Source: an uncultured Stakelama sp. (GTDB lineage Bacteria; Pseudomonadota; Alphaproteobacteria; Sphingomonadales; Sphingomonadaceae). Taken from it: 64,000 nt of DNA. Below the pieces are notes generated by a model. It had not been told where the DNA came from and ran no database searches. It saw only the letters and a program-made list of their open reading frames with translations. Shown here piece by piece: positions 1-64,000 of this stretch; positions within the stretch are counted from its first letter, which is position 1, and each line of letters starts with the position of its first letter. A program made the position numbers and the translations under genes. Where the stretch lies: contig CAZXBM010000008.1 in assembly GCA_964638495.1 (NCBI GenBank), forward strand, positions 18,343 to 82,342, read 5' to 3'.

Positions 1-243
1 GTTCGGTTTGGTCTTTATGGCGAGGGTCAGGCCATCGCCGAGGAAGTCGACGTCGAGGCGCGACCCATCAGGACAGGCGTAGAAATGCTCGCCGATGAAG
101 TTGGGCAGCTCGCGATCACGCGACGCTTTGGCCTCGCTCTGATTGGTGGCTGGCGAGCAGCCGAGCAGGCCCGGCGCCAGGGCAAGTCCGGTTGCCACGA
201 TGATCCATCGAACCGGGCCGCTGGTAGGTCGCCGAGCCGTCAT
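1..243 (-). CDS. putative lipoprotein, partial (3' end outside window)
   Basis: Own translation of the minus strand from ATG at 243-241: MTARRPTSGPVRWIIVATGLALAPGLLGCSPATNQ... A hydrophobic h-region is followed by an L-L-G-C lipobox. The ORF runs off the window edge, so it is absent from the ORF track. Confidence 0.4.
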   Translation of the reverse strand, partial: MTARRPTSGPVRWIIVATGLALAPGLLGCSPATNQSEAKASRDRELPNFIGEHFYACPDGSRLDVDFLGDGLTLAIKTKPN

Positions 244-360
244 CTCCCGGTCTTTCCACAATCTATCGCCATGAGCGCTACAGGGGGCACGCCCATGGCG
301 CGGGCCGTTCTCACACGGACACCCGAAGGACTCGTTGTGCGGCGGCCGATCCACAACAGT

Positions 361-663
361 TCAGTCGAACAATTCGTTCAGGAAGCCCCTGCGACGACCC
401 TTATGGCCTCGCTCGTAGCCGTGCTTCCCGCCTTGATCGCCATGGCCGCGATCGTCAGATATTCCGAGGCGAACGCCGCTCAGCGGCCGCGCGCTGTCGT
501 CTCCGGCGCTGCGCTCGATGATCTTGTCGAGTTCGCCGCGATCGAGCCAGACCCCGCGACATTGCGGGCAATAGTCGATCTCGATGCCTTGGCGCTCGCT
601 CATGACGAGATCGACGCGGCACGTCGGGCACAGCAGCCCTAGAGGGCGAGGGCTATCTACCAT
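361..663 (-). CDS. zinc-ribbon (zf-TFIIB-like) protein with His/Gly/Arg-rich C-terminal tail
   Basis: Internal ATG of track ORF 361..810 gives MVDSPRPLGLLCPTCRVDLV...IDYCPQCRGVWLDRGELDKII. This has CPxC...CPxC spacing followed by GVWLD, typical of this zinc-ribbon family. The tail is DDRGHGDQGGKHGYERGHKGRRRG. Confidence 0.6.
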   Translation of the reverse strand: MVDSPRPLGLLCPTCRVDLVMSERQGIEIDYCPQCRGVWLDRGELDKIIERSAGDDSARPLSGVRLGISDDRGHGDQGGKHGYERGHKGRRRGFLNELFD

Positions 664-1198
664 AATGGGTTCCTTTGTTCGGAATATCGCCCCGTCCGTC
701 GTTCGCGGCGCCGCGAGGAGGAGGCGGTGGTTTGATGGGGCGCCGATGATGCCGCATGGACCGCCCTGGCAGCCGCGATTGCCGGCGCAGGAGGGCGAGA
801 AACGCCGCATCCTGCAGCCGCATTGTCCGTCGCAGACCCTTGCGCATCATGCGGCCGACCAGGCCGCCGAAGATGCCCCGACATTCGACCGAGTGGTGAA
901 TTGAGACGCCATTCGCGATCGGCTCGATCTCGTAGCGTTCGTCGAAGGTGAGCAAGCCCTTTACGCCCATCTGCCACCCGATGAGCTGGGGCTTGGTCAG
1001 ACGGTTGATGACCATTTGCGTCGTCATCTTCCGGTCGCCTTTGAACAGCAGCCAGGTGACGTCCATTTCGGCACCACATTCGGCATCGCCCGCGATGCGG
1101 TAGATGGGGTGCCATCGTGCGTAGCCCCGCAGATCGGAGATCAGCGACCACACCCGCAGTGCCGACATATTGAAATCGAAAGTAGTCTCCTCCTTCAT
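653..1198 (-). CDS. SRPBCC (START/polyketide-cyclase-like) family protein
   Basis: 181 aa. The N-terminal 130 aa (FNMSALRVWSLISDLRGYARWHP...) resemble SRPBCC ligand-binding folds. The 3' end overlaps the zinc-ribbon gene start by 11 nt. Confidence 0.5.
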   Translation of the reverse strand: MKEETTFDFNMSALRVWSLISDLRGYARWHPIYRIAGDAECGAEMDVTWLLFKGDRKMTTQMVINRLTKPQLIGWQMGVKGLLTFDERYEIEPIANGVSIHHSVECRGIFGGLVGRMMRKGLRRTMRLQDAAFLALLRRQSRLPGRSMRHHRRPIKPPPPPRGAANDGRGDIPNKGTHYGR

Positions 1199-1236
1199 GG
1201 CTGCCTGTCCTATCCGGCCAAGGCGCGGCGAAACCA

Positions 1237-1258
1237 GAGGCCGCGCAAAGGCGGCCTC
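1237..1258 (-). terminator. possible weak terminator hairpin between the DUF190 and SRPBCC genes
   Basis: GAGGCCGC-gcaaag-GCGGCCTC forms a perfect 8-bp GC stem. On the minus strand it is followed only by UGGUUUC, a poor U-tract. Confidence 0.3.
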
Positions 1259-1345
1259 CTCCGCGATGAGACGGGGGATTGATGGGAGCTGGAGGTCCGT
1301 AAGGGGCTTGCATGACGCAATCCCATTCGCCTGCCGGGCCGAGAC

Positions 1346-1696
1346 TCATCGGCTCAGGCCTTCCAGCGTCTTACTTGCCTTGCCACCGATCACCTCGACG
1401 GCTTCGAGCGTCATCAGCCCAATGTCGGGTACATCGCTCAGGGCGGCGACGAACGCGCGCAATGCGTCCTCGAAATCGACGATTTCGATTACCACGGCCC
1501 GATCACTCTCAAGCACATGGCGGCGGTGGACGTGCGAAGATGCCCCGAACCCGATCAGCGCCTCAAGCACGGTTAGGCCAGCCATCTTTCGATCACGCGC
1601 CAGCGAAGCCACATATTCGAAAACCTTCCGGTCGCCGATGTAAGCCGATTCATCTGTGTAGATCCGCAGCAGTTTCCGAACCGGTTGTGCCATCAT
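1346..1696 (-). CDS. DUF190 (UPF0166, PII/CutA-like fold) protein
   Basis: 116 aa: KLLRIYTDESAYIGDRKVFEYVASLARDRKMAGLTVLEALIGFGASSHVH...AVVIEIVD matches the DUF190 pattern. Its ATG overlaps the czcA-1 stop (ATGA at 1693-1696). Confidence 0.75.
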   Translation of the reverse strand: MMAQPVRKLLRIYTDESAYIGDRKVFEYVASLARDRKMAGLTVLEALIGFGASSHVHRRHVLESDRAVVIEIVDFEDALRAFVAALSDVPDIGLMTLEAVEVIGGKASKTLEGLSR

Positions 1697-4600
1697 GCTT
1701 CTCCTTTTAAGGGGGCCGGTTCATCGCCATGCGGCGTGCCAACCTCTTGCTCTTTTTGATTATCGGTCCGCCCGAGGATCACTTTCGCGAGCGCCGGCAG
1801 CACGAGCAGGGTGAGGATCGTTGCCGCAATCAAGCCGCCGATCACGACCGTCGCAAGCGGCTTCTGGACCTCGGCGCCGGTGCCGTGCGCTAGCGCCATA
1901 GGCACGAAGCCGATTGCCGGCACGAAGCCCGTCATGATCACCGCCCGCATCTTCTCGGCCATGCCTTCGCGGATCGCCTCCGCGATCGGCAGTCCAGCTT
2001 CGCTCCGGTCCCGGATCGCTGTCATGACGACGAGCCCGTTCAGCACCGCCACGCCGGCGAGGCAGATGAACCCCACCGCCGCTGACACCGAGAAGTTGAT
2101 GCCCGTGAGCAGAAGCGTGAAGACGCCGCCCGCGAGCCCCAACGGAACCGCCAGAAACACTGCCGCCGCCCGGCCGAATCCACCAAGCGCCATGTAAAGC
2201 AGCCCGAAGATGACCAGGAAGCAAAGTGGCACCACGATCGATAGCCGGTTCGATGCTGCTGCCAGGTTCTCGAACTGACCACCCCATTCGAGGTAGTAGC
2301 CCGCCGGTAGCTTCACCTGTGCGATCTTGGCCTGCGCCTCCTGCACGAACGAACCCGCATCGCGTCCGCCGAGATTGACCTGAACGACCACACGGCGCTT
2401 GCCGTTTTCGCGGCTGATCTGGTTCAGTCCTTCCGTCAGCCGGATTTGCGCGACTTGCGCGAGCGGCACCTGAGCGCGCGGCCGTCCTTCGACCTCGGGC
2501 AGCAGCACCGGCAGCGTCCGGATGTCGTCGAGGTTCGCACGCGTCGCCTCGGGCACGCGTACAGTGACATCGAACCGTCGATCGCCCTCGTATACAAGCC
2601 CCGACTCACGTCCGCCCAGGCCGGCTGCAACCGTATCCGCAACGTCGCGCACGGTGAGGCCGAGGCGCGCGATCGCTGCGCGATCGAGTCTCACGTCAAG
2701 CGCTGGCGCACCACCGACCTGCTCCGCTTTGACGCTCGCCGCGCCAGGTATCGTCTGGAGTACCCGCACCATCTCATTTGCGGTCAGCGCCATCTTGTCG
2801 AGGTCATCGCCATAGAGCTTGATCGCAACATCGCCGCGAACGCCAGCGATCAACTCGTTGAACCGGAGCTGGATCGGCTGACTGACCTCGTAAAGATTGC
2901 CGAGCAGCCCACCAGTTGCCTTTTCAATCTTGGCGACCACGTCGGCTTTGGTCGTACCTTCCGCCCATTCCTCCTTCTCTTTTAAGATAACGAAGCCATC
3001 CGAAACGTTCGGCGGCATTGGGTCGCTTGCAACTTCCGCAGTGCCTGTCTTCGAAAACATCAAGGCGACTTCGGGAATTTTAATTACCGCCTCCTCGACC
3101 TTGCGTTCCATCGACAGCGATTGATCAAGGCTGACAGAGGGCACGCGCGTCGACGCGAAGGCCAGATTCTTCTCATCGAGCTGTGGAATGAACTCCGAGC
3201 CTAGCAGGCCAAACGCAGGAATTGCCGCCAGGAAGAAAGCCAGGCCACCCAAGATGAAGGGCCACGGGCGCGCAATCGCTTGATCCAGCAACGGTAGGTA
3301 GCGCTCCTTGGACTTGCGAATCAGCCAAACGTCCTTTTCGGCGACCTTGCCGCGGATCAGGATCGCGACCAGTGCCGGCACCAACGTGATCGCGAGCAGG
3401 AACGCGGCCGCCAACGCCAGCATGATCGTAATTGCCATCGGCGAGAACGTCTTGCCCTCGGTGCCGGTAAAAGTGAGCAGCGGTGCGAACGCGAGCAGGA
3501 TGATCGCCTGGCCGAAGACGGTCGGCTTGATCATCTCCTGCGATGCCCGCATCGTCTCCTCGAGTCGTTCGCGAAGCGAGAGCAGTCGGCCTTCATGCTC
3601 CTGCCGGTGCGCCAGTCTGGCGAGGCAGTTTTCGATGATGATGACGGCGCCGTCGACGATGAGACCAAAGTCGAGCGCCCCCAAGCTCATCAGGTTGCCG
3701 GGCACGTTGAAGGCGTTCATCCCCATTGCCATCATCAGGAACGAGAATGGGATGACCAGCACCGCGATCACCGCCGCGCGCCAGTTGCCGAGCAACAGGA
3801 ACAGCGCCACGGCAACAAGGATCGCGCCTTCGGTCAAGTTACGCTGGACCGTGGCCACCGTGGCGCCGACCAACTCCGCGCGATTCAGCACCACCTTCAC
3901 CTCAACGCCCGGCGGCAGCGTCTTCGCCACCTGATCGAGCTTGGTAGAGGCCTCCGTGGCAACGACCCGGCTGTTCTGGCCGATCAGCATCAGCACTGTG
4001 CCGATGACCGCTTCCTGGCCGTTCATGCTACCGGCACCGGTGCGCAAGTCTCCGCCAACCCGGACGTTCGCTATTTGGCCGATGGTAATCGGTGTTCCTC
4101 CGCGCGTCGTCGCAACGGCATTGCTAATCTCATCGACGGTCCGCACGCGGGAGTCGACGCGCACAAGGTACGCTTCACCACCGCGGTTGTAGTAATTGGC
4201 GCCGACCGCGAGATTCGCGTTCTCGAGAGCTTGACCGAGTTCGCTGTACGAGATGCCGAAACTCGCCAGCTTCGTCGGATCGGGTTCGACCACGAACGTC
4301 TTGGCATAGCCACCAATGGAGTCGACGCCGGCAACGCCTTTCACCGACCGAAGCTGGGGGCCGATAATCCAGTCTTGGACAGTTCGCAGATAGCTTGCCT
4401 TGGCCACCACGTCCGTTAGTCGTTCGCCTTCGGGCGTCAGATAACTGCCATCAGGCTGCCACCCTGGCTGGCCTGCGACCTTCTTGGCACCCTTGCCGTC
4501 TGGATTGGCATAGCCCACCGTATACATGACGATCTCACCGAGACCGGTGGAGACCGGTCCAACCTGCGGCTGCACACCGTCCGGCAAATTTTCGGTTGCC

Positions 4601-4947
4601 TGACGCAGACGCTCACCAACCTGCTGGCGCGCGAAGTAGAGGTCGGTGCTGTCGGTGAAGATCGCACTGACCTGGCTGAAGCCGTTGCGCGAGATTGAGC
4701 GGGTCGTTTCCAGACCAGGGATGCCGGCTAGAGCGATTTCGATGGGATAGGTAACGAGTTTCTCGATTTCGACCGGCGACAAACGCGGGTCGATCGTGTT
4801 GATCTGAACCTGATTGGTGGTGATATCTGGCACCGCGTCGATTGGCAGCTTCGTAAGCTGCCAAACGCCGAGGCCGCCGATGACTAGGAAAAGGGCGAGT
4901 ACCGTCCAACGCATGCGGACGGAGAGCGCCATGAGATTTGCGATCAT
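1693..4947 (-). CDS. czcA: CzcA/CusA-family heavy-metal efflux RND pump (HME-RND, divalent-cation type), copy 1
   Basis: 1084 aa with 12-TM RND layout. TMH4 reads LDFGLIVDGAVIIIEN, the DFG-DGA-VEN signature of divalent-cation HME-RND pumps. Sits immediately downstream of the adaptor gene. Confidence 0.95.
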   Translation of the reverse strand: MIANLMALSVRMRWTVLALFLVIGGLGVWQLTKLPIDAVPDITTNQVQINTIDPRLSPVEIEKLVTYPIEIALAGIPGLETTRSISRNGFSQVSAIFTDSTDLYFARQQVGERLRQATENLPDGVQPQVGPVSTGLGEIVMYTVGYANPDGKGAKKVAGQPGWQPDGSYLTPEGERLTDVVAKASYLRTVQDWIIGPQLRSVKGVAGVDSIGGYAKTFVVEPDPTKLASFGISYSELGQALENANLAVGANYYNRGGEAYLVRVDSRVRTVDEISNAVATTRGGTPITIGQIANVRVGGDLRTGAGSMNGQEAVIGTVLMLIGQNSRVVATEASTKLDQVAKTLPPGVEVKVVLNRAELVGATVATVQRNLTEGAILVAVALFLLLGNWRAAVIAVLVIPFSFLMMAMGMNAFNVPGNLMSLGALDFGLIVDGAVIIIENCLARLAHRQEHEGRLLSLRERLEETMRASQEMIKPTVFGQAIILLAFAPLLTFTGTEGKTFSPMAITIMLALAAAFLLAITLVPALVAILIRGKVAEKDVWLIRKSKERYLPLLDQAIARPWPFILGGLAFFLAAIPAFGLLGSEFIPQLDEKNLAFASTRVPSVSLDQSLSMERKVEEAVIKIPEVALMFSKTGTAEVASDPMPPNVSDGFVILKEKEEWAEGTTKADVVAKIEKATGGLLGNLYEVSQPIQLRFNELIAGVRGDVAIKLYGDDLDKMALTANEMVRVLQTIPGAASVKAEQVGGAPALDVRLDRAAIARLGLTVRDVADTVAAGLGGRESGLVYEGDRRFDVTVRVPEATRANLDDIRTLPVLLPEVEGRPRAQVPLAQVAQIRLTEGLNQISRENGKRRVVVQVNLGGRDAGSFVQEAQAKIAQVKLPAGYYLEWGGQFENLAAASNRLSIVVPLCFLVIFGLLYMALGGFGRAAAVFLAVPLGLAGGVFTLLLTGINFSVSAAVGFICLAGVAVLNGLVVMTAIRDRSEAGLPIAEAIREGMAEKMRAVIMTGFVPAIGFVPMALAHGTGAEVQKPLATVVIGGLIAATILTLLVLPALAKVILGRTDNQKEQEVGTPHGDEPAPLKGEA

Positions 4948-4950
4948 GGT

Positions 4951-6117
4951 CTATTCTTCCTCGCCCGCGCCCTTGCCGAGTTCGGCTTTGAGCAGGAATG
5001 CGTTCTTCGTTGCGACCTGGCTACCTGCTGGCAGTCCCCTGAGGATCTCGACACGGCCGTTGCTGCGTTGACCGATCGTCACGGTCTGTGCTCGAAAGCC
5101 TTTCGGCGTACGAACAAACACGATGTCGCGACCATCAAGGGTCTGAACCGCCTCTTCCGGGACGACGATCGCGCTTGACGTGCTGCCACGGCTGGGGAGC
5201 AGCCTTACGCGTACCGCGAGACCCGGCTGAAGCGTGCCGGATACATCGAGGACGGCAGTCGCTGAACGCGTATCGTTGGCTAGCCCCGGCGTAACGGCGC
5301 GCACCCTCGCCTCCACCGTCCGGCCATCAGGCAGCTCGATAATCGCCCGATCACCTGGCGAGAGCCGCTGCGCATCGGTTGGTCCGACAGCAGCCTCTAC
5401 TTGTATCTTCGATGCATCGGCGACGCGCATCAGCTCGGTCTCGGGCTGGACGAACGCGCCCAGGCTGACATTCTCCGAGGTGACACGGCCCGAAATCGGG
5501 CTCGATACTAGGACACCGCGACCGTCCGATGTCACGCGCGCGGCCCCCGCCGCCACGCTGGCACGGCGCGCCTCTGCGGCGGCCGATGCGGCTTCCGCCT
5601 CCGCCTGCTCCAGTTCGACCCGCGCCGAGACCTTTTGGCGGAACAAATATTGCTCACGGGCGAGCGCCTTTTGCGCGAGCGTCGACTTGGCAGCGGCAGC
5701 GGTACGATCGGCTGCAAACTGCGCCGCGTCCCGACTCTCGACGATCGCCAACGTCTCACCGGCACGCACCGGATCACCAAGGCGCTTCATCAGCCGCGTG
5801 ACTGCGCCAGCTGCGCGGGCAGTCACGATCGCTTCGCCTTGCGGCGAGGCGCTCACCGTCGCCTGCGCGACGATCTCCGCGCCGAGCCCGCCGGGATTGA
5901 TCGTCTCGGTGGCGATGCCGGCCTGCTGGACCGCCTGCGCGGTCATCGCCACCGTGTCGGGCGCTTTTTCCTCTTCTGCCGGGGCAGCGGCGTTGCCGCT
6001 TGCCGCTTCGGTCGCGGCAGGGTCGCTCGCAGTCCAGCGTGCGATCCCGAAGCCGCCAAGCGCGGCGACGATCGCGACAGCCGCCGCACCGCCAAGAAGG
6101 CGTTTATCTTGAATCAT
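4951..6117 (-). CDS. czcB: efflux RND periplasmic adaptor (CzcB-like), copy 1
   Basis: 388 aa with an N-terminal TM/signal, an Ala-rich coiled-coil hairpin (AEAEAASAAAEARRA) and a beta-barrel C-terminal region. The 5' end overlaps czcC-1 by 4 nt. Confidence 0.9.
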   Translation of the reverse strand: MIQDKRLLGGAAAVAIVAALGGFGIARWTASDPAATEAASGNAAAPAEEEKAPDTVAMTAQAVQQAGIATETINPGGLGAEIVAQATVSASPQGEAIVTARAAGAVTRLMKRLGDPVRAGETLAIVESRDAAQFAADRTAAAAKSTLAQKALAREQYLFRQKVSARVELEQAEAEAASAAAEARRASVAAGAARVTSDGRGVLVSSPISGRVTSENVSLGAFVQPETELMRVADASKIQVEAAVGPTDAQRLSPGDRAIIELPDGRTVEARVRAVTPGLANDTRSATAVLDVSGTLQPGLAVRVRLLPSRGSTSSAIVVPEEAVQTLDGRDIVFVRTPKGFRAQTVTIGQRSNGRVEILRGLPAGSQVATKNAFLLKAELGKGAGEEE

Positions 6118-7466
6118 CGATCATCTCCGGAAATCGTGGGGGCCGGCGTCGTGAGCCGGTCGAGCCGCGCCTGCGCGTCATGATATGCGGCGAGCGCGTC
6201 GACGTAGGTCTGGCGGGTCTGTGAGAGGGTCCGCTCGGCATCGAGCAGCGCGATCTGGTCGAATTTGCCCTGCGTCCAACCGATCCGGGCGATGCGGGCG
6301 GCTTCCTGTGCCGCCGCCAGTCCCGGTCCGCCCGCCGCCCGCGCGGTCGCGGCGGCGTTCGCCACTTCGGTTTGCGCGCTAGCAATCTGCTGGCGGGTGT
6401 CGATCACGGCGAGGTTGCGCAGCGCGATCGCCTGCGTCTGTTCGGAGCGCGACTGCGCTACGAACGCGCTGCCGTTGTTGAAGAACGGGATCGGGATCGA
6501 GATGCCAACCACCGCGGCAGTGTCGTTGGTCGCCTCCAATCGGCGAGCGAAGGTGCTGACGGTCAGGTCGGGCACGCGCAGCGACCGTGCGACGCGCACT
6601 TGCGCGTCGGCGGTCCGCACGTCCGCTTCCGCCGCCGCCAAGGCCAGCGTCCCTTCGACCTCGATCGGCCGTGGCGGCCCGTAGCCATCGATCCGCTCGA
6701 ACCAGGCTCGATCGAGCGGCCCCGTCACCGGCGCCGACAACAATGTCTCAAGATTAGCCCGCGCCGCCTGTGCTTGGCGAGCGGCGCTCTCGGCCGCGAC
6801 CTGCGCGTTGATGCGCAACACATCGGCCCGCTGTTGTTCGATCGGGCCGACGTCGCCGGCCTTGACGCGCTCGCTCGAGACCCGAAACGCATTATTCGCG
6901 ATCGCGGCCTGCTCGCTCAGCACTTCGGCACGCCGCTCGGCTGCGGCGGCTTCGATATAGAGCTGCGTGATCCGCAGCCGGAGATCCGCTCGCGCGATTT
7001 CCGACTGGACCTGCGCCCTAGTGAGGCGGGCGGTCGCCAGCGCGACACGCGCCGGGCGTTTGCCGCCCAACTCCAATGGGAGCGACACACCGACCGTCGT
7101 TTCGGAACTTCGTAGCCCCTTATAAACGCCAGTGCCGCCGATATTCTCAACCTGCGCCTGCAACTCGGGATTGGGTCGCAACCCTGCGACCCGACGTGCG
7201 GCGGTTGCAGCATCGACGCCAGCAGTCGCCGCTGCGACCGATGGGAGGGGAGCAGGGCTGCTACCTCCGGCTGAGACGCCATTGGCCATAGCCGGTGAAG
7301 GCGTCGATGGCATGCCGCCGGCCGCAAGCGCGTTTTCCAGCGAGAACGTATCCGCCGTTTGTGACGAAGTGGTCGCCGCCGGAATGCCGGGCGGCGGTGC
7401 TGTCTGCGCCCCGGCCGTACTGGCTAGGGTCGCCGCGACCATGACGGCCGCGATTGTACGATACAT
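6114..7466 (-). CDS. czcC: TolC-family outer membrane factor (CzcC-like), copy 1
   Basis: 450 aa with signal peptide MYRTIAAVMVAATLASTAGAQ and two repeated OEP-type helical halves. First gene of a C-B-A order. Confidence 0.9.
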   Translation of the reverse strand: MYRTIAAVMVAATLASTAGAQTAPPPGIPAATTSSQTADTFSLENALAAGGMPSTPSPAMANGVSAGGSSPAPLPSVAAATAGVDAATAARRVAGLRPNPELQAQVENIGGTGVYKGLRSSETTVGVSLPLELGGKRPARVALATARLTRAQVQSEIARADLRLRITQLYIEAAAAERRAEVLSEQAAIANNAFRVSSERVKAGDVGPIEQQRADVLRINAQVAAESAARQAQAARANLETLLSAPVTGPLDRAWFERIDGYGPPRPIEVEGTLALAAAEADVRTADAQVRVARSLRVPDLTVSTFARRLEATNDTAAVVGISIPIPFFNNGSAFVAQSRSEQTQAIALRNLAVIDTRQQIASAQTEVANAAATARAAGGPGLAAAQEAARIARIGWTQGKFDQIALLDAERTLSQTRQTYVDALAAYHDAQARLDRLTTPAPTISGDDR

Positions 7467-7530
7467 AAATGGTGACTCCTGACGAACCGAGTTCCCCCCG
7501 CGCGGAATGGCCGGCGGGGTCAGCGGATCG

Positions 7531-7881
7531 TCAGGCTTGCGGCGGCCTCAGCGCAGGGTTGGCCGTCGAGAGCGGACGCATGGAATGACTCGCGAAGATC
7601 GGGGCGAGCCGAAGATCACCCGTTAGTGCGGTGTTTGTAGCCTTAACCGGCGCTGCGACGTGGTCGCCATGGCAACCGCCGTGATGATGAGGATACCCCT
7701 TGTCACCATCGGAGGGCACTTGATCGGAGTCGCCGGGCGCATGGCCCATGGCGACTTCGTCCACGCCGGTTTCATACGATGAAACGCTTACATCCGGCCG
7801 TTCCAGCACATGAGCCGTCGCCGTCGTCCCCAGGGAGAGGGCAATCGTCAAATAGGCAAGGATGTTTAGCAGGTGTCGCAC
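7531..7881 (-). CDS. small putative secreted His/Asp-rich protein (P1) heading czcCBA-1; C-terminus ALRPPQA
   Basis: In-frame GTG at 7881 gives M-RHLLNILAYLTIALSLGTTATA-HV, which is signal-peptide-like. The mature part has 7 His and 1 Cys (YPHHHGGCHGDH). Paralogous in layout to ORF 11576..11968. The start codon is uncertain, and the track ORF start at 8022 overlaps the CDF gene. Confidence 0.5.
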   Translation of the reverse strand: MRHLLNILAYLTIALSLGTTATAHVLERPDVSVSSYETGVDEVAMGHAPGDSDQVPSDGDKGYPHHHGGCHGDHVAAPVKATNTALTGDLRLAPIFASHSMRPLSTANPALRPPQA

Positions 7882-7949
7882 GGACGATGCTCTAACAGGA
7901 AAGCGGGCAACGAGATAGTCCCGCACGTGGCGTGAAGAAAACGAAGTTG

Positions 7950-8603
7950 TCACCGCAAAATCTCGGACGAGACCGGGCGGGCTTCGCGCCACGCCGGGAT
8001 CGCCTCGGACAATACGTGCCACGCCGACCGCAGAAAGATGATCGCGATGACACCGCCAACGACAAGATCGGGCCAGGCGGCGCCCGTCGCGCCGACTAGT
8101 CCGGCCGCGATCAGCACGCCAGTGTTCGATGCGACATCGTTACGTGAACATTCGAACGTGCTCGACATATTCACGTTCTCCGAGCGGAACCGCCATAGCA
8201 GCGCCAGGCAGGCCAGGTTGGCGACAAGTGCTGCGCTGCCGAACGCCAGCATTAGCGACGACGAGGGCGGCACGCCGTTGACGATCTTGTCAAAGATCTC
8301 GACCACCACCGCGATGCCGAAGACAAGGATGATGCCGCCCTTGGCGAGCGCCGCCCCGGCTTCCCAGCGAGGACCACGGCTCAGTGCATAGAGGCTGAGC
8401 GCATAGACGACCGCATCGCCGAGCATGTCGACCGAATCTGCCATCAGCGCGGAGGACCGCGCGGACACGCCGCCGCCGAACTCGGCCATGAACATCACGA
8501 AATTGATGACCATGACGACGATCAGCACGCGCCGCTGATCGGCTTTGCGGCCGAGCTGCGCGATCGTGTCGGCTTTCCTGGAGCAGCAATCGTCCGCCAT
8601 CAT
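7950..8603 (-). CDS. cation diffusion facilitator (CzcD-like), short form lacking the cytoplasmic C-terminal domain
   Basis: Start taken at ATGATG 8603 (MMADDCCSRK...), because the longer track start at 8639 lies inside the MerR operator. CDF TM-domain motifs are present (SALMADSVDMLGDAVVY; NDVASNTGVLIA). About 217 aa, ending right after TM6. Confidence 0.85.
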   Translation of the reverse strand: MMADDCCSRKADTIAQLGRKADQRRVLIVVMVINFVMFMAEFGGGVSARSSALMADSVDMLGDAVVYALSLYALSRGPRWEAGAALAKGGIILVFGIAVVVEIFDKIVNGVPPSSSLMLAFGSAALVANLACLALLWRFRSENVNMSSTFECSRNDVASNTGVLIAAGLVGATGAAWPDLVVGGVIAIIFLRSAWHVLSEAIPAWREARPVSSEILR

Positions 8604-8637
8604 GTCACTCGATTCGCGTGTGGGACACGCTATATGC

Positions 8638-8658
8638 ACCCTCTAGCAACTAGAGGGT
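8638..8658. promoter_or_regulatory. MerR-type operator dyad in the divergent CDF / merR promoter
   Basis: Perfect inverted repeat ACCCTCTAG-caa-CTAGAGGGT. On the minus strand it lies inside TTGACC-N19-CATATA, a 19-bp -35/-10 spacer that is the hallmark of MerR-activated promoters, about 30 nt upstream of the CDF ATG. Confidence 0.7.
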
Positions 8659-8664
8659 CAAGCG

Positions 8665-9066
8665 ATGAAAATCGGAGAGCTCGGGCAAGCCACAGGCACC
8701 AAGGTGGAGACGATCCGCTATTATGAGCAGATCGGCCTGCTGGCGGCACCCGCGCGCAATGCGTCGAACTATCGCGACTATGGAAAGGCTCATCTCGCAC
8801 GGCTGTCATTCGTGCGCCGCGCGCGTGACCTGGGATTTACGCTCGACCAAGTGCGCGAATTGCTGGGCTTGTCGGACGATCGCACGCAATCCTGCACGGC
8901 GGTCGATGTTATCGCGACGATCCATCTAACCGAGATCGACCGCAAAATTGCCGACCTTCAGGCGCTGCGCGGCGAACTCAGCCGACTTATCGGCGACTGC
9001 CGTCAAGGGACGGTCGCCGACTGCCTCATCATCGACTCCCTCGCCCCGGCCGGCCTGCCGCAATGA
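8665..9066 (+). CDS. MerR-family metal-responsive regulator, CadR/PbrR/ZntR-like
   Basis: 133 aa with an N-terminal HTH ([26 protein letters not shown]). Cys77, Cys112 and Cys120 match the CadR/PbrR-type Cys triad spacing. Divergent from the CDF gene. Confidence 0.9.
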
Positions 9067-9395
9067 CGACCGCGGTCGTCTACATCCTCGCCGCCATTGC
9101 CGAGATCGCCGGCTGTTTCAGCTTCTGGGCGTGGCTGCGTCTCGACAAATCGCCGGTCTGGATCGCGCCCGGCATGGTGTCGCTGGCGGCGTTCGCGTGG
9201 CTGCTGACGCGCGTCGACAGCGATGCCGCCGGTCGCGCCTATGCCGCTTACGGCGCCGTCTATATCTGCGCGTCGCTGGGCTGGCTCTGGGCCGTCGAAG
9301 GCACGCGCCCGGACCGCTGGGACGCTATCGGTGCACTGGTCTGTCTGGTTGGGGCCGGCATCATATTGTTTGCGCCACGTAGCCTTGCGACTTGA
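9063..9395 (+). CDS. ynfA: YnfA (UPF0060) small membrane protein
   Basis: 110 aa. [15 protein letters not shown]...[24 protein letters not shown] closely parallels E. coli YnfA. The start overlaps the merR stop by 4 nt. Confidence 0.85.
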
Positions 9396-9893
9396 AACGC
9401 TCGCTCAATGCGAACGCCTATGCCGATGGTGGATGTAGGGCGAATGCAATTGCCGGTGGACCGTCGGCACATGGCTGTGCGGCTCGCGAGGCGCTATAAA
9501 TGGCGGATGGTTCAGCACATTTCGCAAATTGGATCAAACTGGTCGACTGGCATTGTTCGATGACTGCTTGTCGGTGGTCACGCGTATTGGCCTTATGTCG
9601 GAAACTGGGTGCACTGCCAAAGGGCGGCGGGATGTTAGGAAGGCCAGTTGCGGGAGAGGCGGTCGCTTACGCGCAGATTAGGGAATGGCTTGAGTTTGGT
9701 CGAAAGCCACCGGCCACGGGGATTTGCGAAAATTGGAAGTTGGTTGCCATTCCAGAAGCGATCGCTGGATGGCCCCTCTCGGCGAAACTAGACGTGCCGG
9801 AAGTGCCTCGCGTCACATCGTCGGTCCGGCGCGACTGACTGATAGCAGAGAGCAAGACTTGAGCATAAACGCATTAAATGCAGATCTTCACCG

Positions 9894-10163
9894 TTACCAG
9901 TATTTGGAGATCGCCCGAAATTGCTCGATCGCTTGCTGCGGCCCTTCGCCTTCCTCCGCGTGAACCAGGCAATGGTCGATGTGATCGTTGATCAGCGCGC
10001 GCTTCGCGCTGGCGATCGCGTTCTCGACCGCCTGAAGCTGCTGGGCGATGTCGACGCATGGGCGTTGCTCCTCGATCATGGTCACGATGCTGCGAAGGTG
10101 GCCGGTCGCCCGGTTAAGGCGCTTGACGATCGCGGGGTGGCTGGAGTGCGCTGTGTGGGCCAT
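9894..10163 (-). CDS. CsoR/RcnR (DUF156) family metal-sensing repressor
   Basis: Internal ATG of track ORF 9894..10289 gives MAHTAHSSHPAIVKRLNRATGHLRSIVTMIEEQRPCVDIAQQLQAV...NDHIDHCL, 89 aa. Ligand fingerprint is His3-Cys36-His61-Cys65 (plus His64). Divergent from the MFS gene. Confidence 0.85.
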   Translation of the reverse strand: MAHTAHSSHPAIVKRLNRATGHLRSIVTMIEEQRPCVDIAQQLQAVENAIASAKRALINDHIDHCLVHAEEGEGPQQAIEQFRAISKYW

Positions 10164-10201
10164 TTTGAGTTCCTGACACGTCATGCAGCACGTGTCCATC
10201 A

Positions 10202-10219
10202 TATCCCCCATGGGGGATA
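10202..10219. promoter_or_regulatory. CsoR/RcnR-type operator (C5/G5 tract palindrome)
   Basis: Perfect 18-bp palindrome TATCCCCCA|TGGGGGATA. It lies 35 nt upstream of the MFS ATG (10254) and 39 nt upstream of the repressor ATG (10163). G/C tracts flanked by AT-rich inverted repeats are the known operator style of this family. Confidence 0.7.
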
Positions 10220-10253
10220 GACAGGCGGCCAGGATCAGTGGATAGGGGCGCCC

Positions 10254-11579
10254 ATGCTCGCAGTCCTCGCCAACCGCACCTATCGCCACCTATTCCTCGC
10301 GCAGATCATTGCGCTGATCGGGACGGGGCTGGCGACGGTCGCGCTTGGTCTGCTGGCCTATGACATCGCGGGCGGTGACGCGGGCGCTGTGCTGGGCACC
10401 GCGCTCGCGATCAAGATGATCGCCTATGTCGGTGTCGCGCCGATCGCTGGTTCCTTCGCCAACAAGGTGCCCCGGCGCGCGCTGCTTGTTGCGATGGACC
10501 TGATCCGTGCCGCCGTCGCGCTGTGCCTGCCGTTCGTCACACAGGTCTGGGAGGTCTATGTCCTGATCTTCGCGCTGCAGTCGGCGTCGGCAGCGTTTAC
10601 ACCGACATTCCAGGCGACCATCCCTGACGTGCTGCCCGAAGAGCGCGACTATACGCGGGCGCTGTCGCTGTCGCGGCTCGCCTATGACATGGAAAGCCTG
10701 ACCAGCCCGATCCTCGCGGCGGCGTTGCTCACGGTTATCAGCTTCCACTGGCTGTTCGCCGGGACCGCGATCGGCTTCGTCGCTTCGGCACTACTGGTGG
10801 TGTCGACCACCTTGCCGCGACCCAAGCCGGTCGAGGACGCGGGCGGCATCTACGACAAGACGACGCGGGGCACGCGCATTTACCTCAAAACGCCGCGCTT
10901 GCGCGGCCTGCTCGCGCTAACGCTGGCGGCGGCGGCGGCGAGCGCGATGGTGATTGTCAACACGGTGGTGATCGTGCGCGGGCTCGGCCTCAGCCAGCGC
11001 GACGTCGCGCTGACGCTGGCGGCGTTCGGGGGCGGGTCGATCACCGCCGCCCTGACGTTGCCGCGCATCCTCGATCGTGTTGCCGACCGCACCGTAATGT
11101 TGATCGCTGCCGCTCTTCTGACGCTAACACTTGCCGCGATGGCACTGGTCACCGTGACCATGGGAACGGCCGACAGCTATTGGTACATGCTGATCGCAGG
11201 ATGGATCGTCATGGGCCTGGCCTATTCGGCAAGCGTTACGCCTTCGGGTCGGCTGCTGCGCCGGTCGGCCAATGCCGACGATCGCCCCGCGCTGTTCGCG
11301 GCGCAGTTCGCGCTCAGCCACGTTTGCTGGCTCATCGCGTACCCCTTGGTTGGCCAGCTCGGCGCGCGGGTGGGCATGGCGGCAGCGTTTGGCGCGATGG
11401 CGGCCATCGCTGCTGTTGGCACGCTAGCGGCGGTCCGGCTGTGGCCGGCGAACGATCCCGACGTCGTAGCGCATGATCATGGAGACCTGTCGGCTGACGA
11501 CCCGCACCTGAAAGAGCATGAACGCGGGGATCATGCCTTCGTGATCGACAAGCGTCACCCCGATTGGCCTAAGGCGTGA
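10254..11579 (+). CDS. MFS transporter with His-rich C-terminal tail (NreB/NrsD-like, tentative Ni/Co exporter)
   Basis: 441 aa, 12-TM MFS. The tail VVAHDHGDLSADDPHLKEHERGDHAFVIDKRHPDW has 6 His in the last 45 aa. Paired with an RcnR/CsoR-family repressor. Confidence 0.8.
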   Translation: MLAVLANRTYRHLFLAQIIALIGTGLATVALGLLAYDIAGGDAGAVLGTALAIKMIAYVGVAPIAGSFANKVPRRALLVAMDLIRAAVALCLPFVTQVWEVYVLIFALQSASAAFTPTFQATIPDVLPEERDYTRALSLSRLAYDMESLTSPILAAALLTVISFHWLFAGTAIGFVASALLVVSTTLPRPKPVEDAGGIYDKTTRGTRIYLKTPRLRGLLALTLAAAAASAMVIVNTVVIVRGLGLSQRDVALTLAAFGGGSITAALTLPRILDRVADRTVMLIAAALLTLTLAAMALVTVTMGTADSYWYMLIAGWIVMGLAYSASVTPSGRLLRRSANADDRPALFAAQFALSHVCWLIAYPLVGQLGARVGMAAAFGAMAAIAAVGTLAAVRLWPANDPDVVAHDHGDLSADDPHLKEHERGDHAFVIDKRHPDWPKA

Positions 11580-11968
11580 GCGCGTTTCCCTTGCCGCAGC
11601 GCAGCACTCCGCATACACTACCCAGTGTGGCGCTCGTCCGACCCCGATCCGCCCCTTGGGGGTTCCTGCTCGCTCTGCTCGCCTTGATGACGATGAGCGC
11701 CGTATCGACATGGCACAATGCCAGCATTCACGACGACGACGCGGTCCACGCCGTTTCTGTCGCACACGAGCATGAGAAACAGGATTCGAGCGATCCCGAT
11801 GGCGCCGTGCACCTTACAGCGCACATGGTCGGGCAGAGCCTCGCAGTGCCTGATACAGCCGTCGCCCCGATCTATGAGGCGTCATTCACGACCAACTGGT
11901 CGGTGCCGCGTTCAGCCCTTAAAGCTGGCATCGATCCAACATCTTTACTGAGACCACCAAAGGCCTGA
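11576..11968 (+). CDS. small putative secreted His/Asp-rich protein (P2) heading czcCBA-2; C-terminus LLRPPKA
   Basis: 130 aa from a GTG overlapping the MFS stop (GTGA); an alternative GTG lies at 11627. Hydrophobic segment WGFLLALLALMTMSAVS, then 7 His and many Asp (IHDDDAVHAVSVAHEHEKQDSSDPDGAVHLTAHM). APIY and RPPKA motifs parallel P1. Confidence 0.5.
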   Translation: MSAFPLPQRSTPHTLPSVALVRPRSAPWGFLLALLALMTMSAVSTWHNASIHDDDAVHAVSVAHEHEKQDSSDPDGAVHLTAHMVGQSLAVPDTAVAPIYEASFTTNWSVPRSALKAGIDPTSLLRPPKA

Positions 11969-12025
11969 TCCCTGCCGCGCGCTGGGGGCGCGCCCGAGTC
12001 CAACTCGTGCAAGGATCACATCTCT

Positions 12026-13285
12026 ATGACCGACTTTATCAGCCGACGGCGCCTTGCGGCGCTGTTCGGCGGACTCGCGAGCGTGACGCTGGCGGGTCCA
12101 GCGTGGGCAGACCCCGCGCCACCTTTCGCTCTGTTACTCAAGCAAGCCGAGCAATCTCCCCGTCTCCAGGAGCTGGCGGCCGACGTCGATCGTGCGACGG
12201 GCCTGTCCGAGCAAGCCCGGGCGCGCCCCAATCCATCCGTGAGCGTCTATGCTGAGAACTTCGCGGGCTCGTCGCCCTATGCAGGGTTCGACCGGACCGA
12301 GACGACGATGCAATATAGCCAGCCGTTCGAGCTGGGCGGCAAAAGATCTGCGCGCATCGCCGCTGGCGAAGCCGGGGTGACGGCGGCGCGGGCGCGAGGA
12401 CTGCAAGGTCGCGTCGCCTTTGCCCATGATCTTGCGCGGGCCTATGCCGCCGTCGAACTCGCCGATCGGCGCATCACGATTGCCGAGGATGAAGTCGAGG
12501 AGGGCGAGGCCGACCTGAAACTCGCCCGCGCCCTGGTCGAAGCAGGCAAGGAAGCCCGCCTCCGCGCGCTGCAAGCCGAAACCGAACTCAACGCCGCCCG
12601 GGCCGTGCTGGAAAGCACGCGGGCGGCGCGCACGGCGGCGCTCGCTCGGTTGTCCGCGCTGGCCGGGGTGGAGACCCCCTTCACCGGCATTTCGGACTCT
12701 GTGCTCGATCCGCCAATGTCACGCGCCGCTTATGGGCCGGTCGATCCGCTCGGCACCACAAGCTATCTTGCCGCGCTGGCCGATCGGGAGGCTGCCGCAA
12801 AACGTGCAGCGTCCGAGCGCAAGCGTGCGATTCCCGACATTACTGGCCAGATCGGTGTGCGAAGGCTCGATCAGGACCGTGCAACCGCGCTGGTCGCCGG
12901 CATTTCGTTGCCGCTGCGCCTGTTCGATCGCAACCGGGGCAATATCGCCGCAGCCGACGCTGACCTGCGCGCGGCGGAGGCAAGGGCGGCGGCGGCACGG
13001 CTTGAAGCGACCGCCAATGTTCGCAGCGCCGTCGCGCTGGCAGAAGCCGCCGACGCCCGCGCCATCGCCGCAGAACGGACGATGGCGACGGCCGGGGAAA
13101 CCTATCGGCTTGCCCGCATCGCCTATGAAGCGGGCAAATCGCCCTTGAGCGAACTGCTCGTCGCCCGCCACGGACTGGGTCTGGCGCGTGGCGTCGTCGC
13201 CGATGCTGCCGCTGCCCGTTTCGATGCCCGTGCCCAACTCGCCAGCCTGAACGGCCTGGCCATCACCGGAGACCCGGTCCAATGA
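12026..13285 (+). CDS. czcC: TolC-family outer membrane factor (CzcC-like), copy 2
   Basis: 419 aa, paralogous to 6114..7466. Has a signal sequence and starts a C-B-A gene order. Confidence 0.9.
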   Translation: MTDFISRRRLAALFGGLASVTLAGPAWADPAPPFALLLKQAEQSPRLQELAADVDRATGLSEQARARPNPSVSVYAENFAGSSPYAGFDRTETTMQYSQPFELGGKRSARIAAGEAGVTAARARGLQGRVAFAHDLARAYAAVELADRRITIAEDEVEEGEADLKLARALVEAGKEARLRALQAETELNAARAVLESTRAARTAALARLSALAGVETPFTGISDSVLDPPMSRAAYGPVDPLGTTSYLAALADREAAAKRAASERKRAIPDITGQIGVRRLDQDRATALVAGISLPLRLFDRNRGNIAAADADLRAAEARAAAARLEATANVRSAVALAEAADARAIAAERTMATAGETYRLARIAYEAGKSPLSELLVARHGLGLARGVVADAAAARFDARAQLASLNGLAITGDPVQ

Positions 13286-14430
13286 ACGACAAGACACGCC
13301 TATACACCGGTGCCGCGATCGGTCTGGTCGCTGCCGCCGCGCTCGGCTTCGGTGCGGCTCGCCTGACCCAACCCGCGCCGCCCGCGCCCGAAACCGCCGA
13401 GGCGCCAAAAACCGCCGGGGATGCGGTCGAGATCGGTGCCGACGGCATCCGGATTTCGGGGATCAGGGTCGCGCCTGCCGCCGCCGGTGCGCTCGACGCG
13501 GCCATCCCCGCCGCTGCTATGGTGCAGGCGACGCCCGACGCGGAAGCCGTGCTAACGGCACGCGCGCCGGGCACCGTTACGCGCATCTTCCAACGAATCG
13601 GCGACGCGGTCCGCGTAGGCGATACGCTGGCGCTGGTGGAAAGCCGTGACGCGTCGACCATCGCTGCCGATCGCGCCGCCGCCTCGGCACGCGTTTCGCT
13701 TGCCTCGAAACAGCTGGCGCGGGAGCGGTCGCTGCTCGCGCAAGGCGTTTCGGCGCGGGCCGATTACGAGACGGCGCAGGCCAATCTCGCGGTCGCGCAA
13801 GCAGATGCCGGCCGCGCACGTGCCGCGGCTGGCGCCGTGCGGCTCGCCGCCGATGGCCGCTCGATCGCGGTCGTCAGCCCGGTCAGCGGCCGCATCACCG
13901 CCGCTACCGCCAGCCTTGGCCAGTTCGTCGCTGCAGAGACCGAGTTGTTCCGCGTCGCCGATCCGTCGCGGCTGCAGATTACCGCCAGCCTGCCGCCGGC
14001 CGATGCCCCGCGCGTCCGCACCGGTGACCGCGTGGAACTCACCACCAATGACGGCCAGACGATTGCTGGCCGGGTCCGCTCGGCGACCGGGGTGGTCGAT
14101 CGCGACACGCGCGGTGCAACGATTATCATCGAACCGAGCGCGGGCGGCAGTTTGCTCGTCCCCGGTCAATCGGTTCAGGCGCGCATCTTCGCCAGCGGCG
14201 GCGTGGCGCGTTCGGGCGTGATGGTGCCGCAGGACGCGGTCCAGACGCTTGGCAACCGCAGCGTCGTGTTCGTGCGCACCCGCGCGGGTTTCAAGGCGCA
14301 GACGGTCCAGACCGGCAGTCGCAGCGGCGGCATGGTCGCGATCATGTCGGGCCTCAGCGCGAGCACGCCGATCGCCACGACCAACGCGTTCCTGCTCAAG
14401 GGCGAAATCGAGAAGGAAACCGCAGAATGA
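13282..14430 (+). CDS. czcB: efflux RND periplasmic adaptor (CzcB-like), copy 2
   Basis: 382 aa, colinear with copy 1 (e.g. GDTLALVESRDAS vs GETLAIVESRDAA). 4-nt overlaps on both sides. Confidence 0.9.
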   Translation: MNDKTRLYTGAAIGLVAAAALGFGAARLTQPAPPAPETAEAPKTAGDAVEIGADGIRISGIRVAPAAAGALDAAIPAAAMVQATPDAEAVLTARAPGTVTRIFQRIGDAVRVGDTLALVESRDASTIAADRAAASARVSLASKQLARERSLLAQGVSARADYETAQANLAVAQADAGRARAAAGAVRLAADGRSIAVVSPVSGRITAATASLGQFVAAETELFRVADPSRLQITASLPPADAPRVRTGDRVELTTNDGQTIAGRVRSATGVVDRDTRGATIIIEPSAGGSLLVPGQSVQARIFASGGVARSGVMVPQDAVQTLGNRSVVFVRTRAGFKAQTVQTGSRSGGMVAIMSGLSASTPIATTNAFLLKGEIEKETAE

Positions 14431-17400
14431 TCGCGCGCATCCTCTCGCTCTCGGTGCGGATGCGGTGGGTCGTCGTCGCGCTCACCGCGCTGGTCGTCGC
14501 GTTCGGCGCGTGGCAAATCACGCTGCTGCCGATCGACGCGGTGCCCGACGTCACCAACCGTCAGGTTCAGATCAGCACCTTCGCGCCGACGCTGGGGCCG
14601 GTCGACATCGAGAAGCAGGTCACCTTCCCGGTCGAGACCGCGCTCGCGGGTATTCCGGGGCTTGAAATGACGCGTTCCTTCTCGCGCAACGGCTTCAGCC
14701 AGGTGACCGCCGTGTTCACTGATTCGACCAGCGTGTTCTTCGCGCGCCAGCAGGTCACCGAGAGGCTCGCCCAAGCCAAGGACAGCCTTCCGGTCGGCAT
14801 CCAGCCCATTCTCGCCCCGTTGAGCACCGGGCTGGGGGAAATCTTCTTCTATTCGGTCGCGTTCCGCCATCCCGACGGCAAGGGGATTAGGATCGTCGAC
14901 GGCAAGCCTGGCTGGCAATCCGACCGCAGCTACCTGACCCCAGAGGGAGAGCGGCTGACCACCGATCTCGCCAAGGCGGCCTATCTGCGTACCGTGCAGG
15001 ACTGGATCATCCGCCCGCAGATGCGCACCGTGAAGGGCGTGGCAGGCGTCGACTCCAACGGCGGCTATGTGAAGCAATATCTAATCGAGCCCAATCTCAA
15101 CGCGCTCGCCACCTATGGTCTGTCGATCACGGAGTTGGCGGACGCGCTCGAACGGGCGAATATGTCGGCGGGCTCGAACTATGTGCGGCGCGCGGGCGAG
15201 AGCTTTCTTGTGCGCGCCGATTCTAGGCTGAAATCGATCGACGATATTCAGGACGCGGTGGTCGCGACGCGCGGGGGTGCGCCGGTGCGCGTGCGCGATG
15301 TCGGGCAGGTCGTGATCGGCGGCGCGGTCCGTACCGGCTCGGGCAGCCGGATGGGGTCCGAAGCCGTCATCTCAACGGTGCTGATGCTGGTCGGCAGCAA
15401 CAGCCGCATCGTCGCCAACGCCGCGGGCGAGAAGCTGACCGAGGTCAACCGCTCGCTGCCAACCGATGTGTTCGCCGAACCTGTCTATAACCGATCAAAG
15501 CTCGTCAACGCGACCATAGCGACGGTCGAGAAGAACCTGACCGAGGGCGCGCTGCTCGTCATCGTCGTGCTGTTCCTGCTGCTCGGCAACATCCGCGCGG
15601 CGCTGATCACCGCGGCGGTCATTCCGATCACGATGCTGATGACGGCGGCGGGGATGAACGCCCTTAGCGTATCGGGCAATCTGATGAGTCTGGGCGCGCT
15701 CGATTTCGGGCTGATCGTCGATGGCGCGGTCATCATCGTCGAGAATGCGCTCCGGCGTCTTGCCGAACGGCAGGAGCATGAAGGCCGCCTGTTGACGCGC
15801 AACGAGCGGCTGGGTGAGGTGATGGAGGCGTCGCAGGAAATGGTGAAGCCGACCGTCTATGGCCAGCTCATCATCTTCCTCGTCTTCGTGCCGCTGCTCA
15901 CCTTCCAGGGCGTCGAGGGCAAGACTTTCGCGCCGATGGCAATCACGCTGATGGTGGCGCTTACCGCCGCCTTCGTGCTGTCGCTGACCTTCGTGCCCGC
16001 AATGATCGCGCTGTGCATTACCGGCAAGGTGAGCGAGACCGAAGTCATGCCGATCCGCTGGTTCAAGGAGCAATATGCCCCGATGCTGGCGCGCGCGGTG
16101 GCGCGGCCTCTGCCGTTCATCGCAGGCGGCGCGGGCGTGTTCGCCGCAGCGGTGCTGTGCTTTGGCTTGCTCGGCGAGGAATTCATGCCGCAGCTCGACG
16201 AGAAGGATATCACCGTCACCAATTTCCGCGTGCCCTCGGCCTCGATCGATCAGTCGACGCAGATGCAGTTGCGGATCGAGGATGCGCTGAAGACGCTGCC
16301 AGAAGTCGCGCTAGTCTTCTCCAAGAACGGCAATGCTGATCTCGGCACCGATCCGATGCCGCCGAACGCATCGGACACCTACGTCATCCCCAAACCCGAG
16401 AGCCAATGGCCAGCCGACGTGCGTAGCAAGGCCGATATCCTGGCGCGGATCGAGGCAAAGATGAAGCCGCTGATCGGCAATCGCACCGAAATCCAGCAAC
16501 CGATCCAGATGCGCTTCAATGAGCTGATCGCCGGTGTGCGCTCGGATGTCGCGGTCAAGCTATATGGCGACGATCTCGACCAGATGACTCAGCAGGCGCA
16601 ACGCATCGCGGCCACGCTCCGGGCGATCCCGGGCGCCGCAGACGTCAGCGCCGAACAAACCGATGGCGCGCCGACGTTCGACGTTAAAATCGATCGGCAG
16701 TCGGTGGCGCGCTACGGCCTGTCGGTCGAGGAGGTAGCGAACACCGTGGCCGCGGCGCTCGGCGGCCGTGAGGCAGGATTGCTGTTCGAAGGCGACCGGC
16801 GTTTCTCGGTCGTCGTTCGGCTCGCCGACGCACAACGCGATGATTTAGAGACGCTTGGCGCGATCCCGGTCATGCTCCCCGCCATGGAGGGGCAAGTCGC
16901 GCGCTCGATCCCGCTCCGCGAGGTGGCGCGGTTCAGCTATACGCAGGGGCTCAACCAGATCAGCCGCGAGAACGGCAAGCGGATGGTGGTCGTCCAGGTC
17001 AATGTGCGTGGCCGCGATCTCGGCGGGTTCGTGACCGAGGCGCAGGACCGGATCGGCAAGCTCGATTTGCCGCCGGGCATGTATACGGCATGGGGCGGGA
17101 CGTTCGAAAGCCTACAGTCGGCGCGGCTGCGGCTGATGATTGTGGTGCCGATCTGCTTCCTCGCGATCTACGGCTTGCTCTACATGGCGCTGGGGGGTTT
17201 CGTGCCCGCCGCGATCGTGTTCAGTGCGGTACCCATGGCGCTCGCGGGCGGTGTATTCGCGCTGCTTTTGCGCGGCATCCCGTTCTCGATCACGGCGGCG
17301 GTGGGTTTCATCGCGTTGTCCGGTGTCGCGGTTCTCAACGGTCTGGTCATGATGAGCGCGATCCGCAAGCATCGCGAAGACGGCGCGGACGAGGAAACGG

Positions 17401-17687
17401 CTATCATCGACGGCGCAATGGAACGCGTGAGGCCGGTGATGATGACCGCGCTGGTCGCCAGCCTCGGGTTCGTGCCGATGGCACTCGCGACCGGCACCGG
17501 CGCGGAGGTCCAGAGGCCGCTGGCCACGGTGGTCATTGGCGGACTCATCACCTCGACCGCACTTACGCTGCTGGTGCTGCCCGCGATCACGGCGTGGGCG
17601 TCCCGGTGGCGCGGTCGAACGCACCAACGACCACAGTTGGAGATGGGCCAAGAGTCTGGTTGTTCGACATCCACCACCACCTGTTGA
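14427..17687 (+). CDS. czcA: CzcA-family HME-RND pump, copy 2, with an aberrant chimeric C-terminal tail
   Basis: 1086 aa. TMH4 reads LDFGLIVDGAVIIVEN. Colinear with copy 1 up to ...LTLLVLPAI, after which about 30 residues (TAWASRWRGRTHQRPQLEMGQESGCSTSTTTC) have no counterpart and are read out of frame from a PepSY gene remnant. Confidence 0.9.
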   Translation: MIARILSLSVRMRWVVVALTALVVAFGAWQITLLPIDAVPDVTNRQVQISTFAPTLGPVDIEKQVTFPVETALAGIPGLEMTRSFSRNGFSQVTAVFTDSTSVFFARQQVTERLAQAKDSLPVGIQPILAPLSTGLGEIFFYSVAFRHPDGKGIRIVDGKPGWQSDRSYLTPEGERLTTDLAKAAYLRTVQDWIIRPQMRTVKGVAGVDSNGGYVKQYLIEPNLNALATYGLSITELADALERANMSAGSNYVRRAGESFLVRADSRLKSIDDIQDAVVATRGGAPVRVRDVGQVVIGGAVRTGSGSRMGSEAVISTVLMLVGSNSRIVANAAGEKLTEVNRSLPTDVFAEPVYNRSKLVNATIATVEKNLTEGALLVIVVLFLLLGNIRAALITAAVIPITMLMTAAGMNALSVSGNLMSLGALDFGLIVDGAVIIVENALRRLAERQEHEGRLLTRNERLGEVMEASQEMVKPTVYGQLIIFLVFVPLLTFQGVEGKTFAPMAITLMVALTAAFVLSLTFVPAMIALCITGKVSETEVMPIRWFKEQYAPMLARAVARPLPFIAGGAGVFAAAVLCFGLLGEEFMPQLDEKDITVTNFRVPSASIDQSTQMQLRIEDALKTLPEVALVFSKNGNADLGTDPMPPNASDTYVIPKPESQWPADVRSKADILARIEAKMKPLIGNRTEIQQPIQMRFNELIAGVRSDVAVKLYGDDLDQMTQQAQRIAATLRAIPGAADVSAEQTDGAPTFDVKIDRQSVARYGLSVEEVANTVAAALGGREAGLLFEGDRRFSVVVRLADAQRDDLETLGAIPVMLPAMEGQVARSIPLREVARFSYTQGLNQISRENGKRMVVVQVNVRGRDLGGFVTEAQDRIGKLDLPPGMYTAWGGTFESLQSARLRLMIVVPICFLAIYGLLYMALGGFVPAAIVFSAVPMALAGGVFALLLRGIPFSITAAVGFIALSGVAVLNGLVMMSAIRKHREDGADEETAIIDGAMERVRPVMMTALVASLGFVPMALATGTGAEVQRPLATVVIGGLITSTALTLLVLPAITAWASRWRGRTHQRPQLEMGQESGCSTSTTTC

Positions 17688-18430
17688 TGGGTGAGACCGG
17701 CGACATGCTCGGCGGTGTATTGGGGCTGATCGGGATAGGCTTTGTCGTGACCGGCGTGATCCTCTGGTGGCGCACGCGCCGGAAATTCGAATTCCGGCTG
17801 TGGCCCAAGCGGCTGTCGCGCGCGGCGATCGTTCGTCACCATCGCGACATCGGCATTATCGTCGCGCCGCTGCTGTTTCTCTCCATGCTGACAGGCGCGA
17901 TGATGACGCTGCGCCCGGTGGCAACGCTGCTACTCACTCCCTTTTCATCGCCAGCCGCTATGGCGGCGGCCACAGCCCCGCCAAAGGCGGTCGGCGGGCC
18001 GCTTGGGCGGATCGACTGGCGCGCGCTGATCGATTAGGTAAGGGCTCGCTACCCGACCGCAGAAATCAGAACAATTGCACTTCCCGCGAAAACTGGCGGT
18101 CTCTTAACGATACGGGCGCGGCAAGCGATGGAATGGCTGCCAAACGGTCATACCATCTTCTGGTTCGATCCGGCGGATGGCCGACTGGTGGAGAATCGAA
18201 ACGCGCTAACCCTGCCCAAGGGTTCACGCTTGTTCAACCTTGCATATCCGGTTCACGCGGCGAAGGTGGGCGGTCGGACCTACCAGATCGTGATGACGGC
18301 ATCGGGCCTCGGACTGACATTGCTCGGATCCTTGACAATGGTCACCTTCTGGTCGCGGCGGGCGCGAGAGTGCAGGCGTTTCCGTTTAAAGTTCACAGCG
18401 AAGCCAGAGCTTCCATATGCAAGTTCTTAG
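17640..18430 (+). pseudogene. 5'-truncated, nonsense-interrupted PepSY-associated TM protein gene
   Basis: Frame of track ORFs 17090..18037 and 18128..18430 (same frame). WLFDIHHHLLMGETGDMLGGVLGLIGIGFVVTGVILWW... continues across a single in-frame TAG at 18035-18037 into ...MEWLPNGHTIFWFDPADGRL...VHAAKVGG. This corresponds to the central and C-terminal two thirds of PepSY TM proteins such as 26132..27352. The N-terminal third is missing. Confidence 0.7.
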
Positions 18431-18625
18431 ACTGAAATCACCTGTTCATCGCCTTTGCATAAATATGTGGACATGCGCTTATAGCCAATGAGCAAGGCCG
18501 TCTCCGAAAACTCATTCTGGCCTAGGATCGTGCGAGAAACGAAAATAAGAGACAGGTTCAAGAGTCGCCGCAGCCCTTTTTGGGTTGAGTTACCTGCCGG
18601 TCGTGGACACCTTCCGGCAATCGAC

Positions 18626-18642
18626 CGGGACTGTTGAAAAAG
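18626..18642. repeat. terminal inverted repeat, left copy (CGGGACTGTTGAAAAAG)
   Basis: Exact reverse complement of 20807-20823. Ends one base before the resolvase stop codon (18644-18646). Confidence 0.85.
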
Positions 18643-18643
18643 C

Positions 18644-19201
18644 CTATGCGGTGGGAGCGGACAGCGCCCGATAGAGGGTGGCGTGGTGGCATTTGAGGAG
18701 CTTGGCCGCCTCACGAACGGACGTGCCTTCGCCGATCAGGCGCTCGCCCAGCGCGATCTGATCGGTCGTGAGCTTGGACGGTCGGCCAAACCGCACGCCG
18801 CGCGCCTTGGCGGCGATCCGCCCGCTGCTGGTGCGCTGGTGGATCAGCTCGCGCTCGAACTCGGCGATGCCAGCGAACACCGTCAGCACCATGCGCCCGG
18901 CAGGCGAGGTCGTGTCCGCCCACGGTTCGGCCAGGGAGCGCAGGCCCGCGCCCGCGTCGTTCAGCTTTTCGGCGATATCGAGCAGGTCTCTGGTCGATCG
19001 CGCGAGCCGATCGAGCCGCGTCACCACCACCACGTCGTCGTCGCGGATTTGGTCGAGCATCCGCGCCAGTTCGGGCCGGTCGCGCTTCGCGCCTGACACC
19101 TTTTCATCAAAGGTTCGGCGACAGCCGGCCTCCTTCAATGCTGCGCGTTGAAGGGTGAGGTTCTGGTCGTCGGTCGAGACGCGGGCATAGCCGATCAGCA
19201 T
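18644..19201 (-). CDS. serine recombinase (resolvase/invertase family)
   Basis: Start at the internal ATG gives MLIGYARVSTDDQNLTLQ... with the catalytic Ser motif YARVST, a DRLAR motif and a C-terminal HTH. 185 aa. Confidence 0.9.
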   Translation of the reverse strand: MLIGYARVSTDDQNLTLQRAALKEAGCRRTFDEKVSGAKRDRPELARMLDQIRDDDVVVVTRLDRLARSTRDLLDIAEKLNDAGAGLRSLAEPWADTTSPAGRMVLTVFAGIAEFERELIHQRTSSGRIAAKARGVRFGRPSKLTTDQIALGERLIGEGTSVREAAKLLKCHHATLYRALSAPTA

Positions 19202-19297
19202 GTCGCGAATGTGCATCGAAAGGCAGAGATTTAACAACAGACATTTGCGACACCGCCGCGCTTGGAAAACCGTTACCGGATCGGCTGTCGCGCAACT
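19201..19297. promoter_or_regulatory. possible res / resolvase-binding half-sites (TGTCGCG-A)
   Basis: TGTCGCGAATGT (19201-19212), its near-perfect inverted copy ACATTTGCGACA (19241-19252, 11 of 12) and a third copy TGTCGCGCAACT (19286-19297) lie between the transposase and resolvase genes. TGTC-initiated half-sites resemble Tn3-family res subsites. Confidence 0.35.
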
Positions 19298-20730
19298 TAG
19301 GAGTTCAGCGACAGGTCGCGCAGGAGGGTCGGTTCATTTCGACCCCGGCTCAACTTTGCTATCGGGCTAAATCTCTCTGGAGCCGGGGGCGCACGTCGCG
19401 ACCGGGCAAGACGATCCGCGGGGCGCACGAGCAGCATCAAGTTGGCGATGGCCGCCCCGATCAGAAATTCCTCTTCCGCACCGCGCAACCCGCGAAGGTG
19501 GAGACGACTCAGCCCCCGCTTACCCTTAGCATCGGCGAACAGGCGCTCGACGCCCCGGCGTAGCCGCATCGATCGCTTGAAAAGGGGCGTCTGCATCTCG
19601 GCGCGCACAAGGTCGCGCGTGTCCTCATCTTCCATACGTGACACCCGACGATATTGAGAGGTCGTGCATTTTCGCCGTAGCCGACACGCACGGCAATCGG
19701 TGAAAAGAGCATGGTAGACGTGGATCCCGGTTTGGCCGTCGAAGCCGCGATGCAAGAGCACCTTGCCCTCGGGGCAGATGAAGCGATTTTGCTCTCGATC
19801 AAAGGTGAAAGCTTCGCGGGGGAATATGCCCTTTCTCCGCTCGACGCGTTCGAGCACCGGGATGTGAGGCATCGCTCCCCGGTTGCAGACGAAGGCTAGA
19901 AACGCCGCGCTGCCATAAGCGGTGTCGGCGGCAACACGCTTGGGACGATAATTGAACCGATCGCCCGCTCGCGCCAGCATGGTCCTTCCCGCGTCCACCT
20001 CGGCTGCAAAGCGGGCGGGACTGGCCTCTACCTCGATCGTCACGCCTCCCGGCGTGTCGATCAGCACGTTGAAAGCATAGCCGAAGCGTCCCCGCACCGT
20101 GCGCGCCGACCACGCCGATGCCGGATCGGTACGCGACATCGCCGCCGGTTTGCCACGCGGCACCCCATACTCCTGCGGCGCGGCGTTCGCCTGATCGGTA
20201 AGCCACTCGCGCACCGGGCGGGGAAGTCGGGGCGTATCCATGTCGCCATCGCGCATCTTGCGCTGCCAGCTCGCATCGGCCGCAACGAACGAGGCGTCGA
20301 TCGCCGCGTCTTTGGACACGACCAGCCCGGCCTCAACGCAGCGCCGCACCGTCTGCTCGAATAACAGGCGAAAAATGCCAGCGTCGCGAAACCGGCCATG
20401 ACGGTTCTTGCTGAACGTCGAATGGTGCGGCACGTCGGTGCCCAGCGGCAGTCGGCAGAACCAGCGATAGGCCAGGTTGAAGCGGACCTCCTCGCACAGC
20501 CGGCGCTCCGACGTGATGCCGTAAAGGCGACCGATCAGCGCCATGCGAATCAGCAGCTCGGGCGCGACCGAGGGGCGGCCCCGGGGACTGTAATGCGTCG
20601 CGAGCGCATCGCGCAGCTCGTCCATGTCCAACAGGCGGTCGATCCGGCGAAGAACGTGATCGCGGGGCAGCATCGCCGCGAGTGCGCGCCAGCTCGCGCC
20701 CTTGCCGCCCTGTTGCTGCTCGCCCATCAT
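19297..20730 (-). CDS. IS1182/IS5-superfamily DDE transposase
   Basis: 477 aa. The N-terminal InsH-like domain reads RPSVAPELLIRMALIGRLYGITSERRLCEEVRFNLAYRWFCRL...VPHHSTFSKNR. The C-terminal DDE region carries the CPEG...C..C.LR.KCT motif typical of IS1182-type enzymes. Confidence 0.9.
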   Translation of the reverse strand: MMGEQQQGGKGASWRALAAMLPRDHVLRRIDRLLDMDELRDALATHYSPRGRPSVAPELLIRMALIGRLYGITSERRLCEEVRFNLAYRWFCRLPLGTDVPHHSTFSKNRHGRFRDAGIFRLLFEQTVRRCVEAGLVVSKDAAIDASFVAADASWQRKMRDGDMDTPRLPRPVREWLTDQANAAPQEYGVPRGKPAAMSRTDPASAWSARTVRGRFGYAFNVLIDTPGGVTIEVEASPARFAAEVDAGRTMLARAGDRFNYRPKRVAADTAYGSAAFLAFVCNRGAMPHIPVLERVERRKGIFPREAFTFDREQNRFICPEGKVLLHRGFDGQTGIHVYHALFTDCRACRLRRKCTTSQYRRVSRMEDEDTRDLVRAEMQTPLFKRSMRLRRGVERLFADAKGKRGLSRLHLRGLRGAEEEFLIGAAIANLMLLVRPADRLARSRRAPPAPERFSPIAKLSRGRNEPTLLRDLSLNS

Positions 20731-20806
20731 TGCCGTTGCTCCCGATCCGTATGGATCGGAAACACGTCGAAGCCGGGGGCCGACTCACAAACCCAGCAGC
20801 AGCTGA

Positions 20807-20823
20807 CTTTTTCAACAGTCCCG
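20807..20823. repeat. terminal inverted repeat, right copy (CTTTTTCAACAGTCCCG)
   Basis: Exact reverse complement of 18626-18642, 77 nt upstream of the transposase start. Confidence 0.85.
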
Positions 20824-20889
20824 ACCGTTCGCGGGAGAGACGCGCAATGGTAAGGCTGGCGCGTGCTCGCCCGCGTCTTATTCACAAGC

Positions 20890-23160
20890 TTACATGCGAA
20901 GCGACACGCCAAGACGCACCGTGCGCGGAACGCCCGGCAAGATGCCGCGCGAACGATCAACGATTGTCAATCGGTCAAAAACGTTATGCGCGCTGGCAAA
21001 AATCTCCCATTTGCCCTTGGGAGGGCCATAGCTGAGTGCGAGGTTTGCCGTCGTCCAGCCGGATATGCGTCCTCGCTGGCCGTCGGGCGTCACGGCCAAA
21101 AGATTGACGTCATCAGCGAACATTGCTGATTGACCAACGACCTCGATCTGGCCGGTAAAGCCCTGACGGGCAATGCCGACCGCTGCGCTCAACAGAACGC
21201 GAGGACTATAGGGAAGCCGGTTGCCCTGCACGTTACGGGCGAGCCCACACGCCACAGGTCCGCTGCCTGTCGCCACCATCGTTCCCACCGCCCCGCCGTC
21301 AAGGCACGGTGCCGTGGCGATACGGGTCGATGCATAGCGCGCTGTCGGCACCCAGGTCGCAGCCATACGAGCAAAGAAATCGGTCTCGCTGGTCAGTCCC
21401 GCATCCGAACTCGACGCTTTTAACGAGAACTCGCCACCGCGATGCAACGTGCGGCCTGCCGACGTCAACGTGGCCCCGGTTCCCCCGGCGACAGATTGAG
21501 GCACAATCTGATTTTCAAAGTCCATCACGAAGAAGGTTGCGTCCGCGTACAGTCCACGAACCAGCGTCCCGCGCATGCCTAGTTCCCAGTTCCAGCTCAA
21601 CTCTGCGTCGAGATCGACAGAACCTCCGGCGCTTGTGATGACATCTTCCACCCGCGGTGGCGCGAAACCGCGATGGACGCCGCCATAAGCAATGATGCCA
21701 TCGGCAATATCGAATGTCGCCCCGATCCCGGGGATGATCTTTTGCAACTTGCTTGTGCCGGCGGTCTCGGTCGTCAGCCCGCCCGACGGCCTGCCACCGA
21801 TCAGAACGTCAATGGGCAAGTTGCGGCGACGAAAATCGATTGCTTCAACCCTCGCGCCCGGGATGATCGCAAGCTTTCCGAACTCAAGTGTGGACTGCAC
21901 GAATCCCGACCATGCGGACGCATTGCGAAGCTGATTTTCGCGCAGGCCGGCATTGACGCCACTCCCAGCCACCCGGGAAGCGGCGGTGTCGCCGTTTACC
22001 TGGCGACGGCGCTGTCGTTCATCATGATAGCGGATGCCGATTTCGGTCTGTCCGCCAAAGCCGAGCCCCAGACCGTCGCGATGCCCCAGCGAGATTCGCG
22101 TTTCGACACCCCAAGTATCGTAGTTTCGAAGCCTTCCCTCGTTGCCGCACCCGGTCAACAGGTTGGCCATGCCGCCACATAGCGGATCCGACGCATCGGA
22201 GGGGCGCTGTGTGGAGTTCGAGGACTGTCGCCACCAGTCGCGATCAAACCGTTGCCAATAAGCCACCGTGCGCAGACTGATTCCAGTAGCGAGTGTCCAG
22301 CGATGGGCTGCCGAAAGGCCATAGCGATCAGCAGAAAATGTGTCACTGCCGCGCGGGAACGGATTGCCGCGTGGCGCGGCCGCGAATTCTGCGCGCGTTA
22401 CCCCTGAATAGGTGATATCTGACCGCTCACGGAACCAACTTGCCTTTACAACTAGCTGCTGATCTGGCGACAAATCCCATTCGCCCTTGGCGAACAGGTC
22501 GGTGAACCGGAGCAACTGATTGTCCCTGCTCCCCGCTGCCTGGCGTTGATCGGCGGTGACGAAAGCGCGTCCGCCCAGATCCGGCCCGCCGATCTGCGCG
22601 TCCGCGCCGAGGCCATTTCGGTTGCCCCCCTGCAGCGACAGCTTGCCCTCGAACGTCTCTGGAGCGCGCGGCGTGATATAGTTGATGACGCCGCCTATCG
22701 TCTGCGGTCCGAACCGCACCTGCGAAGCGCCCTTCAAAACTTCGATGCGATCAAACCGGCTCAGCGGCGGATGATAATAGCTGGCGTTGTCGCCATATGG
22801 TGCGAAGGCCAGCGGGATCCCGTCTTCGAGTAACAGAACCTTGGAAGACCTAGTCGGGTTCAATCCCCTGATCCCGATGTTGGGCCGCGCCCCCGTCCCC
22901 TCCTCGTCCCGTGGAAAGACGCCAGCGACTTGGCGCAACGCATCGTTGACCGTCAGGACGCGGCTCCGATCTAGATCCTCGCGCGTGACAATCGAACCTG
23001 AACCCGCGATGTCGAGCAGGCTCTCAGCGTTTCCGATCACGATGATTTCCGGTGCTTTTACGTCGGCGACATTATCGTCGGCGACATTTTGGGCGAGCAC
23101 CGGCGACGAGATGGTCACAGCGATTGCAGCCAGCGGCACGGCATTTATAAAGTTAACCAA
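20890..23160 (-). CDS. TonB-dependent outer membrane receptor
   Basis: 756 aa with a signal peptide, a plug domain (IVTREDLDRSRVLTVNDALRQVAGV...RGLNPTRSSKVLLLEDGIP) and a long beta-barrel. Confidence 0.9.
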   Translation of the reverse strand: MVNFINAVPLAAIAVTISSPVLAQNVADDNVADVKAPEIIVIGNAESLLDIAGSGSIVTREDLDRSRVLTVNDALRQVAGVFPRDEEGTGARPNIGIRGLNPTRSSKVLLLEDGIPLAFAPYGDNASYYHPPLSRFDRIEVLKGASQVRFGPQTIGGVINYITPRAPETFEGKLSLQGGNRNGLGADAQIGGPDLGGRAFVTADQRQAAGSRDNQLLRFTDLFAKGEWDLSPDQQLVVKASWFRERSDITYSGVTRAEFAAAPRGNPFPRGSDTFSADRYGLSAAHRWTLATGISLRTVAYWQRFDRDWWRQSSNSTQRPSDASDPLCGGMANLLTGCGNEGRLRNYDTWGVETRISLGHRDGLGLGFGGQTEIGIRYHDERQRRRQVNGDTAASRVAGSGVNAGLRENQLRNASAWSGFVQSTLEFGKLAIIPGARVEAIDFRRRNLPIDVLIGGRPSGGLTTETAGTSKLQKIIPGIGATFDIADGIIAYGGVHRGFAPPRVEDVITSAGGSVDLDAELSWNWELGMRGTLVRGLYADATFFVMDFENQIVPQSVAGGTGATLTSAGRTLHRGGEFSLKASSSDAGLTSETDFFARMAATWVPTARYASTRIATAPCLDGGAVGTMVATGSGPVACGLARNVQGNRLPYSPRVLLSAAVGIARQGFTGQIEVVGQSAMFADDVNLLAVTPDGQRGRISGWTTANLALSYGPPKGKWEIFASAHNVFDRLTIVDRSRGILPGVPRTVRLGVSLRM

Positions 23161-23513
23161 CGTACGTCCCCTGAGATTATCTGCGAGTAGTTCGCATTAG
23201 CGATTAAAATCTGTTGCTAAAAAAAGCAAACTGCTTCGCCGGGCGTGTGCGCCAGAGGCCCGGAGGCTTCTCCACGGGCTGCCCTCGGGCCTGCCTTGCG
23301 CGTCGGTTGCACCGACGACCGCCGCGACGTTGGCCCCGCCCAGACGTCGCGAGCGATGCCGCATGCCTTGCGGACCGATCGCCCGGGCGGCGCTGAGTAC
23401 GCACCAGGGGCTCGGGATGAAAATGCGTGGCGAAGGCGTGCGGCCGGTCTGCCCGTTATTGCCTCACCGCGCCGAAGGAGGGGCCCAAGTGTCGGGCGAC
23501 CGCACGCTCGCGC

Positions 23514-23700
23514 ACTTCGCCAGATAGCCATGACCAGTGCATCGTTGACCAGTTGCGCCGTTATCGCAACGCTCATCGACTAACTGACGATGCAGCGTGA
23601 GAACAGGTCGATGACAGCCGCTAAGTACAGCCGGTCTTCGGCGGGTCCAGATATAGGTGGAGTCTGCCACCCGCTTTTTTGTTTCGGGCCGTTGGCGGTT
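23514..23700 (-). pseudogene. relic of an IS3-family transposase (OrfB integrase core fragment), frameshifted and truncated
   Basis: Two minus-strand frames carry ...RVADSTYIWT... (compare TDITYI) and MSVAITAQLVNDALVMAIWRS (compare MTAxLVxDALxMAIWRR). There is no intact ORF on either side. Confidence 0.5.
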
Positions 23701-24021
23701 AACTGACAATGAGCACGTTGCCGGCGATGATCGGCGACCGGATGTTCCTAATATTTCTCTCGACTACTATTCAGAACTATAGGGAGCCGCCAAAATCTGT
23801 TGCAGCAAGCTTATTGAATAGCTGCGACCCTATCCGGGCAAATCGTCGCTGCCGACCGATTGCAAACTAGCAAATTTCAGCTGTGGCAGTTGCTAAGCGG
23901 CCATTTGCGTCACGCCAATCTTGAACCGTTGACGACGAGCCCGCAGCCTAGCCTCCTACAGAATGCTATTGCGAACGATTTGCAAATCATTTAGCTGCGC
24001 TCCCAACAATGGGAGTTAAGA

Positions 24022-26151
24022 ATGATTCGCAAGAGGCTGCTCGCCATGTTGGGGGCTACCGCATTGGTCGTGCCGACAATCGCTTCTGGACAAACGACGA
24101 CGCCCCCAGCCGATCACGTTTCGGGGAAAAGCGATATCGTTGTGACGGCCACCCGTTCACGTTCGACCATTGAACAACTGCCCATTTCAGTTTCTGTGGT
24201 CGATGAGGAAACGGTGAACAGCCAACTTCGACAGAATCGCAACATTCTGTCCGGGCTGGAGTTTGTCGTCCCCGGCCTGAGTGTCCAGGACAGCGAGACG
24301 AGAGGTAGTTGCAGCAGCGCTATCCGTGGCCGCGCTGCTTCATTTCAGATCAACGGCGTGCCAGTGAATGAGGATCTGCGTCCCGGTTCGTGCACCGGCC
24401 CGTTCACCATCTCCCCATTCTCGGTCGAACGCGTCGAAGTCGTTCGCGGTGGAACAGCGCTATATGGTTCGGGAGCCCCAGGCGGCATCATCAATCTGAT
24501 CACGCGCCGGGCAAAAAGTGAAACGCTGGAAATCGACACGACCGCGCAAACCAGCTTCAACACCGCAAATAGCGATGACACGTTCACAACCGATCTTTAC
24601 GCAGGCGCCGGTCAAAAACTGGGTAACTTCGATTACTATGTCGGTGCGGCCTACACAGACGGTGGTCGCGTTCGGAGCGCAACGGGCCTGCCGGTATTCT
24701 CGGCTGGCTATGAATCGGTCGACCTGCTCGCATCGTTTGGGCTTGATCTGAGCGCTGGCCAGGAACTGCGCTTTACAGGCACCTTCCACACTGAAGACGT
24801 CGGTCCGCAATTCTATCCGGATGGCGCGGTCGATGCCGTCTCCGGTCTGGCCAACATTGTTGAAGTCGCCCCCCATCCGCAGGTCGGCCAGGGCCGCGAC
24901 CGCAACGTGACGATGGCGGTTAGCTATCGCCATCCCGATCTTCTAGGCCATGACGTTTCGCTCAGCTTCTTTCATCAAGACCAATCGATCAAGCAGCGCG
25001 ACAATTTTTTCACGGCGGCGGACGGGAACGACTTTTTCGCGTCGAACCGGGAAAATAGTCGGCTGGGTTTCCGCTCGGCGCTGACGCGCAGCTATGGCCT
25101 TGGCAACGCCCGCCTGAAGACGACCTACGGCTTCGACTTTACGCGCAATGACTTTTTACGGTTCATTGTCGATGCCGCGAACGGCGAAGCGGTGTCTGGC
25201 TACATAACGCCGGCTTTCTATCTCAACACTTTTGCCCCCCTCGGCCAGGTGGAATTCGGCATCGGCAAACTGACTGTCACCGGGGGCGTCCGACATGAAT
25301 TATATCGCGGCGCGATCGAAGAAGAGGGGTTCAATCCAGCGCTGCCCCGTGCGGCAACGCCCGGCGCTTTTGGCAATTCCAGCCTCACCCTATGGAATGT
25401 TGGCGCCGTATTCGCGGTTACGGATTCCATTCAGCTCTATGGAAGTTTCAGCCAGGGTGCGGAGCTTACGCAGCTCGGACGGGCAGCCCGTGGCGCGATT
25501 GACCCATCGCAAATCACTGTCGAGCCAGCAACTTCCGACCAATATGAAATCGGCCTGCGCGGCCTCGTCGGTCCGGTCCGTTTTGGGCTTGCCTATTACT
25601 ATTCCCGTTCAGAATCCTCGTCACAGGTTCAGCCTGATCCCAGCTGCGCAGGCGAAACATTCTGCCCGCTGATCCCGCTCCGCGTACCCGAGCGCTTTCA
25701 TGGTTTCGAAGCCAACGCGACCTGGCAGGCAGCGGACAACTTCACTCTCTCCGGCGTGTTCACGTTGCAGCGCGGGCGCGTGTTCAACGAAGACCTCAAC
25801 CGATTCATCGCCTATGGCACGGATGTGTCAGTGCCGTTGCGCATCACCGGTCGGGCGCAGTGGCGTCCCGTGAAACCCTTGTCGCTCAATTTCCAGCTAA
25901 CGCATTATGGTGCGTCGTCCTACTTTACGCCCACCGAACAGGCGATCGGCTTCGTCGACACCGATGCTGTAACGCTCGGTAGCGGCAGCATCGGCTACAG
26001 GCTCGGTCCGATAGAACTTTACGTGGCAGCAGATAACCTCTTCAATAAACGGTACATCAGCGTTGCGAACCAGGTTCAGGGGCAAGGCGGCTTTACTTAC
26101 ATGCAGGCGGCAGGCCGCAGGGTGACGTTGGGTGTCAGCAGTCGTTTCTGA
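24022..26151 (+). CDS. TonB-dependent outer membrane receptor
   Basis: 709 aa with a signal peptide and plug (DIVVTATRSRSTIEQLPISVSVVDEE...). Ends in a terminal Phe (GVSSRF). Confidence 0.9.
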   Translation: MIRKRLLAMLGATALVVPTIASGQTTTPPADHVSGKSDIVVTATRSRSTIEQLPISVSVVDEETVNSQLRQNRNILSGLEFVVPGLSVQDSETRGSCSSAIRGRAASFQINGVPVNEDLRPGSCTGPFTISPFSVERVEVVRGGTALYGSGAPGGIINLITRRAKSETLEIDTTAQTSFNTANSDDTFTTDLYAGAGQKLGNFDYYVGAAYTDGGRVRSATGLPVFSAGYESVDLLASFGLDLSAGQELRFTGTFHTEDVGPQFYPDGAVDAVSGLANIVEVAPHPQVGQGRDRNVTMAVSYRHPDLLGHDVSLSFFHQDQSIKQRDNFFTAADGNDFFASNRENSRLGFRSALTRSYGLGNARLKTTYGFDFTRNDFLRFIVDAANGEAVSGYITPAFYLNTFAPLGQVEFGIGKLTVTGGVRHELYRGAIEEEGFNPALPRAATPGAFGNSSLTLWNVGAVFAVTDSIQLYGSFSQGAELTQLGRAARGAIDPSQITVEPATSDQYEIGLRGLVGPVRFGLAYYYSRSESSSQVQPDPSCAGETFCPLIPLRVPERFHGFEANATWQAADNFTLSGVFTLQRGRVFNEDLNRFIAYGTDVSVPLRITGRAQWRPVKPLSLNFQLTHYGASSYFTPTEQAIGFVDTDAVTLGSGSIGYRLGPIELYVAADNLFNKRYISVANQVQGQGGFTYMQAAGRRVTLGVSSRF

Positions 26152-27352
26152 TCGTCTTGGCGACCTCCACAACGCAGCGCGCCGCAAGCCGGTGCCGCTG
26201 TTTTTTTGGCTGCACTCGATCGTCGGCCTAAAGCTCAGCCTTTTCTTGGGCTTCATATGCCTGACCGGTACAATCGCAACGATCAGCCACGAGATCGAAT
26301 GGCTGTTTAAGCCCGCCCTGCGCGCAAGCGCGGTAACAGGCGATGTCGACTGGGGCCGGATGTGGGACGCCGCACAAGCGGCTCACCCTGATGCGCGACT
26401 GAGCGGCATCGGCACGTTCGACCGAAGCGACACACCCTATTTTGCAAAGTCAGTGTCAGCGACCGACCACGACGGGCAAGACTTTACGATCTACGTTGAT
26501 CCTGGAACGTCGCGCGTCACCGGACATGAATATGGACGCAGCTTCCAGGATTTCATGCGCGGCCTGCATTACTATCTCTTGGTTCCGGGTAGCATACCGG
26601 TCTATGTCGTCACATCGCTCGGCTTTGTACTCGTGATGTCGATGGTGACGGGTATCATTGCCTATAAGAAATTCTGGCGCGGCCTTTTCCGGGTGCCGCG
26701 GTGGGATCGTAATGCGCGGACTTGGATGGGCGATCTGCATCGGCTTGCGGGGCTGTGGTCGCTTTGGTTTGTTGCCGTTATCGGGATCACGTCGATATGG
26801 TATTTTGTCGAGCACGCCGGGCTTGACCTTGAATCACCCGCACCGATCGTCGCCTCGCAATCTACCGACAAAGCGATCGATGGTACCGTCATCAATCGCT
26901 GGGTTGCGCTCTCAAAACGCGAAATGCCAGGACTCGCCATCACCGCCATCTACCTGCCGTTCAAGCCAGGCAATCCGGCTATTATTCAAGGTCAGTGGCG
27001 CGCATGGCTGGTGCGCGAAAGGACCAATGCGGTGTTCGTGGACCCAACGAGTGGACGGATTGTCGGGAAGCGCGTCGCGCATATGATGGGGATCGGGGAG
27101 CGGATCGTTCACACCGCCGACCCATTACATTTCGGGACCTTTGGTGGGCTGACCACGCGGATAATTTGGGTCGTGTTCGGGCTGCTGTTGACCGGCATGG
27201 CGGGGAGCGGTGCCTATATCTATGCCAAGCGAACAAAACTGGCTGTCCAATCCGGCGTCAGGTTTGGTTACTTCGACTTTCTCGGTAATTGGAAATGGCC
27301 AAGTATTATTCTCGTTACTGTAGTCCCGATGATAAGTCTTTTGTATTGGTAA
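26132..27352 (+). CDS. PepSY-associated TM protein (PiuB-like)
   Basis: 406 aa. WLHSIVGLKLSLFLGFICLTGTIATISHEIEW, a later HYYLL...TGIIAYKKFW and a C-terminal ADPLHFGTFGG motif are characteristic. Overlaps the receptor gene by 20 nt. Confidence 0.85.
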   Translation: MSAVVSDRLGDLHNAARRKPVPLFFWLHSIVGLKLSLFLGFICLTGTIATISHEIEWLFKPALRASAVTGDVDWGRMWDAAQAAHPDARLSGIGTFDRSDTPYFAKSVSATDHDGQDFTIYVDPGTSRVTGHEYGRSFQDFMRGLHYYLLVPGSIPVYVVTSLGFVLVMSMVTGIIAYKKFWRGLFRVPRWDRNARTWMGDLHRLAGLWSLWFVAVIGITSIWYFVEHAGLDLESPAPIVASQSTDKAIDGTVINRWVALSKREMPGLAITAIYLPFKPGNPAIIQGQWRAWLVRERTNAVFVDPTSGRIVGKRVAHMMGIGERIVHTADPLHFGTFGGLTTRIIWVVFGLLLTGMAGSGAYIYAKRTKLAVQSGVRFGYFDFLGNWKWPSIILVTVVPMISLLYW

Positions 27353-27672
27353 TCATTCCAATCATAACAGATTTTGATTTAAGCGCGGAAGATCTCCGTC
27401 AAGCTGAGCAAATCCTGACCCGCTTGACCACCCGGCCTGGTTCGGTAGCTCTCGTTCGATCGACGCACGAACAATCGTTCCTTTTCAAGGAAACGCATAA
27501 TCGGATCGAATGACCGAGGTTGGGGGGTCTAGCTGCCACTGCCGCCTTCATGAACAAATTTCTGCATTGGTCATCCGGGCGGTCCAAGAACGGGTAAAAG
27601 CTCACACCCCCTTCCGGACGGTTGGCTGCCCAACTATTGCCGACATCAGCGCAGTGCGCCACACGCAGGCGA

Positions 27673-27993
27673 GTGAATGAGTCTACTACGATTGAGCGCC
27701 TGAAAGTCTGGGCGCGTAACTTGAAGCGTGACGTCCTTGCGCTATGGCTGGCTGCACGCGACGCTCGGGTTCCTTGGTATGCCAAAGTGCTCTCCGCCGC
27801 AGTTGCCGCCTATGCTCTTTCTCCCATCGACCTTATTCCTGACTTTATCCCGATCCTTGGCTATCTTGATGACCTGTTGATTGTACCCCTCGGCATATGG
27901 GCGGCGGTCAAGTTGATCCCCGAGCCGGTAATGGCCGACCTTCGCCTTAAGGCTCTTGGCCGCCGCAAACCGACATTGACCGGCCCCCACTGA
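27673..27993 (+). CDS. DUF1232 (YkvA-like) membrane protein; stop codon supplied by the IS end
   Basis: LKVWARNLKRDVLALWLAARDARVPWYAKVLSAAVAAYALSPIDLIPDFIPILGYLDDLLIVPLG is the DUF1232 core. GTG start at 27673 (track TTG at 27622 is also possible). The TGA at 27991-27993 is the first 3 nt of the IS terminal repeat. Confidence 0.75.
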   Translation: MNESTTIERLKVWARNLKRDVLALWLAARDARVPWYAKVLSAAVAAYALSPIDLIPDFIPILGYLDDLLIVPLGIWAAVKLIPEPVMADLRLKALGRRKPTLTGPH

Positions 27994-28010
27994 GTGGTCC
28001 GTGTTGATTG

Positions 28011-28916
28011 TTAGTGCATTGTTGCCTCCGTTGCCATTGCCGCCTGGAGGTGGAGCGTAGCGGAACCGGAAGGCGGCAATGGCGGCGAAGCAGTTTCCGG
28101 GGCCGGCGGTCGATAGCCCAGGCTGCTATGGGGGCGAACGGTGTTGTAATGCCGCCGCCACGCCTCGATCAGCACCCGCGCTTCGGTGAGCGTGTAGAAG
28201 ATCTCGCCATTGAGTAGTTCGTCGCGAAGCGACCCGTTGAAGCTCTCGTTGTAGCCGTTCTCCCATGGCGATGCCGGGGTGATGTAGAGCGTCGTCACGC
28301 CGATCCGCGCCAACCATGTCTGGACCGCCGTCGCGATAAACTCGCTGCCATTATCGGACCTGATATTGGCAGGCGGCCCGCGTGCTATAAACAACTCGGC
28401 CAGAGCCGCCAGTACGTCTTCGTGTTTGAGCTGGCGCGCCACGATCAGCGCGAGGCATTCCCGGCTGGCCTCATCAATGATGGTCAGGATACGGAACTTG
28501 CGGCCATCATGGGTGCGGCCTTCGACGAAGTCATAGGCCCAGACGTGCCCCGGATATTCGGGGCGCAGCCGGATGCATGACCCATCGTTTAACCAGAGCC
28601 GTCCGCGTTTCGGTTGCTTCTGCGGCACCTTCAGCCCCTCGCGCCGCCAGATACACTCGACGCGTTTGCGGTTCACCGTCCATCCCGCATCGCGCAGCAA
28701 CGCCGTCACCCGACGATAGCCGTAGCGACCATATTGCCGCGCCAAGGCCACAATGTCTTCGGTGAGCGCCAGCTCATCATCGGCCCCGCGCGGTACCTTG
28801 CGCTGCGTCGATCGATGCTGGCCAAGAACCCGGCAGACCCGTCGTTCGGATACTGCCAGCTCGGTTCGTACATGATCAATGCAGCGCCGTCGGCGCGCGG
28901 GGCTCAGAAGTTTCCC
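28011..28916 (-). CDS. IS3-family transposase OrfB (DDE integrase), expressed by -1 frameshift from OrfA
   Basis: The track ORF 28011..29090 frame contains [30 protein letters not shown]...IRSDNGSEF...[17 protein letters not shown] (a DDE triad context). Slippery heptamer G_GGA_AAC on the coding strand at 28910-28916. Confidence 0.85.
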
Positions 28917-29185
28917 CGGGCGGCCTCCTGCAAGATCAGCTTGTCGAGCGTCAGGTCCGAGATTGCCCGCCTGAGCCGGAGGTTCTCCTTCTCCAGATCC
29001 TTCATCCGCCGCGCCTGGTCGGTCTTCAGACCGCCATACTCCTTGCGCCACCGATAATAGGTCTGTTCGGTAACCGCGATCCGCCGACACGCGTCGGCCG
29101 TGGTGCCACCCTGCGCCAGCACGATCTCTACCTCACGCAGCTTGCCGATAATCTCTTCCGGCTTGTGCCTCTTGCTCATTTCCAA
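28904..29185 (-). CDS. IS3-family transposase OrfA (HTH)
   Basis: 93 aa: [52 protein letters not shown]... followed by a leucine-zipper-like tail. Confidence 0.85.
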
Positions 29186-29363
29186 ACTCCTTCATGATCC
29201 AAAATAACAGAAATTTTGGACCACTCAGAAGGGGGCAGATCACCCCGGCAGCGTTTATGATAGTCATCGCCCTGTCCATGGCCGTTTTCGAATGAATCGG
29301 GTTAGCAAACGGAAAATCTCTTACTGGTGTAACCGCCGCAGCATGTGATACGTAATTGTCGAT

Positions 29364-29690
29364 ATGAAGCGCTTGCTCATCCTTGTTCTGGCCTTGTTTG
29401 CCTTTGCGGCGCCGATGCCGGCGCTCGCCACGCAGGTGATGTGCGCCGATTCGATGCCAATGATGGCGTCGATGGATCACAGCATGAAAAAGGGCTCATG
29501 CTGTGACGAGAAGCACAAGGCTTGCCTTCAGGCGTGCGATGCGACCTGTGCCACAGCGATGGTCACGCCGCCCCAGGTGCCGGTTCGGTTGGCCCTTGCG
29601 CCTCCCAGCCTCCCAACCACCAGTCCCGCCAGCTTGACGATCGCCAAGATCGTCAGCGGCCTCGACCGACCTCCTCGAACGATCGTCTGA
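29364..29690 (+). CDS. small putative secreted Cys/Met-rich protein (P3) heading the cus operon; C-terminus LDRPPRTIV
   Basis: 108 aa with signal peptide MKRLLILVLALFAFAAPMPALA. The mature part has 6 Cys and 7 Met (VMCADSMPMMASMDHSMKKGSCCDEKHKACLQACDATC), then a Pro-rich segment and an RPP motif as in P1 and P2. Confidence 0.5.
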   Translation: MKRLLILVLALFAFAAPMPALATQVMCADSMPMMASMDHSMKKGSCCDEKHKACLQACDATCATAMVTPPQVPVRLALAPPSLPTTSPASLTIAKIVSGLDRPPRTIV

Positions 29691-29821
29691 CCCACGCCCG
29701 CTATCGGGCTCCCAATTTCGGATGCGAACGCCGCAGGCATTGGCCGGGCTACGCAAGGATCAAGACATCGACCGGCCCGACCCTTGAGCGGCGGGACCGG
29801 CATGCATTCGAGGATTATATC

Positions 29822-30133
29822 ATGAGTCGTTTTTCCAAGATCATTTTCGCTGCGGCCGCCCTTGTTGCCACCGTTGCCGGGGCCGCCCCGTCCTTTGCCG
29901 CCGCCCGCGCCGATAAGGGCTATCACTGGGAATATACGCCCGGCCCGCGCAGCACCCCACGCCGCGTGGCGGATCGGGTAGCTGCGCCTAAGAAAATTGC
30001 GACCAAAGCCGGTCACTGGCGTGTGGGCCCCGGTGCTCGCGGCACGGTGACATGGATCCCGGGATCCCCCACAGGCAGCACAATGGCAATCGAACGCATG
30101 GCCAGCGCCGCGTCGATGCCCAAGGGTAGCTGA
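29822..30133 (+). CDS. hypothetical secreted protein with a duplicated G(Y/H)W...PGxR motif
   Basis: Internal ATG of track ORF 29522..30133, preceded by AGGA. MSRFSKIIFAAAALVATVAGAAPSFAAA is a signal peptide. The repeats are KGYHWEYTPGPRST and KAGHWRVGPGARGT. Confidence 0.4.
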   Translation: MSRFSKIIFAAAALVATVAGAAPSFAAARADKGYHWEYTPGPRSTPRRVADRVAAPKKIATKAGHWRVGPGARGTVTWIPGSPTGSTMAIERMASAASMPKGS

Positions 30134-30266
30134 CCCTCGACGGTGCCTTTTCGGTTTGAACACCGGCGAGGTACTTTGCGAACAGATTTGAGGGCCGCCT
30201 TTCGGGGCGGGCCTCATTTCCGTTTTGGCCGGATTTGCGGCTAGACCAGTATCCGGGGGATACTTC

Positions 30267-31496
30267 ATGCGTCGTTATTTCGCTTTCTCGTCGATGATAC
30301 TCTTGTCAGCGCCTGCATTGGCGGAGCCGCTGACATTCAATGACGCGCTTGCGCGGGCAGACCGTGATGCGCCGAGCATTGCCGCGCGGGCAGCACGGGC
30401 CGATGCCGCGCGGTCGAGCGCTATTTCTGCTGATCGACTGCCCGATCCGAAACTAGAGGTGAAGCTTCAAGACTTTCCGATCACCGGCCCCGATGCAGGG
30501 AGGTTCAACCGTGATGATTTCACCATGGGCGTCATTGGGGTTAGCCAGGAAGTCCCGAACATCGCCAAGCGCCGCGCGCGAGCCACCCGCGCCGGGGCCG
30601 ATATCACCTTCGCCGACGCCGAGGCGTTAGCCGAGCGTCGGCGCGTTCGGATTGCCGCCGGGATGGCTTGGATAGACCTGTTCTATGCGGAGCAGCGTCT
30701 AACCATTCTCGATCGGCTCGGGCAACGGATCAGCGATCTGTCGGTGACATCGCCGGCTCGGCTGGCCAGCGGCAGTGCGCGACCTGCCGAGGCGATCGAG
30801 CCCCAGCGTTTGCAGGCCGAACTTGCCGACCGCCGCAGCGAGCGTGTCGCGCAGATAACCGCTGCGCGTGCGCGGCTGGCACGCTGGACCGGTGATCCCG
30901 ATCCTCAATTGGTCGGCCCAGCGCCCAACATGGTGGTCGATGCGACGGATCTGCGTGCTGGTCTATCGACCTTGCCGATGCTGAAGATCAAGGATGCTTC
31001 GGTCGGACAGGCGGCGGCGGACGTGCGGCTGGCGCAGGCCGAAAAACAGCCTGATTGGGAAGTCGCTGCGTCGTTGGGCAATCGGGAACCACGCTTCGGC
31101 AATTTTGCCAGCATCGGCGTGAAGATCGACCTGCCGTTTTTCGCAAAGCGGCGGCAAGACCCGATCATCGCCGCTAGAAGCAGCGAGATGGCGCGTGCCC
31201 AGTTTGACCGGCTTGATGCCGAACGCGAGCTGATCGCCGCGCTCGATAGTGATCTTGCCGATCACCGGATGCATCATGAGCGCTTCGAGCGCGGGCAAAC
31301 GACGCTGCTGCCGCTCGCCCGTCAACGTGCTGAACTCGACCGTGCCAGCTATGCCGCGGGGCGGATCGATCTTGGCATCGCACTGCAATCAGCGATCGGC
31401 TTGGCCGAAACCGAGATCGACCTGCTCGACCGCGAAGCCGATGTCGCGCGCGACAGCGTGCGGATCACGCTTACCTATCAGGGGGAACGGCCATGA
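30267..31496 (+). CDS. cusC: TolC-family outer membrane factor (CusC-like)
   Basis: ATG at 30267 preceded by GGGGGA gives MRRYFAFSSMILLSAPALAEP, a signal peptide. OEP repeats are present, and it is the first gene of a C-B-A-F order. Confidence 0.85.
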   Translation: MRRYFAFSSMILLSAPALAEPLTFNDALARADRDAPSIAARAARADAARSSAISADRLPDPKLEVKLQDFPITGPDAGRFNRDDFTMGVIGVSQEVPNIAKRRARATRAGADITFADAEALAERRRVRIAAGMAWIDLFYAEQRLTILDRLGQRISDLSVTSPARLASGSARPAEAIEPQRLQAELADRRSERVAQITAARARLARWTGDPDPQLVGPAPNMVVDATDLRAGLSTLPMLKIKDASVGQAAADVRLAQAEKQPDWEVAASLGNREPRFGNFASIGVKIDLPFFAKRRQDPIIAARSSEMARAQFDRLDAERELIAALDSDLADHRMHHERFERGQTTLLPLARQRAELDRASYAAGRIDLGIALQSAIGLAETEIDLLDREADVARDSVRITLTYQGERP

Positions 31497-32749
31497 AGAT
31501 GACATCGCTTCAGGCGTCGCAACTCGCCGCAGCACTCGCCGGTGTGGCGCTCATCGGCTTTGTCGCGGGTCGCTATGCATCGCCATCGGGAGGCGCGACG
31601 CCGTCTGCTGCTGCAACGTCAGGCAAGCAACCGCTCTATTATTACGATCCGATGTTTCCGAACCAAAAGTTCGACAAGCCCGGCAAGTCGCCCTTCATGG
31701 ACATGGAGCTCGTCCCCAAATTCGCCGACGAAGGCGCTGGTGGCGCCAGCGCTAGTGGGCCGCCATCGGTGACAATCAACCCGGCAGCGATGCAAAATCT
31801 CGGCGTGCGCATCGTCGCGGCGAAGCGCGATACGCTGGCTACCGGGCAGGATGTGACTGGCGTGATCGCGTTCAACGAGCGCAACGTCGCCATCGTGCAA
31901 GCACGTGCCGCGGGCTTCGTCCAGCGCGGTTATGGCCGAGCACCGGGTGACCTAGTGGTCGCGGGCGCGCCGCTGGCTGATGTGCTGGTACCCGAATGGG
32001 GCGGGGCGCAGCGCGAGTATCTGGCCGTGCGGCGCACCGGCAATGCCGCGCTGACATCGGCGGCGCGGCAGCGCCTAATGCTGTTGGGGATGCCCGCAGG
32101 GCTGATCGCGGCGGTCGCGCGCAGCGGCCGGGTGCGTGACGTGGCCACGGTAACGACGCCGTCGGGCGGGGTGATCGACACGCTCGATGTGCGCCCCGGC
32201 ATGACGCTCGCGATGGGCCAGCCGCTCGCGCGCATCGTCGGGCTGGGCACGGTGTGGCTCGATGCAGCCGTGCCTGAGGCGCGGATCGGCGATGTTCGGC
32301 CCGGTGCGGCGGTGACGGCCGCTCTGTCGGCTTTTCCCGGTGAGCGCTTTCCCGGGCGCGTCCAGGCGATCCTGCCGACCGCGCAGTCCGAAAGTCGGAC
32401 GGTCACGGTCCGGGTCGAGCTGCAGAACCGGGGCTTGCGGCTCCGCCCCGGCATGTTCGCGCGCGTTTCGTTGGGCCAGAGCGAGACCAGCGCGCTGCTG
32501 ATCCCGACCGAAGCCGTAATCCGCACCGGCAAACGCACGGTGGTGATGCTGGCGGCGGGCGATGGCCGCTATCATCCCGCCGAAGTGCAGATCGGGCGCG
32601 AAAGCGGCGGGCGCAGTGAAGTGCTCGCTGGGCTCGGTGAGGGCGAAAAGGTCGTCGCATCGGGGCAGTTTCTGCTCGATTCCGAAGCGAGCCTGACGGG
32701 CATTCCCGTTCGCGCGATCGGCGCCGCCCCAACGAGCAAGGCCAAGTGA
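31493..32749 (+). CDS. cusB: Cu(I)/Ag(I) efflux RND adaptor (CusB-like)
   Basis: 418 aa. [27 protein letters not shown] matches the CusB N-terminal metal-site region (E. coli [26 protein letters not shown]). 4-nt overlaps on both sides. Confidence 0.9.
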
Positions 32750-35700
32750 TCGCCGCGATCATCCGCTGGTCGATCGGGCAGCGGCTGTTCGTTTTGCTGG
32801 CCGCCTTGCTGGTCGTGGCGGCGGGCGTCATCGCTGTCCGATCGACCGCGATCGACGCGCTGCCCGATCTGTCCGACGTGCAGGTCATCATCCGGACCAA
32901 CTATCCGGGACAGGCACCGCGCATCGTTGAGAATCAGGTTACGTATCCGTTGGCGACGACGATGCTGTCGGTGCCCGGCGCGCGTGTCGTCCGGGGTTAT
33001 TCGTTCGTTGGCTACAGCCTAGTCTATGTGCTTTTCGAGGATGGCACCGATCTCTACTGGGCGCGCAGCCGGGTGCTGGAATATCTGAGTCAGGTGCAGG
33101 CCCAATTACCGACGGGTGCGAAGACCGAGCTCGGCCCGGACGCAACCGGGGTCGGCTGGATCTATGAATATGCGCTGGTCGACCGCACCGGTCGCAACGA
33201 CCTGTCGCAGCTGCGCAGCCTCCAGGACTGGTTTTTGCGTTATGAGCTGAAGACCATCCCCGGCGTCAGCGAAGTCGCCGCTGTCGGTGGGATGGTCAGG
33301 CAATATCAGGTGGTGCTCGATCCCGACAAGCTGATCGCATACGGCGTGCCGCATGACGCAGTGATCGACGCCATCAAGCGCGGTAATCAGGAGGCCGGCG
33401 GCTCGGTGATCGAGCAGGCCGAGACTGAATACATCGTCCGCGCGAGCGGCTATCTCGCCAATCTAGACGATTTTCGTGCCTTGCCGATCAGGACGACGGC
33501 GGGCGGCGTACCGATCACGTTGGCCGATGTCGCCACGGTCCAGGTCGGGCCGGACATGCGCCGCGGGGTCGCCGAACTGAACGGCCAAGGCGAAGTCACT
33601 GGCGGCATCATCGTGCTCAGGTCGGGCGCGAATGCCCGCGCAGCGATCAGCGCGGTCAAGGCCAAGCTCGAAACGCTGAAGGCCAGCCTGCCGCCGGGCG
33701 TCGAGATCGTGCCGACCTATGACCGCTCGGCGCTGATCGGGCGATCGGTCGACAATCTGACGAGCAAGCTGGTCGAGGAGTTCATTGTCGTTGCCCTCGT
33801 CTGCGCGCTGTTCCTGTGGCACGTCCGCTCGGCGCTGGTCGCGGTGGTGACACTGCCACTGGGCATTCTTGCGGCGTTCATCGTGATGCGGACGCAAGGC
33901 ATCAACGCCAACATCATGTCGCTAGGCGGGATCGCGATTGCGATCGGCGCGATGGTCGATGCCGCGGTCGTGATGATCGAGAATGCGCATAAACATCTGG
34001 AGCATTGGACAAGGGACAATCCCGGTTCCGAGCTTAAGGGGCCAGCCCGCTGGACCGTGATCGCTGAGGCGGCGGCAGAAGTCGGCCCCGCGCTGTTCCT
34101 GAGCCTGATGATCATCGCGCTGTCGTTCATCCCCGTCTTCGCGCTGCAGGGGCAGGAAGGTCGCCTGTTCGCGCCGCTCGCCTTCACGAAAACCTATGCG
34201 ATGGCAGCCGCCGCGATCCTGTCGGTGACATTGGTGCCGGTGCTGATGGGCTATCTCATCCGGGGCCGCATCCCCGCTGAAAGCGCCAACCCGATCAACC
34301 GGGTGCTGACCGCAATCTATCGGCCCGCGCTCGACTGGGTGCTGGTCTACCCGAAACGGACCCTCATGATTGCAGGTCTCGTGTTTGCAACCAGCCTGTT
34401 CCCATTGTCGCAACTGGGCGGCGAATTCATGCCGCAAATCGATGAGGGGGATCTGCTCTATATGCCCTCCGCGCTGCCCGGCATATCAACCGCCAAGGCT
34501 GCGCAACTGCTCCAGCAGACCGACCGGCTGATCAAGACGGTGCCCGAAGTCGACAGCGTGTTCGGCAAGGCCGGTCGTGCCGAAACCGCAACCGACCCCG
34601 CGCCGATGGAAATGTTCGAGACGACGATCCGGTTCAAACCGCGTGACCAATGGCGGCCAGGCATGACGCCCGACAAGCTGATCGATGCGCTCGATCATGC
34701 GGTAAAAGTCCCCGGCCTTGCCAATTTCTGGATTCCGCCGATCCGCAACCGGATCGACATGCTCGCCACAGGCATCAAGAGCGCGATCGGGATCAAGGTC
34801 GCCGGTGCCGACATCGCCCAGATCGACGCGACCGCCAAACGTATCGAAACCGTGTCGAAAACCGTGCCTGATGTGTCGTCAGTGCTCGCCGAGCGACTGA
34901 CCGGCGGCAGATACATCGATGTCGATATCGATCGGTTCGCAGCCTCGCGCTTCGGCATGAACATCGCCGATGTCCAGTCGATCGTCTCCAGCGCGATTGG
35001 CGGGGAGACCGTCGGGCAGACGGTCGAAGGGTTGGCGCGCTATCCGATCAGCGTGCGCTACCCGCGCGAGCTACGCGACAGTGCCGACGCGCTACGCAAC
35101 CTGCGCTTTCTGGCACCTGGCGGGCAGCAGGTGACACTCGGCACCGTCGCCACGATAAGCACGAGCGAAGGCCCGCCGATGCTACGAAGCGAAAACGGGC
35201 GCCCGGTGACGTGGATCTATGTCGATGCGCGCGGCCGCGACCTGACCTCAATCGTCGCCGATCTTCAGCGTGTGATCGCCCGCGACGTCAAGCTGCCGCC
35301 GGGGATCAGTGTGAGTTTTACCGGGCAGTTCGAATATCTCGCGCGCGCCCGTGAGCGGCTGACGGTGGTGGTGCCGGCGACGCTGCTGATCATCTTCGTG
35401 CTGCTCTACGTCACGTTCGGACGGTTCGACGAGGCGTTGCTCGTGATGGCGACGTTGCCGTTCGCGCTGACCGGCGGGTTCTGGTTGCTCTGGCTGCTTG
35501 GCTATAACCAGTCGGTGGCGACCGCCGTCGGGTTCATTGCGCTGGCGGGAGTGGCGGCGGAATTTGGGGTGGTGATGCTCATCTATCTCAAGCACGCGCT
35601 CGCCGATCGCGGCATCGACCCGTCCCCTACTGACGTCGAGGCAGCGGTGCGCGAAGGCGCGCTACTACGCGTGCGGCCCAAGGCCATGACGGTCGCGGTG

Positions 35701-35895
35701 ATCCTGGCGGGGCTATTCCCGGTGCTGATCGAAACGGGCACGGGCTCCGAGGTCACCAGCCGTATCGCTGCGCCAATGATCGGCGGGATGCTCACCGCGC
35801 CGTTCCTGTCGATGCTGGTCATTCCCGCTGGATATCTGCTGATGCGACGGCGTCGATCACAACCCACCCCCGACAATCAAGGAGGATTGATATGA
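32746..35895 (+). CDS. cusA: CusA-type Cu(I)/Ag(I) HME-RND pump
   Basis: 1049 aa. TMH4 reads [19 protein letters not shown] (AIG-DAA-VEN type). Met-site contexts [15 protein letters not shown] and [10 protein letters not shown] parallel the E. coli CusA three-methionine site. Confidence 0.95.
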
Positions 35896-36230
35896 AGACA
35901 ATTGCGTTTCTTGCGCCCCTGTTGCTGGCTGCGGCTTGCAGTAGTCCAGCCCCGACGACCCAGGCGACCGGCAATGCTGCAAAAAGCGTTGTCGCCCTGG
36001 CCGAGCCCAAATCCGCATCGGGGGAGGGCTCCATTACCGCGATCGACCCCGACACCGGCAAGATCACACTGGCCCACGGCCCAATCGCTGAACTGAGCTG
36101 GCCGGCGATGACGATGGGATTCGCTGGCAAAGAGGAACAGTTTGGCGGGCTGAAGGTCGGCGACAAGGTCAGGTTCAAATTTCGATGGGACGGCAATACG
36201 GCTGAAATCGAGTCGATCGACAAGATTTAG
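35892..36230 (+). CDS. cusF: CusF-like periplasmic Cu(I)/Ag(I) chaperone (lipoprotein form)
   Basis: 112 aa with lipobox [28 protein letters not shown] carries the His / Trp / Met-x-Met CusF site. Confidence 0.85.
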
Positions 36231-36455
36231 CGATTGAGGCCGGCAGCGATTCCAGTTGTCGGTCCCGCCATAGCCCCGTCGTCGTACCCAATTGGCCGGT
36301 CCACGCGTCGATCACACGACTACCAGCGACACTGGGGACCAGCTTTAGGATAACCATGCCAAAGCCGACGATGCCTATGGCGAGGCGTAATTGACGCTGT
36401 AAACTTTTGATAAGTGTGACGTTATTGAACAAAAGCTAACTCACGGCGCGCGGTG

Positions 36456-37076
36456 CTAACGAGGAATGTCTCGCTCTCGTCGTTCTTTGAGGGCCTCGCA
36501 ATACCAAATGAACTCGTCGAGAAACCGCGCCAGCGAGGCGTCGAGTCCAGGTGTTGCGGCATTGCCCTCATGGTCGATCGCTTCGGCGATACGCGGGATC
36601 GGCATGAGGCTCGGTACGCTCGACATTCCAAGTTCGGCGAGCGTCATGCGCAGTTGCATCGCGGCGCGGACACCGCCGAACTGGCCGCCGGAGTAACACA
36701 CGATTCCGGATGGTCGCCAGAAATATTCTTCGAGAAAGGTATCGAGCAGGTTTTTGAGCGCAGCCGGCGCTGCATGGTTATATTCGCCGCTGACGATCAG
36801 GAACCCGTCGGCGCGACGGTATAAGTCGGCAAGATCGTCGAGCGGCGCAGGCGCGGTAGCGGGCGGAAACTCCTTGTACATGCGATCGAGCAACGGCAGG
36901 CCGATCGCAGCCGCATCCACGAGCACGGGGGTGTGCCCGCGCGCCTTCAGCGCCGCCATCACCCAGTGGCAGGCGCGGATGCCCGCGCGGTCGTGCCGCA
37001 CCGACCCGAAAAGGATCGGGATCGAAAGCGACGCGCTGGTCGCCGATCCCACCATTGCGCCTTCATTCGGGCTCAT
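36456..37076 (-). CDS. NAD(P)H-dependent FMN reductase family oxidoreductase
   Basis: 206 aa. ILFGSVRHDRAG...ADGFLIVSGEYNHAAPAALKNLLD matches the FMN_red (YieF/ChrR-like) pattern. Confidence 0.8.
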   Translation of the reverse strand: MSPNEGAMVGSATSASLSIPILFGSVRHDRAGIRACHWVMAALKARGHTPVLVDAAAIGLPLLDRMYKEFPPATAPAPLDDLADLYRRADGFLIVSGEYNHAAPAALKNLLDTFLEEYFWRPSGIVCYSGGQFGGVRAAMQLRMTLAELGMSSVPSLMPIPRIAEAIDHEGNAATPGLDASLARFLDEFIWYCEALKERRERDIPR

Positions 37077-37133
37077 CGAGACACGTCCCTTACCACCAAA
37101 GTCACAATCCCTTTCTCCGCAACAGCGATCGTC

Positions 37134-37856
37134 TCAATACATATGCTGCCCGCCGTTGATACTGAGCGTCGATCCAGTGACGAATCCGCTTTCCTCAGCA
37201 CAAAGAAAGGCAACGCCGCGCGCAATCTCATGTGCTTCGCCTAGACGGCCGACGGGAATCTTCGCAACGATCTTTTCGAGGTGCTCCGGCGCGACCGACG
37301 CAACCATGTCGGTGGCGATATAGCCCGGGGCGACGGTGTTGACGGTGATCCCGGCACGCGCGCCTTCCTGCGCCAATGCCTTTGTGAAGCCGTGGATCGC
37401 CGCTTTCGACGCGGAATAGTTGACTTGGCCGAACTGCCCGGCCTGGCCGTTGATCGAGCCGATGTTGACAATCCGGCCCCACGTTCGTTCGCGCATTCCC
37501 GGAAACACAGCCTTGACCATGTTGAAGCAGCCGGTGAGATTGGTGTCGATGACGTCGGACCACGCTTGGGGCGTGAGTTTCAGGATCGAGCTGTCGCGCG
37601 TGACGCCGGCATTGTTGATGAGAATGTCGACCGGGCCGATTTCGCGTTCGACCGCCTGCACGGCGGCTTGGCAAGCGTCGTAGTCGGCGACGTCCCACTG
37701 GAAGGTCATGATCCCGCTGCGGGCGGCGAAGTCGCGCGCACGCTCCGCATTGCGCGTGAAATTCGCTGCGACGGTGATGCCGAGATCACGCAGCGCCAAG
37801 CTGACGGCCTCGCCGATGCCCCTCGTTCCGCCGGTTACGATTGCGACGCGCGACAT
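37134..37856 (-). CDS. phbB: acetoacetyl-CoA reductase (SDR)
   Basis: 240 aa: MSRVAIVTGGTRGIG...NNAGVTRD...NYSASKAAIHGFTKALAQE...INGGQHMY. Length and motifs are typical of PhbB. Confidence 0.85.
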   Translation of the reverse strand: MSRVAIVTGGTRGIGEAVSLALRDLGITVAANFTRNAERARDFAARSGIMTFQWDVADYDACQAAVQAVEREIGPVDILINNAGVTRDSSILKLTPQAWSDVIDTNLTGCFNMVKAVFPGMRERTWGRIVNIGSINGQAGQFGQVNYSASKAAIHGFTKALAQEGARAGITVNTVAPGYIATDMVASVAPEHLEKIVAKIPVGRLGEAHEIARGVAFLCAEESGFVTGSTLSINGGQHMY

Positions 37857-37982
37857 ATTTGGCTCCCGGTCATGGGGTGTTTTCGTTCAGGTCTGGCCGG
37901 CGGCTGCGCGGGCGCATGAGGCCGCGTTGGCCGCTTAATGAGCAGACGAGCGCCGCGCGTGGGTGACGTATTTCGCGCGAAT

Positions 37983-39320
37983 TCATCGCAGCGCCTCCAG
38001 CGGCATTGGTACAGCCTGGGGTTCGGGCGGCAGATTGGCGGGAGTGTGCGGCGCTGCGTCATCGCCGCTGCGATTGAACCGGATATGGGTGATATCAGAT
38101 GGGAAAAACATCCCCCAAGTCCACTCGACGTAGAGCCTGACTTTCCGCCTGAAAGTCGGCAGCTGCGAGAGATAGTAAGCGCGCCAAAGCAACCACGCCG
38201 CGAGCCCCGACAGTTGGATTCCGCGAACCTGCGCGACGCCGCTTAGATGACCCGTGACCGCCATCGATCCGCGCGGGCGATAGCTAAAGGGCGGCGGCAC
38301 CTTTCCGGCAATCGCGTCGAGCAGCGCACCCGCAAGATGTTCGGCCTGGCGTACCGCGAATTGAGCGGTCGGTGGACAGGGCTTGCCGTCGATCGCATTG
38401 ATGACGTGCGCGCAATCCCCCATCGCCCATATGGCACGCATGCCTGCCACGCCGAGCGACTGCTCAACGGCGATCCTGCCGGCGATTGTCCGCAGCGAGA
38501 GGCGTTCGATCAGCGCATTGGGGGCAGTGCCGATCGTCGCCACGACGGTCGACGCATCGAGGCGCGACCCGTCGCCGAGCATCAGTCCTTCCGCATCGAT
38601 CGAAGTGGCCGATGCGCCGAGCCTGAAACGGACGCCGCGTCGGTGCAACGCAGCCATAGCCTTGGCGCCGAGCGCCACCGGTAAGTCCGGAAGCAATCGG
38701 GCGACATTGTGCACCAGACTGACGCGAAGCTCGGCAGGATCAACGCGGCTATAATAATGCGCGATGCTCTTGAGGCAGTCGATCAGGGCACCCGCAACCT
38801 CGACGCCGAAAAAGCCGCCGCCGATCACGACGAAGTGACCAAGCCGGGCACGTGCGAGGGGATCAGGTTCGAGCTCCATCATCGCCAGGCGACGCAGCAC
38901 GACGTTACGGATGTGAAGTGCGTCGCCCACCGTTTTCAAGGTCAGCGCATGTTCCGCCATCCCGGTAATCAGATCGAGGCGCGCACGATTGCCGAATGAG
39001 AACACGAGATGCTCAAAGTCGAATTCGCGCTCACCCGACAGGGTCGAGCAGGTCAATTTGCGCTCGGCAACGTTGACCGCCGTCACCGCGCCCATAACGA
39101 ACCTGCCGCCGCCCTTGGCACCGATGACTTCGCGTAACGGTGCGACGGCATGTTCTGGAAAGATCGAGGCTCCGACGACTTCCGAGAGCAACGGATTATA
39201 GGTGGTATAGCTCTCTTCACTGATCAGCATGACTTCCCAGTCGACCGGCACTCGGCCGATCAGGCGGCGCGCCAGGGTCGTCCCGGCAAAGCCTCCGCCG
39301 ACAATGACGATCCGTGGCAC
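37983..39320 (-). CDS. NDH-2-like NAD(P)/FAD-dependent oxidoreductase
   Basis: 445 aa: MPRIVIVGGGFAGT..., a second Rossmann motif VVIGGGFFGVE and a C-terminal membrane-anchor-like segment AAWLLWRAYYLSQLPTFRRKV. Confidence 0.8.
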   Translation of the reverse strand: MPRIVIVGGGFAGTTLARRLIGRVPVDWEVMLISEESYTTYNPLLSEVVGASIFPEHAVAPLREVIGAKGGGRFVMGAVTAVNVAERKLTCSTLSGEREFDFEHLVFSFGNRARLDLITGMAEHALTLKTVGDALHIRNVVLRRLAMMELEPDPLARARLGHFVVIGGGFFGVEVAGALIDCLKSIAHYYSRVDPAELRVSLVHNVARLLPDLPVALGAKAMAALHRRGVRFRLGASATSIDAEGLMLGDGSRLDASTVVATIGTAPNALIERLSLRTIAGRIAVEQSLGVAGMRAIWAMGDCAHVINAIDGKPCPPTAQFAVRQAEHLAGALLDAIAGKVPPPFSYRPRGSMAVTGHLSGVAQVRGIQLSGLAAWLLWRAYYLSQLPTFRRKVRLYVEWTWGMFFPSDITHIRFNRSGDDAAPHTPANLPPEPQAVPMPLEALR

Positions 39321-39326
39321 CGTGTT

Positions 39327-39827
39327 TTACTTGGTGACGCTGGATGCGATCGACGAAGAGACCTCGCTTGCCATCTTGAACGCAGCATCGCGGTCGGTAA
39401 TGCTGTAGCGGTCGGCGATGAACGCGAAATCGGTCCATGCGACCCACACGCTGCCATCGGCGTCCTGCGCGACGAGCATGCGCACCGGCCAATCCAGACC
39501 AGAAACCGCGTTCGACGTCAGGAACTGTACGCCAAGCGGCGGATTGCCGAAGATCAAGAGCTTGGACGGCCGGAGCGCAATCTTGGCACCGGCACCCAAT
39601 TGCGACTGGTCAATCTCGTCGAAGAAGCGAATGTCCTTTGCGGCGATGTCCGCTTTGATCCGCTTGACCGTCTCGTCGAACGGATAGTGGCTCTTGACCC
39701 GCAAAACGCCTTTGGCAGGCGCGGTCGCGAGTGCCGGCGCGTCGGTCTGAGCGGATGCGGGCATCGCAACGCATGCCAGCAGTGCCACGCCAGTCAGGCG
39801 CGTGAGGGTCGAAAACATGGTCGTCAT
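39327..39827 (-). CDS. DUF302 domain protein with signal peptide
   Basis: 166 aa with signal MTTMFSTLTRLTGVALLACVAMPASAQ. The core LLIFGNPPLGVQFLTSNAVSGLDWPVRMLVAQDADGSVWVAWTD matches DUF302. Confidence 0.8.
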   Translation of the reverse strand: MTTMFSTLTRLTGVALLACVAMPASAQTDAPALATAPAKGVLRVKSHYPFDETVKRIKADIAAKDIRFFDEIDQSQLGAGAKIALRPSKLLIFGNPPLGVQFLTSNAVSGLDWPVRMLVAQDADGSVWVAWTDFAFIADRYSITDRDAAFKMASEVSSSIASSVTK

Positions 39828-40984
39828 CCTTCCTTAATCATTGTTCCGGCTTCGGCCTCATGCAGGATGAGGCCTTCCATTGGGTCGAACTCGTGCGTCC
39901 AGGGCTTCTGCGCGAGGACGCGAACGGTGTCGGCATAGCCGGCCGCCCACCGCGCCGAGATGCCTTCAGCGCTGAAATCGATGTCCTTGCTATGATCCTC
40001 GCCAGCCAGCGGCGGTGCGAGCAGCCGAACGACATGCATGCGGGTCAGGCAACCGTATCCCGCAAGGCCGGGCACTTCGGCCCGCTGTTCGTCTGTCAGT
40101 TTTCCGGCGAGCTCTGCGATGACGTGGCGCAGCTTGTGGATCTGCTTTTGCCGCAGAATGTGGGCGGACGCGCGACTGGCATAGGTCAGGTCCTTCTGGC
40201 GGCTGAGCACACGCTGGATGCTGTCGGGCTCGGGGCCACTTGGGCTCCAGATGTGCACGGCGAAGACCAGGCCCGAGCGGCGTGGATTATCATCGAACAC
40301 CGCCTCCACCGGCGTGTTGGAAAGGATGCCGCCATCCCAGTATAATTCGCCATCAATGCGCACCGCTGGAAAAGCCGGCGGCAGTGCGCCCGACGCCATG
40401 ATGTGCCGTACCGACAAGGGTCCGTCGCGGCTGTCGAAATAGCGCATTTCGCCCGACTGGACATTTGCGGCTCCGACGGTCAGCCGGGTCGAGCAGGATT
40501 GCAAGAGTTCGGTGTCGATCAGTTCGTTCAACGTCTTGTCGAGCGGTGCAGTCGAATAGAACCCAGTCGCTTCCGGCGCGAGGGAGAGCCAGCCCGTCAT
40601 CATCGCCCAAGGGTTAGGCTCGAAAAACCCCTTCACCCCGGACGTTGCTGTCATTGCATTGGCGGCGAATGGGCCCCAGCCTGGTATCGCCGACGCCATC
40701 TGCGTAAGCGCGCCGTGGCGCATACGCGTCCAGAATTCCTGCAACCGCGGCAGGCGGTTCTCGGGCTTGTTACCCGCGATGATTCCAGCGTTGATCGCAC
40801 CGATTGATGTGCCGATCACCCAGTCGGGTTCGATTCCCGCCTCGTCGAGCGCCTGATAGACGCCGGCTTGGTAGGCACCAAGTGCGCCACCGCCTTGCAA
40901 TACCAGTACGACCTGACCGAGCTTCGACTTGTCGAACTTTGGCGGTGGCGGTGTCGTGTGGTCTGTCATTTCAGGCATAATCAA
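39824..40984 (-). CDS. patatin-like phospholipase/esterase
   Basis: 386 aa with oxyanion motif LQGGGALGAY, nucleophile elbow GTSIG and catalytic Asp context YWDGGILSN. The stop overlaps the DUF302 start by 4 nt. Confidence 0.85.
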   Translation of the reverse strand: MIMPEMTDHTTPPPPKFDKSKLGQVVLVLQGGGALGAYQAGVYQALDEAGIEPDWVIGTSIGAINAGIIAGNKPENRLPRLQEFWTRMRHGALTQMASAIPGWGPFAANAMTATSGVKGFFEPNPWAMMTGWLSLAPEATGFYSTAPLDKTLNELIDTELLQSCSTRLTVGAANVQSGEMRYFDSRDGPLSVRHIMASGALPPAFPAVRIDGELYWDGGILSNTPVEAVFDDNPRRSGLVFAVHIWSPSGPEPDSIQRVLSRQKDLTYASRASAHILRQKQIHKLRHVIAELAGKLTDEQRAEVPGLAGYGCLTRMHVVRLLAPPLAGEDHSKDIDFSAEGISARWAAGYADTVRVLAQKPWTHEFDPMEGLILHEAEAGTMIKEG

Positions 40985-41005
40985 TCCTTGTAAAACAGTG
41001 CTGTG

Positions 41006-41485
41006 TCAGACGCGGCGCAGCGATGACCGCGCCAGACAAAAGGACGCTGCGAGCAGCACCAGATCCTTGAGCAGGAACTGCCCGGGGGCGACCGAGATCG
41101 CTGGAAAACCGCCCAGGCTGGTCTCGGCAACGCCCGGGGTGGTTGCAAAGAAAGTCAGCGTCACGAAAAACGTCATGCACGCCATGGCCGCCCCGACGAA
41201 CGAAAGCGCGCCGATGAAGCTGCCACCCGCCAGTGCCGCCGCCGTTGCGAGCTCGACGGTGCCAATGAGGTTGCTGGTGCCTTGCACGCCGAATGCCGGC
41301 ATCAGCCAGCTCGTCAGCGGATTATGAGAGACCAGCGGAGCGATCCCCATCGCCTCATAGCCAGTGAATTTCATGGCGCCGAACCACAGGAAGATGACGA
41401 CCAGCGCCCATCGCAAGGCGGCAATCGCGGTTCGCGAGTCCGCCGCGCCTTCGGCAATTTGCAATTGATACTGCCCGATCTTCAT
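41006..41485 (-). CDS. DUF417 (YkgB/RclC-family) inner membrane protein
   Basis: 159 aa. VVIFLWFGAMKFTGYEAMGIAPLVSHNPL is the DUF417 signature region. Four hydrophobic segments. Confidence 0.8.
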   Translation of the reverse strand: MKIGQYQLQIAEGAADSRTAIAALRWALVVIFLWFGAMKFTGYEAMGIAPLVSHNPLTSWLMPAFGVQGTSNLIGTVELATAAALAGGSFIGALSFVGAAMACMTFFVTLTFFATTPGVAETSLGGFPAISVAPGQFLLKDLVLLAASFCLARSSLRRV

Positions 41486-41545
41486 CGATCTTTTTCCTTG
41501 AAATTCAAATGCGGTCGCGCGCCACGAGGGGCTACGGATCAGCTA

Positions 41546-42376
41546 TTAGTGTGCGGTCCAACCGCCATCGACCGGGATGGCCGTGCCAGTGATCGACCCA
41601 GCGGCATCGCCCGACAGGAACACGGTCAGCGCGCCGATTTCCTCGACCGTGGCGAAGCGCTTGTTTGGCTGCTGCGCTAGCAACACATCGCGGATGACGC
41701 TTTCGCGGCTGATCCCGTGCGCCTTGGCCTGGGCATCGATCTGCGCCTCGACTAGCGGCGTCGCGACATAGCCTGGGCAGATCGCGTTACAGGTGATCGG
41801 CTGTTCGGCACATTCGAGCGCGACAGTCTTCGTCAGCCCGACAATGCCGTGCTTGGCGGCGACATAGGCGCTCTTGAATGGCGACGCGACAAGTCCATGG
41901 GCCGAGGCGACGTTGATGATCCGCCCAAAGCCCTGCGCGCGCATCGTTGGCAAAGCGGTGCGGATCGTATGGAAAGCCGAACTCAGGTTGATCGCCAGGA
42001 TCGCATCCCATTTCTGCGTTGGGAATTCCTCGATCGGCGCGACGTGCTGAATGCCGGCATTGTTGACGAGGATGTCGAGCCGACCATAAGCGGAAATGGT
42101 TTCCGCAACCATGGCCGCCGTCGCCTCTGGCGAACTCATGTCGGCGTCGGAATAGCTCGCGGTCACACCAAAATCGCGCTCAATCGCTTCTTTCGATGCG
42201 GCAATTTCGTCGCGGTCGCCAAAACCGTTCAGCACCACCGATGCACCCGCCGCGGCAAGGGCTCTGGCGACACCAAGGCCGATGCCGCTCGTCGATCCGG
42301 TCACCAGGGCGACCTTCATCGCCAGCGGGCGTAGGAGGTCGGTAACAACCAATTCCGGGTTACCCTGCGCGTTCAT
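41546..42376 (-). CDS. bdhA: 3-hydroxybutyrate dehydrogenase (SDR)
   Basis: KVALVTGSTSGIGLGVA...NNAGIQHVAPIEEFP...SAYVAAKHGIVGLTK...CPGYVATPLVEAQI...DGGWTAH. The start is either 42376 (4-nt overlap with the phasin stop) or the internal ATG at 42319. Confidence 0.85.
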   Translation of the reverse strand: MNAQGNPELVVTDLLRPLAMKVALVTGSTSGIGLGVARALAAAGASVVLNGFGDRDEIAASKEAIERDFGVTASYSDADMSSPEATAAMVAETISAYGRLDILVNNAGIQHVAPIEEFPTQKWDAILAINLSSAFHTIRTALPTMRAQGFGRIINVASAHGLVASPFKSAYVAAKHGIVGLTKTVALECAEQPITCNAICPGYVATPLVEAQIDAQAKAHGISRESVIRDVLLAQQPNKRFATVEEIGALTVFLSGDAAGSITGTAIPVDGGWTAH

Positions 42377-42807
42377 TGGTCATCGCCGCGCGGCTTTACG
42401 CTGTCCATCGAGACGGCCAGCGACTCGCGTGCCGTGTTGATCATGACCTGCGACAATTTGGTCATCTCGGCCATCGCCGCCTCCATCTGCTGGCGCGAAA
42501 AATCGGCCTGCATCTTGAGCAAGTCGCCAGGCGAGGTGACCGCCGTCATCGCTTGCAGCGCATTGGTCGTGCGTTCGGCGCTGGCGCGCGAAAACGCCGC
42601 AAGCTCAGTTGTCATCGTCTCGAAGCTCCGGACCGCACCTTGTGCGACGCTCAGCATCGTTTCCATGTTCTGGCGGGTCATGCCGGCAACCGCTTCGATC
42701 GATCGAAGCCCGATTTCGGCGGCGTCGCGGGTCGGGGCAGCCGGCGCGGATGCTGGCATCGGTTCAGAACTTTGTTTGGGGCGATCGGCCATCGGTGCAT
42801 CCTTCAA
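42373..42807 (-). CDS. phasin-family (PHA granule-associated) protein
   Basis: 144 aa, Ala/Met/Glu-rich and predicted all-helical. The pattern (...QNMETMLSVAQGAVRSFETMTTELAAFSRASAERTTNALQAM...LKMQADFSRQQMEA) resembles Phasin_2 proteins. The adjacent bdhA supports the context. Confidence 0.6.
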   Translation of the reverse strand: MKDAPMADRPKQSSEPMPASAPAAPTRDAAEIGLRSIEAVAGMTRQNMETMLSVAQGAVRSFETMTTELAAFSRASAERTTNALQAMTAVTSPGDLLKMQADFSRQQMEAAMAEMTKLSQVMINTARESLAVSMDSVKPRGDDQ

Positions 42808-42848
42808 TTTGGGTTGCCGTCATATTTCGCATCGGCCGTCCCGCGTCG

Positions 42849-42909
42849 AATACCGCTTCGCTAATGGTTTGATAGCGCACGGCTATCGAACCATTAGCGA
42901 AGCGGTATT
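42849..42909. repeat. 61-nt near-perfect palindrome in the divergent phasin / cupin intergenic region
   Basis: AATACCGCTTCGCTAATGGTT (42849-42869) and its exact reverse complement (42889-42909) flank an inner GATAGC-gcacg-GCTATC hairpin. 27 of 28 possible pairs form. It lies 42-102 nt upstream of the phasin ATG. Confidence 0.9.
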
Positions 42910-42980
42910 TCCTTCTGAGGTCATGAACCGGCATTGAAACGCGTGTTGGCTGACCGCGTCAGCGTCGAAGGAGAAATCAT

Positions 42981-43448
42981 GTGACGACCAAGCTATACCT
43001 GCTCGCGGCGGCCGCTGTTGCCGCTGCCGCTATACCGGGCATCGCCCAGGCCGGTCAGTGCCCGGCGGGCAAATCGGGCGTCAATTTGCGCCCCGAGAAC
43101 AAGACGCCCGCCAAAGGCGTCACCGACACTGTACTGACAACGATCGATGTCGCCAGCGAGCCGGCGGCGATTGCCGGACGCAGCTTCAGAATGCGCCGTC
43201 TTGTCATCCAGCCCGGCGGCGTCGTGCCGTGGCACAGCCATGGCGAACGCCCGGCGATCATCTATGTCGTACAGGGCACCGTGACGGAATATGCCAGCAG
43301 CTGCTCCGCGCCGATCGTTCACCGCGCCGGTGAATCGACCCCCGAGCTGCACACTACCTCGCATTGGTGGAAGAACACCGGCAAGGGTGTCGCGATCCTG
43401 CTATCGTCCGACCTGCTCAAGGTCGGCGAAGACGGCCACATGATGTGA
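42981..43448 (+). CDS. secreted cupin-domain protein
   Basis: GTG start preceded by AAGGAGA. Signal peptide MTTKLYLLAAAAVAAAAIPGIAQA. The cupin core reads PGGVVPWHSHGERPAIIYVVQG...HWW. Confidence 0.65.
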   Translation: MTTKLYLLAAAAVAAAAIPGIAQAGQCPAGKSGVNLRPENKTPAKGVTDTVLTTIDVASEPAAIAGRSFRMRRLVIQPGGVVPWHSHGERPAIIYVVQGTVTEYASSCSAPIVHRAGESTPELHTTSHWWKNTGKGVAILLSSDLLKVGEDGHMM

Positions 43449-43476
43449 GCGCGACGGCAGCGGAGGTTTATCAACA

Positions 43477-44649
43477 ATGACGTCCGCTGCCGCCCACGCG
43501 CGCCTGCGCGCGCTAATCATCGGGCTCACCGCGTTTTTCACGGTGGTCGATCTGTTCGCGACGCAGGCGATCCTGCCGATCCTCGCCCACGCGTACCGCG
43601 TCACACCAGCGGCGATGAGCGTCGCGGTCAACGCCAGCACGCTCGGCATGGCGATCGCCGGGCTGCTGGTGGCGCTGTTCAGTCAGCATATCGACCGGCG
43701 GATCGGGATCGTCGCGAGCCTCGTGTTGCTCGCCATCCCGACGGCTTTGCTCGCACACGCGCCCGACCTGACCATCTTCAGCTGGCTACGCATTGCGCAA
43801 GGGCTGTGCATGTCGACCGCTTTTTCGCTGATGCTGGCCTATCTCGGCGAGCATTGTAGCGCCGAGGATCAGGCAGGTGCCTTCGCCGCCTATATCACCG
43901 GCAACGTCGCCAGCAATCTGGTCGGCCGCTTCATCGCGGCCGCCGTGGCTGGCGATCTGGGGCTGGCGACGAACTTTTATTTGTTCGCCGGCCTCAACCT
44001 GCTCGGCGCGGCGCTTGCCTGGGGTACCATCCAGCAAGCGCCGATGATGGCGCGCGCCGAACCACGCATGACGACGCCGCTCGGCCAGCGGCTGCGGGGT
44101 CTGACGACACCACCGCTGCTTGCCGGGTTCGGCGTCGGGTTCTGTATTTTGTTCGCGTTCATCGGCGTGTTCACCTTCGTGAACTTCGTGCTCGTCCGCC
44201 CGCCGCTCGCGCTCGGCATGATGAACGTCGGGCTGGTCTATTGCGTGTTCATACCCTCGATTCTGCTGACCCCCCAGGCGGGTCGCGTTGCAGCGCGGTT
44301 CGGCACGCGCACCGCGCTGATCGCTGGGCTGGGGACCGCCGCGCTCGGTCTGCCGCTGCTCGTCACGGGGCAGCTTGTGTTGGTCCTCGCCGGGATGACG
44401 CTGGTCGGTGCGGGCACGTTCTTTGCACAGGCAACGGCAACCGGGTTTGTCAGTCGCGCAGCGAGCGACCGCGCTGCGGCCAGCGGCGTCTATCTCGCCG
44501 CGTATTTCACCGGCGGGTTAACGGGCACCGCGATTCTCGGTGCGGTATTCGATCGCTTCGGCTGGGGTGCGTGCATCGTCGGCGTTGCCTTGGCGCTGGC
44601 GCTCGCGACCCTGCTCGGCACCCGTCTGCGGCTAGCGCAGGTGCAATAG
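43477..44649 (+). CDS. MFS transporter
   Basis: 390 aa with 12 hydrophobic segments and a typical MFS loop 2-3 region. 28 nt downstream of the cupin gene. Confidence 0.85.
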   Translation: MTSAAAHARLRALIIGLTAFFTVVDLFATQAILPILAHAYRVTPAAMSVAVNASTLGMAIAGLLVALFSQHIDRRIGIVASLVLLAIPTALLAHAPDLTIFSWLRIAQGLCMSTAFSLMLAYLGEHCSAEDQAGAFAAYITGNVASNLVGRFIAAAVAGDLGLATNFYLFAGLNLLGAALAWGTIQQAPMMARAEPRMTTPLGQRLRGLTTPPLLAGFGVGFCILFAFIGVFTFVNFVLVRPPLALGMMNVGLVYCVFIPSILLTPQAGRVAARFGTRTALIAGLGTAALGLPLLVTGQLVLVLAGMTLVGAGTFFAQATATGFVSRAASDRAAASGVYLAAYFTGGLTGTAILGAVFDRFGWGACIVGVALALALATLLGTRLRLAQVQ

Positions 44650-45573
44650 CTCGCGGGCCTTGTCGGTCCAGCGCTGTCGCGTCGCCCGTTCGCGGCGCTC
44701 CGGCCACATGAAACTGCGTGCCTCCGCAACGAAAGCTCCCACCGCCGGCGAGTGCGGTCGCCCGCGCACCGTCACGAGCTGAATCCGCCGCGTGAAATGC
44801 GGATCGACCAGCGGCCGGGTTACCAAGGCGGGATCCGTAACGCTAAATTCCGGGAAGAAACCGAAACCGAGCTCGGCCTTGATCATGCCCTGAACCCAAT
44901 CGTCGCGTTCGCTCGAGAAGACCTGACGGGTTTTTACGCCGCGTTCAAGCAACTCGCTGCGCGCGAAATCCAGATATTCGCAGTTCGTCCGATTAACGTA
45001 CGCCTCGCCGTGCAAATCGGCACCGCGCACCGTCTCCAAGGCGGCCAGACGGTGATTCCGCGCGACCGCGACGACGAAGTCTTCCTCGAACAATTCGAGC
45101 GCGTGGAAGCGGTCGTCGAGCCCACCCGGCGCTGCAAAAAGCGCCAATGTCAAGTCGCCAGTGATCAGCATGTCGGTCAGCGATTGCGCGGTGCAGTCAC
45201 TGACGACGAATTCAACACCTGGGTTATCCATGCGAAATTTGATGATCAGATCGGAAATGATCGCCGGTCCAACCGTGCACATGGCTCCGATCTTGAGCGG
45301 TGCCATGTCCAGCTTGCCGTACGCCAGCGCATGTCTCTTCGCCTCCGCCGCCTGACCCGCAACCGCGGTCAAATACGGCTCCATGATCCGGCCAAGCTCG
45401 GTGAGGTGCGTATTGCCGCGTTCGCGGTTGAACAGCGGGCCACCAAACTCGCTTTCGAGCATCTGAATCGCGCGGGTCAGTGACGGTTGGCTGACGTTGC
45501 ACAGCTCTGCCGCCCGTGTGAAATTGAGCGTGTCCTTCACCGCGATGAAGTACCGGACCTGCTGCATTTCCAT
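44632..45573 (-). CDS. LysR-family transcriptional regulator
   Basis: 313 aa. The N-terminal wHTH reads MEMQQVRYFIAVKDTLNFTRAAELCNVSQPSLTRAIQMLE, followed by a LysR substrate-binding domain. Convergent with the MFS gene and overlaps it by 18 nt. Confidence 0.9.
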   Translation of the reverse strand: MEMQQVRYFIAVKDTLNFTRAAELCNVSQPSLTRAIQMLESEFGGPLFNRERGNTHLTELGRIMEPYLTAVAGQAAEAKRHALAYGKLDMAPLKIGAMCTVGPAIISDLIIKFRMDNPGVEFVVSDCTAQSLTDMLITGDLTLALFAAPGGLDDRFHALELFEEDFVVAVARNHRLAALETVRGADLHGEAYVNRTNCEYLDFARSELLERGVKTRQVFSSERDDWVQGMIKAELGFGFFPEFSVTDPALVTRPLVDPHFTRRIQLVTVRGRPHSPAVGAFVAEARSFMWPERRERATRQRWTDKARELLHLR

Positions 45574-45998
45574 CGTTATCGTCCCCGGGTATCGCTCTTA
45601 ATTATATTGCTCTGTTTTGCAAAGTGCCCGAGCGCCCTAGCCGCCGTCGGTCGGACCCGGGCAGACGTATGCTACTCCAGCGATCCTTATGCCTCATATT
45701 GCGGCTGCTGGGGAGAGACCCTTTAGCTACCGATTCAATAGCCTCAAGCTATATGGCAGCGCACGATAGTACGAAAACCACATTGAACATAAGGGATTAA
45801 GCATCTTCCCTATGCCTCAACGTTCGTGACAGACAGCGCTCAAACTTCAGATCTTGGGGTCACGAGCGACCGATCTGTCTTACGCTGACGCCGCGCAGCC
45901 TCGAAATCGCAGGACTCAGATTTCGACATCCACGACGAGCTGTCCGTATCTCGGAACCAGACGCTCATTCATTGATGATTTTGGACGAGCTTGGTCGA

Positions 45999-46595
45999 TT
46001 ACGCATCGACAGCAATTGATTTTGGTTCCGAAAAAATATCACACTCGGGACAGTCCGTCGACCTAAAGCCTTCAAGATCACTGACGCAGTTGATGTTAGA
46101 CAACTCAGAGGTTTCATCGATCGGACGCGCAGAACAGCGCGCCACCCAACTAGATAACGAGCGCGCCCCACTGTCGATGTGCCGGGTCAGAAGCGGTCCG
46201 CATTGGACGGGCCAGTATCCGATCAAATATTGGTGGCACAGGACTGCCGGTTTCGGCCCAGCGAGACGCTTTCCGAGGTCAAGAGGAAGTGGCAACGTAT
46301 CAACCGGTGCCGACAGAACGCCATCGAAGCCGCGTTGCGAAGCAAAGCGCAACGCGGTTTCCAGTCCTGCCAATGGGCCGATCCGGCCTTCGCGAAGGTC
46401 AGCCAGCATGTGGGTCTCGGGCCAAGTGTGGCCGCAAATGACGAGCATATCTACCTGCGGTTTCAGCGCATCGATGACATGCGCGATCATCGGTCGGCCA
46501 TCAACGAGCGCGACCGCCTTGTCGCTGCCAAACCGCAACGACCGACCACCAGCGATGATTGCACCGAGCGTGCGTGGCCGGTCCGTCCTGGCCAT
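45999..46595 (-). CDS. mobA: molybdenum cofactor guanylyltransferase
   Basis: 198 aa. GAIIAGGRSLRFGSDKA...DGRPMI...GPLAGLETAL...VLSAPVDTLPLP are MobA motifs. The start overlaps the moeA stop. Confidence 0.8.
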   Translation of the reverse strand: MARTDRPRTLGAIIAGGRSLRFGSDKAVALVDGRPMIAHVIDALKPQVDMLVICGHTWPETHMLADLREGRIGPLAGLETALRFASQRGFDGVLSAPVDTLPLPLDLGKRLAGPKPAVLCHQYLIGYWPVQCGPLLTRHIDSGARSLSSWVARCSARPIDETSELSNINCVSDLEGFRSTDCPECDIFSEPKSIAVDA

Positions 46596-47833
46596 TAGAA
46601 ATCCACGACCATCACCGGATCGCCGCTCGCGCTCGGTAGCGCTCGGGGCGCGCGGCGGACTAAAAACTCTGCGGCGGCGATGCTTGCCTGGCCGGAAGCG
46701 AATTGCCGGTCGATGGCGCTAACGCACCCACCTTCCGCTTTGCCGCAAAGAAAGCTTTCGCGATCGCCGTTGGCGGGCAATGGCTCACCAAGCGGTAGAG
46801 GCCGCCAAGGCAATGCTGCGTTCGCAGCTCGACCGAGCAAGGCGCAAAGCAGCGGCACGAGGAACAATCTTGCGGTGACCAGTGCCGCCGTCGGATTGCC
46901 GGGAAGGCCCAGCACATGGAGGTCGCCAACGCGGCCATACCAGACCGGTTTGCCGGGCTTCATCGCGACCTTCGAGAAAAGCACTTGCAGCCCCAGCAAC
47001 TCCAGCGCGGGCTTGGAAAAGTCGCGGTCCCCGACCGAGGCACCGCCAGTTACGACGAGGATGTCGGCTTTCTCGATCGCTATGCGCGCCGCGTGCTCGA
47101 TTGACCCGATATCGTCGGGCACCATTGCCGATGCGACAACTTCCGCCCCCCAAATTGCCGAAAGCGCGGCGACGGCCAGAGAGACACTGTCGGGGACAGA
47201 AAATCCATCCGCTGCGACGCTGCCCGCTCGTCGCAGTTCGTCGCCGGTCGCGAGGATAAATATGCGGGGCTTTCGCCGAACTGCCACGCTCGCGACATCT
47301 GCGGCACCGGCGACCAGAACACCACGCGGATCGAGCGAACGTCCGGCCTGAAGCAAGATCGTGCCCGCCGTGAAATCAGACCCGACGGGTCGAATGTGGC
47401 TGGCGGCCTCGGCGCGTGTCGGAACAGCAATGTCGCTTTGGCGAGGCACTGCACATTCTTGCGGAACGACGCGGTCCGCCCCATCGGGCACGATGCTCCC
47501 CGTAAAGATCCGGACAGCTTCGCCTTGGCCGACCGACCCGTCAAACGGATTCCCTGGCGCTGCCTGTCCAATAACGTGCAACACCGCTGTACCGACACCG
47601 GCGGCGACGTCACGGATCGCATAGCCGTCCATTGCTGACAGCTTTCGCGCTGGCGAGGCGCGCGTAGCGACCAGGTTTTCGGCCAGAACGCGGTTCGCTG
47701 CTTGCGCTACATCGATCCTTTCGCTGCCCAAGGGCGCGAGTCCCTCGGTCATGTAACGAAGTGCAGTGTCAAACGAGAGCGCCGCGGCACAAGGCAGCAG
47801 GGATGGTGCTGCGGCAAAGGAAAGATCATCCAT
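46595..47833 (-). CDS. moeA: molybdopterin molybdotransferase
   Basis: 412 aa with the MoeA pattern (RKLSAMDGYA..., ILATGDELR, LVVTGGASVGDRD, GLPGNPTAALV). Confidence 0.85.
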   Translation of the reverse strand: MDDLSFAAAPSLLPCAAALSFDTALRYMTEGLAPLGSERIDVAQAANRVLAENLVATRASPARKLSAMDGYAIRDVAAGVGTAVLHVIGQAAPGNPFDGSVGQGEAVRIFTGSIVPDGADRVVPQECAVPRQSDIAVPTRAEAASHIRPVGSDFTAGTILLQAGRSLDPRGVLVAGAADVASVAVRRKPRIFILATGDELRRAGSVAADGFSVPDSVSLAVAALSAIWGAEVVASAMVPDDIGSIEHAARIAIEKADILVVTGGASVGDRDFSKPALELLGLQVLFSKVAMKPGKPVWYGRVGDLHVLGLPGNPTAALVTARLFLVPLLCALLGRAANAALPWRPLPLGEPLPANGDRESFLCGKAEGGCVSAIDRQFASGQASIAAAEFLVRRAPRALPSASGDPVMVVDF

Positions 47834-48608
47834 CGGTATCGGCCACGGCCTCGCGGCGGATAGCCTCCACCGTCGGCGGCACGCCCACCGCTTCGCCCAC
47901 CAGTATCAAGGTAGGGCCAGCACCGGGTGCCCGATTGATCGCCAGCGCAAGCAAATCGAGCCGGGCGTGAACCAGACATTCCTCGGGCAAGCTGACATCG
48001 GCGGCGATCAGGACGGGCGTGGCGGGGTCGAGCCCGTGTGCAATCAATTGACGCGAGATATCGGGGGCAGCGGCCCGCCCCATGTAAAATGCCACTGTCC
48101 CGGAAGGGTTGGCCAAATCCGCCCAGTCGAGCTCCAGCGGTGCGCCGGCGCGGACATGTGCGGTGACAAACCGCACGTGTCGCGCGGACCCGCGTAGCGT
48201 CAGCGACACGCCGGCACTGGCGGCCGCAGCACTCGCTGCGGTGATGCCGGGGCAGATACGGACGCGAAAGCCGTGCGCGGTAAGCGCTTCGATCTCCTCG
48301 GTCGCGCGGCCGAAGATCGACGGATCGCCGCCTTTCAACCGCACCACCCGCTCCCCGGCGCGCGCCGCCGCGACCAGCAGTGCGTCGATCGCCGGCTGCG
48401 TCTTGGAATGCCGCCCCGAACGCTTGCCGACCGGGACGCGCCGGACGTGCGGCGGGATGAGGTCGAGCACCCCCGGCCCGACCAGCGCGTCGTAAAAGAC
48501 GATGCTCGCCGCACCGATCAGCCGCTCGGCCTTGCGCGTCAGCAGGTCGGGGTCGCCGGGACCGGCGCCGACCAGCCAGACCTCGCCGGGTGCGATGAGC
48601 TCAGACAT
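47826..48608 (-). CDS. cobA: uroporphyrinogen-III C-methyltransferase (siroheme branch)
   Basis: Internal ATG at 48608 gives MSELIAPGEVWLVGAGPGDPDLLTRKA...VVRLKGGDPSIFGR...PGITAA, 260 aa. The longer track ORF start (48857) lies inside nasA. ATG and the nasA stop overlap by 8 nt. Confidence 0.85.
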   Translation of the reverse strand: MSELIAPGEVWLVGAGPGDPDLLTRKAERLIGAASIVFYDALVGPGVLDLIPPHVRRVPVGKRSGRHSKTQPAIDALLVAAARAGERVVRLKGGDPSIFGRATEEIEALTAHGFRVRICPGITAASAAAASAGVSLTLRGSARHVRFVTAHVRAGAPLELDWADLANPSGTVAFYMGRAAAPDISRQLIAHGLDPATPVLIAADVSLPEECLVHARLDLLALAINRAPGAGPTLILVGEAVGVPPTVEAIRREAVADTDG

Positions 48609-51183
48609 GGACACTCTCCTGGAGGGGCAGCAATTTGGCGATGGCAGGACGGCACGACCCGCAATTGGTGCCGGCATTGAGCGCGGCGCCGACCGCCTCG
48701 ATGCTGACCAGCCGCTGGCCGGTGATCGCGGCGAGCAACGTGTTGAGCCCGACGTCGAAGCAAACGCAGACGATCGGCCCGCGATCGGGCGCCGGCGTGG
48801 CGGCGCGGCCGGCGAGCACTTCGAACGAGGACGCGTCGGGTACCCCGAGTTGGTCAAGCAGCCAGTCGCGCGGCGGCAGGCCGCCGCCCCGCGACACGAA
48901 CAGCGCGGCCTGCAGCTGGCCGTCCGAAACCACCGCCGCGCGCACCACGCCGCGCCGCGCGTCGATCATCTCGGCGCGCTCCCCGGCTGGCAACAGCGCG
49001 GTGAGCGCGGCGGGATTGCCCTCCCCCGCGAGTTCGATCAGCCAGCCGTGAGCAGTGCGGATCCGTGTCCAGTAGGTGCAATCGGTCGCGCTCGGCCGCT
49101 CGCGCGACACGACGAAGCCGGTCCATTCAGGCTTGTACGATCCGGCGCGCGCGGGAGTGTTCTTGAAGCCGGGCTGGCCCGAGACGAGGTCGCGATCCTT
49201 GCCGGGGAGCAGTCCGGTGCGGCCACCGGCGCTGGTCTGGTCGGTCCAGTGGATCGGCACGAACAGCTCGCGGCGACGCTGGTCGGGGGTGATCGCGACA
49301 CGGAAAATGCTCGCGCCGTTGGGCGTCTCGACCCGGGCGAGGCCGCCGTCGGACAGGCCGACCCGCTGTGCGGTGTCGGGATGGACCTCGACCAACGGTT
49401 CGCGGCGGTGCTGCGAGAGTTTGGGCGACAGGCCGGTCCGCGTCATCGTATGCCACTGGTCGCGGTAGCGGCCGGTGTTGAGGCGTAACGGATAGGCGCG
49501 GCTGGCATCGTCGCGCGGGTTGTGGACCACGGGCACGAGCCGCGCCTTGCCGTCGGGGGTCGGGAAAGCGCGCCCGGCGAAAGGCGAGGCGCCGCCCCAT
49601 TGGAACGGTGCCATGCCGGCATAGTCAGCGTCGGAGATCGCAGCCTGGCCGGAAATGTCGAGCAGCCGCGCGCCATCATTCTCGAACCCGGTCTGCGCGG
49701 CGAATTCGCGGAAGACGCTCGCGGCGGTCGGAAAATCGAAGCCGGCAAAGCCCATCCGCCGTGCAACCTCGGCGATCTGCCACCAGTCGGCGCGCGCTTG
49801 GCCCGGAGGCGCGAGAAAGGCGCGCTGGCGCGACACGCGGCGTTCGGAATTGGTAACCGTACCGTCCTTCTCGCCCCAGCCGAGCGCGGGCAGCTTCACC
49901 TGCGCAAAGCGCAGCGTATCGGTCTCGGCGATGCAGTCCGACACGACGACGAACGGGCAGTTGGCGAGCGCGACGCGCGCCATCCGCGCATCGGGCATCG
50001 AGACGGCGGGGTTGGTCGCCATGATCCACACCGCCTTGATCTTGCCCTTGGCCATCGCATCGAACATGTCGACCGCCTTCAGTCCGGGGCCGGGGCAGAT
50101 CGTCGGCGACTGCCAGAAGCGTTGCGTGCGGTCGCGCTCGGCATCCGAGAACCCCATATGCGCGGCGAGCGTCGAGGCGAGCCCGCCGACTTCGCGACCG
50201 CCCATCGCATTGGGCTGGCCGGTGATGCTGAACGGCCCCGCGCCGGGTTTCCCGATGCGACCGGTGGCGAGATGAAGGTTGATGATCGCGTTCGCCTTGT
50301 CGGTCCCGCTGGTCGACTGGTTCACGCCCTGGCTGAACAGCGTGATCGTGCGCGGGTGATCCACGAACAGATCGTAGAACGCCTGCAGGTCGGCGGGGGT
50401 GATGTCGCAGACTCGCGCGACATCCGGCTTCGGCAGCGACTTCCAGAAGCCGTCGGGAACGTGCACGCGCTCCGCCAGCGCCTTGCCGTCGAGCCGCCAA
50501 CTCGATCGCATGTGCGCGAGCAAGCCGGTGAACAGCGCGACGTCGCTGTCTGGCGCGATCGCAAGATGCAGGTCGGCGCGTTCGGCGGTCTCGGTGCGGC
50601 GCGGGTCGATCACCACGAGTTTGGTACCGCGCGCCGACCGCGCCGCCTCGATCCGCTGCCAGATCACCGGATGGCACCAGGCGGTGTTCGATCCGACCAG
50701 CACGATCAGGTCGGCGGCATCGAGGTCGTCATAGCTGCACGGCACGACATCCTCGCCGAACGCGCGGACATGCGCCGCCACCGCGCTCGCCATGCACAGG
50801 CGCGAATTGGTATCGATATTGGCAGTGCCGACGAAGCCCTTCATCAGCTTGTTGGCGACGTAATAGTCCTCGGTCAGCATCTGCCCCGAGGCGTAGAAGG
50901 CGACGCTGTCGGGGCCATATTCGGCGATCGTCGCGTTGAAGCGCTGTGCGACATGGTCGAGCGCATCGTCCCAGCTGGCCTGGCGGGTGCCGATGATAGG
51001 GTGGAGCAGGCGACCTTCGAGGCCGATCGTCTCGCCGAGATGCGTGCCTTTGGAGCACAGCTTGCCGAAATTCGCCGGATGGTCCGGGTCGCCCGCGATC
51101 GTCGCCGTGCGCGCGCCGGTCGGCGTGGCGAGCACGCCGCAGCCGACGCCGCAATAGGCGCAGGTGGTCTTAACCGTGGTCAA
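48601..51183 (-). CDS. nasA: assimilatory nitrate reductase catalytic subunit (molybdopterin, N-terminal 4Fe-4S, C-terminal BFD-like 2Fe-2S)
   Basis: Probable TTG start at 51183 overlapping the nirD TGA gives (M)TTVKTTCAYCGVGCGV, the Cys-x2-Cys-x3-Cys cluster. The C-terminus VCVCFDVG...GTNCGSCRP is BFD-like. The track ORF upstream extension to 51507 overlaps nirD and is rejected. Confidence 0.9.
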   Translation of the reverse strand: MTTVKTTCAYCGVGCGVLATPTGARTATIAGDPDHPANFGKLCSKGTHLGETIGLEGRLLHPIIGTRQASWDDALDHVAQRFNATIAEYGPDSVAFYASGQMLTEDYYVANKLMKGFVGTANIDTNSRLCMASAVAAHVRAFGEDVVPCSYDDLDAADLIVLVGSNTAWCHPVIWQRIEAARSARGTKLVVIDPRRTETAERADLHLAIAPDSDVALFTGLLAHMRSSWRLDGKALAERVHVPDGFWKSLPKPDVARVCDITPADLQAFYDLFVDHPRTITLFSQGVNQSTSGTDKANAIINLHLATGRIGKPGAGPFSITGQPNAMGGREVGGLASTLAAHMGFSDAERDRTQRFWQSPTICPGPGLKAVDMFDAMAKGKIKAVWIMATNPAVSMPDARMARVALANCPFVVVSDCIAETDTLRFAQVKLPALGWGEKDGTVTNSERRVSRQRAFLAPPGQARADWWQIAEVARRMGFAGFDFPTAASVFREFAAQTGFENDGARLLDISGQAAISDADYAGMAPFQWGGASPFAGRAFPTPDGKARLVPVVHNPRDDASRAYPLRLNTGRYRDQWHTMTRTGLSPKLSQHRREPLVEVHPDTAQRVGLSDGGLARVETPNGASIFRVAITPDQRRRELFVPIHWTDQTSAGGRTGLLPGKDRDLVSGQPGFKNTPARAGSYKPEWTGFVVSRERPSATDCTYWTRIRTAHGWLIELAGEGNPAALTALLPAGERAEMIDARRGVVRAAVVSDGQLQAALFVSRGGGLPPRDWLLDQLGVPDASSFEVLAGRAATPAPDRGPIVCVCFDVGLNTLLAAITGQRLVSIEAVGAALNAGTNCGSCRPAIAKLLPLQESVHV

Positions 51184-51524
51184 GCCACGCCTTCCAGCGC
51201 CGCCGCGCGGCCGATCAGGATGCGGCCGCCGTCGATCTTGACCGGGATCACCGGCACGCACCCCTTGTCCTCGCCAAGCGCCTCGCCCGTCACCAGCGAG
51301 ATCCGCCAATTGTGCAGCGGGCAGGTCACCGTGGTGTCGTGGACGATTCCCTGGCTGAGCGGCCCCTGCTTGTGCGGGCATTGGTTGGCGAGCGCGTAGA
51401 CCTCGCCATTGGCGGTGTGGAAGATCGCGATCTCGCGGCCGCCGCGGACCGGCAGCGTCCGCGCACCGAGCGCGGGAAGCTGATCGACCGGACCGATGTC
51501 CAGCCATTCGCCGACCGCGCTCAT
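51180..51524 (-). CDS. nirD: nitrite reductase small subunit (Rieske-like)
   Basis: Internal ATG of track ORF 51180..52067 gives MSAVGEWLDIGPVDQLP...CPHKQGPLSQGIV...VTCPLHNW, 114 aa. ATGA overlap with the nirB stop. Confidence 0.9.
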   Translation of the reverse strand: MSAVGEWLDIGPVDQLPALGARTLPVRGGREIAIFHTANGEVYALANQCPHKQGPLSQGIVHDTTVTCPLHNWRISLVTGEALGEDKGCVPVIPVKIDGGRILIGRAAALEGVA

Positions 51525-53989
51525 GCCGCTACCAGCGAAGGCGTCGCGAGCGGGCGGATTTCGGCGAGATGCTGGTGAAGTTTGTAATCCTCCCCCGCCG
51601 CGCGCTTCGCCCACGGGTCGTCCTGCATGAAGCGCTGCGAGAAATGGAAGCGCGCAGTCAGCGCCACGCGGCCTTCGACATCCTCGACGATCCGCGCCTT
51701 GATATAGTCGAGCCCGACGCGCTCGACCCACGGCGCGGTGCGATCGAGATAGCGTGCTTCCTCGCGGTATAGCTGGATGAACGCCGCGCAGTGATCGAGC
51801 GCCTCCTGCTCGGTCGCGACCTTGCACAGGAAATCGGTGCCGCGCAGCTTGATCCCGCCATTGCCGCCGATCGACAGCTCGTAGCCGCTGTCGACGCAGA
51901 TCACGCCGAAATCCTTGATCGTCGCCTCGGCGCAATTGCGTGGACAGCCCGACACCGCGATCTTGAACTTGTGCGGCATGAAGCTGCCCCAGGTCATCTG
52001 TTCGGTCTTGATGCCGAGCCCGGTCGAATCCTGTGTGCCGAAGCGGCACCATTCGGAACCGACGCACGTCTTCACGGTGCGCAGCGCCTTGGCATAGGCA
52101 TGGCCGCTGACCATGCCCGCGGCGTTAAGATCGGCCCACACCGCGGGCAGATCCTCCTTCTTGATCCCGAAGATGTCGAGCCGCTGGCCGCCGGTCACCT
52201 TGACCATTCGCGCTTCATATTTCTCGGCAACATCGGCGATCGCGCGCAATTCCTTCGGGTTGGTGACGCCACCCCACATCCGCGGGACGACCGAATAGGT
52301 ACCGTCCTTCTGGATGTTGGCATGCATCCGCTCGTTGACGAAGCGCGACTGGTTGTCGTCGATGAACTCGCCCGGCCATGCGCACAGCAGATAGTAATTG
52401 AGCGCGGGGCGGCACGACGAGCAGCCATCGGGCGTCGTCCAGTGCAGCGCCTGCATCACCTGCGGGATCGCCTTGAGCTGCTTCTCGAGGATCAGACGGC
52501 GGACGTCCTCATGCGTGAAGCTGGTGCATTTGCAAACGGTCGGCGCAGTGCGCTCGCCGTCGAACGCGTCGCCCAGCGTGATCGCGAGCAGCCCCTCGAC
52601 CAGCGGCGTGCACGACCCGCACGAGGCCGAGGCCTTGGTGCAGGCGCGCACCGCATCGAGTGTGCACGCGCCCCCCGCGATCGCGCCGACCACCCTGCCT
52701 TTGCTGACGCCGTTGCAGCCGCAGATCTCGGCGTCGTCCGCCAAAGCCGCGACTGCCGCATTAGGGTTTGCCGATGCCGCTCCTCCGCTGGCGAACGCCT
52801 GGCCGAAGATCAAGGCATCGCGGATCTCGGCGACATCCTGCTGCTTTTTGAGCAGGTCGAAATACCAGTTGCCGTCCTGCGTATCGCCATAGAGCACCGC
52901 GCCGATGACGCGATCGTCCTTCACCACGACGCGCTTGTAGATGCCGCGCGAAGCATCGCGCATGACGATGTCCTCGCAGCCCTCGCCACCCGAGAAATCG
53001 CCCGCGGAGAAGACGTCGATCCCCGAGACCTTCAATTTGGTCGAGGTGACCGAGCCGGTATAGCCCGACGGCGTCGCGACGAGGCCGTCGGCGAGGCTGC
53101 GGCACATGTCCCACAAGGGCGCGACCAGGCCGTAAACCAGGCCATTATGCTCGACGCACTCGCCGACCGCGAGGATGTTGGCGTCCGAGGTGACGAGATG
53201 ATCGTCGACATGGATCCCGCGCCCGATCGCCAAGCCAGCAGCGCGCGCGAGCTTGACGTTGGGGCGGATGCCGACCGCCATCACCACCAGCGACGCGGGG
53301 ATGTCGCGCCCGTCCTTAAGGCGCACGCCCTCGACCTTGCCCTGGCCGTGGATTTCGGCGGTGTCGGCACCGGTCAGGATCGTCTGGCCGCGCGCCTCGA
53401 GCGCTGCCTTCAACAGCCAGCCCGCCGCTTCGTCGAGCTGACGCTCCATCAGCGTCGGCATGATGTGGAGCACGGTGACCTTCATCCCCCGCAGCGACAG
53501 CCCATGCGCCGCCTCGAGCCCGAGCAGCCCGCCGCCGATCACCACCGCGTCTCCGCCCGCGTCCGCCGCGCGCAGCATCGCGCCGACATCGTCCATGTCG
53601 CGGAAGGTGACGACGCCCTGCATATCATGCCCCGGCACCGGGATGATGAACGGGTCCGACCCCGTCGCGAGGATGAGCTTGTCATAGCTTTCGACCCGGC
53701 CCGACCGCGCGGTGACCGTCTGGATCCTGCGGTCGATCGCAACGACGGGGTCGCTCGCCACCAGCTCGATCGCATTGTCGGCGTACCAGGCGAGATCATT
53801 GATCACGATGTCATCGAACACCTTGTCGCCGGCGAGCAGCGGCGAGAGCATGATGCGGTTGTAGTTCACATGCGGCTCGGCGCCGAAAATCGTGATGCGA
53901 TAACGGTCCGCATCGCGCGCGAGGATTTCCTCGACCGCGCGGCAGCCCGCCATGCCGTTGCCTATGACGATGAGATGCGGTTTGGTCAT
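51521..53989 (-). CDS. nirB: NAD(P)H-dependent assimilatory nitrite reductase large subunit
   Basis: Start at MTKPHLIVIGNGMAG (ATG 53989, ATGA overlap with the porin stop). Has FAD/NAD Rossmann motifs, a BFD-like Cys cluster and the siroheme/4Fe-4S region (SGCPRNCAEA). Confidence 0.95.
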   Translation of the reverse strand: MTKPHLIVIGNGMAGCRAVEEILARDADRYRITIFGAEPHVNYNRIMLSPLLAGDKVFDDIVINDLAWYADNAIELVASDPVVAIDRRIQTVTARSGRVESYDKLILATGSDPFIIPVPGHDMQGVVTFRDMDDVGAMLRAADAGGDAVVIGGGLLGLEAAHGLSLRGMKVTVLHIMPTLMERQLDEAAGWLLKAALEARGQTILTGADTAEIHGQGKVEGVRLKDGRDIPASLVVMAVGIRPNVKLARAAGLAIGRGIHVDDHLVTSDANILAVGECVEHNGLVYGLVAPLWDMCRSLADGLVATPSGYTGSVTSTKLKVSGIDVFSAGDFSGGEGCEDIVMRDASRGIYKRVVVKDDRVIGAVLYGDTQDGNWYFDLLKKQQDVAEIRDALIFGQAFASGGAASANPNAAVAALADDAEICGCNGVSKGRVVGAIAGGACTLDAVRACTKASASCGSCTPLVEGLLAITLGDAFDGERTAPTVCKCTSFTHEDVRRLILEKQLKAIPQVMQALHWTTPDGCSSCRPALNYYLLCAWPGEFIDDNQSRFVNERMHANIQKDGTYSVVPRMWGGVTNPKELRAIADVAEKYEARMVKVTGGQRLDIFGIKKEDLPAVWADLNAAGMVSGHAYAKALRTVKTCVGSEWCRFGTQDSTGLGIKTEQMTWGSFMPHKFKIAVSGCPRNCAEATIKDFGVICVDSGYELSIGGNGGIKLRGTDFLCKVATEQEALDHCAAFIQLYREEARYLDRTAPWVERVGLDYIKARIVEDVEGRVALTARFHFSQRFMQDDPWAKRAAGEDYKLHQHLAEIRPLATPSLVAA

Positions 53990-55203
53990 GAGAAGGCCCA
54001 ATCCAGCGAGAGCCAGAGTTTCTTGATGTCGGTCGCGAAGCGGTCGGCGCGATAGTCGGCATATCTGAGAAGCGCGGTGTATTTGCCCTTCTTGACGCTG
54101 AGCTGGGCGTCGATCTCGTTGCCATAATGCTGGCCGAGCCGGTCGCTGTCGAAGCGATGGTAGCTCGCGATCAGGCCGATCGCGTCGAACCCGGCGATCT
54201 TCTTCCAGCCATAACCGACCGATCCATATGCGTCGCGCAGGCCATTGGGCGGGGTGACGAGAAACTTGTCCGCCCAGCCGTTGAACTTATGAAGCGTGGC
54301 GAGCGGGGTCTGGAAGCTAGTGACCGCGACACCCTGGTCCGCGCCGAGCACCTCATACCCGCCGGTCAGCGACAGCGCCCTGACGGCAAGGCCGAGCTCG
54401 CCGGCATAATATTCCGCGTGATAGCGGTTGGGGTTGCGGTGATAGTCGCTCTGCGACGCGAAGCTCGCGAGATAGGTCAGCTTGACCGTCTTGCTCAGCG
54501 GAAAGGCGCCCACGAAACGCCCGCCATAGCTCTGACTCGAATTGACGAACACCTGCCGCTGGTCCTGGTCGACCAGATAGGCAAAGCCCGTCAGCGTGCC
54601 GAGGCTGGTCTTGTACGCCAGATTGGCAAGGACGTTGTCGCCGCCGATTTCCGCAAGCTTTGCAGGACCGAAGCGGTTGCCGCCGTCGATCCCCCAGATC
54701 GTGCGGACGTTGTTCGCATAGGTCACATCGGCCTTGAGGTTCTTGATCGCCGCCCATTCGACGCGCACCGCATCGAAGGTCTGCTCATTGTTGCGCCATG
54801 CGACCGCGCCGACGAAGCGCTGGTCGTCGAGGTTGATCGCTTGCCGCCCGGCGGTGACGACGGTCTGCTTGAACCCGCGATATTGCAGCTGCAGCCGGTT
54901 TAGCTCGACATTCTGCGGATCGGGGACGATCGGAAAGGCGGTCTTGCCGTTGAGCCCGCTATTATACGCCGGGTTGATCGCCAGCGTCGCTTCGGATTCG
55001 GCGAGAAAGCTGAAATCGTTCAGTGTCGCCTCGAACCCGCTGCGAATCCTGAGCGTGACTGCGCCGGCATCCTTGGCGAGCGGAGCCTGCTCGACATGTT
55101 CGTAGCGCAGCCGGGCATCGATCAGCGGGGTGAGTTTGAGCGGGTCGGCAAGGGCCGGTGTCGCCACCAGCCCTCCCAGTGCGAGCAGCGAAAGCGCGCG
55201 CAT
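53986..55203 (-). CDS. alginate-export (AlgE-like) family outer-membrane beta-barrel, putative anion porin
   Basis: Internal ATG at 55203 of track ORF 53986..55917 gives MRALSLLALGGLVATPALA (signal), then alternating beta-strand pattern, ARLRYEHVE and a terminal ...LWLSLDWAFS. 405 aa. 1-nt overlap (TGATG) with the narK stop. Confidence 0.7.
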   Translation of the reverse strand: MRALSLLALGGLVATPALADPLKLTPLIDARLRYEHVEQAPLAKDAGAVTLRIRSGFEATLNDFSFLAESEATLAINPAYNSGLNGKTAFPIVPDPQNVELNRLQLQYRGFKQTVVTAGRQAINLDDQRFVGAVAWRNNEQTFDAVRVEWAAIKNLKADVTYANNVRTIWGIDGGNRFGPAKLAEIGGDNVLANLAYKTSLGTLTGFAYLVDQDQRQVFVNSSQSYGGRFVGAFPLSKTVKLTYLASFASQSDYHRNPNRYHAEYYAGELGLAVRALSLTGGYEVLGADQGVAVTSFQTPLATLHKFNGWADKFLVTPPNGLRDAYGSVGYGWKKIAGFDAIGLIASYHRFDSDRLGQHYGNEIDAQLSVKKGKYTALLRYADYRADRFATDIKKLWLSLDWAFS

Positions 55204-56486
55204 CAGATCCGCGCTCCGCTCGCGGCGGTCCAGCTGCCACGCCACTGGCGCTTGACCTTCAGGATCCCGAGCAGGGCGACGACCGCTAGTCCGGCGAAGA
55301 TCAGGAAGCCGGAGGACGTGCTGCCGGTCCACTGCTTGGCGAACCCGAGCGACGAGGCGAGGTAGAAGCCCCCCACGCCGCCGCCGAACCCGACCAGCCC
55401 GGTCATCACGCCGATCTCCGCGCGGAAGCGCTGCGGCACGAGCTGGAACACCGCGCCGTTGCCGAAGCCGAGCGTCGCCATCACCAGCAGGAACAAGCCG
55501 AGCGACAGCACTAGCGAGGTCGGCGCGGTGCTGATCGCGACGAGCATAAGCGCCGCCAGCAGATAGACCGCGGTCAGCGTGCTGATCCCGCCGATCTTGT
55601 CCGCTACCGCGCCGCCGATCGGCCGAACCAGCGATCCGGTGAAGACGCACGCCGCGGTGCAATAGCCCGCCATCACCGGGGTCAGTGCGAACCGGTCGGT
55701 GAAATAGACCGGCAGGCTGGCGGCGAGACCGACGAAGCCGCCAAAGGTGACCCCGTAAAACAGCATGAACCACCAGGTGTCGGCTTCCTTGAGCACCGAC
55801 AGATAGGCGGCAAACGGCTTGGGCGCAGGCTGGCTGGGCGCGTCCTTCGCCATCACCATGTAGAGCACGAACACAATCGCTAGCGGAATGACCGAGAGAC
55901 CCAACACCGCGTTCCACCCGAACGCCTTAGCGAGCAGCGGCGCGAACAGCGAGGCAAGCACGGTGCCCGAATTGCCCATCCCAGCAATCCCCATCGCCTT
56001 GCCCTGATGCTCGGCGGGATACCAGCGCGAGGCCAGCGGCAGCGCGACCGCGAAGCTTGCACCCGCAAAGCCGAGCACGACGCCGAGCGCGAGCGTACCC
56101 TCAAAGCTGTGGACCCCGAACAGCCAGGCGATCGTCAGGCCGGCGATGACGATGATCTGGCCGATCGCGCCGGTCGTCTTCGGCCCGATCTTGTCGACCA
56201 GCACGCCGTTGACCAGTCGCAGGATCGCGCCAGCGAGCGTCGGCACCGCAACCATCAGCCCTTTTTCAGCGGGCGAAAGCACCAGTTCCTTGGCGATGAT
56301 CGGAGCGAGCGGCCCAAGCAGCACCCACACCATGAAAGCGAGATCGAAATAGAGGAAGGCGGCGATCAGCGTCGGGCGATGCCCGCTCTGCCAGAAGCCG
56401 GTCGCGCCCGGTCCGCTCGGCTTAGCTTTGGGTCGCGTGCTGGTACCCACCAGCCCCGCGTCAAACTCGCTCTGCAACTGCGTCAT
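55203..56486 (-). CDS. narK: nitrate/nitrite MFS transporter (NNP family)
   Basis: ATG at 56486 gives MTQLQSEF..., 427 aa, 12 TM. NNP-type Gly-rich signatures are present (GAGNSGT-like MGNSGTVLA; FGFGNGAVFQLVPQRF). Confidence 0.9.
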   Translation of the reverse strand: MTQLQSEFDAGLVGTSTRPKAKPSGPGATGFWQSGHRPTLIAAFLYFDLAFMVWVLLGPLAPIIAKELVLSPAEKGLMVAVPTLAGAILRLVNGVLVDKIGPKTTGAIGQIIVIAGLTIAWLFGVHSFEGTLALGVVLGFAGASFAVALPLASRWYPAEHQGKAMGIAGMGNSGTVLASLFAPLLAKAFGWNAVLGLSVIPLAIVFVLYMVMAKDAPSQPAPKPFAAYLSVLKEADTWWFMLFYGVTFGGFVGLAASLPVYFTDRFALTPVMAGYCTAACVFTGSLVRPIGGAVADKIGGISTLTAVYLLAALMLVAISTAPTSLVLSLGLFLLVMATLGFGNGAVFQLVPQRFRAEIGVMTGLVGFGGGVGGFYLASSLGFAKQWTGSTSSGFLIFAGLAVVALLGILKVKRQWRGSWTAASGARI

Positions 56487-56512
56487 CGTCCCGATCCCCC
56501 TCGAGCAAACGC

Positions 56513-56554
56513 AAAAAAGCCGCCGCGGCGCTCGATCATGCGAGACGCGACGGC
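56513..56554 (-). terminator. intrinsic terminator inside the narK leader
   Basis: The minus-strand RNA reads GCCGUCGCG-U-CUCG-cauGAU-CGAG-cgc-CGCGGCGGC followed by UUUUUU. That is a 9-bp outer stem (one G-U) plus a 4-bp inner stem and a U6 tract ending 26 nt before the narK ATG. Confidence 0.7.
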
Positions 56555-56604
56555 GACTTTGCCAAATTGTTGGTGATGCCGAACACGCTACCCCGTTGCA
56601 GCGT
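56551..56604 (-). promoter_or_regulatory. two ANTAR-type hexaloop hairpins (candidate NasT target / antiterminator)
   Basis: Hairpin 1 (56585-56604) is ACGCUGC-AACGGG-GUAGCGU. Hairpin 2 (56551-56564) is UGGC-AAAGUC-GCCG. Both loops are 6 nt with A at position 1 and G at position 4. The 3' half of hairpin 2 is the first 4 nt of the terminator 5' arm. Confidence 0.5.
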
Positions 56605-56670
56605 CTCGACGATGAACGAAAGCTGCCTCGATTCGCGCCGCAACGCAACAAATTTCTGCAGCGCGGCAGA

Positions 56671-57885
56671 TTATGCTTCGAATCCGCCCAAGTAGCCTGC
56701 GAGGTCGGCCGGATCGAAGCTGCGGGCGTCGAAGAAGCGGTCGGCGCCGAGGATCAGACGACCCTGCGTAGTGCCGACGCCGAGCGCTTCGACGATACCG
56801 CCCTCGAGCTTCGAGCTTGCCCCCGGCAGCGGCACACCGAGCGGCCGCAGCGCGGCACGGTAAATGTCGGGACGGAAAACGCGTTGCGCCGCGTCGTAAT
56901 CGGCCGGGTTGGGTGTCGCGTGGCTGGCGATGCACATCTGCGCATAGAGCCACGCCGCCTGGCTGACCCACGGGAAATTGGCCGCCTCGCGGTGCTGGAA
57001 CATGAAGTCGGGCACGTCAATCGGCGTCGCCCCTTGAGCGAAGACGATCCGATCCGAAATCGCGTGACCGATCAGCGTCGCCGATCCATCAAGATAGTCG
57101 GGGCCGGCGAGAATCGCGGCAATTTCTTCGCGACGCGCCGGATCGACGAAGGCCACCCCCGCGCGGTACAGCGCGCGCAGCAGGCGCTGCGTGAGGTCGG
57201 GATCCTGCTCCATCCGTTCGGTGCGCATCGCCAGCACCTTCTCGACGCCGCGCAGCCAGATTTGCGAGGTGACCGCGACGATCACCCCCACGCCGCGATC
57301 GACCGCGACGCTGTTCCACGGCTCGCCGACGCAAATGCCGTCAATCTCCCCCGCCGCCAGCGCATCGGCGGCAAAGGGCGGCGCGACGGTAACGATCGCG
57401 ACATCACGATCGGGGTCGATCCCGCAGCCGATCAGCCAGTAGCGCAGCATGTAATTATGACTCGAATAACGATGCACCACACCGAAACGCAGCGGTTCGC
57501 CGCGCTCGCGCGCGCCGCGCGCCGCACTCGCAAGCCGCGCCCCGATCGCCGCGACATTTCCCGGCGCACCGACCGTCGTAACCTGCGCCGCAAGATCGGG
57601 CCGCAGCGTGATCGCATTGCCGTTGAGCCCCAGCACGAACGGCACCGACAGCGGCGTCGCCGGCCGCCCCAGCCCCAGCATGGTCGCGATCGCCAGCGGC
57701 GCGATCAAATGTGCGGCATCGCTGTGACCATACAGCAGCCGATCGTTGACCGTCGCCCAACTCATGTCTCGGATCAGCTCGAGCGCGATCCCCTCGTCTT
57801 CGGCAAACCCGAACTCGCGCGCGAGAATCGGCAAGGCGGCATCGACCAGCGGCAGAAAACCGATGCGGAACGGCGTGGTCGTCAT
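56671..57885 (-). CDS. nasS: NrtA/CmpA-like periplasmic-binding-fold nitrate/nitrite sensor
   Basis: 404 aa with no signal peptide (MTTTPFRIGFLPLVDAALPILA...), an NMT1/NrtA-like fold pattern, and a 4-nt overlap with nasT. Confidence 0.8.
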   Translation of the reverse strand: MTTTPFRIGFLPLVDAALPILAREFGFAEDEGIALELIRDMSWATVNDRLLYGHSDAAHLIAPLAIATMLGLGRPATPLSVPFVLGLNGNAITLRPDLAAQVTTVGAPGNVAAIGARLASAARGARERGEPLRFGVVHRYSSHNYMLRYWLIGCGIDPDRDVAIVTVAPPFAADALAAGEIDGICVGEPWNSVAVDRGVGVIVAVTSQIWLRGVEKVLAMRTERMEQDPDLTQRLLRALYRAGVAFVDPARREEIAAILAGPDYLDGSATLIGHAISDRIVFAQGATPIDVPDFMFQHREAANFPWVSQAAWLYAQMCIASHATPNPADYDAAQRVFRPDIYRAALRPLGVPLPGASSKLEGGIVEALGVGTTQGRLILGADRFFDARSFDPADLAGYLGGFEA

Positions 57886-58460
57886 AAATCCCCCATCAGC
57901 CGGTTGGCGGTGACGATCGCGTCCGCAACGTCGCCGATCCGCCGCCCGCTATCCATCGCCGCCTTGCGCAGCGCGGCATAAGCGGCGGGTTCGTCGATCC
58001 CGCGCTTCTTCATCAGCAGCGCCTTGGCCTCGTCGATCGCTTTGCGCTCGGCGAGCGCGCCGCGCGCTTCGTCGAGTTCGGTACGCAGCCGCGAATACGC
58101 CCGGAAACGCCGGATCGCGAGTTCGAGGATCGGCCGGATCCGCTCCTTCTTCAGTCCGTCAACCACATAGGCCGAAACGCCCGCATCAATCGCCGCCTCG
58201 ATCCCTGCGACGTCGCTCTGGTCGACAAACATCGCGACCGGCCGCGCCATCGCCTTCGAAAGCGCGAATAGCTCCTCCAGCTCATCGCGGTGCGGATTGG
58301 CAAGGTTTATCAGCACAACGTCGGGCGACAACGACTCGAGTCGTGCGGCGATGCCACGGCGATCGACGAAGATCGTGACATCGCTAAGCCCAGCATCATG
58401 CAGGCCTTCCTCAATCACCGCTGCGCGTGCGGCACTTTCATCGACAATCGCAATCCGCAA
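57882..58460 (-). CDS. nasT: ANTAR-domain response-regulator-like antiterminator
   Basis: REC-like N-terminus (RIAIVDES...VLINL) and a C-terminal ANTAR domain (LAERKAIDEAKALLMKKRGIDEPAAYAALRKAAMDSGRRIGDVA). Preferred start is TTG 58460, preceded by GGAGGA at 7 nt. The track start at 58508 is an alternative. Confidence 0.85.
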   Translation of the reverse strand: MRIAIVDESAARAAVIEEGLHDAGLSDVTIFVDRRGIAARLESLSPDVVLINLANPHRDELEELFALSKAMARPVAMFVDQSDVAGIEAAIDAGVSAYVVDGLKKERIRPILELAIRRFRAYSRLRTELDEARGALAERKAIDEAKALLMKKRGIDEPAAYAALRKAAMDSGRRIGDVADAIVTANRLMGDL

Positions 58461-58981
58461 ACGCGTGTCCTCCGCCAGCGCCCATACACCCAGGATCCGA
58501 CAGGCCAAAGCTGATTGAAATTGGACATATCCTATGCCGCCGTCTCATCTTTTTTGCGCTACCTCCTTTCTCGGGTGGCAGAATTGCCCGGTTAGCGGCA
58601 GGCTCGAGCGCTCATCTAACGACAAGCCGTTTCGAAGCAACGTCCGCTGTATTTTGGCAAATCGACCCATAGTCGGCCGCCCGCAGCCGGTTCCCCCCCT
58701 ACCCAAATTACCTCGGAAGCAGTCGCTCCGCCCCACAGCAGGCGAAGTCATTTCTGTCACGCGCAGCCGTTCGGAGATTGACGCTGCAATGAGCGGGGTT
58801 GGTCGGCACAGGCCATCATGTTCGAACGAAAATCACCCGACGAGGTGAATCAGTTCATCGTGCTGCATAGAGTCAGTTTGGCTGCCCCAGGCAGCGCCTG
58901 ACAGTCGCCTCGCCTTCGCGATTGCGTTGATGGCCAAATTTGGCCTAACTGGCCCTGCCTGCGGAGACGTGGGCGGAGGCG

Positions 58982-59094
58982 TCGAAACCTTCGAAACGAG
59001 AGCCGGTCCCAGCTGTGGAGACCGGGTGGCGGACGCGTATGTCCAAGGCCACCCGGCCCAAAGGCGGCCGCGCCTGTCTCGTTTCAGGTTTCGA
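58982..59094. repeat. 113-nt cloverleaf-like nested inverted repeat (possible structured RNA or DNA cruciform)
   Basis: A closing helix of 8+9 bp (58982-59000 with 59078-59094, 2-nt bulge) encloses three hairpins: 59003-59025 (9 bp), 59026-59052 (9 bp) and 59054-59070 (5 bp). All pairs are Watson-Crick. Confidence 0.8.
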
Positions 59095-59111
59095 ACACCC
59101 GGTTCCAACGC

Positions 59112-59140
59112 CGGCACGCCTCACAATCCTGGGCGTGCCG
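59112..59140. repeat. 9-bp GC-rich hairpin next to the cloverleaf element
   Basis: CGGCACGCC-tcacaatcctg-GGCGTGCCG. No U-tract on either strand. Confidence 0.7.
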
Positions 59141-59261
59141 CCGGCTGTCTGCAGCAGATCGACGGATGCCGTACTGAGCGAACGGATTGAGGTATGAGCC
59201 GATGCATCGACATCGTGGGGTCTCCCACCACCGGAGATCCAGCCAATCGTGTCTGGTACTG

Positions 59262-59489
59262 ATGGATCGGTCTGAAAACGATCCTGTGATCGGGGCCATC
59301 GGTGGCACGCTCGGCATTGTCGGCGCGTTTCTTGAGCGCGCGAACATTGCGACGATCGATGAGCTTGCCGGCGCCCTTAGTGTCTATGGCGCTGCGACCA
59401 ACGAGACCGATCCCGAACAGGCCGCCGTCATCGCGCAGTGGGTATTGGGTCTCCACGAACTGGCGAGCGCTCGCCACGACAAGAACTGA
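59262..59489 (+). CDS. hypothetical small protein (weak call)
   Basis: Internal ATG of track ORF 59187..59489 gives MDRSENDPVIGAIGGTLGIVGAFLERANIATIDEL... Codon third positions look GC-biased like the neighbouring genes. No recognisable motif. Confidence 0.3.
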   Translation: MDRSENDPVIGAIGGTLGIVGAFLERANIATIDELAGALSVYGAATNETDPEQAAVIAQWVLGLHELASARHDKN

Positions 59490-59516
59490 TCGGCCGTTGG
59501 AAATCAGCCGACCTCG

Positions 59517-60641
59517 TTAACGATCGCGATCGCGCGGCTTGGACTTCTGACGATCGGGGGTCGCAGCGCCCTCCTCAACCTCGCGCGCGCGCTCGACTGC
59601 GCCTCCAGATGCCCGTTCCGCCATCATGATCTCGCGTGCACGCTCCAGCCGTCGCGACACAGCGGGCGGCATGGCGGCTACGAAGCTGGCAACGTCGTTG
59701 GCGAGTTCGAGATCGTCTTCCTTGCCCGTCACCGCGAGCGCAGCGGCCGCCTGGGCATAGGCGCCGCGAATGAACCTCTGGCGTCCGAGCGCCGCCACGT
59801 CTTCCGGTCGGCGTTCCGGATCGACCGAGCGCGCGAACTCGGCCGCGCGTTCTTCGGTCAGGCGGGTGATATCGAGCCCCTTGCCCTGCCCCGCCGTCCG
59901 CGCCTCGAGATGCAGGGCCGACGAGCGCACCCGCTTCTGGACGTGACCGCGCGCGCGGCGCGGCGTCGCCTCTGCCGCAACCCCGCGCTGGCGCAGTTCG
60001 TGCGCGAAGCTCTCGCGCCAATGATGGAGATCGGCCTTGCGCGGATTGAACCGCGACCCGTCCTCCCCTTGGGTGGCGACGGTCAGGTGAACGTGCGGAT
60101 GGTCGGTGTCCGTGTGGAGTGCCACCATATAGGCGAACTGACCCTCGAACTCGACCCGGGCGAACGCTTGCACGGCGTCATGAATGGTCGCCGCGTCGGT
60201 CGTGTCGCCCGGCATCGAAAGCACCATCGACATCGAGGTCGGACGATCCCGGCCGGTCGGGTTCATCGCGTGGTCGAGCATGTCCCAGTCCGCGGCGATC
60301 GCCTTTAGCCGCTTCTCATCGGTGATGATCTCACCCTCACTGCTGCGCACCTCAAGCTTTCCGTGCCGCGAGATATAGCCAAAATGCTCGCCCAGATGCG
60401 CCGCCCCGCGCTGCTTGCCCGAGATCTTGACCATGACCTCGGGCGCCTTGCGTACGATCCGTTCGAGCTTCGCGCGCGCTTCGGCCTGCGACATAGTCGG
60501 CGCGGTCTCGCCCCCTCCCCTGCCCCGCCCGCCCGATCGAACCCGCAGCGTTGCCCCCTTCAGCGTGCGCTTGCCGCCAGTCGGCGGTCGCCAGGCTTCC
60601 ATCAGACTGGGCAGCGGCAGGATGTCGTCGTCGTCGCTCAC
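59517..60641 (-). CDS. relaxase / mobilization nuclease (MobA/VirD2-like)
   Basis: GTG at 60641 overlaps the mobC stop (GTGA), giving VSDDDDILPLP... The His-rich motif III reads HTDTDHPHVHLTV, with a candidate catalytic Tyr in HLGEHFGYISRHG. About 374 aa. The longer track ORF start lies inside mobC. Confidence 0.85.
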   Translation of the reverse strand: MSDDDDILPLPSLMEAWRPPTGGKRTLKGATLRVRSGGRGRGGGETAPTMSQAEARAKLERIVRKAPEVMVKISGKQRGAAHLGEHFGYISRHGKLEVRSSEGEIITDEKRLKAIAADWDMLDHAMNPTGRDRPTSMSMVLSMPGDTTDAATIHDAVQAFARVEFEGQFAYMVALHTDTDHPHVHLTVATQGEDGSRFNPRKADLHHWRESFAHELRQRGVAAEATPRRARGHVQKRVRSSALHLEARTAGQGKGLDITRLTEERAAEFARSVDPERRPEDVAALGRQRFIRGAYAQAAAALAVTGKEDDLELANDVASFVAAMPPAVSRRLERAREIMMAERASGGAVERAREVEEGAATPDRQKSKPRDRDR

Positions 60642-61168
60642 GCCGGTGTATCCCAATAGGCGACGTCGCCGGCGAGAGCGCGACCCAGCGCACGCAACTG
60701 AGCGTCGATCTCCTGTTGGAATGATGCGACACGCTCGGCCTCGCGTGCCAGGTCGAGACGGGAATCCACCATCGTCGCGGCGTTGAGCGCATGTACCGCC
60801 TGGTTGAGGTTGATGCCGATCCGGTTGAGCTCGCGCCAGGATTGCGCGATCAGCACGCGGTCGGCGCGCGGCGGCGGCGACCTGCCATAGAGCCGACGTC
60901 GTAAGAGCGCGACGATCCATTCGGTGCGCTTGAGACCACGCTCCCTCGCTGCGGCATCCAGCCGCTCGATATCGCTGGCGGAGAGCCGAACCTCGACACG
61001 GGCGGTCGTCCGTTCGCGCGGTTCGGCGGTGACGACACTGTCATCCCCTGCCCGGAGCGCGCGATCGACGAGTTGGCGCAGCACAGCGGACCGACCGCCA
61101 TGGGAGGCCGCCATCGCATCGAAGCGCGCCGCGAGATCGTCCGGCAGGCGAAGGCCGAAAAAAGCCAT
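60638..61168 (-). CDS. mobC: MobC-family relaxosome accessory protein with N-terminal RHH
   Basis: ATG at 61168 gives MAFFGLRLPDDLAARFDAMAASHGG (RHH-like). The later RELNRIGINLNQAVHALN is the MobC signature. Confidence 0.8.
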   Translation of the reverse strand: MAFFGLRLPDDLAARFDAMAASHGGRSAVLRQLVDRALRAGDDSVVTAEPRERTTARVEVRLSASDIERLDAAARERGLKRTEWIVALLRRRLYGRSPPPRADRVLIAQSWRELNRIGINLNQAVHALNAATMVDSRLDLAREAERVASFQQEIDAQLRALGRALAGDVAYWDTPA

Positions 61169-61237
61169 GCCCAATCATATTGTTAAACAATCCCGGCGCC
61201 AAGCCTATCCGGCCCTCACCTAAAACCATTCGTCTTA

Positions 61238-61257
61238 AAGTCTGCTCAAGCAGACTT
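61238..61257. promoter_or_regulatory. candidate oriT inverted repeat
   Basis: AAGTCTGC-tcaa-GCAGACTT lies 70 nt upstream of mobC. A second palindrome ATTGTT-a-AACAAT (61189-61201) lies just upstream of the mobC start. The nic site cannot be assigned by eye. Confidence 0.3.
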
Positions 61258-61323
61258 GGGCCCTGCCTCAAAAACGCCTCGTCCCTTCCGCAAGCAAGCC
61301 GGAATTCGCGTAGAAATGAAAAT

Positions 61324-61353
61324 GGCGGCATCCCTGAAAGAAGGGATGCCGCC
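61324..61353 (-). terminator. intrinsic terminator of the par operon
   Basis: GGCGGCATCCC-tgaaagaa-GGGATGCCGCC has an 11-bp perfect stem. On the minus strand it is followed by AUUUUCAUUUCU. It lies 62 nt downstream of the parB stop. Confidence 0.6.
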
Positions 61354-61415
61354 ATCACATGATCTGAAAAGATCGAAATCCGGACGCGGAGTGAGGGGTC
61401 GGTGTGGGCGAGCGC

Positions 61416-62309
61416 TCAGCCGAACGAAAGGTCGGTCGATGCGACCTCGCCCTCTTCGCCATCATCGAACACCACGCGCACCCGATCGGGCAGGACAAGC
61501 CGACCGGCGCGGCCTGCAAACATGACCTTGAACGGGCTCGCCTGAACAGACGAGGCAGCCCGCCCTCCCCTGCCCTTGGCGACCGTCGGTGTCACATTCA
61601 CAGGCGCGGAGGCCGGCTCAATCTTGGCAACCAGCGGCGCGCTTTCGGCAGGAGCCTTTAGCGACGCAACGAATTTCGATCCCTCAGCAAGCGTGACGCC
61701 TTTGTCGCCGAACCCGCCGACGAACGCACGAACCTCAAGCGGATGCGCGCGGGCTGCACGATGGAGGTCGTAAAGAACGCGGATCGGGGCCTTGTCGATC
61801 GCGTCCTTCAGATAGGGCTCCATCTCGCCATAAGCCGCATAGAGCGAGACAAACTGCTTCGACCGGCCGAGCGCCTTGCCGATCTCGGCCTGACTTTTTC
61901 CCTCGCCCAGCATGCGCTCGACGCCACGCGCCAGCTCTTTGGCGGACAGGCCGGCACGCTGATCGTTCTCGACGATCTGGTCGGCGAGCGTGTCACCCCC
62001 ATCCCCCGCCTCGATGATCGCTGGGATGGTTTTCTTCCCCGCCGCAAGCGAGGCTCGATAGCGCCGCTCGCCCATACGGATAACATGTTTGCCGTCGCCA
62101 TTCTTTGGGCCAACGATGACCGGCTGCAGCACGCCGCGCGCTTCGATCGACGCGGCCAATTCGGCCAGCTCAGCCTCATCGAAATGCGTGCGCGGATTGC
62201 CGGGATCGGGCATCAGCCAGTCGAGCGGCAAGTCCTCGACGCGGCGCGCACTGTCGTGCGCACCCATCAGCATCCCGAACTCCTCGGCCCGCTGGTCGAA
62301 CTTACCCAT
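61416..62309 (-). CDS. parB: ParB/Spo0J-family partition protein
   Basis: 297 aa. The ParB box reads NPRTHFDEAELAELAASIEARGVLQPVIV...IRMGERRYRA, with HTH region SQAEIGKALGRSKQFVS. The start overlaps the parA stop (TGATG). Confidence 0.9.
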   Translation of the reverse strand: MGKFDQRAEEFGMLMGAHDSARRVEDLPLDWLMPDPGNPRTHFDEAELAELAASIEARGVLQPVIVGPKNGDGKHVIRMGERRYRASLAAGKKTIPAIIEAGDGGDTLADQIVENDQRAGLSAKELARGVERMLGEGKSQAEIGKALGRSKQFVSLYAAYGEMEPYLKDAIDKAPIRVLYDLHRAARAHPLEVRAFVGGFGDKGVTLAEGSKFVASLKAPAESAPLVAKIEPASAPVNVTPTVAKGRGGRAASSVQASPFKVMFAGRAGRLVLPDRVRVVFDDGEEGEVASTDLSFG

Positions 62310-63073
62310 CAGGCGGTCTCCTTCGCACGCGCTTCGACCCGCCGTTCCACTTCGGCGAGGATCGAGCGGATCTCGTCTGCGGCGGCCTTCGCGCCGCTTC
62401 CCTTTTCATGCCAGACCGCATGATGGTTCTCGGCCGAATGCTTGTAGGTCGGGCGCGCCTTGACGAACGCCGGGAACATCATCGCCGGCCCGACCGCCTG
62501 GGTGAGCTTAACCGCATTGTCCATGTCACGCTTGTCAAACGCGTTGACCATCGACGGCAGAAGCCCAAGAAAATTGACCTTGCGCCCGCCACGCGCAGCC
62601 TCAGCCTTTTTGAGCGCGGTCAGCAGCATCTTGGCGCATTCAAGCGAATCCTCGGCCACCTGGACCGGCGCGATTACCTCGTCGGCGACCGCCATCGCGC
62701 TCAAAGTGAGCTCGTCCCACTTGGGGCCAGTGTCGATGACGCAATAATCGAAATGCGCGGACAAGCCCCGAAAGCGCACGATGAAATCATGCACGTCCTG
62801 TGCCGCCTTGACCATCTGGAGGCGCGGATCAGCGCCGAACACGGTGATGCCGGGCGCGTCCTCGAGAACAAGCTTTTCGTCGGGATCGAACAGGTCGGCC
62901 GAGAACAGCCCGGTTCGCTCCTTGGCGAGCCGCCGCGTCGAGGAGCCTTGCGGATCCAGATCGAGAAACGCGACCCGCCGGCCCGCCTGCTCGGCGAGAT
63001 ACCAAGCGAGATGGGTCGCGAAGAAGGTCTTGCCGACGCCCCCTTTGAGAAGACTGATCACGATGGTCTTCAC
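62309..63073 (-). CDS. parA: ParA-family partition ATPase
   Basis: The GTG at 63073 gives (M)KTIVISLLKGGVGKTFFATHLA, a deviant Walker A right at the N-terminus as usual for ParA. The track ORF extension to 63244 overlaps the upstream micro-ORF. An alternative ATG lies at 63139. Confidence 0.85.
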   Translation of the reverse strand: MKTIVISLLKGGVGKTFFATHLAWYLAEQAGRRVAFLDLDPQGSSTRRLAKERTGLFSADLFDPDEKLVLEDAPGITVFGADPRLQMVKAAQDVHDFIVRFRGLSAHFDYCVIDTGPKWDELTLSAMAVADEVIAPVQVAEDSLECAKMLLTALKKAEAARGGRKVNFLGLLPSMVNAFDKRDMDNAVKLTQAVGPAMMFPAFVKARPTYKHSAENHHAVWHEKGSGAKAAADEIRSILAEVERRVEARAKETA

Positions 63074-63101
63074 GTCTGTCTTTCGTGTCGTGCAACCGCG
63101 C

Positions 63102-63275
63102 TCAATAGTCGTCGGCGCCATTGCGGAGGCTGCGTTCATAATGGTCCCGCGCCGACCAGTCGCCGCGCGCGCCGAATCTGGGTCCGACGTAGCGGAAGAG
63201 ATAGACGGTGAGCGCGAAACACGCGAACGCAAACACGATCGCATGATCGGGATGGTGCGAAAAATACTCAGCCAT
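63102..63275 (-). CDS. 57-aa single-TM micro-protein between the RHH gene and parA
   Basis: Own translation (below the track length cutoff): MAEYFSHHPDHAIVFAFACFALTVYLFRYVGPRFGARGDWSARDHYERSLRNGADDY. The ATG is preceded by AAGGAGA at 6 nt and overlaps the RHH stop by 8 nt. Confidence 0.45.
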   Translation of the reverse strand: MAEYFSHHPDHAIVFAFACFALTVYLFRYVGPRFGARGDWSARDHYERSLRNGADDY

Positions 63276-63510
63276 GGTCTGTCTCCTTCAGGTTCGCGGG
63301 TCGTGGCTGGCGGCCGCGCCGGTCACGAAGCTCCTCGTCGGGAACATCGAGACCGTAGGTTTGCTTGAGCGCGTTCATCACGAGCGCGCGCAAGGTCAGA
63401 TTATCGTGATCGAGGGCGAGACGCGTGATCGCCGTGTGCATCGTCGGGGTTACCCGAAGCTGCAAAAAGGCTGAACGCCTAACGTCACTCCCCTGCCCTT
63501 CTTTCGCCAC
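63268..63510 (-). CDS. ribbon-helix-helix (CopG/Arc/ParG-like) protein, first gene of the par operon
   Basis: 80 aa. A GTG start is preceded by GGAGAGG. SAFLQLRVTPTMHTAITRLALDHDNLTLRALVMNALKQ fits a beta-strand, helix, helix pattern. Confidence 0.55.
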   Translation of the reverse strand: MAKEGQGSDVRRSAFLQLRVTPTMHTAITRLALDHDNLTLRALVMNALKQTYGLDVPDEELRDRRGRQPRPANLKETDHG

Positions 63511-63557
63511 GGGCGACCTCTCCTCTCACATGACGACCGGAAAGTTACCGCTGCCCC

Positions 63558-63573
63558 GTATTGAGTTCAATAC
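63558..63573. promoter_or_regulatory. candidate operator / centromere-like palindrome upstream of the RHH-par operon
   Basis: GTATTGA-gt-TCAATAC. On the minus strand it overlaps TTGAAC-N17-TAACTT, a -35/-10-like pair, 48 nt upstream of the RHH start. Confidence 0.45.
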
Positions 63574-63726
63574 AGAGGCGATGAATGGGTGGGATCATAA
63601 CCCGAAAGTGAGATTTACGTACGCTAGTAACAACGAATACCGAACGACCGGCTTTGGTTGATTCGAGTCCGACCGCTTTCAGAAGCCAGCGTTGTATCAG
63701 CTGCCGTTGCCTAGCTCAGCAGATGG

Positions 63727-63906
63727 CTAACCGATCAACGCCTTGCCGGCCATCTGTAATCCCTTGATCGCAGCCAGAGCCTCAATTTTCGAATGGTAGA
63801 ATACCGGTAACCATTCACCTGTTCGCTGCGCGTAGATGCCCCAGCGGCAGCCCGACACATCGCGTTGCTCGCGCTCTCTCGCGATCCACTGTTCGGATTT
63901 GGCCAT
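63727..63906 (-). CDS. hypothetical 59-aa protein (weak call)
   Basis: Own translation: MAKSEQWIAREREQRDVSGCRWGIYAQRTGEWLPVFYHSKIEALAAIKGLQMAGKALIG. No motif recognised, and it is below the track cutoff. Confidence 0.25.
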   Translation of the reverse strand: MAKSEQWIAREREQRDVSGCRWGIYAQRTGEWLPVFYHSKIEALAAIKGLQMAGKALIG

Positions 63907-64000
63907 GCTGCATCTTACAGATTTGTTACGGTCGGGGCTACCCCGGCAACGTGCCCAATAACCATTACCTCCTGCCGTTGGGCAGTAGTAAGTGACAAAC

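Follow-up and report, generated by a model that had tools for sequence, protein, structure and literature searches.

Three small open reading frames, P1, P2 and P3, head the three CusA/CzcA-family RND operons found in the 64,000-nucleotide stretch of DNA analysed here (the window). They are probably cis-acting regulatory leader peptides of the CutF/CruR kind and not stable periplasmic proteins (probability about 0.6). Cis-acting control appears likelier than a periplasmic chaperone or gatekeeper because the anatomy of the three open reading frames matches that of the published CutF and CruR arrest leaders. The reading as arrest leaders is based on an exact spacing between a metal-ligand cluster and a C-terminal Arg-Pro-Pro (RPP), a fixed number of codons between RPP and the stop, and a conserved pairing of the stop region with the next Shine-Dalgarno (SD) sequence. 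An earlier note on this DNA had proposed a periplasmic sensor, chaperone or gatekeeper, but these features, together with the lack of a predicted fold, point to a cis-acting leader instead.

RPP is found within the last 8 residues of exactly three of the 466 six-frame open reading frames of at least 50 aa in the window, and these are P1, P2 and P3. The three open reading frames and their RPP endings are present as first described, and the ending is non-random, with the motif invariant in each family. The Pro-Pro is situated at −4/−3 from the end in P1 and P2 and at −6/−5 in P3. The pumps all pass TIGR00914 (CusA/CzcA) with 1416, 1462 and 1349 bits (cut-off 701 bits). Their TM4 signatures, DFG-DGA-(I/V)EN in two pumps and AIG-VDAA-IEN in one, are those of two DFG-DGA-type pumps and one CusA-type pump, as claimed; motif stretches of the DFG-DGA types include DFGLIVDGAVIIIEN and DFGLIVDGAVIIVEN. 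Residue counts and pump motifs also confirm that ligand chemistry follows pump type. P1 has 9 His and P2 has 8 His, where 7 each had been counted; P3 has 6 Cys and 2 His, as counted before, and 9 Met, the previous figure of 7 Met applying to the mature part only. MerR-type and RcnR/CsoR-type transcriptional metal regulators adjoin the operons. An Rfam search of the whole window matched no known RNA family, and scans for consensus promoters and terminators gave no useful information. As a separate observation, one replicon bears three leader versions that differ in ligand chemistry.

Table 1. Positions in the window of the three leaders, their sequence elements and the pump operons that follow them
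Feature	Coordinates	Strand	Description
P1 leader open reading frame	7531–7881	−	116 aa, GTG start; ends ALRPPQA-stop
P1 signal peptide	7813–7881	−	Putative, by inspection; residues 1–23, MRHLLNILAYLTIALSLGTTATA, with hydrophobic core and A-x-A
P1 ligand cluster	7660–7743	−	H47...GDSDQVPSDGDKGYPHHHGGCHGDH74; (near-)invariant family columns
P1 Arg-Pro-Pro codons	7540–7548	−	AGG CCG CCG; proposed arrest site, exactly 2 sense codons before stop
P1 anti-SD stem, 5′ arm	7528–7535	−	CCUGACGA; last Ala codon, UGA stop and next 3 nt
P1 inner GC-rich hairpin	7494–7519	−	Inside anti-SD stem; structure conserved, sequence not
P1 stem, 3′ arm	7476–7485	−	UCGUCAGG; overlaps Shine-Dalgarno AGGAG of OMF gene, ATG at 7466
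Pump operon 1	1693–7466	−	OMF 6114–7466, adaptor 4951–6117, RND 1693–4947; DFG-DGA-IEN type
P2 leader open reading frame	11576–11968	+	Up to 130 aa, start uncertain; ends DPTSLLRPPKA-stop
P2 Arg-Pro-Pro codons	11951–11959	+	AGA CCA CCA; 2 codons before stop
P2 stop region UGAUCC with GGAUCA	11966–12018	+	Predicted pairing, weakly supported; overlaps SD AAGGA of OMF, ATG 12026
Pump operon 2	12026–17687	+	OMF 12026–13285, adaptor 13282–14430, RND 14427–17687; DFG-DGA-VEN type
P3 leader open reading frame	29364–29690	+	108 aa; ends GLDRPPRTIV-stop
P3 Arg-Pro-Pro-Arg codons	29667–29679	+	CGA CCU CCU CGA A; 5′ arm UCCUCGAA pairs with the SD of the next gene
P3 3′ arm	29807–29814	+	UUCGAGGA; SD region of the small open reading frame starting at 29822, long-range pairing
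Small secreted open reading frame after P3	29822–30133	+	103 aa, conserved; GYHWEYTPGPRGT...GHWR motifs; before cus-type OMF
Pump operon 3	30267–35895	+	OMF (probable ATG 30267)–31496, CusB-type adaptor 31493–32749, CusA-type RND 32746–35895

By inspection, the leaders show putative signal peptides with hydrophobic cores and AxA-type sites (P1 ...TATA, P3 ...PALA); in P2 either the N-region is long or the start is uncertain. In P1 a longer open reading frame extends to 8022 but runs into a CDF gene, and among 152 homologs the commonest length is 116 aa. AlphaFold, run with the family alignment, gives helix 2–23 as the sole confident element of P1; the mature part is predicted to be unstructured (pLDDT 58.6, pTM 0.20). 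P2 begins with a hydrophobic anchor or signal, and its His/Asp cluster lacks Cys; the GTG start overlaps the stop of an MFS gene as GTGA. An RcnR/CsoR-type repressor gene adjoins pump operon 2, which suggests nickel/cobalt as the substrate. P3 carries a Met/Cys cluster that includes CC and CxxxC (C54–C58). It had been placed directly upstream of its pump operon, but the conserved 103-aa open reading frame intervenes, and this has no match in Pfam or NCBIfam. A tblastn search of plasmids with P3 gave no match; a metagenome scan for the P3 family yielded 3 loci only, and exact-protein look-ups were then used.

Each leader belongs to a conserved family. Clustered at 90% identity, there are 152 clusters for P1, 8 for P2 and 32 for P3, and at 50% identity the P1 family comprises 328 clusters. 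Nearly all 80 P1-type loci retain the order leader, OMF, adaptor, RND, with leader identities of only 33–89%, and the leader-pump synteny is likewise kept in the P2 and P3 families. The open reading frame and its RPP are conserved upstream of related operons in all three families, and the leaders appear to be real genes functionally tied to the pumps, as had been argued. Within each family only the putative signal peptide, the ligand cluster (HHHGGCH in P1, His/Asp in P2, CC..CxxxC in P3) and RPP at a set distance are fixed. A LAP(I/P) segment that was thought to be shared is not conserved within families, the linker being variable.

The spacing in the P1 family is 41 residues from Cys to Arg, with 2 residues after Pro-Pro, in 173 of 173 members, and the linker sequence between varies. 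The P2 family shows 42 residues and 2 after Pro-Pro (8/8). In the P3 family the distance is 47 residues from C54 (43 from C58) in 28 of 31 members, and 4 residues follow Pro-Pro in 31 of 31. The spacing from ligand to Pro motif is 45 aa in both CruR and CutF (PMC9426467, PMC9973294), and all three families here display a fixed spacing of about 45 residues between ligand and proposed arrest motif. The family variants of the motif read L/R/M/Q-R-P-P. In the P1 family the Arg codon is AGG, AGA or CGA (rare) in 34 of 45 loci, compared with a background of ~12%; the last codon is GCC or ACC only and the stop is always UGA.

The three leaders do not align significantly with each other, either pairwise (BLASTP) or as family profiles (hhalign). 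A larger P1-family HMM reaches the P2 family weakly (E-values of 1e-4 to 4e-3, Z=1000). As this P1–P2 link is the only one and is weak, a single gene family for the three leaders is not claimed.

The recurring database similarities are only sub-threshold ones to DUF2946 and CopL_fam, the families of CruR, CutF and CopL; the other sub-threshold Pfam/NCBIfam matches of the leaders and their families are to DUF6153 and DUF7772. DUF2946 (PF11162) is defined by a CXXC plus a C-terminal RAPP (PMC9426467), so the R-x-PP ending that the earlier note gives for this family is correct, but formal membership is rejected, since every match is below the gathering score of 23.7 bits. P1 and P2 themselves show no match to DUF2946. 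In two sets of P1-family members, 9 of 31 and 9 of 67 match, all sub-threshold (best E-value = 0.0018), and P0077 gives 15.1 bits aligned over positions 4–111 of 117. CXXC is absent from the leaders (P1 has one Cys, in HHHGGCH, P2 none, and P3 has CC and CxxxC). RAPP or R-[A/G]-P-P is also absent; the motif is L/D-R-P-P, 2 (P1, P2) or 4 (P3) residues from the end. P3 gives 16.1 bits (E-value = 0.013) with CopL (NCBIfam NF033807), and 6 of 28 P3-family members match (best E-value = 7.2e-5); with scores under the 40-bit cut-off, CopL membership of P3 is likewise not accepted. CopL of Xanthomonas and Stenotrophomonas is a cis-acting Cys/His-rich leader needed for copper-induced expression of the downstream gene. 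It precedes the copA multicopper oxidase gene, whereas the window leaders precede RND operons.

The leaders could instead be CzcI-like trans-acting periplasmic proteins, in which the exported mature polypeptide would bind metal and quench, gate or feed the RND pump, and the C-terminal RPP would serve as a docking or stability motif at the protein level. CzcI and CzcI2 of Cupriavidus metallidurans are 115-aa exported proteins that contain His-rich and Cys motifs and are encoded directly before czcC; the pMOL30 CzcI combines a signal peptide with a His-rich stretch and CGVCH and ends in ARAPDRPQWQRLA. The likeness to CzcI pointed out in the earlier note thus holds for position and layout, and the fit of ligand chemistry to pump type agrees with such a role. 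In addition, among leaders of czcCBA operons only CzcI has been studied, and it is reported as a periplasmic protein that quenches CzcCBA for Zn and Co (PMC10127602), and this counts against arrest leaders. However, the likeness does not extend to significant sequence similarity: hhalign aligns the signal peptide only (probability 34%), the P1-family HMM gives an E-value of 0.33, and CzcI compared with the P1 and P2 profiles shows nothing significant beyond the signal peptide. With DUF2946, CzcI gives 15.7 bits, the same sub-threshold level as the leader families. The C-terminus of CzcI, RAPDRPQWQRLA, is without Pro-Pro (own sequence; PMC9973294). A folded periplasmic domain was considered for the window leaders and rejected, as AlphaFold predicts no confident fold for the mature part; this lack of predicted structure fits an arrest leader, and CruR is also reported as unstructured. 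A docking motif leaves unexplained the exact ligand spacing, the fixed codons before the stop, the synonymous codons and UGA, and the SD pairing. The CzcI-like role is unlikely, although it could coexist with a role in cis.

The nucleotide sequence around the stop codon appears to participate in a predicted RNA structure. In P1-type loci CCUGAC, which consists of the last codon and the stop, pairs with the SD of the OMF gene (GUCAGGAG) in 42 of the 45 distinct loci (MFE), and GUCAGGAG itself is present in 39 of 45. The gap between leader and OMF gene is 54–71 nt in this family, with a mode of 65. The RNAalifold consensus is an 8-bp CCUGA/SD stem, in which 93.9% of cells are paired, compared with 14–47% when the stem is slid as a control. 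The inner 3 pairs show compensatory changes, and the inner hairpin is found in 45 of 45 loci with 23 different helix sequences. Since most of the outer stem does not vary, covariation gives modest support, and conservation of the SD and of Ala-stop could be partly due to other causes. For P1 of the window alone, the 116-nt fold has z = −1.52 and is not exceptional, and in 9% of the other leader windows the pairing with the SD region is equal or better; support for the stem comes from cross-locus conservation.

In P3, the Pro-Pro-Arg codons are predicted to pair with the SD of the next open reading frame, and the SD masked is that of the small open reading frame, not that of the pump. The stall-site window is the best of all leader windows in 3 of 5 loci (the window itself, L081 and L084) and beats at least 95% of leader windows in the other two; in P3-type loci without the small open reading frame, the pairing is less clear. 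The P2 pairing is not better than that of other leader windows used as controls. An SD-shielding stem-loop is predicted and conserved for P1, is supported for P3 and is not significant for P2.

Ordinary translational coupling, without arrest, also results where the SD is sequestered by the end of the open reading frame before it. Here a terminating leader would open the SD stem, and RPP and the ligand cluster would have no role in arrest or sensing. Because the 5′ arm of the stem contains the stop codon itself, the stem would be opened by any ribosome that terminates there; the GTGA overlap of P2 is typical of coupling; and the adjoining MerR-type and RcnR/CsoR-type regulators could supply all metal control. 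But coupling does not explain the invariant RPP, the ligand motifs and the 41-residue spacing in 173 members with a free linker, nor the enrichment of rare codons at the RPP site, nor the parallel with the experimentally dissected CutF and CruR, and we consider it improbable.

In Rhodobacter capsulatus, copper leads to stalling of CutF at its Pro motif, which melts a stem-loop hiding the cutO SD (PMC9973294; bioRxiv 10.1101/2025.02.05.636593), and the commonest downstream neighbour of CutF-like genes is an RND outer-membrane-factor gene (PMC9973294). All three window leaders fall within the operational definition of CutF-like genes (PMC9973294) by size (116, 130 and 108 aa) and Pro-Pro position, and also by genomic context, with gaps of 64 nt (P1) and 57 nt (P2) to the OMF gene and 131 nt (P3) to the small open reading frame, then OMF-adaptor-RND. 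They share with CutF a length of <150 aa, a putative Sec-type signal peptide, a metal-ligand motif, Pro-Pro in the last 15 residues and about 45 residues from ligand to Pro motif. As with CutF, each stands at the head of a metal operon and is separated from the next gene by a short spacer with a predicted stem-loop over the SD, weakly supported in P2. P3 is similar to CutF in its CxxxC as well, and some members of its family end in PPPR (CutF: GPPPRL). However, the CutF motif is PPP where that of the window leaders is RPP, and the P1 and P2 ligands are His/Asp (one or no Cys), before DFG-DGA divalent-cation pumps, whereas published His-only clusters precede HupE/UreJ. In an E. coli LepB reporter, translation was not arrested by the C-terminal motif of CutF itself (PMC9973294).

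CruR (Bp2923) of Bordetella pertussis arrests while its two Pro codons occupy the P and A sites (PMC12992588). It is similarly a small exported uORF that heads a metal operon, with a ligand motif and R..PP shortly before the stop. CruR/DUF2946 proteins and the window leaders also share a spacing fixed within 1–2 residues, poor structure and weak recurrent HMM similarity. CruR differs in that it governs an uptake receptor via Rho-dependent termination, with arrest relieved by copper, whereas the control proposed for the window is the unmasking of an SD in an efflux operon. ApdA and ApdP (RAPP/RGPP) and SecM RAGP are also small exported open reading frames with Arg and Pro-Pro near the C-terminus whose arrest controls the next gene (PMC10951233, PMC12992588), but the RAPP/RGPP peptides have an extra residue between Arg and Pro-Pro and monitor Sec/YidC, not metals.

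The CruR logic itself, in which a ribosome arrested at RPP would block Rho/polarity and metal would control transcription read-through into the pump genes, instead of or besides SD unmasking and possibly in the reversed direction, has a precedent that matches in layout and spacing (PMC9426467; PMC12992588 confirms the arrest) and suits the long, highly structured P3 spacers (131 nt, then a 133-nt region before the OMF gene with z = −3.67 and a terminator-like hairpin); but it is very improbable here, as the P1 and P2 spacers are short (57–65 nt) and dominated by the SD-pairing stem while that of CruR is 162 nt, the terminator scan found no intrinsic terminator after P1, and a metal-relieved arrest would turn the resistance pump off when it is needed.

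The proposed action of P1, P2 and P3 as arrest leaders would be as follows. The leader would be translated first, and the signal peptide would target the nascent chain for export. RPP would be reached ~41–43 residues after synthesis of the ligand cluster, when the cluster would be just out of the exit tunnel, at or in the translocon. Metal bound to the nascent chain, by His/Asp(+Cys) ligands for the two DFG-DGA pumps and by Cys/Met for the Cus-type pump, would prolong an intrinsically slow Pro-Pro step. A ribosome paused while the first Pro codon occupies the P site would cover the next ~15–16 nt. In P1 the covered stretch would be the last two codons, UGA and the following base, i.e. the 5′ arm of the SD-pairing stem; in P3 the Pro-Pro-Arg codons themselves would pair with the SD of the next open reading frame. 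The pause would thus free the OMF SD, and the pump operon would be translated when its substrate metal is present.

Arrest at RPP, its modulation by metal, including the direction, and the compartment of sensing (periplasm versus cytoplasm) are proposed by analogy with CutF and CruR. As metal-sensing arrest is shown for copper only in CutF and CruR, the analogy would also have to extend to the zinc/cobalt/nickel-type pumps found here. A plain Pro-Pro pause may be erased by EF-P, and RPP differs from the characterised RAPP/RGPP or PPP. The sub-threshold homology of the leaders to CutF, CruR and CopL counts against arrest leaders.

A further possibility, to which we give somewhat less than even odds, is that the three leaders are modular nascent-chain metal sensors, consisting of a common chassis and interchangeable ligand cassettes tuned to each pump. 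The chassis, if so, would consist of the export signal, the 41–43-residue spacing, the RPP arrest site and the stop-region anti-SD stem. The cassettes would be His/Asp/Cys for the Czc-type pump, His/Asp for the second DFG-DGA-type pump and Cys/Met for the Cus-type pump.

The control of czc/cnr/ncc-type pumps is generally attributed to two-component systems, ECF sigma factors or MerR/RcnR regulators, and post-transcriptional nascent-chain metal sensing has, to our knowledge, been demonstrated for copper only (CutF, CruR, probably CopL). If the leaders act as proposed, a conserved leader family without a Pfam assignment, with an exact spacing and a conserved SD-masking stem before divalent-cation RND pumps, would add a translational layer to heavy-metal resistance, one that would report metal at the site of pump uptake. 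This could explain the regular presence of small "hypothetical" genes at the head of such operons on mobile elements. The three ligand chemistries on one replicon form a natural swap system for the way in which metals are told apart by a nascent chain, and the leaders would be compact parts for metal biosensors. If the modular reading is also true, arrest peptides gated by metals other than copper, and arrest peptides shown to control RND efflux pumps, would have their first examples here, RPP would represent an arrest motif that is new, minimal and ligand-gated, and CzcI, lacking Pro-Pro, would be a derivative in which the cis role has been lost.

Each of the three small leader ORFs (P1, P2, P3) is followed on its 3′ side by an outer-membrane factor (OMF), a periplasmic adaptor and an RND permease. 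The coordinates and C-termini (ALRPPQA, LLRPPKA and GLDRPPRTIV) were confirmed, and an RPP within the last 8 residues occurs in exactly 3 of the 466 six-frame ORFs of at least 50 aa in the window, i.e. P1, P2 and P3. All three permeases are of the CusA/CzcA family (TIGR00914, 1349–1462 bits); the TM4 signatures, the first two of the three being DFGLIVDGAVIIIEN and DFGLIVDGAVIIVEN, bear out the division in the earlier note, in which two pumps are of the divalent-cation type and the third is CusA-type. Its histidine counts (7 each) are too low, as P1 has 9 and P2 has 8; P3 carries 9 Met, with 7 in its mature part. The longest P1 ORF reaches 8022 and overlaps the upstream CDF gene; because of this overlap, and since 116 aa is the modal homolog length, the start was set at 116 aa.

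Leader ORFs and neighboring features
Feature	Position	Strand	Remarks
P1 leader ORF	7531–7881	minus	116 aa, GTG start
CDF transporter gene	7950–8639	minus	directly 5′ of P1 leader
MerR-family (CueR/CadR/ZntR-like) regulator gene	8665–9066	plus	divergent from CDF gene
P2 leader ORF	11576–11968	plus	up to 130 aa
Two overlapping ORFs	28011–29185	minus	by eye like a two-part insertion-sequence transposase
P3 leader ORF	29364–29690	plus	108 aa
Small secreted ORF	29822–30133	plus	103 aa, between P3 leader and cus-type OMF
Small ORF-to-OMF spacer	30134–30266	plus	−67.1 kcal/mol, z = −3.67; unusually structured

P1, P2 and P3 each belong to a conserved leader family with kept synteny, and none of the three scores above threshold with a Pfam or NCBIfam model. 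The P1 family comprises 152 clusters at 90% identity, and an exhaustive profile search gave 328 at 50% identity; the P2 and P3 families have 8 and 32 clusters. Scanning a single genome per species gave 235 P1-family loci, of which 80, mostly with Sphingomonadales names, were kept. In nearly every sufficiently long locus the order is leader, a gap of 54–71 nt (mode 65), OMF, adaptor and RND, and this persists down to 33–40% leader identity. A few loci have adaptor and RND genes without an OMF (among L050, L057, L058, L069 and L073); the L069 and L073 leaders display LEPPRA, with Glu in place of Arg. The L071 copy, possibly a pseudogene, ends prematurely beyond HHHGGCH, with 68 codons. A CDF gene is found 5′ of the leader in many P1-family loci, so P1 may lie within a longer transcript.

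The P2-family order is RcnR/CsoR-type repressor, MFS gene, leader, OMF, CzcB-type adaptor and RND. This repressor-MFS-leader-RND set is syntenic in L090 and L097–L098, a hint of a Ni/Co-type unit. The P2 leader begins with a GTG that overlaps the MFS transporter gene's stop codon (GTGA, 11576–11579, plus strand; region 9894–11579). The 105 aa L090 leader, which is P2-type, starts 73 nt past the MFS gene, which makes the start of P2 in the window uncertain.

The P3 family shows leader, small ORF, OMF, CusB (with HMBD) and CusA; in one branch the OMF follows the leader directly. The P3 leader had been placed immediately before its pump, but the conserved small ORF intervenes. Homologs of this ORF (L084:6462-6785, L087:6465-6776 and L094:3478-3786; 102–107 aa) are present in most P3-family loci and absent from the L091–L093 branch. 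It carries the motifs GYHWEYTPGPRGTARRVADR and GHWR and gives no Pfam or NCBIfam match. The spacer that follows contains a GC-rich hairpin (GAGGGCCGCC...GGCGGGCCUC) and then a U-rich tail, which together look like a terminator or attenuator; a further hairpin, GUAUCC-GGG-GGAUAC, covers the probable Shine-Dalgarno (SD) sequence of the OMF start at 30267. What lies upstream of the P3-family leaders varies from one examined locus to the next. In the window the transposase-like ORFs end approximately 180 nt upstream of the leader, hence its native promoter or regulator may have been replaced.

Only three elements are conserved within each family: an N-terminal hydrophobic signal, a ligand cluster and a C-terminal motif. 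The ligand clusters are GDxDQVPxDxDKGYPHHHGGCH (P1), WHxAxIHDDDxxHAxSxxHxH...DPDxAxHLxAH (P2) and M-rich...CCDEKHKACxQAC (P3). The C-terminal motif is D-P-x-L-R-P-P-x-A in the P1 and P2 families and G-L-D-R-P-P-R in the P3 family; the LAP(I/P) segment proposed earlier as a shared feature is not conserved in the three families. Between ligand cluster and RPP the sequence is free and the length is fixed. Every P1-family member with both motifs (173) has exactly 41 residues from Cys to Arg and exactly 2 after PP. The P2 values are 42 and 2 (8/8). P3-family members show 47 residues from the first Cys of CxxxC, or 43 from the second (28/31), and 4 residues after PP (31/31). An AlphaFold prediction from the family alignment gives the signal-peptide helix as the sole predicted element, the remainder being unstructured (pLDDT 58.6, pTM 0.20).

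The end of the P1 leader also participates in a predicted RNA fold. The leader's final sense codon, its stop and the three bases after that (GCC UGA CGA; 7528–7535) form a 5′ arm that pairs with UCGUCAGG (7478–7485), overlapping the AGGAG SD of the OMF gene, and this stem encloses a GC-rich hairpin. Among 45 distinct P1-family intergenic sequences, CCUGA is paired with the SD region in 42 minimum-free-energy folds, and the RNAalifold consensus is exactly the 8-bp anti-SD stem. In this alignment 93.9% of cells are paired, vs 14–47% with the partner slid 1–3 columns. Three inner pairs show compensatory changes; the five outer pairs never vary, which leaves them uninformative on covariation. The enclosed hairpin is kept in 45/45 with 23 different helix sequences.

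Codon choice in the same 45 sequences, which are related and hence not independent events, is skewed. The last codon is GCC in 42, ACC in 3 and never GCG, the commonest Ala codon in neighboring genes; the stop is UGA in all 45 and the SD context is GUCAGGAG in 39. The RPP-site Arg codon is AGG, AGA or CGA in 34/45 (background ~12%) and CGG in none (background 29%), the first Pro codon is CCU in 20/45 (background 7%), and Gln is CAA in 32 and CAG in 3. Rare codons, including AUA for Ile, are strongly enriched at and after the RPP site (7537–7548, minus strand; alignment columns 1–18), and CCUCC across the Pro codons in many loci is a second possible anti-SD segment.

In P3, the Pro-Pro-Arg codons (UCCUCGAA, 29672–29679) are predicted to pair with UUCGAGGA (29807–29814), the SD of the small ORF, approximately 130 nt away. 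The same pairing is also predicted in homologous loci. It beats every other 18-nt leader window in three loci and at least 95% of leader windows in two further loci. A P2 pairing with the SD (UGAUCC/GGAUCA) is predicted, yet is no better than control windows. Rfam shows no family match anywhere in the window.

The published anatomy of arrest-type leaders, a ruler of ~45 residues and R..PP a few codons before the stop, is that of P1–P3. In Bordetella CruR, 45 residues lie between CXXC and a RAPP that is three residues from the end; regulation is lost on mutation of RAPP or a 5-residue change in spacing (PMC9426467), and in vitro arrest was shown with the P and A sites occupied by the two Pro codons (PMC12992588). 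In Rhodobacter CutF, a CxxxC motif is separated by 45 residues from EGPPPRL. Its nascent chain is exported during translation, and copper binding to that chain lengthens the stall; a stem-loop that masks the cutO SD is thereby melted, and EF-P acts against the stall (PMC9973294; bioRxiv 10.1101/2025.02.05.636593). A survey by the same group lists 5,334 CutF-like proteins, with the RND outer-membrane factor as commonest downstream neighbor and His-only motifs in some clusters.

P1–P3 pass the operational CutF-like filters of size, PP no more than 15 residues from the end, and a same-strand metal gene within 1 kb; their putative signal peptides were assigned by inspection. Membership of Pfam DUF2946, a family named in the earlier note, fails on score threshold, CXXC and RAPP, and agreement with DUF2946 is limited to spacing, export signal and operon position. 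NCBIfam CopL_fam was likewise rejected (P3 16.1 bits; best family member E-value = 7.2e-5). P1, P2 and P3 are not demonstrably homologous to one another, the P1–P2 link being weak, by HMM and intermediates ending in ADPASLLRPPRA.

Export signal, ligand motif, ruler, PP motif, a short spacer with an SD-hiding stem and absence of a fold together match 'DUF2946-like'/'CutF-like' leaders. By analogy with these systems, P1–P3 are probably arrest-type leaders (confidence in the mechanism about 0.6). A ribosome holding the first Pro codon in its P site would cover about the next 15–16 nt. On P1 this stretch would run Pro, Gln, Ala, UGA plus one base, and would take in the five pairs of the anti-SD arm that are invariant; on P3 the anti-SD arm would lie in the A site and just beyond. 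A footprint over the anti-SD arm would explain the invariant codon number after PP.

The main alternative is a trans-acting periplasmic protein like CzcI, a role which may coexist with one in cis. CzcI is reported as a quencher of CzcCBA (PMC10127602), and the pMOL30 sequence (L101:15177-15524) has a signal peptide, HLGHHEHRH and CGVCH. However, its C-terminus, ARAPDRPQWQRLA, is a degenerate motif without Pro-Pro, and it shows no significant similarity to the P1 profile; its DUF2946 score (15.7 bits) is at the level of P1-family members. With a CXXC motif (CGVC) and C-terminal ARAPDRPQ, which looks like a decayed RAPP/RPP motif, the CzcI sequence would be consistent with descent from an arrest-type leader. 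A Rho-dependent mechanism of the CruR type suits the long structured P3 spacers better, but the short P1 and P2 spacers less. Plain translational coupling accounts for the stem but leaves the ruler, RPP invariance and ligand motifs unexplained.

For the arrest-type leader, the CutF direction, in which metal would prolong the pause and the SD would open, is preferred because the operons encode efflux. This kind of leader is already known, and bioinformatic work had anticipated that it would extend past copper and to RND operons. Several features appear undescribed in the literature searched: two families at the head of DFG-DGA pumps (a large one with HHHGGCH and a Cys-free one with His/Asp), the RPP-x-x-stop motif and its exact ruler, a conserved stem in which the stop codon serves as anti-SD, and three ligand chemistries side by side on one replicon.
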